A stretch of DNA of 64,000 nt, taken from NCBI RefSeq assembly GCF_030684315.1, contig NC_081365.1, positions 36,607,394-36,671,393 on the forward strand, in the 5' to 3' direction. The stretch comes from Stegostoma tigrinum. Its lineage: Eukaryota. Position numbers and translations under genes: made by a program. The notes under the pieces are model-generated. The model had not been told where the DNA came from, did no database searches, and worked only from the letters and a program-made list of their open reading frames with translations. Positions 1 through 64,000 of this stretch are shown one piece after another. The number at the start of each line of letters is the position of its first letter. Positions within the stretch are counted from its first letter, which is position 1.

Positions 1-624
1 GTCGGGACACTTCTTCAGCAATGACCAAGTCATTTTTGAAATGTTTTTTCTTTGTCGCTGGGCAACCCAGCGACTGCGGATTTAGTCATCAGGAGTGAGT
101 AATGTCAGCGTGACCAGCACCTGGTTTATTACACAATAGCTTCTAATAAACTCTCATTTCAAACTCCAATAACGAATGTTTCACAAGTTACAGCAGCCGA
201 GGTTAAAACCCCTAAACGGAAAGATGAAGTGCCCCGAATTGCGTGTTAGTGCCTCGGTTTATGTCTCAGAGCAGCCACCGTGATAACCAAAGGAAACAGG
301 TAGCAACTAAATACTACTCTGGGGGTGGTGGAATTAGTGAATCTCCAGATGCAGGCGAACCCCTGGTGATTTGAAAGATGTTGAGTTTCTTGACACAATT
401 GAACATATAAAAAATGCTTAGTTGGTTTTATTTTTGAACGCTTGCAGCGGTGTTAGGCCAGACTGCTACAATGCTACAGGTTCATCTCCTCCCCCAAATG
501 GGTTGGCTTTTTGAGGATGAAGGCGGGCAAGTGGGCGGAGAGTCTGAGTTTTGTTACGGTCCGCAGCTGCATTGTAACACTTTGCATTACATTGTGACAA
601 GGCGGTAATATCGAGAGACTAGTA

Positions 625-699
625 ATGAGTCGACAACTGTGTGGAGGCGTTGGCTCCGAGAAAACTGCCACACCGGACATTCAGCAGATTGCTGATTCA
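625..699 (+). CDS. Type-1 cystatin (stefin; cystatin-A/B-like), coding exon 1 of 3
   Basis: ATG at 625 encodes MSRQLCGGVGSEKTATPDIQQIADS, with the conserved N-terminal GG. It is followed by a GTGAGT donor at 700, phase 0. Confidence 0.92.
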
Positions 700-1435
700 G
701 TGAGTACGACCTTTTCAGAAACCATGATTTTAATTTGAACGGTCAATGACTTATTTCAAGGCGTTCACCCAGGTTGAGGAACCAGTGGCCCAAGCAGAGA
801 GCTAACCAAATTCTCGAGAGGGAGGAAAAAGTGACAGGTCAATTTAGAGAGGATTCTACGGATACTGGAAATCTGAAGTAAGACAGAAAATAAACCAGGC
901 AAACTCGGTTGATAGGGTAGTATCTGTTTTAAACAAAAAGGACCCGAAGTGTTAATTTTCTGGAACGATCAAATGGATTTTCAATTGATAGGTTTGAACA
1001 GATTGTACGGGGGAAAATGCTCGAGTTAGTAAAAAGTAAAGTGGGTGTAGTAGTTTAAAATCAGATTGGCAGTATTTAAAACTTATTATTTCCACTTTTC
1101 TTTAAGAAAGAGAATGTGTTATTAAACTGCAGGCCTTTTCTCTACGTTAAGGTGCTGTAGGGGATTTTTAAAATTAATCTGAAATGCTGACCAGAACAGT
1201 ACAGAAGGAAAGGATGATGTTTTAATTGTATTGCAACAAATTTCTGCATTCTTGTTGTTCTATTTTTCTGTTTTAGATTTCTTGCAGATTTTCCTCACCC
1301 TAACTACTTTGAATAGGAAACGTAAGCCTCTGTTAGAGGTGAACATTAAAATTCAACTGGTGCCTACTCTCACTGGTTTTTCAACAATTGTGATTTGAGT
1401 TGGTAGAAATGAAAATCAAAAATCAAATTGTGTGT

Positions 1436-2450
1436 AAGACCACGGGAGTGGAAGTAAGGCCATTCGGCCCATCAAGTCTACTCTGCCATTTAAATCATGG
1501 CTGATGGGCATTTCAACACCACTTCCCTGCACTCTCCCCATAGCCCTTGATTCCTTGTGAGATCAAGAATTTATCAATCTCTGCCTTGAAGATATTTAAC
1601 GTCCCACTGCACTCCATGGCAATGAATTCCACAGGCCCACCACACTCTAGCTGAAGAAATGTCTTCTCATTTCCGTTTTAAATTTACCCCCTCTAAATCT
1701 AAGGCTGTGCCCACAGGTTCTAGTCTCCCCACCTAATGGAAACAACTTCCCAGTGCCCACCCTTTCTAAGCCACACGTTATCTTATAAGTTTCTATTAGG
1801 TCTCCCCTCAACCTTCTAAATTCTAATGAATACAATCCCAGGATCCTTAGCCGTTCATCATATGTTAAACCTACCATTTCAGGGATCATCCGTGTGAATC
1901 TCTGCTGGACACGCTCCAGGGCTAGTATGTCCTTCGAGGGGTAGGGCCCAAAATTAGACACTGTATTCTAAATGAGGCCTAACTAGAGCTTTATAAAGTC
2001 TCAGAAGCACATCGCTGCTTTTATATTCCAACCCTCTTGAGATAAATGAAACATTACATTCACTTTCATATGTAGACTGAAAACATCTTGTATTTTAGTG
2101 CCACTCTCAATGGCCATTCCAAAACCCTTTACCCTTGAATACATCTTGAACTCTTGAATACAGACCAAGGTCCTTAACCACTCATGATAAGCCCTTCATT
2201 CCCAGGATCATTTTTGTGAACCTCCTCTGGACCCCCTCCGAGATCAGCACATCCTTTCTTAGTTGCAGGGCCTGAAACTTCTTTCACGATATTCCAAAAG
2301 CAGTCTGACCAGAGCCTTTTACGGCCTCATCAGTAAATCCCTGTTTTTGTATTCTAGCCCCCTTGAAATGTCTTCCTAACTGCCAACTGAACCCGCATAT
2401 GTTATCCTCATGAAAATTCTAAACCAGGATTTCCAAGTCTCTCATTCAGG
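1436..2450 (-). mobile_element. CR1-type LINE 3' fragments (two adjacent pieces)
   Basis: ORF 1647-1961 has the LERVQQRFTRMIP...LYSLEFRRLRGDLIETYKI CR1 ORF2 C-terminal signature. Confidence 0.9.
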
Positions 2451-3360
2451 TTTTCTACACTTGTGCAGTCCTGACTACTTGAGCGTCTTGATTATAAATT
2501 GTTCCTTCATTGATTACTAAGCCTTCAGCTGTTAAGACCCTTTACTCTGGCCTTCCTTCCCAAAACCCTTCTGCCTTGCTACCTCTCCTTCCTCCTTGGA
2601 GACACTCTTTAAAACCCACTTCTGACTAATGTGTTTGGGTATTTGCCTTGATATTTCCTTGTTTAGTTGCCAATTGTCATTTTTAATGCTTGGAATTCTA
2701 ACCTTTTACATTACACTGTTTTAATGTAATTAAGCTATTTTGGTGAGGGAGGAAAGAAAGGAGTAAAAGATGGCCTGAAATTTAAATCTTCAAACTAACC
2801 TGTGCTTCACCTGATGAAGGGGTAGCACTTTGAAAGCTTGTGATTTCAAATAAAGCTGTTGGACTATAACCTGGTGTCCTGTGACTTGTGACCTTGCTCT
2901 GGTGCTTTTCCTTGTACTGTCTTACCCATGCCACCATTCTGGATCATCTACAGTGGTTTCTGGCATCAATATGCCATTCCAAATGCTAATTCTTCATACA
3001 TTTCATAACCTTATCCTTTGCTCAATTCCATTCAGCCCTACACTTTCCTCCTTGGAACTCTGTTTCTGAGCAGGTTTTTCCTCTGTGCCCCATATTAACC
3101 TTGCAAAAGCCTGCGACCCACACTTTGGGATTCTTTGCCTAAATTACTTGCCTTTCCTTGCCCCTCTTTTTCTTGGACCTCTTAAAATTTACCTGTTGGT
3201 TGTGACTACACTGATTTGCATGAGTGCTTTTGAGGCATCTTGAAGTCTCAAAAGCTGAACACAGATGAGCTCTTAACATTGCTGTTGTAGCTCTATTTGT
3301 GTCCAGTATGAGCCTTGAGGGCTCTTGGACATTTTTTTCACACATTAAAGATCTCTATAT
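2450..3360 (+). mobile_element. Degenerate L2-like LINE 3'-end fragments, interrupted by a Penelope-derived piece
   Basis: Two related pyrimidine-rich blocks (~2510-2700 and ~3090-3350) resemble L2 3' ends. Recognised by eye only. Confidence 0.45.
2807..2843 (+). ncRNA. Minimal type-I hammerhead ribozyme motif (Penelope-like family C)
   Basis: TCAC-CTGATGA-A-GGGGT agc ACTTT-GAAA-GC-TT-GTGA: 4-bp stem I, wobble-paired stem II and palindromic AAGCTT stem III. An AATAAA follows. Confidence 0.6.
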
Positions 3361-3403
3361 AAATACATTGTTCTATAGTCCTTTATAACTCTCTCTTTTA
3401 CAG

Positions 3404-3505
3404 ATGAAGTCTAAGATCGAAGAAAAGGCGAACAAAACATTTGATGTGTTTGTTGTAAAATCTTACAAAACTCAAATTGTATCTGGGACCAATTATTTCA
3501 TGAAA
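3404..3505 (+). CDS. Type-1 cystatin (stefin), coding exon 2 of 3
   Basis: Pyrimidine tract plus CAG acceptor. Encodes MKSKIEEKANKTFDVFVVKSYKTQIVSGTNYFMK, containing the QxVxG inhibitory loop (QIVSG). GTAAGT donor at 3506. Confidence 0.96.
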
Positions 3506-3554
3506 GTAAGTATACTTTTGCTTTAATGTTTTAGACCTGTCTTATTAGCAATAC

Positions 3555-3945
3555 TTAGCAATAGAAAGCTAGCCACCAGGATACATGAACATCAACTAGC
3601 CACAAAACGACATGATCCACTATCACTAGTATCCTTACATATAGATGAGGAGGGACAACACATCCATCCTAGGACAAGCCAAACAGAGACACGCACGAGA
3701 ATTCCTAGAAGCACAGCATTCCAACCGGAATTCCATCAACAAACACATTGGCTCCAAATCAATCTACCATCCGCTGAGGAAAAAGAACAGGAAATGACAT
3801 CACCAACCCAAGGAAACCTAAACATATAAATAGAAAGCAGGACACAACACCAGCGCTTCGGCGGAGGCTGACTGATGATGTTACCTAGTATGGTGATGAA
3901 ATGTCTGAAAACTAACCTTCCAGCTCAGCGAGCAAACTCACATCC
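3555..3945 (+). mobile_element. Penelope-like element family A, 3' fragment (GIY-YIG C-terminus plus hammerhead)
   Basis: Encodes RKLATRIHEHQLATKRHDPLSLVSLH. Hammerhead motif at 3869-3908. Flanked by AGCAATAC at 3547-3554 and 3946-3953. Confidence 0.9.
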
Positions 3946-4771
3946 AGCAATACCTTTAATACACACTCCTGTGCAGTGTGGCTAGATACTTTTGTAGCAC
4001 TCCCCCACCAACCAACTTGAATGATGATATCATTCCTACCGCAGACTGGTTTCCATACTCGGCAAACTTGTTATTAACTAGCACCTATGAGATCAGGAAT
4101 GTACTAGTTGATCGAGAGGTCCACGTAACCAATGTAAAATCCCACAAAAGTAATGAAAGTGTAATGCAGGGTTTACACCACTTATTTATTTACAGCACAA
4201 ATCACTGAAATATTAATACAAACTTTGTCTTAAAACTTACCTGCAGAGAGCCTTCCCACCTGCACCCTCAACTGACTACACAAACATCAGGGATTGCAAA
4301 AATAGGGTAAAATTCTGATATGGGAAATATAATGTTCACTGATTTATCGAGTGTCAGTACATACGGTGCTGGTTAAAACAAAGTTTGCTGTACTTGTAGA
4401 CTTTAGTTTGGTTTAACATATAGTAACTTTCCACTTGAGAAAGTGGAGGGGTGGAGGCATTTTTTAAAGTAGTTTTTATTGCTCAGTAGTTCCACATCCA
4501 ATGACTTCAAATTCATATTTGGGAAACTGGCTACAAAACTCCATTTACCGATTTGGTGGCTTATGAAACAAGGTTGGGGTAGGGGGAGTATGAGTAACTA
4601 GAATATTTGTTGTATGACAGCTGGAATGCTGCTCAGGCCTTTGACTCCCAGCTCAGGTTACTTTGTGACAAAAAAAGCATGTAAAAATGTTGATTTAATA
4701 CTTAAATTTATAGTTTTAAAAGGCATTATTGGTCTGCACTAGACTAACTTTTCTATTTTTGTATCAATTAG

Positions 4772-4900
4772 ATCCACGTCGGTGGTGATGACTACATACA
4801 TGTAAGATTATATCAAGATCTTCCTTGCAGGAATAGTGAAAGAGAAATATCTGCCGTACAGACCAACAAATTACACACTGATGAATTAGCCTATTTTTAA
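4772..4900 (+). CDS. Type-1 cystatin (stefin), coding exon 3 of 3
   Basis: TAG acceptor. Encodes IHVGGDDYIHVRLYQDLPCRNSEREISAVQTNKLHTDELAYF*, with the LP hairpin and the typical DELxYF end. The spliced protein is 101 aa. Confidence 0.96.
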   Translation: MHVGGDDYIHVRLYQDLPCRNSEREISAVQTNKLHTDELAYF

Positions 4901-5443
4901 AACACATCTTGATTTTAGTGCGCTAGGCTGGAGCAAAAGCAATTTCTCAGCTTGTGTATTCACTTGCTCACTTTCAGTGCCTCTATATCTTGGTGGGGAA
5001 AATACACTTGTATTTTTAAAATGCTAATTAAAGCTTTTCTTCTCCCCACCCTCTGAACTTCAGTGCGAATTGAGATGTTTAACAAGTAATCTGATTTCTT
5101 TCTGTTCTTTACCATAGTTTTAAGGAATGGAAAATTAGGTACAATTGTTTCAAAAGTTACAAGTACGCTTGGAAAATCAACTTAATGAACTAATCCACAA
5201 AAAGGGACAAATCCAGCAGCCAGAATGTTCATTGGTTAGCTGGTTTTGCTCCATACTAGGTTTAACTATGGAGATCCTACATGTTAGAAAAAGTGTAATG
5301 TCATTTTTTTTAACCATCTAAACTTGATGGAAAATGATTGAGTAACCTATGAACATAATGAAGACGTTTGTTTATAAATCTTGTTTACTGGAGGTTGAAA
5401 TAGGAAACAAATTCAAATATGCTTTTAAGTAATTCTGCGTTGT

Positions 5444-5453
5444 AATAAATAAA
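5444..5453 (+). promoter_or_regulatory. Candidate polyadenylation signal of the cystatin gene
   Basis: Two overlapping AATAAA hexamers (5444-5449 and 5448-5453), ~550 nt after the stop. An alternative ATTAAA lies at 5027-5032. Confidence 0.55.
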
Positions 5454-5849
5454 TATTACTCATCATACTGGAAAGCAAGTGTTGTAAATTATAATTTCTA
5501 CTTTTTCCTGAACCTAAGGGACATGTACACTTTCAGCTTGTTGACTTTTAATGTTAAAAGAAATACTTTTTTTACAAGGGACATAAAGGGAATTGAAAGG
5601 ATTGGATCAGTCATATTCCTAGCACAGCTGCTGTTCCATATCTTGAATTTAAAAACGACAGTTTTATCTTTGGATGTTAGCACAAGCATTTAAAGTCTAA
5701 TGGGAAAAAAAGCTGGAGTTAATTTTTAAAATTCAAATGCTGGTGACAGAAGGAAGTGCATCAGTCAGCTCTATTTCACATGCCCTGGGATGGCATAATT
5801 ATGCATTAGTGGTAATTTTTCTACTGATTCAGAATGTAGAACAGCTATT

Positions 5850-6030
5850 GCAGTTATTTGAGCATACTGTATGGGCAACACAGCAGCGCCACACAGTGCT
5901 GCATAGTTTTGGATGAAACCACATCTGCCCTTCTGGTTCTATGTAGTAGATCTCATGGAACTATTGAATGGATCAGGGAGTTGCCCTCGATTCGGGGTAC
6001 AAATGTTCATCTCTCAGAAGCTTCATTTTA
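5850..6030 (+). mobile_element. Degenerate SacSINE1/DeuSINE-like fragment
   Basis: Similar to the core shared with the copies at 29960, 49440 and 58270. Confidence 0.45.
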
Positions 6031-9000
6031 AAAGAACAAATTTAGATATGTAGTGACATGGTCACCTTTAACATAGGACAATTTGTATTAAGCCTCTGTT
6101 CTATTACCCTTCACCTATGAATGGGGCATAAAAATGGGTTGTGTTTACTACTGATCAAGTGACTCTTTATATTTTAAGATGAGTGCAATTATCCATTTTA
6201 AAGGTATTTTATTTCCCACCTCATCTTTTTGATAGCTGCTTAACATACAAAATGAAACTGGCCAGATTATTTAATGTTTGGATGGAGGTAGTCTTCTGAT
6301 TGCTTGCTTTGATGTTTCATTATAAAATCACTTGTTTTGAGGATCCTATCGTAAACTGTAGTCAATTGAACACATTCAATTCAACATTAAACACAAACTC
6401 ACTTCCACTTATCCTAAACCTAGAAATAGGTCAGATTTATCTAGTAGAACAACCAAAGTTCATGTGCGCAGCCTCAGTCTTTTCTTTGGAAGAAAGAAAA
6501 TATATTGGTTCATGGAGAGGGTGGAAGTGCATCTCAGCAATAAGTTCCACCAAAGCGTGAAATTACTGACATTTGTCAATGAGGAAACATTGCAAATTAT
6601 GGTCTTCCACACAACTCAGTGTTGTTCCATAACTACTGTACAGTATCATACTGGCTGTTACTTTTTTTTAACTAAGTAATACAGTCCCTTGAGTGTGTGA
6701 CCATAAAAACCCTATGGACTGGGCTTAAATGTTACAACTTTACTTGTGCAGTATTTTTCTCAACATGTTGGGAAAATTATAAAGTTACAGAAAATCATGA
6801 GAAACTCAGCAGATCATATTCTATTTGAAACATGAGCTTTGTTTTGTGTTCCACCCAGACCTGAATTTCTCTAATGCTGCATTTGTTTCAGATTTCCAGC
6901 ATCCACAGTACTTTGTTTTTAATTACAAAATCATCCCTGAGAAACATCTAATCCTTTTTTTTTTTGCTTTCTGAAATTGTAAATGCACAGTCCAACAAAG
7001 CTTACTCTGAATGTCTAGAAACTCTGAATCAAAACTAAATAAAAATTTCCACAACCACAGTTCTGGATTAAGAAATGGTTACTACTGAAAAGTGTATGAT
7101 AGGGCTTTTCTATGTGGTGAATAATTATATGTCCACCTCCAATAACAGGACCTTTATAGTGCAATTGCTGTTTGGATTTTCTCAGCAGCTGACATGACAA
7201 GTATCAAAGCGATTTTAACAAAAATTCAGACTGATAGCAATGTTGTTTGGGTGTCTGGTAAGAGACAGATGACTCTTTGGAAAAGACGTATCTAACACAT
7301 CATGTATAGTTGGTGTTACATCTATACAAACACACACACACACAACAAAAAGCACCAGTGGATTTTTATTACTAATGGGACATACTCTCCAGAAATAAAA
7401 CATTGGAACGATGTGATTTCTTCAGAAGTTAAAACTCCAGATTGCACATATCAGAACATGTCCAATATTTAAATACACATGAATAGACAGGAACAGAACC
7501 ACATTTTCTCTAGATTTAAGAACTGTTGATTCTTGAGTTCTATTTTTTAAAAAATGGAACCTTGACAAGTTCCAGTAGAATCACTGTTTCAATGGATACA
7601 GTAATACAGATAACAATGTTCCTTCAGCCAACATAGAGGCAATTCATGATTTTTGTAAGTATTACTGCAGTCAAATCGGGCAGATTTTATTGAAAAGAGC
7701 TTCTAAATGGCTTTGGCGTATAACACCCTTCCCCATCTTGTTTATCTTTAATGGAGAATACTTGAATATAACAACTCCACCACCCAACACAAGGCTAAGC
7801 AGACCATTATTGCCAATGTGACACTAGAAATTAAGGTAACTGGCAGGAATGACTGAAAAATACCTTTAGACTTTGAACCGATCACTGCTTTTTGTAAGAA
7901 AGAGCAACCAATTTGATCAGTGCCCAGGCTCAGGAGGAACTCTTGCATGGGCATTTAGGCATCAGGGAAAGGAAATAAAAAGATTCTGGTGCCCCATTCC
8001 CAATCAAACATACCACCCAGCAAGCTTTAAAGCATGCTAAATTGCTGGCAGATTTGGCCCCTCTTGTTTCTGCCCTACTGCTTGGAATAAGTAACTTGAG
8101 GACTCTTTAAATTGAACACCCGAGACAATAACCTGCACATACCAATAGTGTGTTTTGAACTGTAGATGAGGCAGTCAGTGAAACATCTGCAAAGATTCTA
8201 ATTTGACATTACTTAGTTATTCAAATGTCATTTACAATAAAGTTACAGCAAATGTTTAAATCCTGGCCTGAATGTCATAGATTCAAATACCAAACTGTAA
8301 TGTCTGAATTATGAGTTAAATTCTCAGGCTTCTATAATTGTGCAGCTTAAATCATTGGTATTTGTACTGTGCACCTACCCGATTACCAGATATAAACCTG
8401 ACCAGTCGGGTTTTGGCAGATGAGTATTTTCCTTTCACTTCAACTCGCTGAGACAGTCTGAGCGACATTGTAGCAATTCCAATTGTGATTAAATAGGAGT
8501 CCAGTTCTGAAGGGCAGTAGTTTTTTTTAAAAAAGCAAGTGCAACTTATAATTGTATAACCATAAAAACAAACAGCGAGTCTGGTATCTTATTGCAAATT
8601 AAGTTGGATTGGGCAATTTGAGGGAGATAAAACTTTAAAAAATTGTCTTGACATCCAAGTTATCTAATGATCCTACATGGGACAAAGGGAAAAACATTCT
8701 AGTAAATGAGGCTACGAAAACCTTCAGATACTTTGCTTTGCAACAACTTACATGATCTGTTCCATTGTGCAGTTTTTAAAAAAACGCTTAAACCATGCAC
8801 AAAACTGTCACAAGATATTCAAGATGGACAAGCATGTTTTTGTAAAGTTCACAGAAAGCTTACATCATACTTAGTTTGTTAGAACCATTTTTATGAGCTA
8901 TTTTAAGTGATTGCCAGAACTGCCAGTTTCCCCACAATTATAAGTCCATCAAATCCAAAACTTTTTGTTTATTATACCTATAAACGGTCCCTGAAATGGT

Positions 9001-9093
9001 CCACTGCACTTTACTCTCAACAACTATCATCTGATTCATACTTCTCAAGCCACAGGTAGGCAGGATTTGGCTTGTCGTCACAGTGCTTTCATG

Positions 9094-9144
9094 TCACAGG
9101 TTGGTTGAAGGCTTGTAATGATTTCTGCAGCGTTCCTTGAAGAC
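9094..9144 (-). CDS. MIX23: MIX23/CCDC58 coding exon 5 of 5
   Basis: AAG acceptor after a T-rich tract; encodes VFKERCRNHYKPSTNL*. The spliced protein is 144 aa with all introns in phase 0. A candidate AATAAA lies on the minus strand at 8968-8973. Confidence 0.94.
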   Translation of the reverse strand, partial: VFKERCRNHYKPSTNL

Positions 9145-9399
9145 CTTAAAAGAATAAAAAGGTTTATTTTTTTAATAACTTAAGAGCTTGAAACGATTAC
9201 TCCAGATTTCAACTCCCTCTTGTTTTCTTCTTTCACCATCCAACTTTCACAAATTAGGAGAGTTCAGAACGTGTCGTGAATTTCTTCTCATGTCTCAGGA
9301 AGTGCACAGCTCAACATGAAATAGAGTTTCACAAATTGCTAAGGTTTGAGTTCAATTGTTAGCCCACTCTGAGGTAGTTAATAAATTAGGTAAGCTGAT

Positions 9400-9930
9400 A
9401 ATAGTGCTGGTACAAATTGGCAGTGGTACTGAGTTTGGTTGTGTGGAAGGAGGTTTGGTGATCGAAAGAGAGCGTGTATATTGAGCAAGAACAGAACTGA
9501 ACCAAGCCGCATCACGTTCCATCGTCAAATAGGACTCTCTAATTCAGATCCAAGAAAGGTCACAGAACAGGAAATTGGGTGCAGTAGAGTAGGTCCAGAG
9601 TTCCAGCATGTGTTGGCAGATTCAGGGTAAGTCGAGTGGAAGTGGCGTTGTAAATGAGTGGAATGTAAATAGAGGAGCTGAATGCTGGAACTGAGGTGAA
9701 ATAAGCTACCTTCATCTTCAGGGCAGCATTCAGCCATGCACAGTACCCCATCGCTGCAAAATGGAAGACTCTCTATTGACTGCCCTCGTACTTGATACGT
9801 AGTTAAGCGTGTCAGAAAGCATCAGTGCAGCTGCAGGACATTGTTGAAAGAGTTCCACATCATCAATCTTGTCACTATTCAGCATACTTGCCAACACGGT
9901 GAAATTTCATGCATGCCCTTATAACAGGAC
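9400..9930 (-). mobile_element. Old LINE endonuclease (APE) fossil
   Basis: ORF 9560-9751 contains LNLPTHAGTLDLL, resembling the APE PT...xLDL motif. Confidence 0.4.
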
Positions 9931-9994
9931 TGATGAACTTTACATTCAGAAATAAGTGTTTTATTTAGATGGGATGGTCAGGTGGGGTAAATAC

Positions 9995-11390
9995 TTTTCA
10001 CAGCACATCAATGACACTATCGGTGCTGCTTCCCTCTCCTGTATGGAATTAGAAAAACTTATTAATTTTGCTTCCAATTTCCACCCTGCTCTCACCTTAC
10101 CCGGTCCATCTTGGATACTTCCCTTCCTCTATACCTCTGAGGATAGGTTGGCCACCAACAGCCACTACAAACCCAGTCACTCCCACAGTTACATTGACTA
10201 TGCCCTCACACCCTACTTTCTGTAAAGAATACATTCCATTCTCTCAGTTTCTCCATCTCTGTTGCAGCTGTTCTGGTGATGCCTCTTCTGCAAGGTGTCC
10301 TCAGAAATGTCTATCTTTTTCCTCCACCGAGAATTCCCTACGATTGGGGTTGACAGGGTCATTAGGTGTGTCTGCTGCCCTCACTCCTTCTCTTCCCTCC
10401 CATAACACCAAAGGGTTCCCGGGTCCTCACCTACCATCTCACCAGTCTCCACATCCAACGAATCATAAGCTATTTTTGTCACCTCCTGTGGGATGTCACC
10501 ACCAGACGCATATTCCCCTTCCCTGACTTGTCAGCTTCTGCAGGGACTATGTACTCCAGGACAACCTGGCCCACTACCCAACATCCCCCCCATAGCACCT
10601 CCTCATGCAATTGCATAAGGTGTTATATCCGCTTGTTTACCTCCTGAGCATCCAAATGCCCAGACGCCTTCCTGGTGAAGCCGCAATTTACCTGCACTTA
10701 ATTCAATCTAGTCTACTATATTTGCTGCCCACAATGTGGCGTCCTCTATGTGAGAGTTTAAACACAGACTGGGTGACCACGTTGCAGAACACTCGTGTCC
10801 TGTTCATTACAAACAAAACCCTGAGGTTCTTGTTGCCTGCCACTTCAACACACCACTGTGTTCCCAGACCAACATGTGTGTCTCAGGCTTGCAACAGTGC
10901 TCCAGTGAGGCTCTGTGCAAGCTGGAAGAGCAGCATTTCACTTTCTACATGGGGACCCTGCAGTCTTCAGAATTCAATATTGAGTTCAATAATTTGAAGG
11001 TCTGAACACCACCTTCCATGTTCTTTACCGATTCCTACACCCTGTCACAACATGGGCTGTTTTCAGCGCAGCCAACCCATTTTCACTTACTAATGGTCCT
11101 TATTATAGCTTTTTCATCTCTCTGGCTTACCACTATTTATTCCTTTGCTTGCTTAACTCTCTTCCCCCTCTGGGCTCCATCTATATCTATTGCTTACTCC
11201 TTTACCCTCTTCTCCTTCTCCATTTTCAGCATATAAGCAGTTTCCAGTTAATATCGGTTCTGAAAAGGCGTCACTGGACCTGAAATATTAACTCTGCTTT
11301 CTCTCTGTACAGAGGCGGTCAGACCTACTGCATTTCTTTAGCAATTTCTATTTTGTTTCAGATTGCCAGTTTCCTCAGTTTTTTTGTTTT
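9995..11390 (+). mobile_element. Degenerate Penelope-like retroelement (RT C-terminus, GIY-YIG region, 3' repeat with hammerhead remnant)
   Basis: Frameshifted pieces HINDTIGAAS..ELEKLINFASNFHPAL, YKPSHSHSYIDY and CKEYIPFSQFLHL match the PLE RT/thumb. A hammerhead remnant lies at 11256-11293. Confidence 0.85.
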
Positions 11391-11593
11391 ATTATGGTTG
11401 GGTAGGGTGTCTCTGATTACAATTCCATTGGAAAGGCCCCCTTCAAAAAGGTTTAAGAACCACTGATCTAGATGACAAACAAACTATTTCAAAACAGCTT
11501 ATATAACCATTCGGATGATGATTTAGTTTTCATACAATTTTACTGTTTTCCAATATAGAAATATTAACAGAAAAATGCAAGAATGGTCCTTAC

Positions 11594-11653
11594 CTTCCAA
11601 CTTCTGTCATTGACAACCTCCTCAACATTTAATTCAGACTGCATCAATTTCAA
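11594..11653 (-). CDS. MIX23: MIX23/CCDC58 coding exon 4 of 5
   Basis: TTTCAG acceptor; encodes LKLMQSELNVEEVVNDRSWK; GTAAGG donor. Confidence 0.96.
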
Positions 11654-11723
11654 CTGAAACATAGACACAAAGACAGAATGCAAATATAGAATAAGTTACA
11701 ACAGGCAGAGTGATTTATATTAT

Positions 11724-12033
11724 CATAGAATCTTACAGTGCAGGAAGCCATTTGATCCAGCAAGTCTGCACTGATCCTTTGATGAGCATCACACCCAGGC
11801 CCCACCCTTTACCCCAACACCTCGCATTTACCACACCTAACCAGCACACCCCTGGACACTATGGGGCAATTTAGCACGGCCAATCCAACTGACCCGCACA
11901 TCTTTGACTGTGGGAGGAAACTGGAGCACATGGATGAAGCACATGCAAACGTGGGGAAAGTGTGAAAACTCCACAGTATTCCAACGCTGGAATTGAACTT
12001 GAGCTCCTGGCCAATAGTACTGACCACCATGCC
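11724..12033 (-). mobile_element. HE1-like tRNA-derived SINE
   Basis: Reverse complement of the family at 27710 and 37607; ends in a GATTCTATG tail. Confidence 0.8.
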
Positions 12034-14087
12034 GATAAGGTATGAATGCATTAAAGAGATAGGCACAAGAATTGGACCGAATCCATCTACTATGAAATGG
12101 ACATCATTTCTATAGAAACAAGTACACTGATTGCAGGCATTTCAATGCATTTTATATCACCATTCAGACTCCAACGTTCTCTATCCCTCTTCATTACAAT
12201 GTCTACACTACAAAAGTACTTTGTCTAGGATAATTTTAATCAACCAAGCTGCAAAACGATGCTTGTCTCTTTCCTCTTCCTTCTCTCTCCAGTTCATATT
12301 ATTAACAGTTGAGCTCTATTTCGACTGCAAAATGTGGACCTGAGTATTACTAATCACAGGTAACACAGCATGCTGAGTTTTTATTAACAAGTCAGGAGGA
12401 ATACAAATGAACAAGGGTTTGTGATGGTCTTCTCACATCAACAGTTCTAACTGAGACAAAGTTGTTCAAATGTGAGATTTTTCTTTACTAACAGAGTGTC
12501 CTCTACAAAGCTGAAAAAACAGGAAAGATTTATTTGAGCTTATGATCAGAACCAGGATATTGTTGAAGCTACAATCAGCAGCTTGGGTTGTGATGACTGG
12601 GGAAAAACAAAAAACACTTGCTGGAAATTGTGAGAACTTGGGTAAGGGTAGAATTAAGGTCAGATGAAAAATTCACCACAACCAGACAGCCTGTGAACCA
12701 AGATAGTTAAGACAAAAACAAGATAAATAAGCACTTAGAAAAACTACTACAGGTCACTCAGAATTGGTAGAATATTATGCCAGCATACGTCATCACCTTC
12801 AGAATGGGAGAACATTGAAGAGGATAAAAATACTTGTAAGCATTCATGATTGAAATCTTGCCAATTTCTGCAGAGATTTGAATAAACTGCGCATGGGAAT
12901 TGGTCTGAGAAAAGATCAATTATTTTCATAACGTTTTGTAAAACATTAAACTCCTAATACAATATTAATTTGATGACAAAATAAGTGACAATAACATCTA
13001 CAATTCACTTAAAAATGGAATTAAAGGAATCTATGTTTATTATTTTCAATTTAGCTTTGAAATTGTGAAAGGTGAAGAGAACTCCTTTAGTTACAACATT
13101 CTCATTTTATTATGTGATCTCTGAATTCATAAGTGTAACTTCAGGAGATTGAACAAAAACGCATGCAATGTATTGAAATACAATACCGTTCAAATAACGT
13201 TGGCTAAAATGAAGAATGGCACATAGTGCGATACTTTCATTAGTAGGTCCAGGCACTATATAGCCTCCAAGATGAGGCCTCAAACCTCAACAGTTGCTCA
13301 TGGCAAGGTACCATTTTAGTAAAGGAAGTGAAGCCTCTGGGACAAACGGATGATTGTTGGTGGTTAAGTATCAGTTAAAATATCAACTTGTGTTCATTAA
13401 AGGAAAAAGCACAAAGCATTTTAGAAACAATTACTCGTCTTAATGTGATTTCTTGTTTGGGAGTAGGGTTGAGGTGAATTTCAAATATTACTAGAAAGGG
13501 ATACTTGTCATTTATTGTTCACTTTCTACTGGAGCTGTGAAGAGGACCTCAAACATGTCGAGAATGTTTTGTCAAGCTTTTACCAGCACTCTTTCAGTGT
13601 TTATTCTGAAAATATGCCTTGTGTTATTCTGCCATATTGGATACCTTGTTATGAGTCTAGAGGAGAAAGCAAATGCTTAGTCAAGGGAATCTTACAAAAG
13701 GAGCCCCTTAGTCTATATGAGGAATTGGAGGACGACACAAGGCTAGATAGAGCAGCATTTGGGACTCACTACAACAGGAGGCCTAGAACAGGTACAAACT
13801 CTCTCTCCTTCTCTAGAACTACTGCACCAATTCAGAGACCTGTGTTCCCTCTCAGTCAGTGCTTGGGCCATTCTGCAACATGTTGGGTGGCAGCCAGTGC
13901 ACTGGACATTTCAGTTCAAGTTGACAAAACTGATTCCAGTGATGAGGGCTTTCAATTCAAATAGATACCTTATTACCATAGACAAAACCACTCAATTTGT
14001 TGAAGCTGCAACTAACAAGAACGCTGGATTTATTATTGAGAAGTACTACGGCAAGTGGAATTCAGTCACAGAACGTTTTCAGAACAG

Positions 14088-14249
14088 CGATAACACAGTG
14101 TGGAGCTGGAGGAAGACAGCAGGCCAGGCAGCATCACAGCAGCAGGAAAGTTGATGTTTTGGGTCAGGCGTCAACTTTCCTGCTCCCTTCCTCCAGCTCC
14201 ACACTTATCTCCGACTCCAGCATCTGCAGTTCTTGCTCTGCTGGAGCAA
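14088..14249. mobile_element. Degenerate fold-back Penelope-derived element (family B-related)
   Basis: Inverted segments GTGTGGAGCTGGAGGAAG/CTTCCTCCAGCTCCACAC and GCAGGAAAGTTGA/TCAACTTTCCTGC. TSD TTTTCAGAACAG at 14076-14087 and 14250-14261. Confidence 0.75.
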
Positions 14250-14917
14250 TTTTCAGAACAGTGATGTGACAAAGCCTTGCACTTATGATCCTACCCTTTG
14301 AATTACTGACGTGAGCCTGAAAGAGACATGAGCTGGTGGTCAGCAATTTCTATCGAACAATGAAAGGAAAAATTAGGATAAGTAGTTACCTACCCATTTC
14401 CATGTATCCATTAGGGACTGCTTTCAATGTTTAAATAAAGCGAGTCTTGTTTCACAAAAAGAAACTTAATTCTATTTATTTAGAAGAGAAATTTCTTTAG
14501 CAAAAAAAGGACTTGAGCCAAATCATTTTTTAAAGTTTCATTATTTCAGTAAATAAATGTACTCAGAACTACAAATATTATTGTTTATTGTTCTCAATAG
14601 GTCAAATTCGTCAGTTAAGTATTTGTTTTATTTGAAAACTTCAGCAGCAGACCACACATCATCTCTGATGTGTTATCAAGCAATTGAATAATGTTATAAT
14701 ATACCTAAAACAAATAAACATTATTTTAATGCTAATAGTCAGCAGCACCTCTGCAACAAAAAAAAGTTTCAACCGTACAATTCTAGTTTAAGTTTCCTGC
14801 ATCATTTATTAAAAACATTTAAGTTTGGCACATCCACATCAAAAGTATATTTTAAAACAAAAAGTTTCAAAGGAAGGAAACTATGTGTGTGGTTGATAGA
14901 CTCAGTGCATGTCTTAC

Positions 14918-15064
14918 ATTTGTTTGTTCTTTCCGAAGTCGTTTTAGTAGCGTTAAATTATCCATGTCTTTATTTCTCTCTTCTCGTAGTTTGTTCACCC
15001 TACTGGAGCTTTGGTTTATGCAGGTCTTTATGGCTTTTTCCCTACTAGTGTGTGCCTGTTTTAG
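14918..15064 (-). CDS. MIX23: MIX23/CCDC58 coding exon 3 of 5
   Basis: Poly-T tract plus TAG acceptor; encodes LKQAHTSREKAIKTCINQSSSRVNKLREERNKDMDNLTLLKRLRKEQTN; GTAAG donor. Confidence 0.95.
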
Positions 15065-15519
15065 CTAAAAGAGAAAAAAAAAGGAAGATAGATACACAAA
15101 ATTGACCAAGCTTGCAGCATAGAATTCTTTCGCTTGGTTTGACTTGATGCAGTAGACATATCATGGTCCATTTTCTGGGCTACACAAGTAAATAAAAGCA
15201 AATTTAGAGAAACAAGTGGATGAGTATTATGATGAAAAACACAATAAGCAGTGTAATGATATTTAAAACTGGAAATATATTTGGAAATAGGGCACACATT
15301 TTAGACCATTCTTTATATCTCTATGCAACCTTAAAAAAAACTGTTGTGATTAGGTGAATCTTTAATAATTGGAGTATTGTCAGTCAGGGAGTAGAATAAG
15401 CACCCCAAAATCACCTGTATCATTAGAAACGCTAACAGAACTCTATTATTTATTGTAAAAGAAATTAAAGACAAAATTAGGGAGGTTATGTTTCAGTTTT
15501 ATGGGAGAGACCTAAGCTG

Positions 15520-16140
15520 ATTTGATTTATTTATCGTCATGCGTATTTTGTTACAAAATACAGTTAAAAGTGTTGTACAGTGTCACCACTCTCCGACGCC
15601 ATCTTAAAACAGAGAAATAAACCAAATCATAGAAGGGCAGAAGAATATATAAATAAAGAAGTGTTCAACTTTATAGTCCTTCTTGTTAAGTGCTCTGGCA
15701 TGGGCCCCCTGGCCAGGCACAAGACCCTTCATTGCGCCACTGCTACTAGAATAAAAGTCACTACTCCTCAGTGTTATCTCACCTCCACCAATACCCTTGC
15801 CACTAAGAGTCCTTGTCAATGCAGCCACCACCTAAGCCGCCAACATGAGTCCCTGATGCAGCAGGGTCTCGTACTGGGCCCAAATTCACCTCTGGGTCAA
15901 CGTTAGGACCACCTCAATGGCGCAGATGCCACCAGGAACCCAAACTCCGACACCGCCGCCATGAGTATGGCCAGGGCTGACTGGCTGACTGCCAAACGCC
16001 ATCACAGAGGCCAAGCTTTTCAAAAAGCGGTAAGTAAAATAAAAGAGAAAAAATGAAAAGAAACAAAAAGAGAAGTGGGCGGACGGACAAGCCCCAGGCT
16101 CAGAAGTCTACCTCCATTATCAGCTTGCTGGAGAAGTCCT
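15520..16140 (-). repeat. Unclassified interspersed repeat, same family as 28090-28575
   Basis: Its reverse complement aligns by eye with 28090-28575 and ends in an AATAAATAAATCAAAT tail. Confidence 0.7.
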
Positions 16141-16179
16141 CAGGTCTCAACATCTTAAACTGGTTAACAGCCAAATATG

Positions 16180-16406
16180 TTTCAGTGATAATGGGAACTG
16201 CAGATGCCGGAGAATCTAAGATAATAAAATGTGAGGCTGGATGAACACAGCAGGCCCAGCAGCATCTCAGGAGCACAAAAGCTGACATTTCGGGCCTAGA
16301 CCCTTCATCAGAGAGCCTGATGAAGGGTCTAGGCCCGAAATGTCAGCTTTTGTGCTCCCGAGATGCTGCTGGGCCTGTTATGTTCATCCAGCCTCACATT
16401 TTATTA
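16180..16406. mobile_element. Fold-back Penelope-derived mini-element family B with hammerhead motifs
   Basis: Arms 16222-16311 and 16317-16406 are near-perfect inverted repeats. TSD TTAACAGCCAAATATG at 16164-16179 and 16404-16419. Confidence 0.9.
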
Positions 16407-16509
16407 ACAGCCAAATATGCTGATTCTGTCCAAAACACATCACATCCCACTGATCCAGACTGAATCCCATTAGCCACTGATCAGCCCACCTGACCAGCCT
16501 ATATCCTCC

Positions 16510-17160
16510 AGTATGTATAACAGTGTGTCTCTTAAGGATGTAAATGCTTCAGAAGTTGAAAGAAAATTTCGCAAACTAATTTGGAGGGGCTGTCTTACAA
16601 GGGAAAGATTAGGCATGCTAGGCTTATATCCACTGGAGTTTAGTAGGATAGGAGGCAGCTTGATTGAAAAATTGAAGATCCCGAGGGGTCATGACAGTGT
16701 TAGCTATGGAGAGGATATTTCTTGTTCTGGGAGAATCTAGAACCAAAAGTCACTGTTTAAAATAAGGGATTGCCATTTAAAACAGAAAGGAGGCAAAAGT
16801 GTTTCTCACAGGGAGTGAGAAGTCTTTAGAATTTTCTTCCTGAAAAGACAATGGAAACAGACTGAATGTTTAAAGCCAGAGATGGATTTTCAATCAACAT
16901 GTTCAGATATATTATGACACATCTCTGGAGCAAGTGGGACTTGAATCCAGTCCAACTAGCTCAAAGGTATGAGCATTACCCCTGTGCCACAAGAACCCCC
17001 CCAGAGCTACACAGAATTCTTGGTAAGCAAGAGGATGAAAGGTTTCGGTGTACATGATATTGTGGATTTGAGGTTACAATCATTTCAGCCATGACCTTAC
17101 TAAATGGTAGAGCAGCTTCATGGGGCAGAATGTCTTACTCCTGCTTCTTGTTCATACGTG
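16510..17160 (+). mobile_element. CR1 LINE 3' fragment, with a small tRNA-SINE head inserted at ~16900-17010
   Basis: ORF 16513-16740 contains ERLGMLGLYPLEFSRIGGSLIE. Confidence 0.8.
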
Positions 17161-18124
17161 CATAGGCTTGCATACGGCTACTCTGTCACCAGACAAACCG
17201 TCCTTGTTCCTTCTTAAGTTTCTAATTACATTTTTCAAAGGCAGAGACAGGCAATCAATAACTGACTAATACTGTCATTAATTGAGGCATTCAGTCTGTG
17301 ACAGAGTGCTGGTGAAATAGAATCATCTGGTGTGAAATGAAGTGGTGTATTTTGATGGTCACCTTGGGGAAATGTAAATGGACAACCAAGTATGGATCGG
17401 ATCATGACATCAATCTTGTATTAAGTTTATTGCAAGACTGAATCAAGGTTCTGCCTGAGTATAGATCAGGCAGAGTGAACGTCTTCCTGGTATCCCAATA
17501 AAATTCATGACAGCAGACAAGTATACTCTCTTCCAATGGATCACATGCCCAGTTCCAAAGCAGAAATTACGATGCCTCTGAGAATTGTGCCAGATGGGAA
17601 GCTATGTAGTTGTTGTACCAGGAAGTGATTATATACTACACAAGCTTGTTTTACCTAAGATTATTAGGTCAAACAGACTTTAATTTGAAATAGGACACTA
17701 AGACCATAGCAAGCCAGGCAGTATTTGTTCTTCCAGGCCCCCATTTGTCTACCTTGGATTCCAGCATCTGCAGTTTTTGTGGCTTTTCCTAGTTTTCCTT
17801 TATCTAGACTTTAATTTGAGCAGGATTTAAACAAAGGTTTTGAGGATGCAAGAACTTCTCTCTTTCGGCTTTAATTAAACACCAATGAAATGAAGCTGGC
17901 TACAATTGTGACAAGGTCAGATGTCTCCGATTTGAGCTCAACCAATTAAATATAGCACCTAAGGTCCATGCCTTACAGTGGAACTAGATGTGGAATTTTT
18001 CAGCTTACAATGCAAAATCCCCAATTCTACTTTGTTTAGGTCCAGTTCACTCACATAAAACATGCACTAATCAGAAAAATATTTATCAATACCCAGCAAA
18101 GAAATTGAAGATATGAATTAATGT

Positions 18125-18850
18125 GACCATAGATATGTAGGAGCAGAGGAACAGGACGTTCATTCAGCCTCTTCAGCCTGTTCCGCCATTCAATGTAATT
18201 ACGGCTGATCTGTGGCCTAACTCCCTATACTTGTCTTTGGCCCATATCGCTTATTGCCTTCGCTTAACAAAAGCTTACCTACCCCAGGTCTTAAACTAAC
18301 AACTGATCCAGTATCTACTGCAGTTTGTGGAAGAGAGTTCCAAAACAGCCAGCACCCTTTGTGTGGAAATGCTTTCCAACATCTCTCCTGAACAACTTTA
18401 TAATTCTAATTCTCAGATTACACCTCTAGTTCCAGAATCCTAAACTAATGGAAATAATTTCTCTCTTTAGCTACCCTGTCTTTTCTAGTTAATATCTTGA
18501 AGACTTTGATCAGATCACTGCTTAACCTTCTAAATACTGGAGAAAAGAAAACCTAATTTGTATAATCTCTCCTCACAACTTGAACATTGGAATTCAGGTA
18601 TCATTGCTGTAAATGTATGTTGTACTTTCCCCAATGCCAATATATCCTTCCTAAGATGTGGTGCTAAGATCTGCAAACAGCACTGCAAGTTGTATCGAAC
18701 CAGGGATTTGCATAACTGCTCCATAACTTCTGCATCTTTGTATCCCATTTATCAAGACATAAAGGCCAGCATTCCATTGGCCTTCTTGACTACATTCTAC
18801 GTCTATTCATAAGATTTTAAAAATCTATGCACTTGAACCCCCAAGTCTCA
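18125..18850 (-). mobile_element. CR1 LINE 3' fragment
   Basis: ORF 18530-18748 contains LAPHLRKDILALGKVQHTFTAMIP. Confidence 0.85.
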
Positions 18851-18965
18851 TACTTGAATGAACTGGTCACCTTTTTAACCATCAAAATTTAACTAGCCCA
18901 CCACGCAATGAGTTGCACATTATAAATCAGACTTCAACTTTGTTTTTGTGGGGTCTTTTTTACTA

Positions 18966-19166
<201 letters not shown>

Positions 19167-19393
19167 CTATTGATAGGAATAAAAAAGGAGGTATTGCATT
19201 AGTAATACTGATAAAATTAACTAATGCAGTTGGATGAGGTCCAGGCATTATCTACAGCCAAATAAACAGACTTACTATCATCTGTGCTAAAGGCTACATA
19301 AAGACTATGCCTTTTTTAAATAAACCACAGGCAAGACCTCAGCCAGAATACTGAGTACAACTATGACATTCACGAAAATGCCAAGGTCTTGTT

Positions 19394-19702
19394 CATAGAA
19401 TCCCTACAACATGGAAGGAGGCCATTCAACCCACCATGACCACACCGATTCTAAGAGCAGCCCCTAACCTATCCCCAAAACTTTGCATTTACTGTGGCAG
19501 ATCTACAAGCCTGTACATCTCTGGACGGAATGGCCAATTAGCATTGCGTACGCATCATTGGTCTGTGGGAGGAGACCGGAGCACTCAGGAAACCCATACA
19601 AACATGGAGAGACTGTGCAAACACCCGACAGTCATCCAAGAGTAGAATCAAACCTGGGTCCCTGTTGGTGTGGGGCAGCAGTGCTAACCATTGTGACGCC
19701 CC
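19394..19702 (-). mobile_element. HE1-like tRNA-derived SINE
   Basis: tRNA-like head (TGGTTAGCACTGCTGCC, GGTTTGATTC) on the minus strand and a GGGATTCTATG tail. Confidence 0.8.
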
Positions 19703-20429
19703 ATGGTGTAGTTTATAAAAAAATTCTCTGTGGGATTAGGTGTTGGCAGCTGGACAGTTGTCTTTAACAAGGTTGTGACAAGGTGCCTTCTTGAATTGCT
19801 GGAGTTCATTTGCTGTCGGTTGGTCCATAATGGTATTTGAGGAAATTCCAGGATTTTGACCCAATAACAGTGAAGGAATGGCAATATGTTTCCAAGTCAG
19901 GAAGATGAGTGACTTGGAGGGGAACTTGCAGATGATTGTGTTCCCAAGGCTGCCTTTGTCTTTCTCAATGGATATATGAGGAATGTCAGGGATCAGGGGC
20001 TATGATTATATTGCCAGCCTGGAGAGGTGGGGACTGTTCTCCTAGGAGTACAGAAAATGAAGTAACTTAATAGAATCACTTAAAGTGATCTTCTTGTGAA
20101 AAAACATTAAATTGTTCCTACTGACAGGTCAGAACACAGCAGATACAAATTTATGATAACTGTCAAAGAGGACGGGGTGGGGACAGCAGAAACGTGGTGG
20201 GAAAGAGTCAGACTTTCTTTCATGAAACAAGTAGTTATAATTTGAAATACACTGCCTTCAAAAAGGAATTGGATATGCACTTCAGAAAGGAAATATCTAC
20301 ATGGTTATGGTGAAAGAGTAGAACTTTAAGAACCAGAACTGTACAATTGACCAAATGCAGCTTTTCTACGTTGAACATACTTCTAAAAGAACATATTTCT
20401 TCATTTTTCTGAAGTGGTGCTACTAAGGT

Positions 20430-22520
20430 TAGAATTTATTGCCAGAGAATATGGTGATGAGCTACCATCTTGAACAACTGGATTCCTCGTGGTGTAATAT
20501 CATTAAGATATCCATCCACCATTTTTAACCAAGCAACAATGAAGGAATGACAAATTGCTTTTAGGTTCAGATGTACAATTGGGAGGGAAACTTGTAGGTG
20601 GCAGTGTTCACATGCACTTGCCATCTTTTCCTTCTAGCTGGTGGGGTTCACAAGTTTGTGACTTGCTCCAGTACATCTTTTGCACGGTACATAGGACGGT
20701 CTTGTTGCATGATGCACTGAGAGGGGAGGCAGTGAACTTTTAAACAATGGGATGCCAACCAAGCACATTGCTTTGCTATGCAGGCCCAAGTATTGTTAGC
20801 TTTGCATTCATCCAGTGAATCAGAGATCATTAGATTAAACTCCTAACTTGTTCTTTGTAGTCCTTGTAAAAGCTTTGAGGAATTAAGAAAATGAGTCATT
20901 TCCCACAGAATATCCAAATTGTGACCCGCTCTTATTAGAACAGTATTTACGCCACTTAGTCCAAGCTTGAACATTAGCTATGTTTTGTTATATACATCCA
21001 TTTCAAATGGCAATGAGCACACTGTACAGTGAACATTCCCACTTCAGATCTATGATGGATGAAGCACCTGAACATGAGTGGCTCTAGGGCATGATCCTGA
21101 CTAATTCCTCCAACAACATCCTAGGGCTTAGATGGTTGGTCTTCAAAGATCCTAAACACCTTCCTTAATGCCGATTGTCCTCCCACCACCATTCACTGAT
21201 TCCCACTTACTTAAATTTTACTGAAACTCTCTGATGCTGTACTTAGTCAAATGCTGCCTTGATGCCAAGGGTAACCTTTCTCTCATTTTGTATCTGAAAT
21301 TCAGCTGTGTCCACGTTACAACTAAGGCTGTAATAAGTTCTAGCGCTGAGTAATGCTGCTGAAACTCAAACTGAGCAAGCAGGTTATTATTCTGTAGACG
21401 CTTCCTAATATCATTATTGACAATTTCTTTATCACTTGTCTGATGATTGAGAGTAGACTGATGGGTAGTAATTGGCCAAATTGGACTTATCCTGCTTTTT
21501 GTGGACACACGTATTTGGGCAATTTTCTACATGGTTGCACAGATGCCAGGCTTCGAGCTGTTCTGAAAAAAAAACTTGTTTAAGAGCATGGCTAGCTCTG
21601 GAATACAAATATTCAATACTACTGCTGGGATGGTGTCAGGATTATAGATTTTGCAATGTCCAGTGTCTTCAGGCATTTCATAATATCACGTGGAATGAAT
21701 CAAATTAAAGGCAGAGTTGTAGGAACAGGCCAAGATGGATCAAGTCACTTGAAAATGCTTGCATCTACATATTTTCACAGATGCACTAGGCTTCAACCAT
21801 ACTGAGGATGGGGAAGTCAGTGGAACTTTCTCCTCAGGTTAATTATTTAAACGCACACTGTCTTTCACAACTAGATGTGGGAAGACTGCAGAGTAGACTA
21901 CTGATCTAATCCATTGGTTGTGGTATTGCTCAGATGTTGATAGCATGCTGCCTCCATTATCCCATCTAACAGTGGTTGCATCACACTGTAGGATGCATCT
22001 TCAGTGTGAAGAGGGAATTCAGTTATCACACACTTGTGACAATCATTCTTGTCATGAGGTTACCATGAAGAACCCACTATTTTCAACCTTGCAGCCAGCT
22101 GAGCTACAGTAACCCTAACGTTAAATATTTCTCTCTTATGGTTCTATGAGACTTTGGCAACTTTACCTTTAGATATACCTTCAACAGGTAGATTGGTGAT
22201 GATGAGAAAGAAGGTTTTTCCCTCTTTCTGATTCCTTCGTCATCTGCCACAGATGTTCTTTAAGCCTGGCCAGTCTATTAACAATATTGCTACTTAGACA
22301 TTTTTACTAATACTAAAGACCTCTATTGCGAACACATTTGTGCCCCTTCCGTTCCCAGTATTATTTTTCATGCGATGTTCAACATGTCGTGGGAGGGGCG
22401 GTGGTGGAGGAGGAGATTATCAGGCTTCCTTGCCCTTTTTGCTACAATATTTCGTGGGATCTAGAATCAATGTTGAGGCTTTCCAGAGCCATTTGCTCCA
22501 GAGTGAACACAATTATATCA
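20430..22520 (-). mobile_element. Degenerate LINE of the CR1/L2 group (second family); related pieces at ~19730-19965, 27090-27710, 31440-31620 and 48470-48770
   Basis: ORF 21218-21508 contains NNNLLAQFEFQQHYSALELITALVVTW, resembling the RT QFGF...DLITALV..W motif. The 3' sequence is shared with 63620-63975. Confidence 0.7.
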
Positions 22521-22527
22521 TCAATAT

Positions 22528-22756
22528 CAGAGATAATGTGAACTGCAGATGCTGGAGAATCCAGGATAACAAAGTGTGAAGCTGGATGAACACAGCAGGC
22601 CAAGCAGCATCTCAGGAGCACAAAAGCTGATGTTTCGGGCCTAGACCCTTCATCAGAGAGGCTCTCTGATGAAGGGTCTAGGCCGAAACGTCAACTTTTG
22701 TGCTCCTGAGATGCTGCTTGGCCTGCTGTGTTCATCCAGCTTCACACTTTGTTATC
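22528..22756. mobile_element. Fold-back Penelope-derived mini-element family B with hammerhead motifs
   Basis: Arms 22565-22660 and 22662-22756 with a 1-nt loop and a 37-nt tail at 22528-22564. TSD TATATCATCAATAT at 22514-22527 and 22757-22770. Confidence 0.92.
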
Positions 22757-22803
22757 TATATCATCAATATGATGGTTCTGTCCTGCCACTGGGACAGGAA
22801 ATA

Positions 22804-23010
22804 CAGGTAGTTCTATAACACGATTATTGCATTTTTGTGTGACTTCATGCTATTGAAAGTCACCATAGAAAATTATGTTATAGAGAAACCGCAATAGGAA
22901 AATCACTATAAATGTACAGCAGGAAGCTCATGTTATACAAACAGCATCCACTAGTCAATTACGTTACAGCCAATTTGCATTAACGGAACACGTTATAGCA
23001 GAACTACCTG
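22804..23010. mobile_element. Tc1/mariner-Tigger-type MITE
   Basis: Terminal inverted repeats CAGGTAGTTCT..ATAAC / GTTATAGCAGAACTACCTG, flanked by TA at 22802-22803 and 23011-23012; 207 bp, non-coding. Confidence 0.8.
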
Positions 23011-23249
23011 TATACCAGGATGGTATACCAAACATCAACATGTAATATCTTCTGATATGCACTGGTATTGGTTGCATATTTAAAAAGTTAAGGGGCAAAC
23101 TAACTCCCAAGAATTTTGAAAGCAGGAGGTATCAGACAATGGGAACTTTCACACTGCTTGAGATTTGAATCAGGTCTTCTGAACATCTGCTGGCCACATG
23201 AGAAAAATGTCCAAGTCACTGCCTTCTCCGTCGTAGCATTAAACCGTAA

Positions 23250-25330
23250 ATACACAGAAAAATCAGAGAGATGTACAGCACAGAAACTGGCCTCTCGGTC
23301 CAACTCGTCCAAGCCGACCAGATGTCATAAATAAATCTAGTTCTGTTTGCCATTATCTGGCTCCTGTCTGTCTGAATTCTTCCTTTGCATATAACCATTC
23401 AGATGTCTTTTAAATATTGTAATTGTACCAGCCTCCACCACTTCCCCTGGCAGCTCATTCCATACATGCACCACCCTCTGCGTGAAAGAGTTACCCCTTT
23501 CAACTTAAACCTGTTCCCTCTAGTTTTAGGCTTTTCCCCGGGTTGAGGGAGACCTTGCCTATTTACCCTATCCATGCCCCTCATGATTTTATAAACCTTC
23601 AGAAGGTCAGCCTCCAACATTCCAGGAAAAGTGGCACCTGTCTATTCAATCTGTCTATAACCCTAACCCTCCAACACTGGCAAAATCATTGTAAATCTTT
23701 TCTGAACCCTTTCAAGTTTCAGAACATCCTTCCTATTGCTGGGATACCAGAATTGCAAGCAATAGTCCAATACTCCAAAGGTGGCCTAACCAATGTCCTG
23801 TACATTTGCAACCTGACCTCCCAACGGTTAATTTCAACACAATGAACAATAAAAGCAAGCATACCAAGCATCTTCATCACTATACTATCCAATTGTGACT
23901 CCACTTTCAAGGAACTATGAGCCTGCACTCCAAGGTCTTTGTTCAGCAACACTCCCCAGGGCTAGCGAGTTTTGAGAAGATTCGTAGCTCAGGTTGAGGT
24001 TCTGGATGTGAGTTTGCTCACTGAGCTGGAAGGTTCGTTTTCAGACATTTCGTCACCATTCTAGGTAACATCATCAGTGAGCCTCCGGTGAAGCGCTGGT
24101 GTCACGTCCCGCTTTTTATTTATCTGTTTAGGTTTCCTTGGATTGATGTCATTTCCTGCATTGGTGATGTCATTTCCTGTTCTTTTTCTCAGAGGGTGGT
24201 AGATGGGTTCTAAATCAATGTGTTTGTTGATGGAGTTCCGGTTGGAATGCCATGCTTCTAGGAATTCTCATGCGTGTCTCTGTTTGGCTTGTCCTAGGGT
24301 GCATGTGTTGTCCCAATCAAAGTGGTGTCCTTCCTCATCTGTATGTAAGGATACTAGTGATAGTGGGTCATGTCACTCCCCAAGACCTTACCATTAAGTG
24401 TACAAGTCCTGCCCTGATTTTCCTTTCCAAAATGCAGCGTCTCTCATTTATCTAAATTAAACTCCATCTACCACTCCTTAGCCCATCTAACATAGAGACA
24501 AGATCCTGTTGTACTCGAGGTAACCTTCTCCACTGTCCACTTCACCTCCAATTTTGTTGTCTTTGGCAAGCTTACTAACCATATTGTCTACATTCGGATC
24601 CAAATCATTTATATTAAAATAACAAAATGCAGTGGACTCAGCACTGAATCTTATAGCACACCCATGGTCACAGGCCACCAGTCTGAAAAGCAACCCTCCA
24701 AGTGGCTAGTTCTCCCTGTATTCAATGCGATCTAATCTTGCTAACCAGTTTACCATGAAGAATCTTGTTGAATGCCTTACCAAAGTCCATAGAGATCATG
24801 TCGACTGCTCTGACCTTGTCAATCCTCTTTGTTACTTCTTCAAAAATCTCAATTAAGTTAGACAGACAGAATTTTCAACACACAAAGCCATGTTGACTAT
24901 TCTGAATCAGTCCTTGCCTTTCCAAATAAATGTAAACCCTGTCCCTCAGGATTCTCTCCACCAATGTGCCCACCACTAATTTCAGGTTCACCAGTCTATA
25001 GCTCCCTGGCTTTTCCTTCCCACCTTTCTTAAATAGTGGCACGGCATTAAACAACCTCTGGTCTTGCGGCACCTCAACTATGGCTATCGATGATACAAAT
25101 TTCTCAGCAAGGGGCCCAGCAATCACTTCCTTAACTTCCCACAGAGTTCCAGGTTATTTATGCATTTTAAGCCTTCCAGCACCACCACCTCTGTAATATG
25201 GATATTTTTCAAGATGTTGCTATTTCCCCACATTCTATATCTTCCATAGTACACACTGATGCAAAATACTCATTCGTATCTTTACCATTTCCTACAGTTC
25301 CACACATAGGCAGCCTTGTTGCTCTTTAAT
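23250..25330 (-). mobile_element. CR1 LINE RT/3' region, interrupted by a Penelope insertion
   Basis: Several minus-strand ORF pieces: PLFKKGGKEKPGSYRLVNL, SQHGFV, YRTLVRPPLEY, DLLKVYKIMRGMDRV. Confidence 0.9.
23963..24373 (-). mobile_element. Penelope-like element family A, tailed 3' fragment with hammerhead at 24041-24080
   Basis: Homologous to 36111-36500. TSD CACTCCCCA at 23950-23958 and 24374-24382, inside the CR1. Confidence 0.9.
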
Positions 25331-26298
25331 TAGGGCTGTAGTATGCAATGCAAAGGAGAATGCGTCACACCTGGGGCCGTAGCACTAGCTCACAGGCATC
25401 TTGAATCCTTTGTTTCATTAAAATTTTAACTGCAAAAGTAACGAACATTCCATTTGATTTTCCAAGACAAGAGTAATCTCTTGAGGCTTTACCACACAAT
25501 GACTAAACTTTAAAAGTGCTCAATCTTCTGCAATGCGCTTTGAGACGCCCGGTGGTTGTACAAATTGCTAAGAGACTTTCTGTTACCAGACAATTGATTA
25601 GGATATCTACTAGGAAGCAGCAAGTGGTTTTGTTGCAAATTCCTAAGCAGCTAACCTGCAGTACACGTGATCTAGCAAACCGTACTAAACGTTATTTTTT
25701 CCTTTAAAATTAAAATTAAAATTAAAAAGTGGTTCTAATGGTTAAGCATACTTCGTAAGAAGCACAGACCACGAAGGTAACAAATCTGATACGGTGTAAA
25801 TGAAGTAAGTGCTACTGAAAAAAAGGACACATTTTGTCGAAACTTGCATTTGTACTCATCAGGACGTTTCACAAAAATGCCAATTCAGGGTGAAAACCAA
25901 CGGACACCATGGGCCAAAGAGCCCCTTTCCAAACTGTGAAGACTCTGTGACTATAACAAGTGTTGCATTTATGAAACAGTGAAATGTGAGCGTTGTGCAG
26001 AGTCCATTGAACCGACTTTTTTTTGGGGGGAACAAAGTCCAAAAGCACTCGGGACCACGCTTAATCGGTGGCGGCCTTTGAAAGCAGCAGCTGCCGAATG
26101 CCCTCCCTCTGTCCTCGGCTCAGACCCCGACCTTTCCGTTCCTCCTGCATCCCCGGGTATCTACAGCCCATATGCGGCTAGGGTAGGGGGCTCCTGAAGG
26201 ACGAACCTCGGAGCGAACACACCAGCCACCTCCGGGCGGGCCCGTTCATCATTCCGATTACCGGTACCGTTTCCCTCTCCGCCCGCCGCGGCCCGTAC

Positions 26299-26349
26299 CT
26301 GGAACTCGGAGAAATCCTGACAATTCAGCTCCTCACTGGGCGCCGCCAT
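26299..26349 (-). CDS. MIX23: MIX23/CCDC58 mitochondrial matrix import factor, coding exon 1 of 5
   Basis: AAGATGGCG start context; encodes MAAPSEELNCQDFSEFQ; GTACGG donor; lies in a CpG island. Confidence 0.95.
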
Positions 26350-26776
26350 CTTGTTGCCCTCCTCCGAGGACCCGGATCTGGGGGCTGCCCTCGGCACCGC
26401 CTGACAGGACAGCGTTTGGGTGGGGGAGACCACAAACAGGTGTCGCCGCGAGCGGCGGGGGTTGGCTTATTGGTAACCGACTGCAAAACAAATGTCTCAC
26501 AAGTGTGGTTAAAAAAAGGACATAATGTACCGTCGACGAAGCTGCCAGCCAAGTGCCAGTGACGGGTTTAAAATCTGATTTGTTTTCCCTCTTTAATAAA
26601 AACGCGATTACTATTCGTCTCCCTCCTGAAACCCGCCCCGGTTAAGGTGGGCCCACGCCTCCCGCTTTTAAGACACCGACTCTAAGCGCCTCGACTATAG
26701 AATGGGAGGCTGCGCTGGGGCGACCTCCGGACTCGCGGGTTAGAGTCGGCTGTAGGCAGGCGGTCGGGCCTCGGGA

Positions 26777-26912
26777 ATGTGGAGTTACGTGGGCCCAGTG
26801 GCCGGACGCCTGACCCTGGCGCTCAGCGCAGACCGACAGAGGCTCCAGCGGTTTTGCGGCAAACCCCCGCAGGGAGAAGGCTCGGTGACGCAGGCCAGAG
26901 CCCAGGCTGAAG
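26777..26912 (+). CDS. FAM162A: FAM162A coding exon 1 of 4 (mitochondrial presequence-like N-terminus)
   Basis: Encodes MWSYVGPVAGRLTLALSADRQRLQRFCGKPPQGEGSVTQARAQAE+G, with an FCxKP motif. The AG|GTACGC donor is phase 1 and fits the next exon. The start codon is the least certain part. Confidence 0.75.
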
Positions 26913-27148
26913 GTACGCTACGGGCTTGGTCCCCAACCGCAGAGGGGCCCGGGGAGAGTGATTGCCCTTGACATTGAGGCTGCCCTCGACCCGGCGTGGC
27001 GTTCAGACAGCCCTGGTGTGGCCCGAGTCAAGGGATTACGGAGTCGTGGGTGTTGGGTCTGGTGGTCAGCCTTCTCCGCACCAGGGTATGTCTTCAAGTG
27101 TACCCTCAGAATAATGTCCTAGGCTCAACCAAACTCAGCTACTTCGTA

Positions 27149-27334
27149 GATAATAAAATGTGAGGCTGGATGAACACAGCAGGCCAAGCAGCATCTCAGG
27201 AGCACAAAAGCTGACGTTTCGGGCCTAGACCCTTCATCATTTTGTGCTCCTGAGATGCTGCTTGGCCTGCTGTGTTCATCCAGCCTCACATTTTATTATC
27301 TTGGAATCTCCAGCATCTGCAGTTCCCATTATCT
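27149..27334. mobile_element. Fold-back Penelope-derived mini-element family B (apex partly deleted)
   Basis: Perfect inverted arms 27149-27209 and 27240-27300, with the tail on the right. TSD CTCAGCTACTTCGTA at 27134-27148 and 27335-27349. Confidence 0.9.
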
Positions 27335-27709
27335 CTCAGCTACTTCGTAAATGACTTTCTCTTTATCAGAGGGTCAGAAGTAAGTGTGACTCTGGTATGA
27401 CTTCCTCAGCTGAAGAGGCAGTCGTACTTGTTAACTCCGTTTCTCTCGCCGCAGATGCTGCCAGACCTGCTGAGTTTCAGATTTCCAGGACCTGCAGTAT
27501 TTTGTGCAATGTTCGGTGCCATTTCTGACTTCTCAGATACTGAAGCAAGTCACAGTTGTGATGTACAAGTGTCACCTGCAACAAGAGACAATCTGACGAC
27601 CCCCTTTCCCTCCCTATCCTCGCCACCATCACCCTTGAAGTTCAATAGCATTACCATCACTGAATCCATATGCTGAACATTAGCACTGATCAAAAACTTA
27701 ACTCGACTA

Positions 27710-28050
27710 GGGAAGCTGGTGGCTCAGTGGTTAGCACCACTGCTTCATAGCGCTAGGGACCCAGGTTCTGTTACAGCCTTGGGCAGTCGTGTGTGTGGAA
27801 TTCACACATTCTCCCTGTGTCTGCATGGGTTTCTGGTTTCCTCCCACAGTCCAGAGATGTGCAGGTTAAGTGGATTGGCCATGTTAAATTGCCTGTAGTG
27901 TTGAGGGATATGTAGGGTTAGGTGGGTTAGCCACAGGGAGTTGGCTTACAGGCAAGGGATAGGGGATGGGTGTGGGTGGGATGCTTTTTGGAAGGTTGGC
28001 GTAGAATTGTCTGGCCAGAGACCTTGTTTCCACACTGTAGGGATTCTATG
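27710..28050 (+). mobile_element. HE1-like tRNA-derived SINE
   Basis: Box A TGGCTCAGTGG, a degenerate box B, the GATGTGCAGGTTAAGTGGATTGGCCATG core and a GGGATTCTATG tail. Confidence 0.85.
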
Positions 28051-28089
28051 AATTTGAAAAAAAGAGTTGAGTGAGCATGGACTTGTGAC

Positions 28090-28575
28090 ATTGGAATTGA
28101 CTTTGGATTCCTAGTGGCTTCTGCTTTGAGATGGTCCTAGTGCTGACTCATGGCTGTTGTGGCAGAGGTGAATTTGGGTTTTCAATGATGTACCCCTACT
28201 GCTGATGTTGCTGGTTCTAGTACTGGGCCTATAGTGGCAGAGTCAAGTTTGGGTCACTGGTGTCCGCATTGGCGAGGATGTTGGTGAAGGTGAGATAGCA
28301 GCAAAGAGTAATGACTTTCATTCCAATGGGGGCTGCATGATGGAGACTCATGCCTGGCAGGCAGACCCATGGTGGAGCACTTAACAAGAAAAATTGTAAA
28401 AGTCAAACACTCCTTAAAAATTTTGTTTTTTTTTGTTTTTCTGCCTTTTATATTCAATGTTTTGATTTATTTATCTGTGTTTTAGGATGATGCTGGACAG
28501 TGGCGACACTATACAATACTTTTCACTATTTTGTAACAAAATACACATAATAATTAATAAATAAATCAAATCAAC
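28090..28575 (+). repeat. Unclassified interspersed repeat, same family as 15520-16140
   Basis: Shared internal sequence and an AATAAATAAATCAAATCAA 3' tail. Confidence 0.7.
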
Positions 28576-29484
28576 AATTCGCTAGAAATCCTCCTTTTGA
28601 CCTCGCCTTCCTCCCCTGTTCTCAATCTCTCCTTCCCCACCTCTCTCTCTCCCAACATTGCCATCACACCCTCCTAAGAATAATATTCCTCATTTTCCAG
28701 TGCTTGGATACAAAAGAAGGTAACACACGTTCAAGGTCAATTGATAAAGTTTGCTAAGTGAAAAGGAACAGAGTTCAACAAGCCCAGATTGCGCATTTCT
28801 GATAAGTCTGACAAACAAAGCTTAAGTTCTTTTCAAAGTTCTTAAGCTTGGTCAACATGGCACACCTTTTTATTATATTACTGAGAATCCTAAAAGAAAA
28901 TGAGATGAAATTGAGCGTAGCTTTTGTTTCATAAATTACAGTTGTATAAAACGTAAGTTTACTAATTCGTACTGGACCCTTACCTCAGAGTTATTCACCA
29001 ATAAAATCACGGAGCATGAGCATTTCTGGAAAGGCCAACATTTATTGTACATCTCTAATTTACCCTGAGAAAGTTCGATGTGAAGTAGCTGCATACAAAG
29101 TGTAAATAGGGAATCGTTCCAGGATTTTGACTCGGCAATTTTTGACTCCAATGTTTTCAGATGATAGATACGCAACTGGTATTACACGTAGGGTGAACAC
29201 TGCAAACCTTATGTAACAAAGGTGTGATCTTCATTCCCTAGATAATATTGCTTATAATGTGCCAAGAAAGTAAACTCTTGATTGTTAGTGACATGGGTCA
29301 GCTAGTGGGAAAGAACAGTAACCAAAAAACTATCTATGTCAGTCTTGAAATTGTAACATCTACACTGAAGGAAGGAAAGATTCACTTTTCTATTGTGTGT
29401 TTCTTATCTTTGGTTGTAACGTACTGTGTGATATCCCAATGAGGAATTTTTGATATGTTGTTAGTGTTATAGGAAACACTGCAA

Positions 29485-29955
29485 TCATAGAGTCAGACAG
29501 CACAGAAACAGATCCTTCTGTCTATGCTGATCATTATCCCAAACTCAGCTAGTTCCACCTGCCTGTGCTTGGTCCATCCCCCTCCAAATATTTCTTATTC
29601 ATGTATTTATCCAAATGTTTTTTAAATGTTGTAACAGTACTTGCATCTGCCAATTCATCTGGAAGTTAATTCCACACATGTGAACCACTTGTGCTTTTTT
29701 TAAAAAAAATACACTGCCCCTTGTGTTTTTTTTTTAATCTTTCTCACCTTTACAAATATTCCCCCTTGTCTTGTAATCTCCCACTCTAAGGAAAAGAACC
29801 TGCCATTCACATTATCTATACCCCTTATGATTTTGAATCTCTGGAAGGTCACATCCCTCTAACACCTACACTCGAGTGAAAAAAGTGTCAACCTATCTAG
29901 CTTCTTTCCCCATAACTCAAATGCACCATTCCTCACAACATCCTGGTAAATGCCG
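29485..29955 (-). mobile_element. CR1 LINE 3' fragment
   Basis: Similar to 23260-23700. Confidence 0.75.
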
Positions 29956-29959
29956 TCTC

Positions 29960-30235
29960 AGTTTGTACATAATAAGGTCCCACAAATAGCATTGAGGTCA
30001 CCAGAAAATATCATAATTTGGTGATAGTGGTTGAGAAATAACTGCTGACCAGGACACTGCTACTCTTTGAATAGTGTTATGGAAGCTTTTACAGTCATCT
30101 GAGAGGGCACTTAATAAAATGTTAAAATCAGAACTGACATGTCAGTCGAGAGTTTACGTGCTTAAATCTCTGTATCGGGACTTGGCCACAACCTTCTGAT
30201 TCCAAATTGAGAGTATACAGCTGAGCCAAAGCTAG
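29960..30235 (-). mobile_element. SacSINE1/DeuSINE-like element
   Basis: Minus-strand tRNA-like head (TGGCTCAG...AATCAGAAGGTTGTGG..CAAGTCCC) plus a core shared with 49440-49760. Confidence 0.65.
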
Positions 30236-30348
30236 CTTGTACTTTTGACATTTTATATTCTACAAGTTTGGTATAATGCATGCTAGTTTATAAGGGACCT
30301 GTGACCCATGAAAATATGTTGTATTTTGTGGTGTTTTTTTTTCCTCAG

Positions 30349-30457
30349 GACGTCCAGCTTTCAAATTGCCAGGATACAAACCCTCTAGTTTTGATAAAAA
30401 GATGTTGGTGTGGAGTGGTCGATTCAAACGAGAAGCAGATATACCAGCTGCGGTTTC
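30349..30457 (+). CDS. FAM162A: FAM162A coding exon 2 of 4
   Basis: Poly-T plus CAG acceptor; encodes (G)RPAFKLPGYKPSSFDKKMLVWSGRFKREADIPAAV(S), containing the FAM162 KP..DKK.L.WSGRFK...IP motif; GTAAGT donor. Confidence 0.95.
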
Positions 30458-31789
30458 GTAAGTGGTGAAACGGGTATGGGATCCAGTTGGTTGGTGACTT
30501 TTTAAATTGGGGTGTTGATACTACCTTCCTTGGTAAACAATTTTTATTTTGTCATCATTCTCACCATAAGCAACAGTAACAGCCGAAAACAAATGAAGAT
30601 GACAACAGCTGAGATGTTTGTGTATTGTGGTCTGGTTTGAGCAGATATTGGGCATTGAAGTGTTCTTACTATTTGTTACTGAGAACAGTTGCACATTAAT
30701 GTTATAGGCATTTATCTGCGTGTGTAAGCCACTACAGGAGTCAGAATGAAAACATTCCTATACCTACCAATTCACTTGCTCCATATGTTGGTTTCTGTTC
30801 ATATCACTGTTATAATATTGCTGTTGCCTTTCTCACAGATGTCCAGCATGCAATCTGGTTTTGTTTTCCCAGGTGCTCTGGGAGGTTTTGCTTTACATTA
30901 AAGCTGCTGTTGAAATACATGTTGCTCTGTGACTGCTTTCATTCCTATATATATCACTTATTAATTACACTGAAAATGTCATTGTAACAGTTAGAATCCA
31001 AGTCTCCCAGACCATGTCTGGTTTGGTGGTAAGATTCTTTCTACTGCCATTTATCCTGAACTTTTGCCTCGACTGTGCTGCAGTAATGCAGATTAAAGGC
31101 CATTCCTTTATGTGAGACAACTCCCTCACTGCATACTCCACTTCCTCACCAAATTTTCACAAACTCCATCCTCCCTAATTAATAGAAATATTAACTGTGT
31201 GTAATGCAGGGGCCAGAGGTACTGACAGAGCTTTGAATTTCCTTCACATTAGAAATAATCCAAATGCTTGGTACCCTTGGGAGGGCAGCAGTGTTGGAGA
31301 GGGTCTCTTCCTTTTTGTGCATTTGGGGACTGATTTGTCAGTGTATTGGTGCTCACCTTTTCAGACCTATTCCTAAATTCCTTCAGTTAATCAGTATAAA
31401 TTCAGCCACGCCCTTGCAATAGAAATTACTTTTCAACTTTATGTAAGCATCTTTTCTATTTGTTCGTGGAACATAACAGCTGCTAGCAACGCCAGCATTT
31501 ATTACAATCTCTAATGCCTGTGAAAAAGAAGTGGTGAGTCACCCTCTATCACCGCAGTCTATATGGCATAGGAATACCCATAGTACTGTTAGAATCCCAG
31601 GATTTTTATCCAATGTCAAGTGTAAAGACTGTCTTTTTAAAAAAAATTGTGCAGTAATTTTGATTGTGGACCGACATGGGAAAAAAATTGTTTAAGATCA
31701 GAGATTGTGGAGGGATTGAGATAACACGATATAGAGCTGGATGAAAACAGCAGGCCAAACAGCATCAGAGGAGCAGGAGGGATTGTTGG

Positions 31790-33560
31790 TTTTTTAAAAT
31801 GTAATTACTGACTGGCCAGTCTAACATCAGTAGGGAAAATGCTCGAATCTATTACAAAAGATATGATACTATCAGCAATGTCAACATGGATTTATGAAAG
31901 ATAAATAATTTTGATTGACAAACCCACTGGAGTTTTTAGGCCGTAACTAGTATAGATAAGGGATATATGTGGTTTATTTGGATATTCAGAAATCTTTGGA
32001 TAAAGTCCACATTAGGTTACTGTGCAAAATCTTAACACATGGGATTGGTGGTAATATACTGGAACTGATACAGAATTGATTGCCAAACAGGAAAGAATAG
32101 GAAAAATTGGGTCTTTTCTGGAGTGGAAGGTGGTGATGAATGGAATACCACAGGTATCAGTACTTAAGGACCACATCTATTCACAATATGTATCAACAGT
32201 TTGGATGATGGAATAAAGTGTAGTACTTACAAGATTTTTGACAGCACGAAACTTACCAGTAAGGGTGGTAAAGAAGATGTAAAGAAGCTTCAGGACAATT
32301 TTTAGACAGGTTAAATGAATACATGGCCGAAGCAATACGATGTGGATAAACATGAATTTGACCACTTCAGTGTGAACAGCAATGTAAGTAGTATAATTTA
32401 AATTGGAACAGATTGGGAAATATTTATTTACTAAGGGACCTGTGTGTCCTTGTACCAGTCAGTGGAAGCAAGCTTGCGAGTGCAGTAAGGAAAAAGGTTA
32501 GCCTTTGCTAAAAGGTTTGAACAGAAGAAGAGGCAAGTCTTACTGCATCTGTACAGCATCTTGGTGAGACCACACCCAGACTATTATGTAGGTAAGTGTG
32601 GAGCTGGAGGAACACAACAGGCCAAGCAGCATCAGGGGAGCAGGAAATCTGACGTTTCAGAAAAGGGTCCTGACCCAAAACGTCAGCTTTCCTGTTCCTC
32701 CAGCAACAGTGTTATCCCTGACTCCAGCATCAACAGTTCTCACTATCTCGGAGTACTATGTGCAGTTTTTATTTCCTTGCTAAGAAAAACTCCCTGACAG
32801 AGAGCGGTAAAAGGCTCACTAGGTTGATTCTGGGTAATGGCAGGTTTATCCTCTTTGGAGAGATTGGGTTGACTGGGCCTGAATTCTCTGGAGTTTCAAA
32901 GAATGAGTGGCAACATCAAATTCTGACAAGGCTAAACAGACTGGATGCAAGGATAATGTTCCCTCTAGCTAGGGAATCCAGAACAAGGTGTTACAGTCTC
33001 AGGATATGTGCAAAAATATACCCAGGTGCCTCTGTCTTGCATTGTAGAATTGCACAACCTGTTTTATATCTTTTGGTGTTCTTCCAACCAAAATATAATC
33101 ACCCTACATTTCTCTGCATTGAATCTCAAATGCCACTTACTGCCCATACCACCAACTTGTCAATGTCCTTTTTGGAGTTTCATACTATCCTCTTCACAGT
33201 TTACAATTGTTCCAAGTTTGTCATTTGCAAGCTTGTAAATTGTCCCCTGCACCCAAGATCCAAATCATTAATATCAGGAAAAACAATGGTCTCAATACTG
33301 ATCCAATGCATACCTTCCATTCTCCAAACAAATTGACCATTATACTCTGTTTTCTATCATTGAGCTAATTTTGTATCCATTTTACCATTTGTGGTTTTTG
33401 TAACATGATCTAAACCTAACTCAAAATCTGAGGTACTATATCAAATACCCCTGAAAATTCATTTTTACCATGTAGTAAGCATTAGCCTCATCAACTCTTT
33501 CTATTACTTCTTCAAAAGAACTCCTATCAAGTTAGCTAAATGCAACTTCTGCTTTATAAG
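31790..33560. mobile_element. CR1 LINE fragments (+ at ~31790-33005, - at ~33010-33560), with a degenerate Penelope fold-back at ~32595-32750
   Basis: RT motif remnants (QHGFMK, YLDIQK..DKV, GIPQVSVL) and LNRLDARIMFPLARESRTR. Confidence 0.75.
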
Positions 33561-34340
33561 TGAGGTGAGCAAAGTGAGCTGCTGGTGTTTTAAGCTCTGC
33601 CTTGTACTTCTAAATTTAGTGATGTAATTTTCTACCAGTGCCTAATAATTTAGTTCTTATTTGTTAATTATTTTGTATGGTGCCAGATGTTTAATTGAAA
33701 ATGTAAAGTAATATGTACTACCAAAATACTTGCATGTGATCCATAAAGCCTTGTTGCTTCATATTATTAAAAAGTAATTAATTTTAAAGCTGCACATGTC
33801 AATTGGCAAACTGAAATTGAGACCTAATGGAAAAACTAGAAACTTGTCAGTGTTACTCCAACCTTCTTCCTCTCTGGAAATAGTTAATGGAATTAAAAAC
33901 AAATAATAAAATTGGAATATCACAGATGGGTTCTACCTGTTCCAGACAATAAGGTTCTCTTGTTTCTGTTAACTTTTTGAAGAGGGGATATGTATAATGT
34001 ATTTTACTGAGGTCCTAAATACATTGCATTTGTCATCATATTAGCATTTTGCAGCATAAATTAAAACTGTACTCCTTTTTTTAAAAAAAAAATTGTGTAA
34101 GTTTCAAGGATAGAACTACATCATTTGTGTTGTATTCTCCATGTAGTCCTCTGTTTCAATGCATAAAATTTTATCTACTTTTTCTTTCTTAAAAGATGTG
34201 TTGATTTCTGCTTCAGCTACTCTGACAAAACAGCTTCCTTTGTTAAGAAATGGTTGCTAATGCCTCCAAATTTTAAACATAAGATAAGCATTAATTGATG
34301 TTTCAAATGTCTACATGGATAGATATGTCATTTGTTTCAG

Positions 34341-34449
34341 ATTTGAGATGATTGATGCTGCAAGGAACAAGATGAGAGTGAAAGCGAGTTATTTTATGGT
34401 GATCATGACTGTTGTTGCCTGTATTGGAACAATAATCTCTGGGAAGAAG
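34341..34449 (+). CDS. FAM162A: FAM162A coding exon 3 of 4 (transmembrane segment)
   Basis: TTTCAG acceptor; encodes FEMIDAARNKMRVKASYFMVIMTVVACIGTIISGKK; GTAAGG donor. Confidence 0.96.
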
Positions 34450-36184
34450 GTAAGGGGAAATCCTACTAGCTGGTTCAGAATTGGAATAAATCCAGGTTGT
34501 TTGTTTTTTTTTCAACTTTATCTTCGATCCAGCTTGTCTCTAGTGACATAACTGATACTTGTACTTGTTTTGATCCTCAAAAAAGTGATCTGGATTAGTC
34601 ATAAGTTTTTAAAATACCATAATATGTGAACATTTGATTGAGATTTATTCTCACAATTCAAAATAAATCTAAATAAGTTTAAAGTACTTGGACTAGTCCC
34701 AAGCTTCACATGGAGCAGGGCTGTTTTTAAGGGCTTATTTTGTTTGAAAAGGATGGGTTTCACCTGTACTGAAGAGGAACCAATATCCTAGCAGGAACAT
34801 TCCCTAATTCTGATAGGGGAAACAGTAAACTATTAGGGGGAAAATCCTTGGTAGCAGACTAAATGGAAAGATAGATGAGGATGGTTTTTAAATTTTAAAA
34901 GAATAATTAAAAAAGACATAAGAGCAAGTCAGAGAATGAAGTACCTCTGAAGAATTAAACTGCATTTATTTCAATGCAAGGGGTCTTGCAGGTAAGGCCG
35001 AACTCAGCATGTTTGGGAACACGGGACTGGAACTTTGAAGCCATTACATTAAATGTGGCTGAGGGACGAACAGGACTAACAGCTTAATGTAAGATAACAA
35101 AGTGTGAAGCTGGATGAACACAGCAGGCCAAGCAGCATCTCAGAAGCACTTAATGTGCTGAGTTTTAGGTACAGTAGGAAGGATAGAAAAAGAGGCAACA
35201 GGAGGAAGAGTAGTGCTTTTAATTAAGGAAGACGTTACTGCTGTAACTAAAAGATATTTCTGACAAATGGTCCAGTGAAAATATTAGGAACAAAATGAAA
35301 GTAGAAATTAAAAATCCCTTTGGAATTGTACAGTGTTTCCTTCAATAGTCAGAAGGAAATTGAGGAACAAATGTAGCGAGATTTCAGATATACACAAGAA
35401 TAAAATTTGTAAGGGGAGATTTTAGTTACTCAAACACTGACTGGGATTACCATGGTGTTAAAGGTTTGGATGGTGAAGAATTTACTAAAATTTTCTTGAA
35501 CCCGTGTAAATATTCCTACTAGAGATGGAGCAAAAGTTGACTCTGTTTGGTAATAAGACAGGGCAAATGACTGAAGTGATAGTACGGGAATACTTTGGGT
35601 CTAGTGATCATAATTTTTTGAAAAACATTGTGGAAAGGATAAGTCTTCCATTTAAAAATTAATTTTTTTTAATGATGAGACAAAAATTGATTGGAGTAGA
35701 CCCTTTGCAGGAAAAGGGATGTCTGAAATGGGATGTTTTCAAAAATGTGATAACTAGTTCTGCCTTATGTTTTGGTTAATAAAAAGTAAAGCTGGGAGAA
35801 TTAAAGAACAATGGATGAATAAAGATAGAGGTTCTAGTCCAGAGTTTAAAAAAAAATCACATTAGATATAGACAACAGTTCAAATGAATCTCTTGAATGG
35901 CGAAGAGCAGCGTAGGGGCATTGATAAAACAGAGATCAGGAAGGCAGAGAGGATATGAGAATCTTACTTGTCAAGTCTAAGAATAATCCAAATAGAACCT
36001 GTTAGTACGTTTAAGAGCAAGAGAACCACTAGAGAGTAGGACCCCTTAAAAGTCAACAAGGTCATCTTTGCGTTGAACCTGAAGAGGTGGGAGAGATATT
36101 AAAATGAATAGCGAGTTGATAAGATTTGTAGCTCAGGTTGAGATTCTGGATGCGAGTTTGCTTGCTGAGCTGGAAGGTTAGTTT

Positions 36185-36224
36185 TCAGACGTTTCGTCAC
36201 CATTCTAGGTAACATCATCAGTGA
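36185..36224 (-). ncRNA. Minimal type-I hammerhead ribozyme motif
   Basis: TCA-CTGATGA-T-GTTACC tagaat GGTGAC-GAAA-CG-TC-TGA on the minus strand. Confidence 0.75.
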
Positions 36225-36908
36225 GCCTCCGACGAAGCGCTGGCGTTATGCCTGCTTTCTATTTAGCTGGTTAGGTTTCCTTGGGTTGGTGATGTCGTTT
36301 TCTGTTCTTTTTCTCAGAGGATGGTAGATTGATTTGGAGCCAATGTGTTTGTTGGAGTTCCGGTTGAAATGCCATGCTTCTAGGCATTCTCGTGCGTGTC
36401 TGTTTGGCTTGTCCTAGGATGGACGTGTTGTCCCAATCAAAGTGGTGTCCTTCCTCATCTGTATGTAAGGATACGAGTGATAGTGGGTCATGTCGTTTTG
36501 TGGCTAGTTGATGTTCATGTATCCTGGTGGCTAGCTTTCTGCCTGCTTGTCCAATGTAGTTCGTCATCTACAAAATACCTTGCAAGAGTTGTGACAAACA
36601 CTACATTGGACTAACAGGCAGAAAGCTAGCCACAAAACGACATGACCCACTATCACTCGTATCCTTACATACAGATGAGGAAGGACACCACTTTGATTGG
36701 GACAACACGTCCATCCTAGGACAAGCCAAACAGACACGCACGAGAATGCCTAGAAGCATGGCATTTCAACCGGAACTCCAACAAACACATTGGCTCCAAA
36801 TCAATCTACCATCCTCTGAGAAAAAGAACAGAAAACGACATCACCAACCCAAGGAAACCTAACCAGCTAAATAGAAAGCGGGCATAACGCCAGCGCTTTG
36901 TCGGAGGC

Positions 36909-36948
36909 TCACTGATGATGTCACCTAGAATGGTGACGAAACGTCTGA
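36909..36948 (+). ncRNA. Minimal type-I hammerhead ribozyme motif
   Basis: TCA-CTGATGA-T-GTCACC tagaat GGTGAC-GAAA-CG-TC-TGA: intact core, perfect 6-bp stem II and a GUC site, with predicted cleavage after 36945. Confidence 0.8.
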
Positions 36949-37606
36949 AAACTAACCTTCCAGCTCAGCGAGCAAACTTGCATCCATTAAAATGAATATT
37001 TTACAAGAAATGGAAGCTAGAGAATTTTGGTGATGTTTTGAAAACAGTTTACATAACAGAAGAGGAATGGTGGATAAATCTCTGGGACCTGATCTAGTGT
37101 ATCCCAGGATTTTGTGGGAAGTTAGGGAGGAAATTGCAGAACCCCCCACAGAAGTATTTGTATCATCTATAAATATGGGTGATGTGCCAAATGGCTGGAG
37201 AGTAGCATGTGTTGTGCCTTTAAGGGATGTAAGGAGAAGCCTGGGAACTATAGACCTGTGAGCCTGACTTTGGTGGTGGGTAAGTTGTTGGAAGTGATTT
37301 TAAAGATAGGATTGACATGCATTTGGAGAGGCAAAGAATGATGAGGGATAGTCAGTGTGGTTTTGTGTAAGGGGAAATGGTGTTTCACAAACTTGGAGGT
37401 AACCAAGAAGATTGAGGGCAGAGTAATTGACATTGTTTACTTGGACTTTTTAAAATGCCTTTGACAAGGTTCCCCATGGTAAACTAATTCAGGTGAGCTT
37501 GCCAATTGGATACAAAGTTGGCTTAATGGCAGGAGATGGTGGAGGGTTGTTTTTTTTCTGGCAGTGTTCCAGAGATCAGTGCTAGGTCCACTTTTGCCAT
37601 TTGTAT

Positions 37607-37914
37607 GGGTGGCACAGTGGCTTAGTGGTTAGCACTGCTGCCTCACAGCACCAGGGACCCAGGTTCAATTCCAGCCTTGGGTGACTGTGTGGAATTAGCA
37701 TATTCTCCATATGTCTGCATGGGTTTCCTCCTACAGTTTAAAGATGTGCAGTTAGGTGGACTAGTCATGCTAAATCACCCATTGTGTTCAGGGATATGTA
37801 GGTTAGGTGTGTTAGTAATAAGGAAATGGAGGGATAAGGCAGGCGATGGGTCTGGGTGCAATGCTGTGAGGTTTCGTGTACTTGTTAGGCCATATGGCTT
37901 GGATGGGTTCTATG
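37607..37914 (+). mobile_element. HE1-like tRNA-derived SINE nested in a CR1
   Basis: Box A TGGCTTAGTGG, box B GGTTCAATTCC, conserved core and TTCTATG tail. Confidence 0.85.
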
Positions 37915-40486
37915 ATCTGAAGATAATCTAAATAAATGATTTAGATGAGAATATAGAAAGCATCACAAAAGTTATGAATGACACCAAGATTGGCCAGTGA
38001 AGAAGCTTATCTAAGATTACAAAAAAAACTTAATTAGTTGGTTCAAAGGGCTGAAGAAAGCTAAGACTTGTACAATTAAAAATATAGAGCCTTAGGTAGT
38101 GTTAGAGAAGAGACCTAGTGGATCAAGTACATAATTCTTTAAAGTTTGTATCACATACTTAACATGGTTAAGGGGTTTTGAATGCTTTCCTTCGTTACTT
38201 AGCCTATTGAGTTCAGGGGTTGGGACATTACGTTGAGGTTGTACAGGACACAGAAACCAGTTCTGGTCACCCAGTTATTAGTAAAGACAGTAAGTTGGAG
38301 AAGGTTCAAAATAGATATAGCAGGCTGTTGCTGGAAACGAAGGGTTTGAGTTATAAGGAGAGCCTGGATAGGCTGGGACTTTAACTAGAGCATAGGAGGG
38401 TGAGGGATGACCTTTTATGCAGGCTTAAAATCATGAGGGGTATAGATAAGGTGAATGTAGATGTCTTTTTGTAGGATGGTACATTAAGACTAAGAGCATA
38501 TTTTTAAGTTGAGAAAGAGTCAAAAAAGACATGGGGGCAATTTTTTTAAAAACTAGTTTCTTGTGCAGAATGATCTTCTGGAGGGAGTAGTGGATGTAGG
38601 TACCCTTACAGTGTCTAAAAGACATTTATCTAAGTACATGATTAAGAAATGTTTGGAGGAATATGGGCCAATCACTGGCAGAGGGAATATTTAGGTTGAG
38701 GATTATGGTTGGCATGGACTGGTTGGTCCGAAAAATCTTTTTCCAAGCACTGTGACTGTGCTAATTTTTGGTTTTGAGGGTTACTATTTTTTCATTTTCA
38801 CACTTCAAGTATAGAAGATGATGTCTCCACCTTCTAATATTTTTCTTTAAAAGGATACTTTGGTTGATAAATGGCACACTTACCATACGTTGTCCATATT
38901 GAGATCCCAATAGAGACCTTTGCAAGTCACCACTAGTCACATCATCTTAATACTTAAGTTTTTGCTTGTTATTCGTAGTTGAACTCTTGACACAGCTAAT
39001 ATCTTATGAAAGTCCATGAATATAAAGTGTTGACACTTGCCCTGACCACTACTTAGTCACCTCTTCAAAAAGTTCAGTTTGCCAGGCACGATCTATTATT
39101 CACAAATTTTGTCCGACTTGGAAGATTTTCAGGGCCTCAGTCACATTATCCTTAATGACAGACCCTAATAACTTCTGATACTAAAAGTACAGTGTTCAGT
39201 GGGATTTAGCTGTTGCCCCACGCTAGTTTGCTGCCCAAATATTTCGCAAGAATCTGTGTATTCTTTAAATTCCTAAATTAACTTCCATCACCTTTTTACA
39301 ATGTTACTGATCAGATACAATACTCCAGTTGTCACGTAACACTTCAATTTTATTAGCATGGTTTCCATTTTGCTACATTTTAATCTAGGTTAATTCAAAC
39401 CTTGTGCCAGTGTTCCAAATGAAAATTACTACTATTTTCCTAGCAGTGGCTCGCCTATATCCCAAAATTAAAATTTTCCCAGTCCCGCTATCAATTGCCA
39501 GAGATAGAATGATGTTTTAGACAACTATTTTAACTAACTGGAAATTAACTGAACTTTGCAACACCTTTTTCTTCAACATTTGGGGTTTGCAGAAATTTTC
39601 TCTAGACCGGGGCTGGCTTTCAGTGGCATGACCTTGCAGCTCCAATGAAGTCCTGAAACACCATCCGTGTAGCATTTCAGCATCAGACCAATATAGTAGT
39701 TACTGGACTGGAAGGGAGTGATAATTAATCTGGACTTGTTCCAATCCTCCTCTCTTCTGTGGGTTGTGCCACTGCCACCACCAGTTAGTGTTATTTACTG
39801 CTATGGAAAGGGAGATGGTAAAGTTACCATAGCTTCTCAGGCCATAAAGTTGTGCTGTCATTAGAGAGATGCCTGCTGCTCCTTTAACATGAAGGTCACC
39901 ACACCTAAAGCCAGGGGAGCAGAATCTGTCATGTAACTTCAGCTAGCATCACAAACTAGCTATCCAGCCAACTGAGTGAAACTGACATGGTGGGCTGAAT
40001 ACTGACAATGCAAAAGGAAGCTATTCAGTGAACATGTGTTCAGAAGAGAACAAAAGTTATTGATCCTAGCTCTTTTGCTGCTAAATCTAGCAATTTCTTA
40101 ATACAGGCTAATGTATAACAAGTATAAGCTTGAGATTTGAAACAGGTGTCATGTGTGGCTACTCTAATGTGGTAATAATGATCAGGATGGCAACTTTGTC
40201 TGAAATGGGTAATGTTTGTGGCAGTGTAACGTAAAAGATTATACAGTAATAAGCATATTTTGATCAAGCAGCAAAAAAGTGTGTTTCCCCTTCAAAGTCT
40301 TTCACTTTGACATATACATATGCTTGAAATTAAAGTTAAGTTTCAGGCTGTGGCTCAAAATCACAGTAATGATAATACTGCATGAGGCTATTAAATGCAG
40401 AAGAACATTGAAACATTCAAAGGCAGAATATATTCATTAGCCAAAACTGAGTGTACTAACTTTTTATTTTCCATATTTGGCTGCAG

Positions 40487-40588
40487 GCTGCCAATAGACA
40501 CGAATCCTTGACATCCATCAACATGGCAAAAAAAGCCCGATGGAAAGAGGAGAAACAGCAGGAAGCAGAAGACACCAAAAGGCAATGA
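40487..40588 (+). CDS. FAM162A: FAM162A coding exon 4 of 4
   Basis: TACTAAC branch point at 40454-40460 and CTGCAG acceptor; encodes AANRHESLTSINMAKKARWKEEKQQEAEDTKRQ*. The spliced protein is 151 aa. An AATAAA lies at 41017-41022. Confidence 0.95.
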   Translation, partial: AANRHESLTSINMAKKARWKEEKQQEAEDTKRQ

Positions 40589-42233
40589 TTCAGTGTGGAC
40601 TGAAACTTGCGATGATAACCAGTGTGATTTTTGTTGTATTAACACAACATACATAATAGGACAACAAAATACTGTGCCTCAAGTGAGGAATTCCTGAATG
40701 TAACCAGTTAATGTTTTCTTCCAATTTAGTTTGGTTATAAAATGAAAATAATTGTAGCCACAAATTTATGAAATTACTATCCTATTTTCCTTGTATTTGA
40801 ATAATTGACAGGGAAGAGTCATTTGCAGTACAGTTATATAGCATCACAATAGCCAGATTCTGCACATGATCACGCTGCTGAAAAGGAAGTAATTGCAATT
40901 AGTAAAGTGCTATGCCCTGCATTTGCTAGTTATCTTTTCTTGGGTTTTACAAAGTAGCTAAAGTTACTCCTAATGTGTCTGCTGTTTTTCTGCTTTAACA
41001 TTTTTCTTGATCAGAAAATAAAACTAACATTTCACCTGTTAATTAGTAATCTTATTCCCTTAATGGTTTAACATTGGAAATAACTTGCTACATTTAGGCT
41101 TAGAGCTGTTGTCTCTTCAAGAAACTATGTTCACTTGCCTGATTCACTAGACAAGTGCAAGAGACCTAGTGTTAGAGTTGCTGTGCTTTGTTGGAGTGAT
41201 CAGCCCTTGGATCTCTTAGCATGAGCTTTCTCATCCTCCAGTTGATGAGAATGCATATGGATTATGAAATTTGAAATGAATTATTAGGTTGAAAAGGATT
41301 TAACACATTGTTGGAACTGGAATGTTAAAAGGCTAAAAAGGAAATTGATTTACCTGCTGCTCTTTCTTTAAGAAAGTCACTTCAGAAGCTTTTAGGAGTT
41401 AAGTATAAAGTGTAGAGTTTTATTGCTTTAATGTTGAAAATAGACCTACACAACCTTAAATGAATCTGCCTAACTATTACCATCACCTTGCAACAGACTT
41501 TGGACTGTAGTGGTTTCTTCCTCTCTTTCTCTTCCCTTCCCCCTGACCGAGTGTTTCAGGACAATATTTCTCAGCTGAACCTACAACCTTTTCCAAAGAT
41601 TTTCCACTAATCTACAATGGTCAGCAAGCAGATCTTATTGATAGGAAATCAGAGGAATTGAGGTCAAACTGTCAATCTGCCAGTGACCCACAGTGGTATG
41701 CAGTTGTTTCCATTTTAGCTTAAGTGTGCATGTTAGAGATTAAGGGATTATAATTTAATTTACATGGTAGATTTTGTTGCTTAAACTGTTTGCAATTTGA
41801 CTAATTTTGCCTGTAATAAACACCTTGGATATTTATGAAAAGACCTGATCAAAGTCTTGTTTTTGTTAATAGTAATAACAAACAATTTGGCCTCTGAATA
41901 AATTTACACCTTTGCTACACAGTTCACTGAGCACTGGAGCCTTCCAGTGCATACTTTTTAACAGACTCAATATTGATTTTTTAAAAAATTGCATTATGCC
42001 TCTTACTTTTACTTTGGTCAACATCAATTTACACTAGCTCACTTTCTACAGGGGCTTTAGCTTGTTATAACATCTGTACATAAAAGGTAAATCTAATTGT
42101 CAAACCGTCCACTGGATTAGAACTACAGAAGTGTCTTGTACAAGAGGTTGTACAGCTTTGCAAAGGAATTTTTAGCTTTTTTAATGCATTACAAATTACT
42201 TAACAGGTTTTACAAAAAAAGTTCATTACAAAA

Positions 42234-42735
42234 GTTCTGGGCGCCCTATTATAGGAAAGATGTGGATGCTTTGGAGAGGGTTCAGAGGAGGTTTACCAGG
42301 ATGCTGCCTGGACTGGAGGGCTTATCTTATGAAGAGAGGTTGACTGAGCTCGGTCTCTTTTCATTGGAGAAAAGGAGGAGGAGAGGGGACCTAATTGAGG
42401 TATACAAGATAATGAGAGGCATAGATAGAGTCGATAGCCAGAGACTATTTCCCAGGGCAGAAATGGCTAGCACGAGGGGTCATAGTTTTAAGCTGGTTGG
42501 TGGAAAGTATAGAGGGGATGTCAGAGGCAGGTTCTTTACGCAGAGAGTTGTGAGAGCATGGAATGCGTTGCCAGCAGCAGTTGTGGAAGCAAGGTCATTG
42601 GGGTCATTTAAGAGACTGCTGGACATGCATATGGTCACAGAAATTTGAGGGTGCATCCATGAGGATCAATGGTCGGCACAACATTGTGGGCTGAAGGGCC
42701 TGTTCTGTGCTGTACTGTTCTATGTTCTATGTTCT
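42234..42735 (+). mobile_element. Young 5'-truncated CR1 LINE
   Basis: Uninterrupted ORF2 C-terminus (FWAPYYRKDVDALERVQRRFTRMLPG...WNALP...SFKRLLD), a 3' UTR and a (GTTCTAT)n tail. Confidence 0.95.
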
Positions 42736-45499
42736 AAATGGAAATAATATTTAAGATAATTCACCACCACTGTTCAGGAATTCTGCCAATTGCACTCTGA
42801 AGCAGCCCTGCCTGTTCAATTTTGTAATTCTTACATGTTTTTAGTAGCAGTGTAGCTTCTTCTTGGTGAAGCTGAAGCTTTTTACTTTTCATCTTTAGCA
42901 ATTAAAAGATACCACATCATAATTGTAGCATTTCCATAATCATTGGTTGCTTGGAAGTACAGAACTTGACTATTGCTGAGAGAGACATTTTGTCAAAGCT
43001 TTTTGTTTTGCATTGATCAAAACAAGAGATTATTGGCCACACCTACCCCACTGATCAGTGTTGAGATTCCTACACTTCAGTGTGAGATTAGATTGGCCTC
43101 AGTGGCAATCTCAGAAGTAGGACTGAATTTTGTTCACTGTGCAAGCTTGATCCTGAAATAGAGAAGATCAAAGCCATTCCGGCATAATGGTTATGCTGAT
43201 CAGAACTGTAATAGCTCTAAACTGCAAAAACTCAAATGAATCAAAAGCCCTTAACTTTGGGTCCTGGGACATCTCAAAAAGGTATGAGCAAGTGTTTCAT
43301 CTTTCTGTACAGTTACAGCTTGAAAGATGTAATTAATAAACTGTCACACTGAGTCAAAAATGTGTTGTTCCTATCACAAAATGCATATAGGATGTGGACT
43401 GCAGTGCCATTGTGATACTAGGTATGTAAGCTACATATCGCAAAGATTGGTGGATTTTATCACTTCAGCAGTTTGCAGTAGGCAAGTAGTGATCATACCC
43501 AACTCACCCACATTCCAAAACTCAACTGTTAAAAATTATCCAATTATAGAATTAAATCTAAATATCTTGACTGTGCTAAGAATTACATGAGCAACGAATT
43601 TTGGGTTTTAGATTATATTTATAGTATACTTGCCTATATTAGAGGCCATATAATACTTGAAACTGTTTTGTACACAGAACACCTTCATGCACTGCACTTG
43701 TGTCAACTCAAAAATAGGTAGTTCATGCATTTTTAGGATAATGCATTGACTAATGTCATCAAGCCTGGCTTAAAATTTGAACAAAGCTTAGTAGTTAACT
43801 GCCAGTTATCATCTATCTTGTGCATTTTCCAATGCACAACCAGCTCTATCAGTATCCACTTGCTAACTGATCAGCACGCACAATGAAATGTTTTCCCTTT
43901 ACATATTGCATTAAAAAAAACTGTCTTGATAAGCTAAAGACAATAAACTTTGACAGAATGGTTTTAGTGATACATTTCAGTTTGATAATAGTTTCATTCT
44001 GCATTGGACAAGTTTATAGAGATAAATATTTATTCAACTCTTGAACTGAATGTCATCTCTTAAAATACTGTTAGACATTTGTTGACTGATTTTATAATTT
44101 AAAGACTTGATTGATCAGAGCAGTATTTCCAGTTAATCATTTGTGGAATCGGTAGAGTGAAATGTATAAAGCTTTCTGTAGCTGAAAGTCTAACCGAGTG
44201 GGTTGGGTGAAGGTATCATGTTTTACAAAGTAAATTTAGATTGTGCATATGCTAATAAACTTGAAGAATTTACTGGGTTTTATGCAGTCATACCATTAAA
44301 TGCAAATTTAATTTTCAGTGTAGAAAATATTTTAAAACATGCTGGTAGCACAACTTGTGGCATTATAATTTAAGACTATGAAATAAGTGGCTTATAATTC
44401 TTATGTCCATACAACTGTTGAGGATTATGTAAGGGGCTACTAATTTTAATACACAAAAGCCCAAATTAAGTTAAATTCCTTTGACTGCTCCTGAAAAACT
44501 TAAGAAATCAGTTAAAATATGCAATTGTAAAAACTTTGAATGTGACATTTGTTCCTGATGGTGAGCAATTAATTCTGTCAAGATGTAAAAGGTGTCTTCA
44601 CCAAACAATGAAGTACAGGATGGTCAAAGTTCATCTTGTCTTGGCATACAGCTTCAGGATCAGTATTGATTAGTTTGTACATATTAGGAACAAAGCTGCA
44701 GTACTGTAGAAACAGCAGTGATTATATTTAGATGAACAGACTACTCATCACCGCCAGTTAGAACTAAACAGAAACACAGAACAGGTCTGTACAAATCCCT
44801 GTAATTTTCTCATTTATCCAATTCCCTTTTGAAAGTTACAACTGAAACTCTTCCACAACCATCAGTTGGATGACACATCATTCTTGTTTGCAGAGCTCTC
44901 CCTTTAACAAATGCTTGGAACTGCTCAATGTACTCATTTTGTTTCAGTTCCTTTTTATCCCCTGTAACTTTAAGCAGAATGATCACTGTTTTCTTGGAGA
45001 TGGATTGTATGGGTTGTTCTCGTTGCGTACCCCATGGACATTTGTTTATAGGGAATTCAGTTGCAAGTAGGTTTTGTACATAAAGAATCCTACTTTGTCT
45101 ACGTCTACTGTTGCAGGTACTTTGAGTTGATGGATTATGTAGCATCACAGGCTTTCTTTGACAAGGCACCTAAATAACTAGGAAGCTTGAGAGATTGAGA
45201 GAACGGTATTAAGTCGTCTCAAAATAAACATTTTATCATTCAATTTAAATGCAAGACTATTTAAAACTGAACAGAATTTATGTTGAATTCAGTGGCTCAT
45301 GGCAGAAAGATAAGAGGTCAGACAAAGCAGGAGCTTGGCATTGTACTGTTAGTCACTGATCATCAGTGGGTAAAAGCAGAATGTTCTGGGGGAAGTGGAA
45401 AAATACAGGGCAGTAACCTCCTTAAAACCTCACCTACAAATAAGGTGCAGTGGACCCACAATTGAGAAGTTCCTCATGTAAGGTACATCCATACAAAAT

Positions 45500-46325
45500 T
45501 GATGGGTAAGAAAAAAGTTCACCTGATCCTTGGGCTTGGTTAGGTCAAGAGAGTGGGCAAAGAAGCAACAGATGGAAAACTGTGGGAAAGTGAGGGGTTA
45601 TGCACTTTGGTAGGAAGGAGAGGCATAATCTAATTTCAAGATGGGAAAAGGCATCAAAAATCTGAAGCAGAAAGGGACTTAGGAGTCCTACTTGGGGATT
45701 TTAAGGTTAACATGCAAGTTCAGTTGGCAGTTAGGAAGGCAAATGCAATGTTAGCATTCACTGAGGGCTAGAAGACAAGAACAGGGATATACTGCTGTGT
45801 TGTAAAAGACAGCTTGCATTTGGAATATTGAGCAGTTTTGGTATTTATATGCTGACATTGGAGGGTGTGCAGAGGAGTTTAAAAGAATGATTGCAGTAAC
45901 GAAAGGCTTGTCATTAAGGAGTGGTTGAGAACTTTGGGTCTGTACTAGAGAGAATCTAGAAGGAAAATTCAGGTATTTATTGAAATTTACAGAGTTCTAA
46001 GCAGTCTGGATAGATTCAATGTGAAGATGATGTTTCCACAGAGACTAGGAGCCAAGGACACAGACTCAGAATGGAGGCACGACTCCTTAGAAGAGGAGAA
46101 ATTTATTCAGTCAGAGATGGTGAAGCAGTAGTACTAATTATGACAAGGCTGTGAAGATCAGGACATCAAGTGTCTTTATGACAGAGATAGATAAGTTCTT
46201 GATTGGTAAGGGGAGTAAGGGTTACAGGGAGAAGTCAGTAACATAGGGTTAAGAAATATACCAGCTATGGTCAAATGACAGAGCAGACCCGATGGGCCAA
46301 CCAGTCTAATGCTGCTCCTCCTACA
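45500..46325 (+). mobile_element. Degenerate CR1 LINE 3' fragment
   Basis: Remnants of VMHFGRK, AVRKANAMLAF and the CR1 3' end. Confidence 0.75.
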
Positions 46326-47129
46326 CCTCAAGTGTTATTAGCCTTGAAAATAAAAGGTTTGGCTATCAGATGACTTGAAACCTACTCTAAAGGAAACTAA
46401 TCGTGGTTCTTGACTTGCCAAGGTTTTAAGTCAAAACTTAGTTCACCTGCTAACTATATACCTAGCTAGATCACCCACAAATAAACGAAAACCAAACACC
46501 GTATCCCAGTTGCAGTTTGAGCAGTGATCTAAATATTAGCAAAATTGTCTTTTGCTTTATAGGAAATTTGTGCAATCCAACATCCTAAATTTAGCTACAG
46601 TTTTAACTGCATTTCTCATGAACTGTGATCTGTGCACTCAAACACCAAGAATTCTTTTTGATCTTTTACAGCCTAGTTCACTGCATGATACCCTTGTGAC
46701 AACAGAATCAAAAATGACACCTTCCGAGTATACCCAAATCTTTCTGAACCTGACTGCAGTTTTTTGCTGTCATAACCCTTGCACAGTGTGAATTTCCAAC
46801 AGTCAAGGTATCGTTCTGGAAATATGAAGTCAATAAAGTTTAGTATCTTCATTATCTTAACAAGAGTTATTTTAAACATAGATAACAAGGTGTAGAGTTG
46901 GATGAACACAGCAAACCAAGCAACAGAGGAGCAGGAAAGTTGACGTTTCAGGCCTAGACCCTTGGGTTTAATTATTTTAGTTATCTAGTTATCTTAAACA
47001 TAATCAATTTAAACAAAACTCTGGAAAAATTCATTGTATGTAAAGAAAGCACAACTTAACAGTCACTACTTCAGCTGAAGTATTGATAATACATATACAA
47101 TGATAACACAGCCCTTTTTTTAAAGGGGG

Positions 47130-48250
47130 CTTAGGGTTATTTGAATAGAATGGTGACAGCACAAGTCATCTGAGCCAGCTGTTTGCAAGAACAACTCACC
47201 TAGTCTCATTCTTCCATTTTGTCCCTGGTCCAAAAAGTGGAAAAGAAATTGCAGGTTAAATATCCAATTCTCTTTAAAGACCTGTCTCCGTCAGAATGCA
47301 AGGTAAAGCATTCCAGATCCTAATCAAGTGTTGGGTGAGAGCTTTTCCTTATGTTATCAATGCCTTTGCCATTTGGGTTAAATTAACATTCCTTGGTTCT
47401 CAAACTTCTGAAAATAGAACAGCTTTCCCCCTTCTAATGTCAAAATCTCCTAATTGTGCTAAAAACATATCTAAATTTCCTCCTCTCAAAAGAACAGGTT
47501 TTTCAATTTCTGTATAACTGAAGTTTGCCACCCTGGTAACATTTTCGTGAATCTTTTCTATACCTTCTCTGACAAGTGCAGATTATTCCTAAAATACGGT
47601 GGGCAGAAATGGACAACATTCCGGGTGAGCTCAAATCAGTGTTTTACACAGATTCACAGCTTTCCTTTGTACACAATGCCACAATTAGTAAAGCCTAGGA
47701 TTCCTACTGCTTTGCTAATCACTTTCTCTACCACCTTCAAATCATGTGCATGTATTTCCAACACTCTTAATTTCTGCACCCATCATTTTATATTTACTCT
47801 ATCACTTTACACTTCACAGTAAAATCTCTGCTCCTCGTCAGCATATTCCATCAACCTGCCCAAGCCCTCTAAGCTTATCACTATCCCTGCTTAGTTCACA
47901 ATGCTTTCAAATCTTCATTCATAAATCTTAACTGTATCCTGATCAAAATCTCAGTCATAAATACACATCAAGATAAAATGGTCCCAGCATCTATCCACAG
48001 GAAGCCCGACTATGCATTTTTCATCAGCATGAGAAACAACAGTTCATGACTTTTTCCTTACTTTGTCATCCATGCAGCCTGTTTTGTTCAGCAGGATCCA
48101 AATCTGCTGACAAACTGGTTACATAGCATTTTCCCAAGTGCCTTTTGGAAGGCTATACACACTACATTTACCCTCTCTGCTAATTTTAAAAAAAGCATGT
48201 TAGTTAAACATGATTTGTTCTTAAATCTGAATTGCCTTTCCTTAATTGAA
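47130..48250 (-). mobile_element. Degenerate CR1 LINE fragment
   Basis: Minus-strand remnants of QFCPPYFR and DFQKA..K-type motifs. Confidence 0.6.
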
Positions 48251-49014
48251 TATTCATGTAGAAATCACTTATACCCAAAATGTGCTGCTTCAATGGAACA
48301 GTGCAGTTTTAAAAGGAACCGGTCATGAAAATTGAACCGCATTAAACACGAGATAATGGTTATTTGCCTTGTGAACACCAGTTGTATACATAGTCAAAAC
48401 AGTCAGTTAAGGGTCTGTTAGACACTTAAATTCTTTAATATCCTTCTCTTGAAAAAGAAAATTATTTCATGGAACGTAGGCAGCGCTGGCAAGATCAATG
48501 ACAGTTGCCTGCTGAACAGAGATCAGTCAAGCGATAACTAAATTGCTATGGGCTTTAAGTCTCAGAGGCCAGCCTGGATAAAGACGGTGGGGGGGGGGGG
48601 GAATGATTTTTTTTTTAGAAACATCAACCAACATTGGCTTCATAGCCCCATTATTGAAAGTAGCTTTGAATACCTCCAATTACCACAGTTGCAATTGAAC
48701 ATGGCCTCTCAGCATTAGCCTGGCTTCTGCATTACTAGTCCAGTGACATTGCCACAACACTTGTGCCTCCATGTTAGCTTTAGAACCTAAACATCCCTTT
48801 ATCAGGAAGAAGTGTGTGTGAAGGAAAATCTAAATCTAAAAGTTGAAACAAACTTGTTCTCTGCAAAAATGGAAGAGATGGGGCTATCCTTTTTGTTGTA
48901 GGATGGAATCTAAAATATTCCTAATGTACTGCATAAAGGGCATGTCAGAGGCTAGGTCATGCAATTCACAATATCTCAATAATTCACACTTAAAATTTCA
49001 GACAGCCTAAAAAG

Positions 49015-49026
49015 TTTATTTTTATT
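49015..49026 (-). promoter_or_regulatory. Candidate distal polyadenylation signal of KPNA1
   Basis: Tandem AATAAA AATAAA on the minus strand, followed by GU-rich sequence. A proximal alternative lies at 52393-52398. Confidence 0.45.
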
Positions 49027-49439
49027 AAATGTTCATTGCTTGCCATATGGCAAATGGATGTTGTCTTACGTAATCGAGAGCAAAAGGGCTGAACTGTTTG
49101 ACAATTGTGCAAAATGTATTAGTAAGCTATCAAATTTGGCAAGTGACAAAAAGAAATAACATCCCTGTAAACAAAATGTATTTGTAAATATAGCTTGAAG
49201 AAAACAAAGTTCTTATTGAGCCGGCTGAATTCTTGTTACAGACCTCTGTTACGATGAACGCTGTAGCAGACATTTTCCAAACATGATGACAAAACTAAAA
49301 TAATGTTCAAAATGTAAACAATTCATGAAAATTTGCACTGAAACAGTGCCTTTCATAACCATTGAATTTACTGAAGGTCTTTTTAATAGTACTTTTAAAG
49401 CATACTTCCTGTTGTAGTTTTAGAGGTCAACGTGCACAC

Positions 49440-49760
49440 AGCCAGCTGCCACAAACAGTCTTTTCATAATGACCAGACAATATTTTTTTTGATGCTGATT
49501 GAAAGGATAAATTTTGGCCAAGACACCAGGTATAATCTTTTCCACCTCTTCTTGGAAATAGTGCTTTTGGGATCCTTTATCTCTACTTTTAAGACCAATA
49601 GGGCCTTAGTGTTTTGGATCATGTTAAACTATCTCACAGCACACTCTTAATACTACACTTAAGTAGCAGCCTTGATTTTTGAGCTCATGTCCTAGAATGT
49701 GACTCAACTCAAATCTTAACATTCTGAAGCAAATATGCTACCAATTTATCCATGGCTGAC
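49440..49760 (-). mobile_element. SacSINE1/DeuSINE-like element
   Basis: Minus-strand head GTCAGCCATGG...TGGTAGCA..TTCAGAATGTT and core AAAGGATCCCAAAAGCACTATTTC. Confidence 0.65.
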
Positions 49761-50779
49761 ACTAATCATACCTTATTTATCATCAGCTCTGTTTTTGTTC
49801 AAAAAGTTATTCAGTGATCACCTGAACAGAGCTGTTTAGAGAACATAGCTGACATTCAGTTTATGACATCTATTGAACAGTTCATTGACAAATAGGTTAC
49901 AATTTAAACCATGGATCATTGTCATTTAATAAGGATTGTGCAGGGCATCAGAATAGAAGTCATCTACTTGAAGGAACCTTTGAACTCGTTATAAAATGTC
50001 ATTTTTGTCAAACATTTCACATTATTAAAAATGTAGAACTATTGTCTCAGTTTGTCTGTGTTTTCAGCTTCACTGTCAATCATAGAAATAAAACAGAATA
50101 TCACAAACAGATTTTATGGGCAGACTTGTAGGACTATTATCCACAAAGAGCGCAACATAAAAAAGTGACAGTTTCTTTTGTTAATTTTGGTTTTTGAAAC
50201 CAAGTTATTTTTAGAACAAAATTGCAAATTGAAAGCCAAAATACTCTAATCTAGTAAGTACTGAAATGACGTTGGCTCCTTGATAAAGGCTAATTAAACA
50301 ACATTTCCTTTTGCTGTTTTTTCCATTAAATCCAATTGGTACTACAATATTTAAGATTGGACTGTACAACTCACAATACTATACCCAAAGATTATAAACA
50401 AAAATTAGAGCTGAATAAGATGCACAATATTTGTTCAGGGCTCTGTTGCTGCAGTTTCCTCCAGTCAAGCTATACAAATATGAACCACAGTATTAATACT
50501 ACAAACTAATACAAAATTAAACATATCCTTTGTCTATGTCATTTACAAGTGGGCCACAGTGAACTACTTTGCGGATGTTTTAACGAACAGTTGCATCATG
50601 ATACAGCATTCCCAGCACTGCTCCTCAGTATTAGTCCCCACACAATATTTTGTTGTTTGAAACATGATTAAATCATGAAATTCCAATTAAAACATAATCT
50701 CTTATACCAATAACTGAGTTTGGTAGTAAGAAAACAAGAAAAGCCATTACTTTACAAATTAGAGATTTTAAGCATGTTT

Positions 50780-52000
50780 ATGCTGGAGGATATGCAGTTG
50801 CTACTGAGGAAGCACTTAAATGATCTCTTTTGGTGCTAAGAACGATTTCTGATAATGCCAACAAAAATCAAAGTACACAAATTGCATCTGTAAATGCTAC
50901 CAAGTTAAGTTGTACCTAGAAACAGCATCATGAAAAGTATGGAAAGACTCTTGGGTATCTTGGTAAAGAACCAAAAATCAATGCAATGCATCAGTGAATC
51001 AAAAACCAAAAGCTTCATAATAATCTAAAAGAATGGACAGAATGAGAGTTCAGTCAGAAGGCATTAGAGCTAGGGGTGGATGGTTCAGATTTTGTTAAAA
51101 AGGTAATTCAATTTGCAAAACAGATGGGTGAAGCAACTTGTTCTGATACTGTAGCTGAAAATTCCTTACCTGTTTGAAGATATTTACCAAAGGCAATTTC
51201 TGAAACAAGTCCTCAATATTGCTGCAACAGGGATTTATTAGAAACATATGTCATGAAGAAAATATGTTTTCCTAGAGGTAAAGACTGCATCAAGTTTTAA
51301 AACTACTGGATATCACTGAACTCATCCGCTTGGTGGGAACCCTAATACCTCAAGTGATGTGCCACAGAGACATGGGCTATTCTAAAGAAAATCTACATGT
51401 TATTTTTCAATCAAATAAAAGAATCTGGATAACCAAGACAGTGTTACATGAATGGTTCTCTATATTCCATTCCCATTTACAAGGAATATTGCTCATCTTA
51501 GGTAGGCCATTCAATCAATTCTGATGGCTTATCAGGAAGTGTAATGGTTGTTCACCTACCAGATTATTCGTCACTTCTTCTACCTCATCAAGGAAGCAGA
51601 TAGTGAACACAGACCAAAAATCAAGGAATTTATGGTAATGCAAAAATTCCGCAAGGGTTAATTGTTACACTGTTGATTTATGGAATGTTGTTTTGGTGGC
51701 ATGTATGAAAAGTATGTGGCAAAAAGCATGTTCGAATGCATTGTCAAAGCATTTCGCAATGTTGTCCCCAATGTTTAATGTAAAAATCATTAATTTAGCC
51801 AAAGAAGATAGCTCTAAAGAGATGGAGGAAGCTAAAAGTGCCAATACTGGAGTCCTACAGACACAAATTGAATGAGAATTTCACACAGCTAGAAACAAAA
51901 GCCAAAGAAATGCACACCATTAAAAAATGTTACAAAGAGCTTAAACTAAACCAAAATAGCTGGCTAGAAGTATTTGGATAATTTTTAAGTTTGTTGACAA
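50780..52000 (+). mobile_element. Tigger/pogo DNA transposon transposase fossil
   Basis: Ordered, frameshifted remnants: A.GGWF, GEATCSD, QVLNIAATG, LHVIFQSNKRIWITKTVLHEWF and CMKSMWQKAC. Confidence 0.75.
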
Positions 52001-54563
52001 TCCTACCCCTCCAACCCATTTAACACCTCCACTCACTCCACCACACTTATTCAAAACATCACTCATGAGCATTACCATATTTAAATACCAACTATATTTA
52101 GAAAGTTAAGAGTTCTTTTAGGAATATAGTGTAAACATACAGTATTTCAATTTGTTCATCCTTTCATGAAAAATGACAAATATTCTTACTACCAATTTAT
52201 ACTTTATGGGAAAAATCTACACTTTTTTAAAAATCATACTTTTAAAGAATGCTGTACTTTGAAATACGGCAACTATTTTGTAAATGCAAAATTGAGGTTT
52301 TTTTAAGAAAATAAGCACTGTTGCTCTCACTGCAGTATTGTTTGTGGTAGAGTCATAAATACTTATTGAAAATCTGCCATTATCAATAATGCTTTATTTT
52401 CTAGGATATTAATGAACTCGCTACCCAAATCTCAGGTCTCACTTAACACGAAATCTAAGCAAACTTTTACCAGTGTCATTTTAGTCACCTCTGCCTGAAA
52501 TGCTAAAAGCTGTACACACCAGTAGACAGCTTGAACTGTCACCAATTCCAACTCATGTCTTGTAACAGTATGGTATCATGTGACCAGCTTACAAATATTG
52601 GCCCAAAATAAGGAAATGGAACAACTATCACTCAGCCACACTTGTTTCCATGACTGATAAAAGCCTGGATAGCAAATTGGCAAATGCATTTAAAGTCATG
52701 GAGCATGTACAACACAGTAATATCTTGTGGGAGAAGATAATTGGTTTCAGGTATTGATCAGAACTAAGATTTTCCGGAGTCTTTGAAAACAGACATCAAT
52801 CCTTTATACAACTAAATCTTAAACAGTGCAAAGTATACCTCAAAAGAAATGGGAACAAGAACCAATGAAGTACAAGTAGGAGATCTGTATTAATCACTGT
52901 ATCAAGTGTGTGGTCACAAACACTATTAACCAACCATATCTCCACCATGAAATAGCAAAGGAACTAAAAGAACTGACTTAATACTCAGCCCATGTCTTTA
53001 CAGGTACGCTGACATGACACTGAAATCATAACATTGCCAGCTTTTGGGTCTCAAGCCAAAACCAGTAGTACTTTCTTTTCTTACGTCACAGCAATTTGAA
53101 TATTATCTCAATAAATCAACATTGGCTGGTCATTAGAAGGTTGACACGACAAGGCCAGTTGAAAGGATGAATGTTGTTATTGTGCAGTGAAAGATTTGTA
53201 AAGTGACCATTCTTCAAAAATACGCGATTCCTAATTTTGATGAGACTTCAAGTTCAGATTCTGCCAAGATGGTTCATGTTTTTTCAGTGTGAGCCATTTC
53301 TTCCATTCTCACTTCTCACCAGTTTGTGCTCACTAAATCACTAGGCTATCTAGTAAGATAGCACTATAAAATGGAAAGCTCAGATGGGTTTCTTAATTTA
53401 ACTTTGCTCTGTAAAGAACAGCAGTTATATTGCCCAGAATGACAATCCTAAGTGGCAAGAGGATTTTAATTAACATAAACCAACAATCAAATGATTTCTG
53501 GTTCTAATATACACAGTGCGCTGAACATTTTAAGTTTATACAGAGATCAGAATGGCCTGTAGGAATTAGCCTCTACTCCATAGCTCCCCATGACTAGCTG
53601 TATACCAGCCATTTCAAGTTATGTCACCAAATTAGTTCTGATAGTTCCTAATGCTGAATTACTCATTTTCTCCTGGATGCAATATAATTTACCAATTACA
53701 GATCCTTATGCATATGAACTTAAATTTCACTGCTTCACAATTCCAACAAAAATCTATTTTTCACAGATATCTTGTCTAATTGTCACAAGAACATTTCAAA
53801 ATGAAGCTAGAAAAAAATCTTTTACATTATGCTTCGAATTACCACAAAGTAAAAGTTAACTAGTTCAGTAGATCTTGTCACCGGTGCGTTTTGTCAGATT
53901 GATAAACTGAGCAGGAAGAAGTCATATTCAAACCACCAAGCCCAGCCACCCCTCAAACTACCATAAGGGATGATCATGACTCCATTTCTAATAGATTTGT
54001 CATTAACTATAGAAAACGTAAATGAACGTCATTCAATGGAGGGCATTACTGGGTAGACAGTCCATCAGTTAACCTACAATGATATTGCACCAGTTTGATT
54101 TTTACAAACAAACAAAAAAAAAATCAGCAATATTAAACATCACAATAGAAAGGACAGAGCCACAGCAAAGATACAATTATTTAAGATGGAAGAGTCAGGT
54201 GGTGCAAATTTGCTGAGTTTGCCCTAACCCCTATTTGAATGTTTATGTACATATATTATTATACACACAAGAATACAACCTTCATATATAATATACTTTG
54301 TGTGGTTCCCAAATGTAGCTTTGTAGGGTGTGTTGTATGTAAATACGTGCTTTTCTATACACCTACATACAACCTCTTGTTAATAAGAACCATTCAGCTA
54401 ACTGAGCAAGTTCTTCCCAGCATTGCTCACCTGTATAGGTGCATACTTATCATGGTGTTAGGTGCAGTTCCCCCCCACCCGCAAAAGAACTTGTCAGTCC
54501 CAACAGCCCTGGGAGAGGTGTGTGTGTCTTAAGTGGAGTCAGTAGTCCTCTTTGAGATTGTGC

Positions 54564-54754
54564 TTACAGCTGGAAGCCCTCCATCTGAGCTTCATGTGGT
54601 TGGAAGATGTATTGCTGCTGATTAAGATCGACTTGAGGGACAATGTTGGCATCTTCCTCCTCTTCTGTACCAAAGTAATGCTCTATTAGATCAAATGCTT
54701 TCTGATAAACATCCTGGTTTTCATGGCTCTGCAAGAATTCAATCTTATCCAAAC
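54564..54754 (-). CDS. KPNA1: Importin subunit alpha (KPNA1) last coding exon
   Basis: CTGCAG acceptor; encodes (G)[62 protein letters not shown]. Confidence 0.96.
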
Positions 54755-55179
54755 CTGCAGAAGGTTTTAAAAAAAAACTTTAAGTCAAGATCTTCCCTTT
54801 AAATGCCTTGAGACAGTTTCTGCTTTGAATGCAAGTGGGAAGCTTGTAACAAATTCCTCTTGAAATTGCAGCTTTTACAAAGTTATCGTTCAAGTTCCCA
54901 CCAAAATACATTAGCATAATTCCAAAATGAAATGTTTCACAAACCAGCACATTCAACTTAATAGAATGTAATCATTAAAGCTTTTTTTGGATTAAAAATG
55001 TTCAGTGGTATGTTTAGGAAGGTACCGTAATGAAGTGAAAACAGACTCATTACAAAAAAAACCATTGTTAGTGAATGTCTAGTTACATTTAAGTACACAC
55101 AAGATTACAACCTAAACTTGATAACACTATACTGAGTTTTTTTATTACTCTTTTGCTTTTACTACTATTTAGAAAACCA

Positions 55180-56200
55180 TAACACAAAGCAGAAGAAATA
55201 GACCATTCAGCTCACTGATTCTGCTCCACCATTCAACGTGATCATGGCTGATCTGAATCTTCAACTCCACTTTCCTGCATTTTCTCTGTAACTTTATTAC
55301 CTTACTGATTAGAAATCAGTCTCAGCCTTAAATATATTTACTACAACCCAGCCTCAACAGTACATTCTGGAAATTTTGCACATTCATGACCCTCAAGAAA
55401 CTACTCAACTCTTGACCTAAATGTGACTCCAGTATTTGAAGATTATGCCCTATAGCCTTAAGCTCTACCACAATGGAGAAACAACCTTTCTGCATCTACC
55501 CATTCAAATCCCCAAAGAATCTTAAGTTTCAAAAAGATTACCTCTCATTCGTCTACATTCCAATGAACACAGGCCCAACCTACTCACTCTTTTCATAAGA
55601 CAGTCTCTCCATACCCAATATTAACCTTCTCCAAAATACGTCTGCTGCCACCGCATCTTTCCATAGATAACAGTCCCAAAACCATAGAGTATTCCTACTG
55701 TGTTCTGACTAGTGCCTTGTGCAGTTTTAGCAAAACTTCCTGACCTTTGTACTCTAGTCCCTTTGAAATAACAGTCAACATTTGCCTTATTACCCAAACT
55801 TGGATGCTCACCTTTTACAATTCATGGACTAAAACTTCCAAATCCCTCCATTTTGTAGATCTCCACAGTCTTGCTCCACGAGTATGAGTATATTTCCTGC
55901 TAAATTGCATAACCTCATTTTCTCAACTGCATCTGCAAACTTTTTGCCCACTCATTTAACCTATCTATATTCCTCTGTAGACCATCAACCACACCATTTG
56001 CCTTCCCACCTATTTTTTGTCTTCACCTTGCTCATCCATTAATATATATTTTAAATAATTGTAGTCCCAAAAGATTCCTCTGGCACTCACTAAACACAGG
56101 CTGTTATCCTGAATTGTCACCCTTATCCCAATTCTGTTTTCTATCAGTTAACCAATCTTCTCTCCTTGCTAATATACTACCTCCAACATCATGGGTCTTA
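55180..56200 (-). mobile_element. Degenerate CR1 LINE 3' fragment
   Basis: Similar to 1436-2070. Confidence 0.75.
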
Positions 56201-56399
56201 AATATCCCTCCACTCAACTCCTTATTAGTATATATAAAAGGATGCAAACGTACATGGAACAGTTAATTCCAGCCAACTTTTGATAAGTACATTTTAGCTT
56301 CAAGACAGCAGCGTAGACAATTTAAACAGCCAGTATTTAGACGTTTTCCTGGATTATTCACTCATTGCTACAAGGCCACCAAGCTTTTTTGCCATATTT

Positions 56400-57190
56400 A
56401 ATTAACAAAATTGGCTGTAAATTGAGTGAAGGGAGTAAAGGACCTGGGCTTCCCTGTTCACCAGTTGCTGAAGGTGAGCATGCAGGTGCAGAAGGCAGTA
56501 AAGGCGGCAAATGGTACGTTGGCCTTCATTGCGAGATGTTGAGTAAAGCAGGGATATGTTGCTGCAATTGTACAGGGCCTTGGTGAGGCCACACCTGGAA
56601 TACTGTGCGCACATTTGGTCTCCCTTTCTGGGTAGGGTCGCTCTTGGTCTCAAGGGAGTGCAACAAAGGCTTGCAAGGCTGATTCTGGGGATAGCGGGTC
56701 TGACATATGAAGAGAGTTTGACAAGGTTGGGATTGTTTCTGCTACAGTTCAGATAAAGGGAATGGGGGCGGTGGGGAAGTGGTGGTGGTGGTGGGGGGAG
56801 AATCTCATACAGAGATGAAATTTCAACAGGACTGGACTGGTTAGATGCAGGGAGGATGTTCCCAAATGGTGGGTGTGTCCAGAACCAGGGGTCACAGTAA
56901 GAGGATTTGGGATATATCATTTTGAATGGAGATAAGGAGACATTTTTTCAACCAAAAAAAAAGAGTGGAGAGTGTGTGAACTTTATTACTACAGGAAATA
57001 ATTGATGCCAAAACATTGAATGTATTCAGGAAGCAACAGATATAGCACTTGGGGCGAATGGGATCAAAAGGTTACGGGGAGAAAGCAGGGCCTGGCTATT
57101 GAGTTGGATGATCAGGCACGCTCATGAGGAATGGTGGAACAGGCTCATAGGGCCAAATGGCCTCCTCCTATCTTCTGTTTCTATGTTAAA
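56400..57190 (+). mobile_element. CR1 LINE 3' fragment
   Basis: ORF 56556-56756 contains LLQLYRALVRPHLEYCAHIWSP. Confidence 0.9.
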
Positions 57191-57514
57191 AGTACTACTT
57201 CATAGTTTTCATTAAAATTGGATGGAATACATCAAACTAAATCAATTGCAAGTTGCTCAGCATATTTTACATATTTCAGTGGAGTTAAAATTTGGTTACT
57301 TACAGGCAGAGAACTAGCTATTCATTAAGAATGAATATTTGTGAGAAACGTACTTTCAGTTACATAATGTGAGTGCACGGTACCATCTACAAATGAATAT
57401 CTTTAACTCTAAGAAAACATTTGAATGCACTTCCTGCAATTACACAAAAAAGTGTCAATGCAACTTATTTTCTGCTAATTAAATGTAGAAGAACCTAGTT
57501 AATTCTTTACTCAC

Positions 57515-57693
57515 CATAGGCCTCCTCTATTAGTGCACAATATGGATTTATTCCTGTTCCATTTTGTTTAGCTTCCTGCTCACCCAGTCTAAGTATATTC
57601 TCCAAGCCATTCAAAGACACTTGAACTATCTTTGCATCCATAACAGTCAGCAAGTCGCATAATGGTTTAATGCAGCCCAATTCCACTATATAT
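57515..57693 (-). CDS. KPNA1: Importin subunit alpha (KPNA1) penultimate coding exon; gene continues beyond the window end
   Basis: TTTTCAG acceptor; encodes [59 protein letters not shown](G); GTGAGT donor. It belongs to the KPNA1/5/6 subfamily and is assigned to KPNA1 by synteny. Confidence 0.95.
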
Positions 57694-58269
57694 CTGAAAA
57701 TGATGATGGAAGGGACACAAAAACTTAATACTGGGCAAGTGCATGCAAAATATTGACACACGTTTCGTGGTTAAAAATTTACAGGTACATGACGAGGATG
57801 CATAGTCCAGAGGCCTACAGTCAGTAAAACACTTCCTTTATAAATGAGTCATGTAACATGTGCATAATATGTATGCTCTAAATAAATAGAAGCATCAATT
57901 TCCTGGGAAAACAGCTCGAGACTCAAAAAAGAATCTGTTCATTCATATTACCTAGGCAACCTGCTCAGAGATACTAGACCTCCAGAGCAGGCAGGGCCTC
58001 CTGATGTAGGGATACTATCACTGCACAAGAACGCCCCATCTTCTGTTAGTTGACTTTCCACTGTTATCATCAACAGATACGTCTATGTTAAATCATTAAC
58101 TCCCACTTGTAATCTAGCCTCACAAAAGCAAAGGTCAGACTTTGCTTGAACCCAAGAAGTCTTTTAACTAGATCCAGGCTAAATTTTGAAAGCATTCACA
58201 GATGAGTTCCGTGAACTTTCAGCTATCATTACAATCCTACATTAGCTGTCTACTATATTTCCTAGAAGG

Positions 58270-58545
58270 CTTAAAAGTGTACAATCAAGGCTGACATTTC
58301 AGTGCAGTACTGAAGTGTTGCATTTATGAAATATAGTTTAGCATGCTACATGAAGAACAAAGTCCTGGTAGATGACTAGACAGACGTTAGGATTTTCAGG
58401 CAGTTATTCCAATGCCCTTATCAATAATCAATATCAAAACAGATTAACTGTTGTACATCTTTTAGTACCGTATTGGGTGTAAGTTAGCTGCAGTGAATGC
58501 CTCAATGGAAACAGTGATTGCATTTCACAACTAAGGTTTGGAATA
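58270..58545 (+). mobile_element. SacSINE1/DeuSINE-like fragment
   Basis: AGGCTGACATTTCAGTGCAGTACTGA core. Confidence 0.55.
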
Positions 58546-58559
58546 TTTTAAACTAAGTA

Positions 58560-58935
58560 AAGATGATAGGATAGGGGGAATCTCAGGCTTATAAAATTCG
58601 AACAGGACTGGACAGGGTAGATGCAGGGAGGATGCTCCCAATGGTGGGTGTGTCCAGAACTAGGGGTCACAGTGAAGATTTGGGGTAGACAATTTAAGAC
58701 AGAGATGAGAAGACATCTCTTCAACCAAAGAGTGGTGAGCCTGTGGAATTCATTACAACAGCAAGTAGTTGACGCCAAAACATTGAATGCATTCAAGAGG
58801 CAGCTAGATGTAGTACTTGGGGCAAATGCAATCAAAGATTATAGGGAGAAAGCAGGATTAGGCTACTGAATTGGACGAACAGCCAATATCATAGAATGGT
58901 GGAGCAGGTTTGAAGGGCCAAATGGCCTCCTCATC
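58560..58935 (+). mobile_element. CR1 LINE 3' fragment
   Basis: ORF 58621-58869 contains FKTEMRRHLFNQRVVSLWNSL...AFKRQLD. Confidence 0.9.
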
Positions 58936-59509
58936 TAAGATACTCAGACATCGCCGTAGAAACAATGTTGTAAATAAAGTACAAGAGTGAGGTGTACACC
59001 CCCTACATTACATTTCTATTTGTTACTATGTGTTTTTACGTAGTTTTTTTGATGGATGTCAATATCATGAACAGGTGTCTGGTCAGGGTTGACTACGGTT
59101 ATGCATAACTCCTACTTATCTGGAAGGTTTGATCAATCGGCACACTTTTCATATCGTATGTACCAGTTAACAAAAGGTTTGCTGTGATTTTATTTCACTA
59201 GTTATGCCTGCTGTTTCTGACAGGATTGCAAGAATCTGCTTACCTTACATGTGACTAAAAATACAGAGCATTGTCTAAATTCCAGCTCCCATCAGAACAA
59301 AACTCAGTTATTGAAGTGTGGCTGATGCAGTTTTTGTTCCAACAAACAGGAACAAACTTACACAATTACGAATTTAATTAACCGGATATAAATTGAGACA
59401 TAGGTATGCAATGGAATCTAAGTATTTGATTGAGTCGGCATTTAAAATACTCGGTGATTCTTAGTTTCTGAAGGATGGTTTGTACCAGCTACACCTTAAA
59501 AGCAATAAT

Positions 59510-61075
59510 TCAGGTATGTGGGCATCATTGGCAAGGACAGAATTTATCACCCAAGGTGGCAAATTACCTTCTTGACCACTGTCATCTTTATGTTGTAGGT
59601 ACAGCCACTGCTTTAGTAAGTGCATTCCAGAACAGTGAAGGAACAGCTTTTAATGGATAGCATAAGAGGGAAATGTGCAGGTGGCAATTCAATGCTTATG
59701 ATAGTCTTGTTTTTACAAGTTGGAAAGGATCATATGTTTGGAAGGTACTGTTGCAGCAGGTGAGGGGAATTTCTGCAGTGCATGTTGTAGATGGGTATAC
59801 TGCTGCCACTTTGCACTGATGGTGGAAGGAGTGAATGTTCAAGGTGGAATAGGTAGTCAATCAGCAGGCCTCTTGGACCTGGATGGTGTCTCATTTAGAT
59901 TGTTGCAACTGCACCCATCAGTTAAAACATGCATCTTGTCACACTTCCAACTTTGTGCTTATAGATGGTGGATAGGCTTAGGAATTACGATTTATACACT
60001 GCAGAGTTCCCAGCTGCTGCTGGGAACTTGCTTTTATAGCCAAGTAATTCTTTGGTTGGTCTAGTTCGCTTTCTGGTCAAAAGTAACCCCAGGATGTTGA
60101 AGGTCTGGGGATTCAGTGATAGTAAAGCCTTTAAATATCAAAAGGGAATTGGTTAGACTCTCTTGTTTGAGATGTCAATTGCTTAGTATTGTGATAGCAC
60201 AAATTTAATTTGCCATTTATCAGTCCAAACCTGAACACTGCTTGCAGTAAGAACTAAGCAGATAGACTGCTTCATTATCGGTGGTGTTGACAATGGAACT
60301 GAACATTATTCAATCAGTAAATATCTCACCCTTCTGACTCAAATGATGGAGTAAAGGTCACTAATGAAACCATTGAAGATGGCACGACCTACAACACTAC
60401 CCTGACGAAGTCCTACAACAATGTACTGCACCTAAGATTATTTGGTCTCAAACCACCATTTTTGGTTGCAATTAGTCGGTAGTTTTATCCCACCCACTCG
60501 AATTCCCACAAACTTCATTTTGTCAGGATTCATTGATACAATGCTCTATCAAAGTGCTGCATGTAGTCAAAGGCTTCCTCTCTCACCTCACTTCTGGAAT
60601 TCAGCTCCATTGCATATGTTGCAATTGAGACTGTAATAAACTGAGCTGAGTGTACCTTACAGCCTAAATTGCTGATTAAGTACAAAATAAAAACTGAAAA
60701 AACTGCAGATGATGTAAATCAGGAACAAAAACAGAAGTTGCTGGAAAAAGTCCAACAGGTCCGGCAGCATCTGTGAAGGCAGTCAGAGTTAATGTTTTGG
60801 GTCCAGTGACCCATCCTCAGAAGGAAGTACCACTTAATAATACTGTCTATGCCATTTTCTATCACTTCACTGATGACTGACAGTAGATTGATGGGGCATA
60901 ATTGTTTGGATAAGATTTGTCCCACTTTGTCTACAGGATATCCCTGGACAATTTTTATATCTTTGGGTGGATGGCAATGTCATGGCTGGACTGCGATAGC
61001 TTGCCTCAGAACAAGGCTGGTTTTAGAACACGTCTTCGTTACTACAACCAAATTGGAAGTCATGGCCCTTGGTGA
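59510..61075 (-). mobile_element. Degenerate LINE (second CR1/L2-group family), with a Penelope 3' fragment at ~60684-60822
   Basis: Homologous to 20430-22520 and contains CPINLLSVISEVIE. The insert ends in a degenerate hammerhead at 60787-60822 (-) and is flanked by AAGTAC. Confidence 0.7.
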
Positions 61076-61089
61076 GTCCGATGACTCCA

Positions 61090-61690
61090 CTGAACACAGA
61101 ACAGTTCAGCACAGTACAGGCCCCTTGGTGCACGATATTGTGTCGACCTATTATCCCAAGATCAACCTACCCTGCATACTCTAAATTATACTATCATCCA
61201 CATGCCTATCCAAAAGTTGCTTGAATGTCCCCAATAAATCTGACTCCACTACCACTGCCGGCAGTGCATTCCACACACCCACCACTCTGAAGAACCTACC
61301 TCTGACATCGCCGCTATACCTTCCACTAATCACCTTAAAATTATGTGCCCTCATAATACTCATTTTCATCTTAATAAGTCAGTCTCTGGGTATCCACTCC
61401 ATCTTTACCTCTGATCATTTTGTACACCTCTATCAAGTCACCTCTCGTCCTTCTTCGTTCCAATGAAAAACGCCCTAGACCCCTCAATCTTTCCTCATAA
61501 GACCTGCCCCTCCAGTTCAGGCAGCATCCTGGTAAATCTCCTCTGCACCCTCTTTAAAGCTTCCATATCTTTCCTATAATGAGGTGACCAGAACTGAACA
61601 CAATATCCAAAGTATGGTCTAACCAGGGTTTTGTTAGAGCTGCAGTACAACCTCGTGGTGCTTAAACTCAATTCCCCTGCCAATGAAAGC
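61090..61690 (-). mobile_element. CR1 LINE 3' fragment
   Basis: Contains LVRPYFGYCVQFWSPHYRKDMEALKRVQRRFTRMLP. Confidence 0.9.
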
Positions 61691-62559
61691 CCTAGGAGAT
61701 CACTATTGTTCCTCGGCTTAATATATTGAACTGTTTCAGCTACCTCATTCAATGATCTGCCCTCAATCACGAAGACAGAAGAGGGATGTTTGATGATGAC
61801 TGCAGTATTCAGTAACATTTCCAACTCCTCAGGAACAGATTCATCTAAGTATCAAGACCTGGTTTGTATCTAGAATTGTGTTGACAAGTAGCCAAGTAAC
61901 ATTCACACCACAGAGGCAAAGATTTTCTCTTGTTAAAAGATTATCAATCTCCCCTTTACATTCAATATAATTAGCATCGCTGATTCTCTCACTAACATCC
62001 TGGTGTTACCACTCACCAGAAACTAAAGTGAACCTGCCATACAAGTTTGTGGCTACGTAAGCAGGTCAGTGACCAGAAATTGTGGGGTGTAATCAACCCA
62101 AAAAAACTCTGTCCAACACCTGCAAGAAACATGTCAGGTATATGATGGAATACAGTCCGCTTGCTTGAACAGGTGCTGTCCCAACAGCATTCAAAAAGCC
62201 CAACACCATCCACGACAAAACAGCTCCTTCAATGGGCACCCCATCCATTACCTTCAACATTAACTTCCTTAAGCACAAATACTGCCTGATGATGCATCAT
62301 CTACAACAGCAATATTCGACTTCATGCATCTTACACGTAATCAACATTTTGGCAAAAATCTGCAACTCCACCATGAAGAAAATAAAACTTCACCTTTTCC
62401 AATGAAGGTATTTTTACATTTCCATGCATGAGTATTATATCAGTGATTAATGGATATTAAGGACATTAAAAATGCAATGATTTTGCCAAAAATAAAGCTT
62501 TATTGCTAAATTGTACAAGAAAACACAAAAAAAACAGACAACGATTCAGCCATTAGTAA

Positions 62560-63540
62560 GAAGACGTTAGCAGACAGAGGGTGGTGATGGGGGTTGTTTG
62601 GAGGCCTGTGACCAGCAGAATTCCAAAGGGATCTGTACTGGGTCCACTTTTGTCTGCCATTTATATAAACAATTTGGATGAGAACATAGCATGTATGGTC
62701 GGTAAGTTTGTAGATGATGCCAAAATTAAAGAAGGTTATATAAGATTACAAAGAGATCTTGATCAATTGGGCCAATGTGCTGAGTGGCAGCAGATGGAGT
62801 CTAATTTGGAGAAACGTGAGGTGTTGCATTTTGGTAAAATAAACAAGAGCAAAACTTATACAATTAATGGTAGGGCCCTAGGTAGTACTATCGATCAGAG
62901 ACCTACAAAGTTCATGTATGTAATTCTTTGCAACTTTTGTCATAGGCAGATGCAGTAGTTGAGGTATCTAGCACGCTTGCATTCATTGCTCAGAGCTTTG
63001 GAGTATAGGAGCTGGAATGTCATTTTCAGGTTGTACAGGACGTTCATGACACCACTTTTGCAGTACTGTATGCAGTCTGGTCACCCCGCTCTAAGAAGGG
63101 TATTATTAAATTGGAGAGGGTTCAGAAGAGATTTACCAGAATGTTGCCAGGAATGGAGGGACTGTATAGACTGGGAACTTTAATCATTAGAACATAAAAG
63201 AGGTTGAGGAGTGATCTTAGAGGTTTATAACATCTGACAGACATAGACAAAATGAATAGTAAGGATCGTTTCCCTAGGGTAGGGGAGTTAAAAACTAGGA
63301 GGCATATTTTAAAACAGATTTAAAAAAGGATGAGGGGCACCTTTTTTTAACTGTGAGATTCTTGTGTGGAATAAATGCCAGAGAAAGGTGTAAATGCAGA
63401 TTTAAAAAGACATTTGGATAAATTCATGAATCAGAAAAACTTGGAGGTATATAGGCTAAGTGCAGGCGGGTGGGACTGGTTTAGATTGAGAACATGGTTG
63501 GACCATAAGAACTGTTTCCAAGCAATACATGATAATGACT
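62560..63540 (+). mobile_element. CR1 LINE RT/3' fragment
   Basis: Contains VTSRIPKGSVLGPLL..IYINNLD...KFVDDAKI. Confidence 0.9.
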
Positions 63541-63619
63541 ATTGCTACATTTCCATAGTAAGGATATAAGTTCTTTGGAGTCTCAGTTGGAACATGTCCC
63601 ACAGGTTGAGAAATACTGA

Positions 63620-63975
63620 TCTACAAGGTGCACTGCAGGAACTCACCAAGGCTCCTAGATAACGCCTTTTAAACCCATGACCTCTGCCACCAAAAAGGAC
63701 AAAGGCAGCATGCACTTGGGAACACCGCCTGCAAGATCACTTCAAAGACAAACTTCATTCCAACTTGGAAATAATAAATTTTCATTCCTTCATCATTGCA
63801 GAGTTAAAATCCTGGAATACACTTCCAAACAGCACTGTGAGAGAGAGTGAGTGTATCTTCAGCCCCGCTACCCCGCCCCCACCCCGGCCACAGCAGTTCA
63901 AAACAACAGCTCACCATCACCAAGGACAACTGGGATGACCAATAATGACAGGCCTAACATAATGCCAGCATTCAA
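63620..63975 (+). mobile_element. LINE 3' end (second family); an upstream piece lies at ~61850-62310
   Basis: Reverse-complement similarity to 19730-19965 and 20430-20640. Confidence 0.65.
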
Positions 63976-64000
63976 AGAGCAAATCGAAAAGCAGTCACTA

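Follow-up and report, generated by a model that had tools for sequence, protein, structure and literature searches.

A fold-back hairpin at a hammerhead motif in Stegostoma tigrinum: probably the shortest insertion product of an abundant Neptune-type Penelope-like element

We analysed the fold-back hairpin at 22514-22770 of a 64,000-nucleotide stretch of Stegostoma tigrinum DNA (the window) and found it to be of a known kind, namely, a minimal insertion of a Neptune-type Penelope-like element (PLE). Its arm is the pseudo-LTR (pLTR), with a minimal hammerhead, of a very abundant element of this type, and the hairpin therefore consists of two pLTRs placed head to head. We are fairly confident that it is the shortest insertion product of the autonomous element and is made afresh at each insertion.

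Throughout, position 0 is the first C of the hammerhead core, and the coordinates of all features are listed in Table 1. The layout given in the initial annotation (TSD of 14 nt, tail of 37 nt, arm of 96 nt, loop of 1 nt, arm of 95 nt, TSD of 14 nt) was recovered in full by the direct-repeat search and the arm alignment, as was the core starting at 22666, 4 nt from the apex; when the same repeat search was applied to 300 random window positions, it returned a single repeat of 12 nt or more. The two arms (96/95 nt) differ by 2 mismatches and one 1-nt gap, and the hairpin RNA has an MFE of -193 kcal/mol (z -24), a value equalled by 0 of 200 shuffles. Compared with the long copy L046, the tailed arm plus tail (134 nt) is 97.8% identical to its 3' end, and the tail-less arm (96 nt) is 96.9% identical. 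The two cores, one per arm, lie on opposite strands 9 nt apart, and both are damaged: the minus-strand core carries G25A, a CpG decay that breaks the palindromic helix III, and in the plus-strand core a helix-II C is lost and stem I carries G29A. The unpaired G at the apex is ambiguous: it could derive from a cap, or it could be the -5 base of the other arm, copied from the template. Both host-element junctions are crossed, with 0-1 differences, by contigs of the public runs X5 and X7, which may be the assembly's own source; no empty-site joint was among the joints listed from the run contigs, beyond which there were 1,452 further joints.

Table 1. Features of the hairpin at 22514-22770 and related copies in the window
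Feature	Position	Strand	Remarks
Left TSD	22514..22527	.	14 nt, AT-rich, exact direct repeat
PLE tail	22528..22564	-	37 nt, +92 to +128, element 3' end
Tailed arm	22565..22660	-	pLTR -4 to +91; element sense on minus strand
Minimal hammerhead core, tailed arm	22629..22656	-	features from the cited sections of PMC4209133
Single unpaired G, apex	22661..22661	+	
Inverted tail-less arm	22662..22756	+	pLTR -4 to +91
Minimal hammerhead core, tail-less arm	22666..22692	+	predicted cut after 22692
Right TSD	22757..22770	.	exact direct repeat
Sibling fold-back, different subfamily	16164..16419	-	arms end at -4 and 0; 16-nt TSD
Asymmetric sibling	27134..27349	+	15-nt TSD; tailed arm begins at +31, tail-less arm ends at +1
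Older sibling, centre deleted	14076..14261	+	12-nt TSD
Older degenerate sibling	32580..32750	+	without clear TSD
Tail-less copy	46865..47002	-	+6 to +91; 16-nt TSD, one mismatch

The parent element was identified by searching the 3.2-Gb genome itself with the tail-plus-arm half and reading the best 30 loci. Long copies joined to a PLE ORF were found: in L021, L026 and L030 the same 134 nt continue for 1.6 kb via a pyrimidine-rich 3' UTR into a reading frame that encodes the YIDD motif of an RT, a CX4CX2C linker and a GIY-YIG/CCHH endonuclease. The identical 134 nt occur after the 3' UTR (L021) and before the ORF (L171, L200), and the 37-nt tail of the hairpin terminates the long RT/EN copies L021, L026 and L030 and precedes the ORF in L171 and L200. 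At further loci the pLTR and tail are followed by the N-terminus of the ORF, which has its first in-frame ATG at +166 and is open for 632 codons up to the locus edge, and in L049 the build of the hairpin is repeated at 3.7 kb with coding arms. The order of the parent, whose ORF was assembled from overlapping loci with no single full-length copy read end to end, is pLTR and tail, ORF (N-terminal domain, RT, CX4CX2C linker, GIY-YIG), 3' UTR, and again pLTR and tail. As in EN+ PLEs, a PLE-type RT (DKG motif, YIDD) and, at the C terminus, a GIY-YIG are joined in a single ORF across these overlapping loci, with a CxxC between VYC and LYIG and two His downstream (L048, L026). The CX4CX2C linker (L048, L014) fits the CX2-5CxxC of Neptune and Nematis described in the cited sections of PMC8557442, and by the sequence of this linker the parent is classed as being of Neptune or Nematis type.

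Using the RT-EN piece as the query, we retrieved 60 homologs, 705-1058 aa in length; Pfam RT domains are present in most of them and GIY-YIG domains in some. Both domains occur in the best homolog (53% identity) and in homologs at 50% identity, and no named Neptune or Nematis protein was among the 60. Direct GIY-YIG Pfam matches of the parent pieces were weak (E 0.003-0.017, below the cut-off), the N-terminal and RT pieces had no direct match to Pfam RVT_1, and a PDB sequence search with the RT-EN piece returned 0 hits. Young copies at L196, L199, L200, L208, L211, L213 and L214 have 632 open codons to the locus edge, their N-terminal domain is separated from the RT by a variable repeat of Thr/Ala/Asp/Pro, and at L208/L209 ORFs lie at both sides of an inversion. 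The parent family may have been active recently.

Our assignment of the ribozyme is based on the published features of minimal hammerheads, since an Rfam search of the hairpin gave no hammerhead match up to E=1; it returned 3 weak miRNA-hairpin matches and nothing else. The family has the minimal type I core boxes, the extra base after A9, the G10.1-C11.1 pair and the palindromic 15.2-16.2. Among 181 arms, the helix II pairs are formed in 95-98% and the 2-bp stem I in 96-97%, and no real covariation was detected in these arms, which hold one-sided changes only. The same extra base between 9 and 10.1, G10.1-C11.1 and palindromic 15.2-16.2, together with a missing loop 3 and a short helix I, are shared with the minimal hammerheads of metazoan PLE pLTRs defined in the cited sections of PMC4209133. 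According to these sections, opposite-strand motif pairs in Schistosoma are 100-700 bp apart, in contrast to the 9 nt between the cores here, and there are 2,000-9,000 motifs per genome, compared with the ~171,000 exact cores of the present one. No hammerhead appears in the MFE folds computed for a single sense segment and for the corresponding dimer, in which -1 to +5 pairs with +24 to +29; thus, activity may need a protein, as for the Poseidon element PAc.

To characterize the insertions as a population, we used one real long copy as the reference for mapping arms in the window, in 160 kb of DNA flanking it and at 90 loci chosen around exact cores on contig C1, a choice that biases the sample toward arms containing the core. 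The 3' ends of the 254 arms cluster at ~+91 and at +123 to +128. Among the 70 head-to-head pairs, 64 have one tail, four have two and two have none; a flanking repeat of 12-19 nt was found in 48 of the 70 (14-16 nt in 40 of these) and none in 17, allowing one mismatch and with lengths accurate to ~2 nt. These insertions show the pattern described for PLEs in the cited sections of PMC8557442, where the 5' end is adjoined by an inverted 5'-truncated copy and only one end bears a tail of 30-40 bp, with a TSD; inverted pLTRs, tails, TSDs and junction palindromes are also described for PLEs in those of PMC3846280, and the same curation rules are given in those of PMC8969392.

A MITE, i.e. a DNA transposon derivative, would likewise be short, non-coding and present in many copies with inverted repeats. 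However, instead of a TSD of fixed length and symmetric terminal inverted repeats, we found TSDs varying from 12 to 19 nt, asymmetric ends and sequence running on into an RT/GIY-YIG ORF, and we therefore rejected this reading, which is almost certainly wrong. The initial annotation had argued against a MITE from long variable TSDs and a one-sided tail, in agreement with the 64 one-tailed pairs and 12-19-nt TSDs seen here, and had proposed retrotransposition via a Penelope-type RT/GIY-YIG, for which the same two properties and the continuity with the RT/GIY-YIG frame provide the support. On the other hand, its distinct non-autonomous ribozyme-hairpin family was not supported. In such a self-propagating family, transcripts of a few master fold-backs would serve the PLE protein as templates for complete new copies. 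Consistent with this are the number of copies (at least 6,429), the recurrence of apices (among the first 50 fold-backs listed, five share one apex and three have that of the hairpin at 22514-22770), the different subfamily spectra of short and long arms, and the existence of non-autonomous PLE derivatives (section 10 of PMC8557442 and bioRxiv 10.64898/2026.07.22.740005, in the parts cited). Nevertheless, we consider it very unlikely: the arm is the parent's own pLTR, and by hand count the first 50 fold-backs listed, out of at least 6,429 in the genome, have 34 distinct apices. The apex of the hairpin recurs in L071 and L083, which belong to another subfamily and have the tail at the other side; the apices that recur are what the joining of two -4 ends would give, and solo and kilobase-armed copies stop at the same point. 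Moreover, intact cores are found in 23 of 76 arms ending at the apex hotspot (see below) versus 52 of 83 long arms, the long set being biased to exact cores. Minis are found in several subfamilies, and at the level of the sample they do not trace to a shared master. A separate self-copying ribozyme-hairpin family is thus probably not present.

The position of the apex is far from random. Of the 170,936 exact cores in the genome, 12,858 (7.5%) lie in the 6,429 exact symmetric fold-backs located <=30 nt from a core, whereas a control 14-mer at -36 to -23 has 102,062 copies, of which only 82 (0.08%) lie in a total of 41 fold-backs. This 94-fold excess at the core confirms that the apex is tied to the position of the ribozyme, as had been noticed in the window. 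Stops of single arms are equally concentrated: 81 of the 183 core-reaching arms (53 of 140 in the young subfamily alone) stop at -9 to +2, corresponding to 0.037 per nt versus 0.001-0.002 just upstream, a per-base rate ~20x higher. Since the hotspot stop is also present in solo copies and opposite kilobase-long arms, it is independent of the hairpin. Many copies have their 5' end at -4 to -6, at a C within a pyrimidine run, with a spread from -1 to -7. In an artefact check of ends at -1 against the divergent 3' UTR, none of the 81 had the pyrimidine-rich upstream stretch. Of 19 ORF-bearing matches with a 5' pLTR (27 of 30 matches seen), five begin at -1 to -3, and six ORF-bearing matches in the same set reach hundreds of bases into an upstream copy. 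The hotspot is not a general rule, as a second, Poseidon-like PLE family has no such hotspot, with 3 fold-backs among 1,659 cores using search patterns not identical to those above. Seven internally deleted copies (L186, L187, L189, L191, L193, L205 and L210) have a pLTR start at -1 to -7 joined inside the ORF, as if the RT had run off and then jumped to a new template. In the sample L063-L155, several arms end near -322 of the reference (-320 to -322), inside a short tandem repeat at the ORF 3' end; these may represent another favoured end point or may be artefacts of the alignment.

We next considered the base preceding the stop, counting by hand the base before the candidate C in copies that end exactly at this C behind four A/T bases. 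Among the first 100 of 871 matches listed for -4, this base is G in 77; after removal of 36 element-derived AAAAG rows matching the inverted arm it is G in 41 of 64, and where the preceding base is T, in 14 of 23. For the other subfamily, in which the last C is at -5, the first 100 of 600 matches listed gave G in 19 of 41 after removal of 59 AAAAG rows, and in 10 of 14 after T. At a control end, +39, G was found in 11 of 31, or 5 of 25 after removal of 6 templated rows, and the background frequency of G is 22-25%. The difference between -4 and the control end is significant (Fisher p 3e-4); the excess is partial (46-64%) and less pronounced in the other subfamily, where p is 0.02 against 30%. 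Some of the G rows listed for -4, -5 and +39 may be arm-to-arm junctions, and the local sample of loci had 4 G of 11 before the candidate C. The two commonest full-length apices match the joining of two -4/-5 ends, with or without a single G. A stop at a C in a pyrimidine run combined with an untemplated G suggests run-off of the RT at a capped start rather than ribozyme cleavage, and we consider -4/-5 to be probably the capped start of the element transcript. For transcription starts at a C in such a run, the consensus is TCT. C-initiated starts in pyrimidine runs occur in vertebrates (cited sections of PMC6954239), and the Penelope start lies inside the pLTR (cited sections of PMC2377424).

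Two other origins of the stop have to be weighed against a capped start. Cleavage by the ribozyme could produce the RNA terminus that becomes the fold point of the element, as the apex adjoins the core and some arms begin at +26 to +36. However, a type I hammerhead cuts 3' of its core, here predicted at +27/+28 and thus 32 nt from the apex at -4, and the 13 of 249 ends at +26 to +36 (1.2 per nt, in a sample biased toward exact cores) compare with 0.9 and 0.8 per nt in the flanks. A second pile of 5' ends at the cut (+28) is therefore not borne out by the arm-end counts, and cleavage was found to be dispensable in vitro (cited sections of PMC11167929), making this origin highly improbable. Accordingly, the description of the element as folding at a hammerhead is right in that the apex lies beside the core, but the ribozyme is not the cause of the fold. 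It would instead be a passenger, fully base-paired and decaying within the hairpin, found at the apex because it is at the 5' end of the RNA. Somewhat less improbable, and still unlikely, is that the RT stalls before the C-rich run (G-rich in the cDNA), or that the hotspot reflects survival bias after deletion of the palindrome centre. A C-run does lie directly upstream of -4, and the ends spread over several bases. Yet solo copies without a palindrome show the same stop, 102 of the 183 arms pass the C-rich run with a low stop rate, and stalling gives no reason to expect an untemplated G whose position moves from -5 to -6 between subfamilies and which is missing at the control end.

How the two arms come together is less clear-cut. 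The copies end 3' at two fixed sites, ~+91 and ~+128, between 12-19-bp TSDs. The tail sites of both pLTRs, 5' and 3', might serve as starting points for reverse transcription; from the 5' pLTR, run-off at the cap would come after 95-132 nt, often with the addition of a C opposite it. On balance, we favour a scheme in which the endonuclease cuts the two strands ~15 nt apart, both ends prime (at +128 and +91), and the cDNAs are joined head to head, so that two cDNAs both running off the cap would give the hairpin at 22514-22770. By analogy, such twin priming on both target strands fits the biochemistry of PAc: both strands are cut and extended by the PLE protein of the anole, and RT starts at two internal sites bracketing the tail (cited sections of PMC11167929). 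With the same parent and the same stop, the second arm could instead arise by the first cDNA folding back and priming itself, with a trim at +91 by the endonuclease; self-priming is argued for inverted PLE insertions in the cited sections of PMC3846280, and we regard it as rather unlikely here. It would naturally give one tail in 64 of 70 pairs, a strict rule that is not explained by independent priming, and is in line with the palindromes at junctions and the 20 of 64 pairs in which both arms stop at the hotspot. The arms of a pair also mostly share their haplotype, diagnostic sites usually agreeing (47-52 of 54-59, where 50-70% is expected), which fits one arm being copied from the other. 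Against it, in 16 of 64 pairs it is the tail-less arm that extends further 5', exceeding the tailed arm by >800 nt in three of them (in 21 pairs it extends less far), and a cDNA copying itself cannot yield a longer copy, although later deletion across the palindrome could mimic unequal arms. Furthermore, L065 and L137 have different subfamily haplotypes in their two arms, at least two diagnostic-site differences separate the arms in 10 of 57 pairs, and solo tail-less copies end at +91 by themselves.

Taking the capped start and twin priming together, we tentatively suggest, with somewhat less than even confidence, that the genome is a fossil record of a cycle in which the capped transcript starts 4-5 nt upstream of the hammerhead, at a pyrimidine initiator, the RT primes on both target strands and from either pLTR, sometimes on two RNAs, and cap-templated bases help to join the cDNAs. 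If true, this would explain the inverted-pLTR-plus-tail signature of PLEs, and would put the ribozyme at a point where cleavage would take off the cap.

The other copies in the window agree in part with the earlier claim that the same architecture recurs there. The sibling at 16164-16419 has the same build as the hairpin, and a 12-nt TSD is present at 14076-14261. In contrast, 27134-27349 is asymmetric, with its tail at the opposite side and a single core because its arms end at +1 and start at +31, and the copy at ~32.6 kb has no clear TSD, a search at 32580-32750 yielding nothing longer than 8 nt. No inverted arm was detected at 46865-47002. The three young window copies represent two subfamilies, each with matching long copies.

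Among known systems, the EN+ PLEs Neptune and Nematis (cited sections of PMC8557442 and PMC3846280) share with our insertions the pLTR hammerhead, the head-to-head inverted 5'-truncated copy, the 30-40-bp tail at one end, the TSD, the junction palindrome, and the C-terminal GIY-YIG with CX2-5CxxC linker and CCHH. Our insertions differ from those in consisting of only two pLTRs, in their thousands of copies, the nucleotide-sharp stop and the untemplated G; their TSDs are 12-19 nt versus 8-10 in the rotifer PLE examples of the same sections, and the targets at the sampled loci are AT-rich unique DNA, as opposed to microsatellites in Neptune/Nematis-type examples. Poseidon PAc of the green anole (cited sections of PMC11167929) shares the two RT starts bracketing the tail, the cutting and extension of both strands, the AT-rich targets and a ribozyme unneeded for insertion. 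However, PAc belongs to another PLE clade, its ORF starts inside the ribozyme rather than at +166, and inverted products and the 5' end are not treated in those sections. Non-LTR retrozymes (cited sections of bioRxiv 10.64898/2026.07.22.740005) are likewise non-coding, related to PLE pLTRs and equipped with a type I hammerhead, but form head-to-tail tandems with ribozymes on one strand. As the hairpin is head to head with one core per strand, and lacks two or more head-to-tail ribozyme units on the same strand, we rejected this assignment; TRF found no tandem arrays in the 64-kb window. L1 inversions split one RNA into non-overlapping parts, unlike the insertions described here, both arms of which copy the same stretch. 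With LINE-1 twin priming and its 5' untemplated G (PMC4859970), these insertions share 5' inversion and a cap-derived G as hallmarks.

The cited sections of PMC3846280, PMC8557442 and PMC11167929 treat the origin of the one-tailed inverted repeats of PLEs as an open question. To this question the present data add a sharp, probably cap-marked stop beside the ribozyme and hints of two templates. In the main texts of the open literature we found no cap signature, no defined start hotspot for PLE fold-backs and no twin priming for PLEs; Repbase, Dfam, subscription papers or supplements may already hold the PLE family of the hairpin. The thousands of minimal products, the sharp end and the occasional two-haplotype arms make twin priming and self-priming distinguishable, and the sharp end with its probable cap mark predicts an exact transcription start. 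For annotation, such hairpins should be masked as PLE fragments, not as MITEs or miRNA precursors; the genome carries thousands of near-perfect hairpins of 95 bp.

Two minus-strand exons flank the hairpin, the second being a weak Pfam MIX23 match (E 0.003), and the hairpin is thus probably in intron 1 of a MIX23-like gene, in which case it would belong to the pre-mRNA. This probable MIX23/CCDC58 gene, with a CpG island and the two exons, extends over 26349-19041 (minus strand). The window also contains other repeats. At 36098-36998, the second, Poseidon-like PLE family, with its own hammerhead motif, forms a fold-back with 361-nt arms that are 99% complementary, an apex in the GIY-YIG coding region, a one-sided tail and a 13-nt TSD; related pieces are located at 3563-3947 and 23972-24374. 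At 10001-11002 lies an old Neptune-type RT/EN fragment from a different family; it is frameshifted, shares 34-42% protein identity with the parent and is followed by a hammerhead-like motif near 11265. ARAGORN found nothing in the window. LINE RT ends, presumably CR1/L2-like, are present as fragments at 1647-1967, 42121-42648 and 61495-62958, and tRNA-like SINE pieces are located at 27719 and 37617.

Follow-up and report, generated by a model that had tools for sequence, protein, structure and literature searches.

In the Penelope-like elements (PLEs) Pen2 and Pen2a_Av of Adineta vaga and Penelope of Drosophila virilis, an inverted 5'-truncated copy adjoins the element, a tail of 30-40 nt is found at one end only, and one target-site duplication (TSD) surrounds the whole (PMC3846280, PMC8557442, PMC3681739). 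How the inverted Penelope structures arise is described as undefined in PMC8557442 and left open by PMC11167929. The element treated in the latter, Poseidon_Ac (PAc) of Anolis carolinensis, belongs to the Penelope/Poseidon clade and encodes a reverse transcriptase (RT) with a C-terminal GIY-YIG endonuclease (EN). Minimal type-I hammerheads are carried by metazoan PLEs; monomers of this form were inactive and needed a dimer partner, and in Schistosoma dual motifs on opposite strands lie 100-700 bp apart (PMC4209133). The sole Poseidon hammerhead tested cleaved only with the element's protein (PMC11167929).

The locus described here lies in a window of 64,000 nt, the whole stretch of Stegostoma tigrinum DNA that was analyzed. 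It is almost certainly a single, dead, 5'-truncated insertion of Penelope/Poseidon type, arranged head-to-head as is usual in its family and with no job of its own. An inverted 5'-truncated copy with a one-sided 30-40-nt tail and a single TSD is typical by PMC8557442 and PMC3846280, where the head-to-head architecture has already been published, and the locus itself is ordinary. The structure reported by the original prediction is real, and its noteworthiness was overstated. The shark family differs from Pen2/Pen2a_Av and D. virilis Penelope in its TSDs, mostly 11-14 bp against 8-10 bp, and in its thousands of copies against a handful (PMC3846280, PMC8557442, PMC3681739). Because copies are so numerous, a rule governing their two ends can be counted in the shark.

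Structure of the locus

The coordinates of the features are given in Table 1. Inverted-repeat search and global alignment recovered the predicted pair of inverted arms around a 39-nt spacer, matching over 361 nt at 98.6% identity (36147-36507 against 36626-36986), with a further inverted match (36515-36560 against 36600-36645) flanking the 39-nt gap. The predicted GIY-YIG motif, VIYKIPCKSCDKHYIG, is present in sense and begins in the spacer and continues into the right arm, which makes the spacer further 5' sequence of that arm and not an insert of foreign origin. In the global alignment the arms differ by 5 substitutions in the 361-nt part and by 2 nearer the centre, and the right arm has lost 27 nt after 36625, a deletion that had previously gone unmentioned. 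Four of the five distal differences read as CpG transitions. The left arm contains the C-terminal endonuclease coding sequence and the pLTR.

The tail had been placed on the left arm only, and so it is: its 36 nt match the continuation of the family and stop where the T end of the family lies, about +113 relative to hammerhead C3. The direct repeat around the locus, ATTAAAATGAATA, is 13 bp long, one terminal A being common with the element, so that 12 or 13 bp may be given for a TSD earlier put at 12. This one TSD encloses both arms and supports the proposed single insertion event.

Table 1. Features of the locus, the host gene exons and the LINE copies discussed in the text
Feature	Position	Strand	Basis or content
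TSD, left copy	36098..36110	+	direct-repeat search; TSD null 0/400
36-nt tail of left (tailed, T) arm	36111..36146	-	codes N-terminal ORF residues
Left arm, 5'-truncated element end	36147..36560	-	about -345 to +74 in family coordinates
Left minimal hammerhead with distal helix I	36173..36230	-	core 36185-36224, motif scan and fold
39-nt 'spacer', the right arm's extra 5' sequence	36561..36599	+	
GIY-YIG core with two cysteines of the CCHH motif (VIYKIPCKSCDKHYIG)	36563..36610	+	read from sequence
Right arm (short, S end about +74)	36600..36986	+	frameshifted endonuclease remnant
Right minimal hammerhead with distal helix I	36903..36960	+	core 36909-36948, motif scan and fold
TSD, right copy	36986..36998	+	direct-repeat search
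Host FAM162 exon 3	34341..34449	+	PF06388 match and gene model
Host FAM162 exon 4, coding part	40487..40588	+	PF06388 match and gene model
Tx1-like LINE copies	L061:2656-7967, L062, L130, L177-L180, L182, L183-L212		

The hammerheads

A complete hammerhead core in each arm, as predicted, was found on both strands by motif scan, consisting of CTGATGA, a 6-bp stem II and GAAAC-GTC. The left hammerhead (C3 36221, cut site after 36188) is antisense to the host gene and the right one (C3 36912, cut site after 36945) is sense; the latter overlaps the stop codon of the ORF (TAG 36926-36928) as well as the ATG of the next unit (36915/36918). The assignment to the minimal type-I form agrees with the description in PMC4209133: the core boxes CUGAUGA and GAAA, stem II with a G10.1-C11.1 pair, an extra base after position 9 and before stem II, helix I, and a palindromic stem III (15.2-16.2) without loop 3. 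Stem II and distal helix I appear in the folds. In sequence, no structural difference is apparent between the locus hammerheads and those that PMC4209133 describes.

Searching Rfam, in line with a check put forward with the original prediction, detected no hammerhead in the locus at gathering score or at E<=10. This silence is expected from the minimal form, which lacks a helix III loop. Matches to Rfam miRNAs at the palindrome centre were rejected, as they merely reflect the hairpin. A non-LTR retrozyme, defined by head-to-tail tandem units with a type-I hammerhead each (bioRxiv 10.64898/2026.07.22.740005), was also rejected, since the arms here are head-to-head and coding.

Family and clade

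In the genome of 3.2 Gb, the exact hammerhead 20-mer occurs 11,039 times (reversed control 0), and the 28-mer of a second hammerhead family has 92,176 exact matches. Penelope-like origin, as first suggested, is supported by the family copies. Full-length units of 2.5 kb encode an RT together with a C-terminal GIY-YIG, with the ORF starting inside the hammerhead; a single ORF with both domains is found in copies L168, L163, L169 and L173 (RVT_1, E 2e-11), and PF01541 gave a weak match, under the cut-off (E 0.0023), on the relative L063. All of the family copies read were broken, and the window copy keeps the endonuclease end only.

Family ORFs contain the CCHH motif VIYKIPCKNCDKHYIG...RIHEH...H, with two cysteines between GIY and YIG, and ILPADKGR (DKG motif) before the RT. 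The RT-EN linker of L173, L078 and L079 appears by eye free of a CX2-5CxxC zinc finger, and EN is C-terminal. Tandem hammerheads 2.5 kb apart indicate a pLTR in L168 and L163, and L163 also has an inverted pLTR. By the CCHH/DKG and clade motif definitions taken from PMC8557442, the family is of Penelope/Poseidon type at the level of sequence motifs. Among named homologues, those nearest to the family's protein come from carpet sharks (92-57% identity), then flatworms, in records without clade labels.

Several observations accompany this assignment. After the carpet sharks, the closest named homologues of the L173 protein are trematode and cestode PLE proteins, at about 45-54% identity. In the full-length units L168, L163 and L169, the hammerhead contains the stop of one ORF together with the start of the next; besides folding as a ribozyme, it is thus read in two frames. 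Two lone copies of the same family, 85-88% identical to the locus, lie elsewhere in the window (3563-3947 and 23963-24374), one with the short end and one tailed.

The likeness to Poseidon_Ac is drawn from its published description. Both have an RT with a C-terminal GIY-YIG, an ORF that begins at hammerhead stem II, AT-rich targets, and ends that fall within the start of the ORF, at two sites separated by about 36 nt and close to an AC-rich stem-loop. Counted from the beginning of the ORF, the shark sites are at about 70-75 and 105-110 nt, and the distal PAc site at 111-118 nt (PMC11167929). The shark family differs in that inverted pairs dominate and the ORF reaches its stop within the next hammerhead, leaving it without a non-coding 3' UTR.

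Ends of paired copies

A set of 108 loci was mapped onto a natural full-length copy, comprising 80 insertions behind the first 100 hammerhead matches (exact 20-mer) of contig C1 (first 27 Mb) and 28 loci found by similarity, the studied locus included; the sample is not random and over-represents pairs. Adjacent head-to-head pairs make up 64 of the 108 loci and 48 of the 80 sampled insertions, or 57 of the 80 if interrupted pairs are counted by eye. Ends fall into two classes, T at about +113 from hammerhead C3 and S at about +74 to +78.

Among the 64 pairs, 57 are T/S, 6 are S/S and 1 is T/T. All six S/S pairs, in which the T arms are interrupted, become T/S when the alignment is carried across an inserted LINE or a 33-nt insert. 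The lone T/T pair lacks a TSD and belongs to a larger duplication. When three T/S pairs with the second end hidden by a LINE are set aside, the T/S combination holds in 60 of the 61 pairs that can be resolved (binomial test against free choice, P 5e-17). In the second hammerhead family, 30 pairs comprised 24 T/S and 6 T/unclassified, with 0 T/T and 0 S/S. The window also contains short head-to-head palindromes of this second family (22533-22756, 27149-27332, 16188-16406 and 14089-14232), each with one long and one short end; the first two have TSDs of 13-15 bp.

TSDs of at least 11 bp surround 52 of 57 comparable pairs, against 0 of 400 mismatched-flank controls, and measure 11-14 bp in 51 of the 57. 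The 5' ends of paired arms correlate (rho 0.56) and lie at most 40 nt apart in 25 of 57 pairs, compared with 5.3 after shuffling. They are not nested: T is longer in 26 pairs, S in 25 (including the studied locus), and 6 are equal. T arms may be as short as 23 nt and S is frequently longer by hundreds of nucleotides. About half of the pairs are very unequal, by up to 1.5 kb. Among lone copies, S ends are roughly as frequent as T ends (about 11 each, by eye); S is therefore a start site in its own right. Central loops of 1 nt occur in three pairs, and a short-loop hairpin geometry at 9 of 64 centres.

Two further features were seen at the inner ends. Between the arms of L061, L007, L008, L060 and L123 the centres are complex, with several short template-jump fragments in both orientations. 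The 5' truncation points also seem clustered at family positions of about -400 to -340 (two bins of 50 nt hold 21 of the 128 arm ends; the studied locus, L003, L061, L101, L103, L108, L111 and L126), which is partly a selection effect of the similarity search.

Formation of the palindrome

The pairs are best explained by double-nick priming at two sites of one RNA followed by head-to-head joining, a model we infer with a probability of roughly 0.6. The RT-GIY-YIG protein would nick both target strands 12-13 nt apart, and the 3' end at each nick would prime reverse transcription on element RNA, most likely the same molecule. One cDNA would start at the tail site T and the other about 36 nt upstream at S, in the AC-rich loop. 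The two antisense cDNAs, on opposite target strands, would stop near the same point and be joined head-to-head via short microhomologies, and fill-in would leave an inverted repeat that has a single tail and is enclosed by one TSD. The present state would then reflect later deletions at the centre, decay of CpG sites and, probably, conversion between the arms. Coupled priming of this kind would explain at once why the copy is inverted, why the tail is on one side and why there is a single TSD.

The T/S combination and the correlated, non-nested 5' ends argue for this model, as does the anole Poseidon protein, which nicks and extends both target strands in vitro, was modeled as a dimer, and initiates reverse transcription at two internal sites that delimit the tail (PMC11167929). 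Against it, the start site in that system was equal between the strands and coupling of the two primings is absent from the data (PMC11167929). Arms unequal by up to 1.5 kb also mean that a common stop point is not general.

L1 twin priming offers a parallel: both target nicks prime cDNA on one RNA, and the product has one TSD and an inversion joined by microhomology. Both nicks, one RNA and one TSD would be common to L1 and the shark family. The two parts of an L1 inversion do not overlap, whereas both shark cDNAs would start at the 3' end and so give an inverted duplication.

The strongest rival, which we regard as possible but distinctly less probable, is fold-back: one cDNA, or antisense RNA as proposed for rotifer Penelopes (PMC3846280), would prime itself and be copied back to S, where resolution by the endonuclease would end the copy, and later central deletions would make the arms unequal either way. 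PMC8557442 presents the tail as a resolution product, which fits this scheme. It would account for the strict T/S combination, the correlated 5' ends and the hairpin-like centres, and the private variants common to both arms here, 8 rare substitutions and 3 deletions, are in its favor. Copying back predicts, however, a T arm at least as long as the S arm at the 5' side, and the 25 pairs with a longer S arm require later deletions. Lone S-ended copies are common and poorly explained, as are the 1-nt central loops, a loop of that size being too tight for fold-back priming. Palindrome centres do suffer asymmetric deletion, and the non-nesting of 5' ends could have a later origin in this way. At the studied locus, the centre is open to reading as a hairpin that has a TT loop and has lost about 40 nt from the T arm, a reading that turns on one informative base.

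Double priming on two separate RNAs, with the start site of each protomer set by its position in the dimer, is improbable. The very unequal arms of about half the pairs suit separate templates, and so do the few private variants shared in 18 long asymmetric pairs (median 0.24%). The excess of near-equal 5' ends is unexpected from independent templates, and it is priming at two sites of one RNA that we prefer.

The arms of the studied locus are 1.8% apart and 5.2-5.4% from the family majority. Arm divergence after insertion was compared in pairs with at least 250 nt of overlap. Tight palindromes have closer arms (median 2.4% against 4.5%; n 16 and 18, P 0.003); their shared private variants are higher, without significance (P 0.16), and show no gradient from the centre. 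The likeness of the arms fits conversion between them as well as youth combined with a one-off source, and arm identity should not be used as a measure of age. A possible sibling was sought with a 30-mer holding two arm-shared variants; its one other occurrence is only 85% alike and was rejected. The source copy was not found among the 40 scored of 2,957 candidates, the best of which was 95% identical.

Host gene and possible function

Exons matching PF06388 give a clean GT-AG gene model with 4 exons and 151 aa, and the element sits in its intron 3 (34450-40486). The location given before, FAM162A intron 3, holds as to the intron and the FAM162 family; the 'A' would follow from head-to-head synteny with MIX23/CCDC58. 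A search for the MIX23 family matched nowhere, controls included. At 26299-26349 (-) and 26777-26912 (+) in the window, a short exon that presumably resembles the start of MIX23/CCDC58 stands head-to-head with the FAM162 gene. The human FAM162 gene has five coding exons, against four in the shark model.

In the host pre-mRNA the arms would pair into a long hairpin, which would be spliced out. The predicted fold, with a minimum free energy of -786.6 kcal/mol (z -64) and both cores paired, bears out the hairpin expected by the original prediction. The ribozyme sequestration proposed along with it probably has nothing to switch off. Only the right hammerhead is in sense in this transcript, its inverted partner gives no tandem dimer, monomers of this form were inactive (PMC4209133), and the anole ribozyme needed a protein; by this analogy, the lone minimal hammerhead is probably inactive anyway. 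Of the ADAR editing and small-RNA silencing also proposed for the locus, the latter would have a precedent in the siRNAs from inverted Penelope copies in Drosophila (PMC3681739).

That the locus is a regulatory device, with an intronic hairpin that holds the ribozyme off and tunes FAM162 or seeds silencing of the family, is very improbable. The stability of the hairpin, arms closer to each other than to the family majority, and the siRNAs from inverted Penelope copies in Drosophila (PMC3681739) would be in keeping with such a role. Judging from the counts, however, thousands of similar structures exist in the genome, and a special role for one hairpin among them is unlikely. Low arm divergence is common to other tight palindromes and needs no selection, four of the five distal differences are CpG transitions, and the minimal monomers were inactive when tested (PMC4209133).

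An assembly artefact, in which a read was copied back on itself, is scarcely credible: the centre junction is absent among the contig pieces listed (66,216 further pieces exist), but the TSD, the one-sided tail, the 7 substitutions and 27-nt indel between the arms and like architecture at 60 other loci all contradict it, as do a contig of run X1, perhaps the assembly's own sample, that bridges the left junction (35810-36145) and a contig of sample S2 that extends 28 nt past it. Contigs of the sequencing runs were compared with the left arm and centre, the right arm lying outside the stretch used. In run X6 a contig aligned to host FAM162 exon 3 only and none to unique intron DNA; for organism B (X9), no contig aligned to unique flank at 95%. 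These comparisons say nothing on expression, editing or insertion age.

A LINE inserted in the hammerhead

Many PLE arms, all outside the window, are interrupted by a Tx1-like LINE of about 5.3 kb, the copies of which are 91-97% alike and inserted at one site of the PLE hammerhead. Tandem LINE copies occur in L080, L186, L187 and L209, and both arms are struck in L062. Of 30 LINE 3' ends selected with sequence of the LINE itself (209 exact matches), 29 lead directly into the 3' strand of stem II of the hammerhead, 3 of them in the form of the LINE's own target-like head. Junctions of poly(A) with the target gave 401 exact matches. The LINE head resembles the target and, by eye, keeps helix I pairing; in stem III it has A for G in 14 of 15 5' junctions. 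The proteins are an APE-RT ORF2 and a zinc-knuckle/ZCCHC3-like ORF1, and one homologue is named TX1 149 kDa, at 36%.

In PMC4494074, target-specific Tx1 families are those with one target in more than 20% of flanks, a proportion that the shark LINE exceeds. Tx1 families targeting other elements include Tx1L in Tx1D and Tx1-Mar in Mariner-N4_AMi, and Keno targets U2 (PMC4494074). The shark LINE resembles the known target-specific Tx1 LINEs in its single insertion site in another mobile element, and differs from those described there in that this site is a PLE hammerhead. By title and abstract, no hammerhead-targeting Tx1 and no description of the T/S rule were found among the open papers listed, a scope that leaves subscription papers, Repbase Reports and Dfam outside.

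Implications

At about even odds, both parts of the following account are correct: palindromes would form from one RNA with two start sites, each used once by one staggered nick, and the Tx1-like LINE would have adopted the hammerhead as its integration site, its target-like head keeping helix I, breaking the stem III palindrome, and possibly letting it ride Penelope transcripts uncut.

The value of the family is that, with PMC11167929 and PMC8557442 leaving unsettled how inverted Penelope structures arise, its copies give countable rules. One T end and one S end, a 12-13-bp stagger, and correlated, non-nested 5' ends are directly testable in the existing in vitro system. If coupled double priming is true, the strict T/S rule in two shark families would be its genomic signature. 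With at least 11,039 and 92,176 hammerhead matches, the two families could give rise to much double-stranded RNA from introns and to many unstable palindromes, in a genome that also holds a LINE targeting ribozyme sequence.
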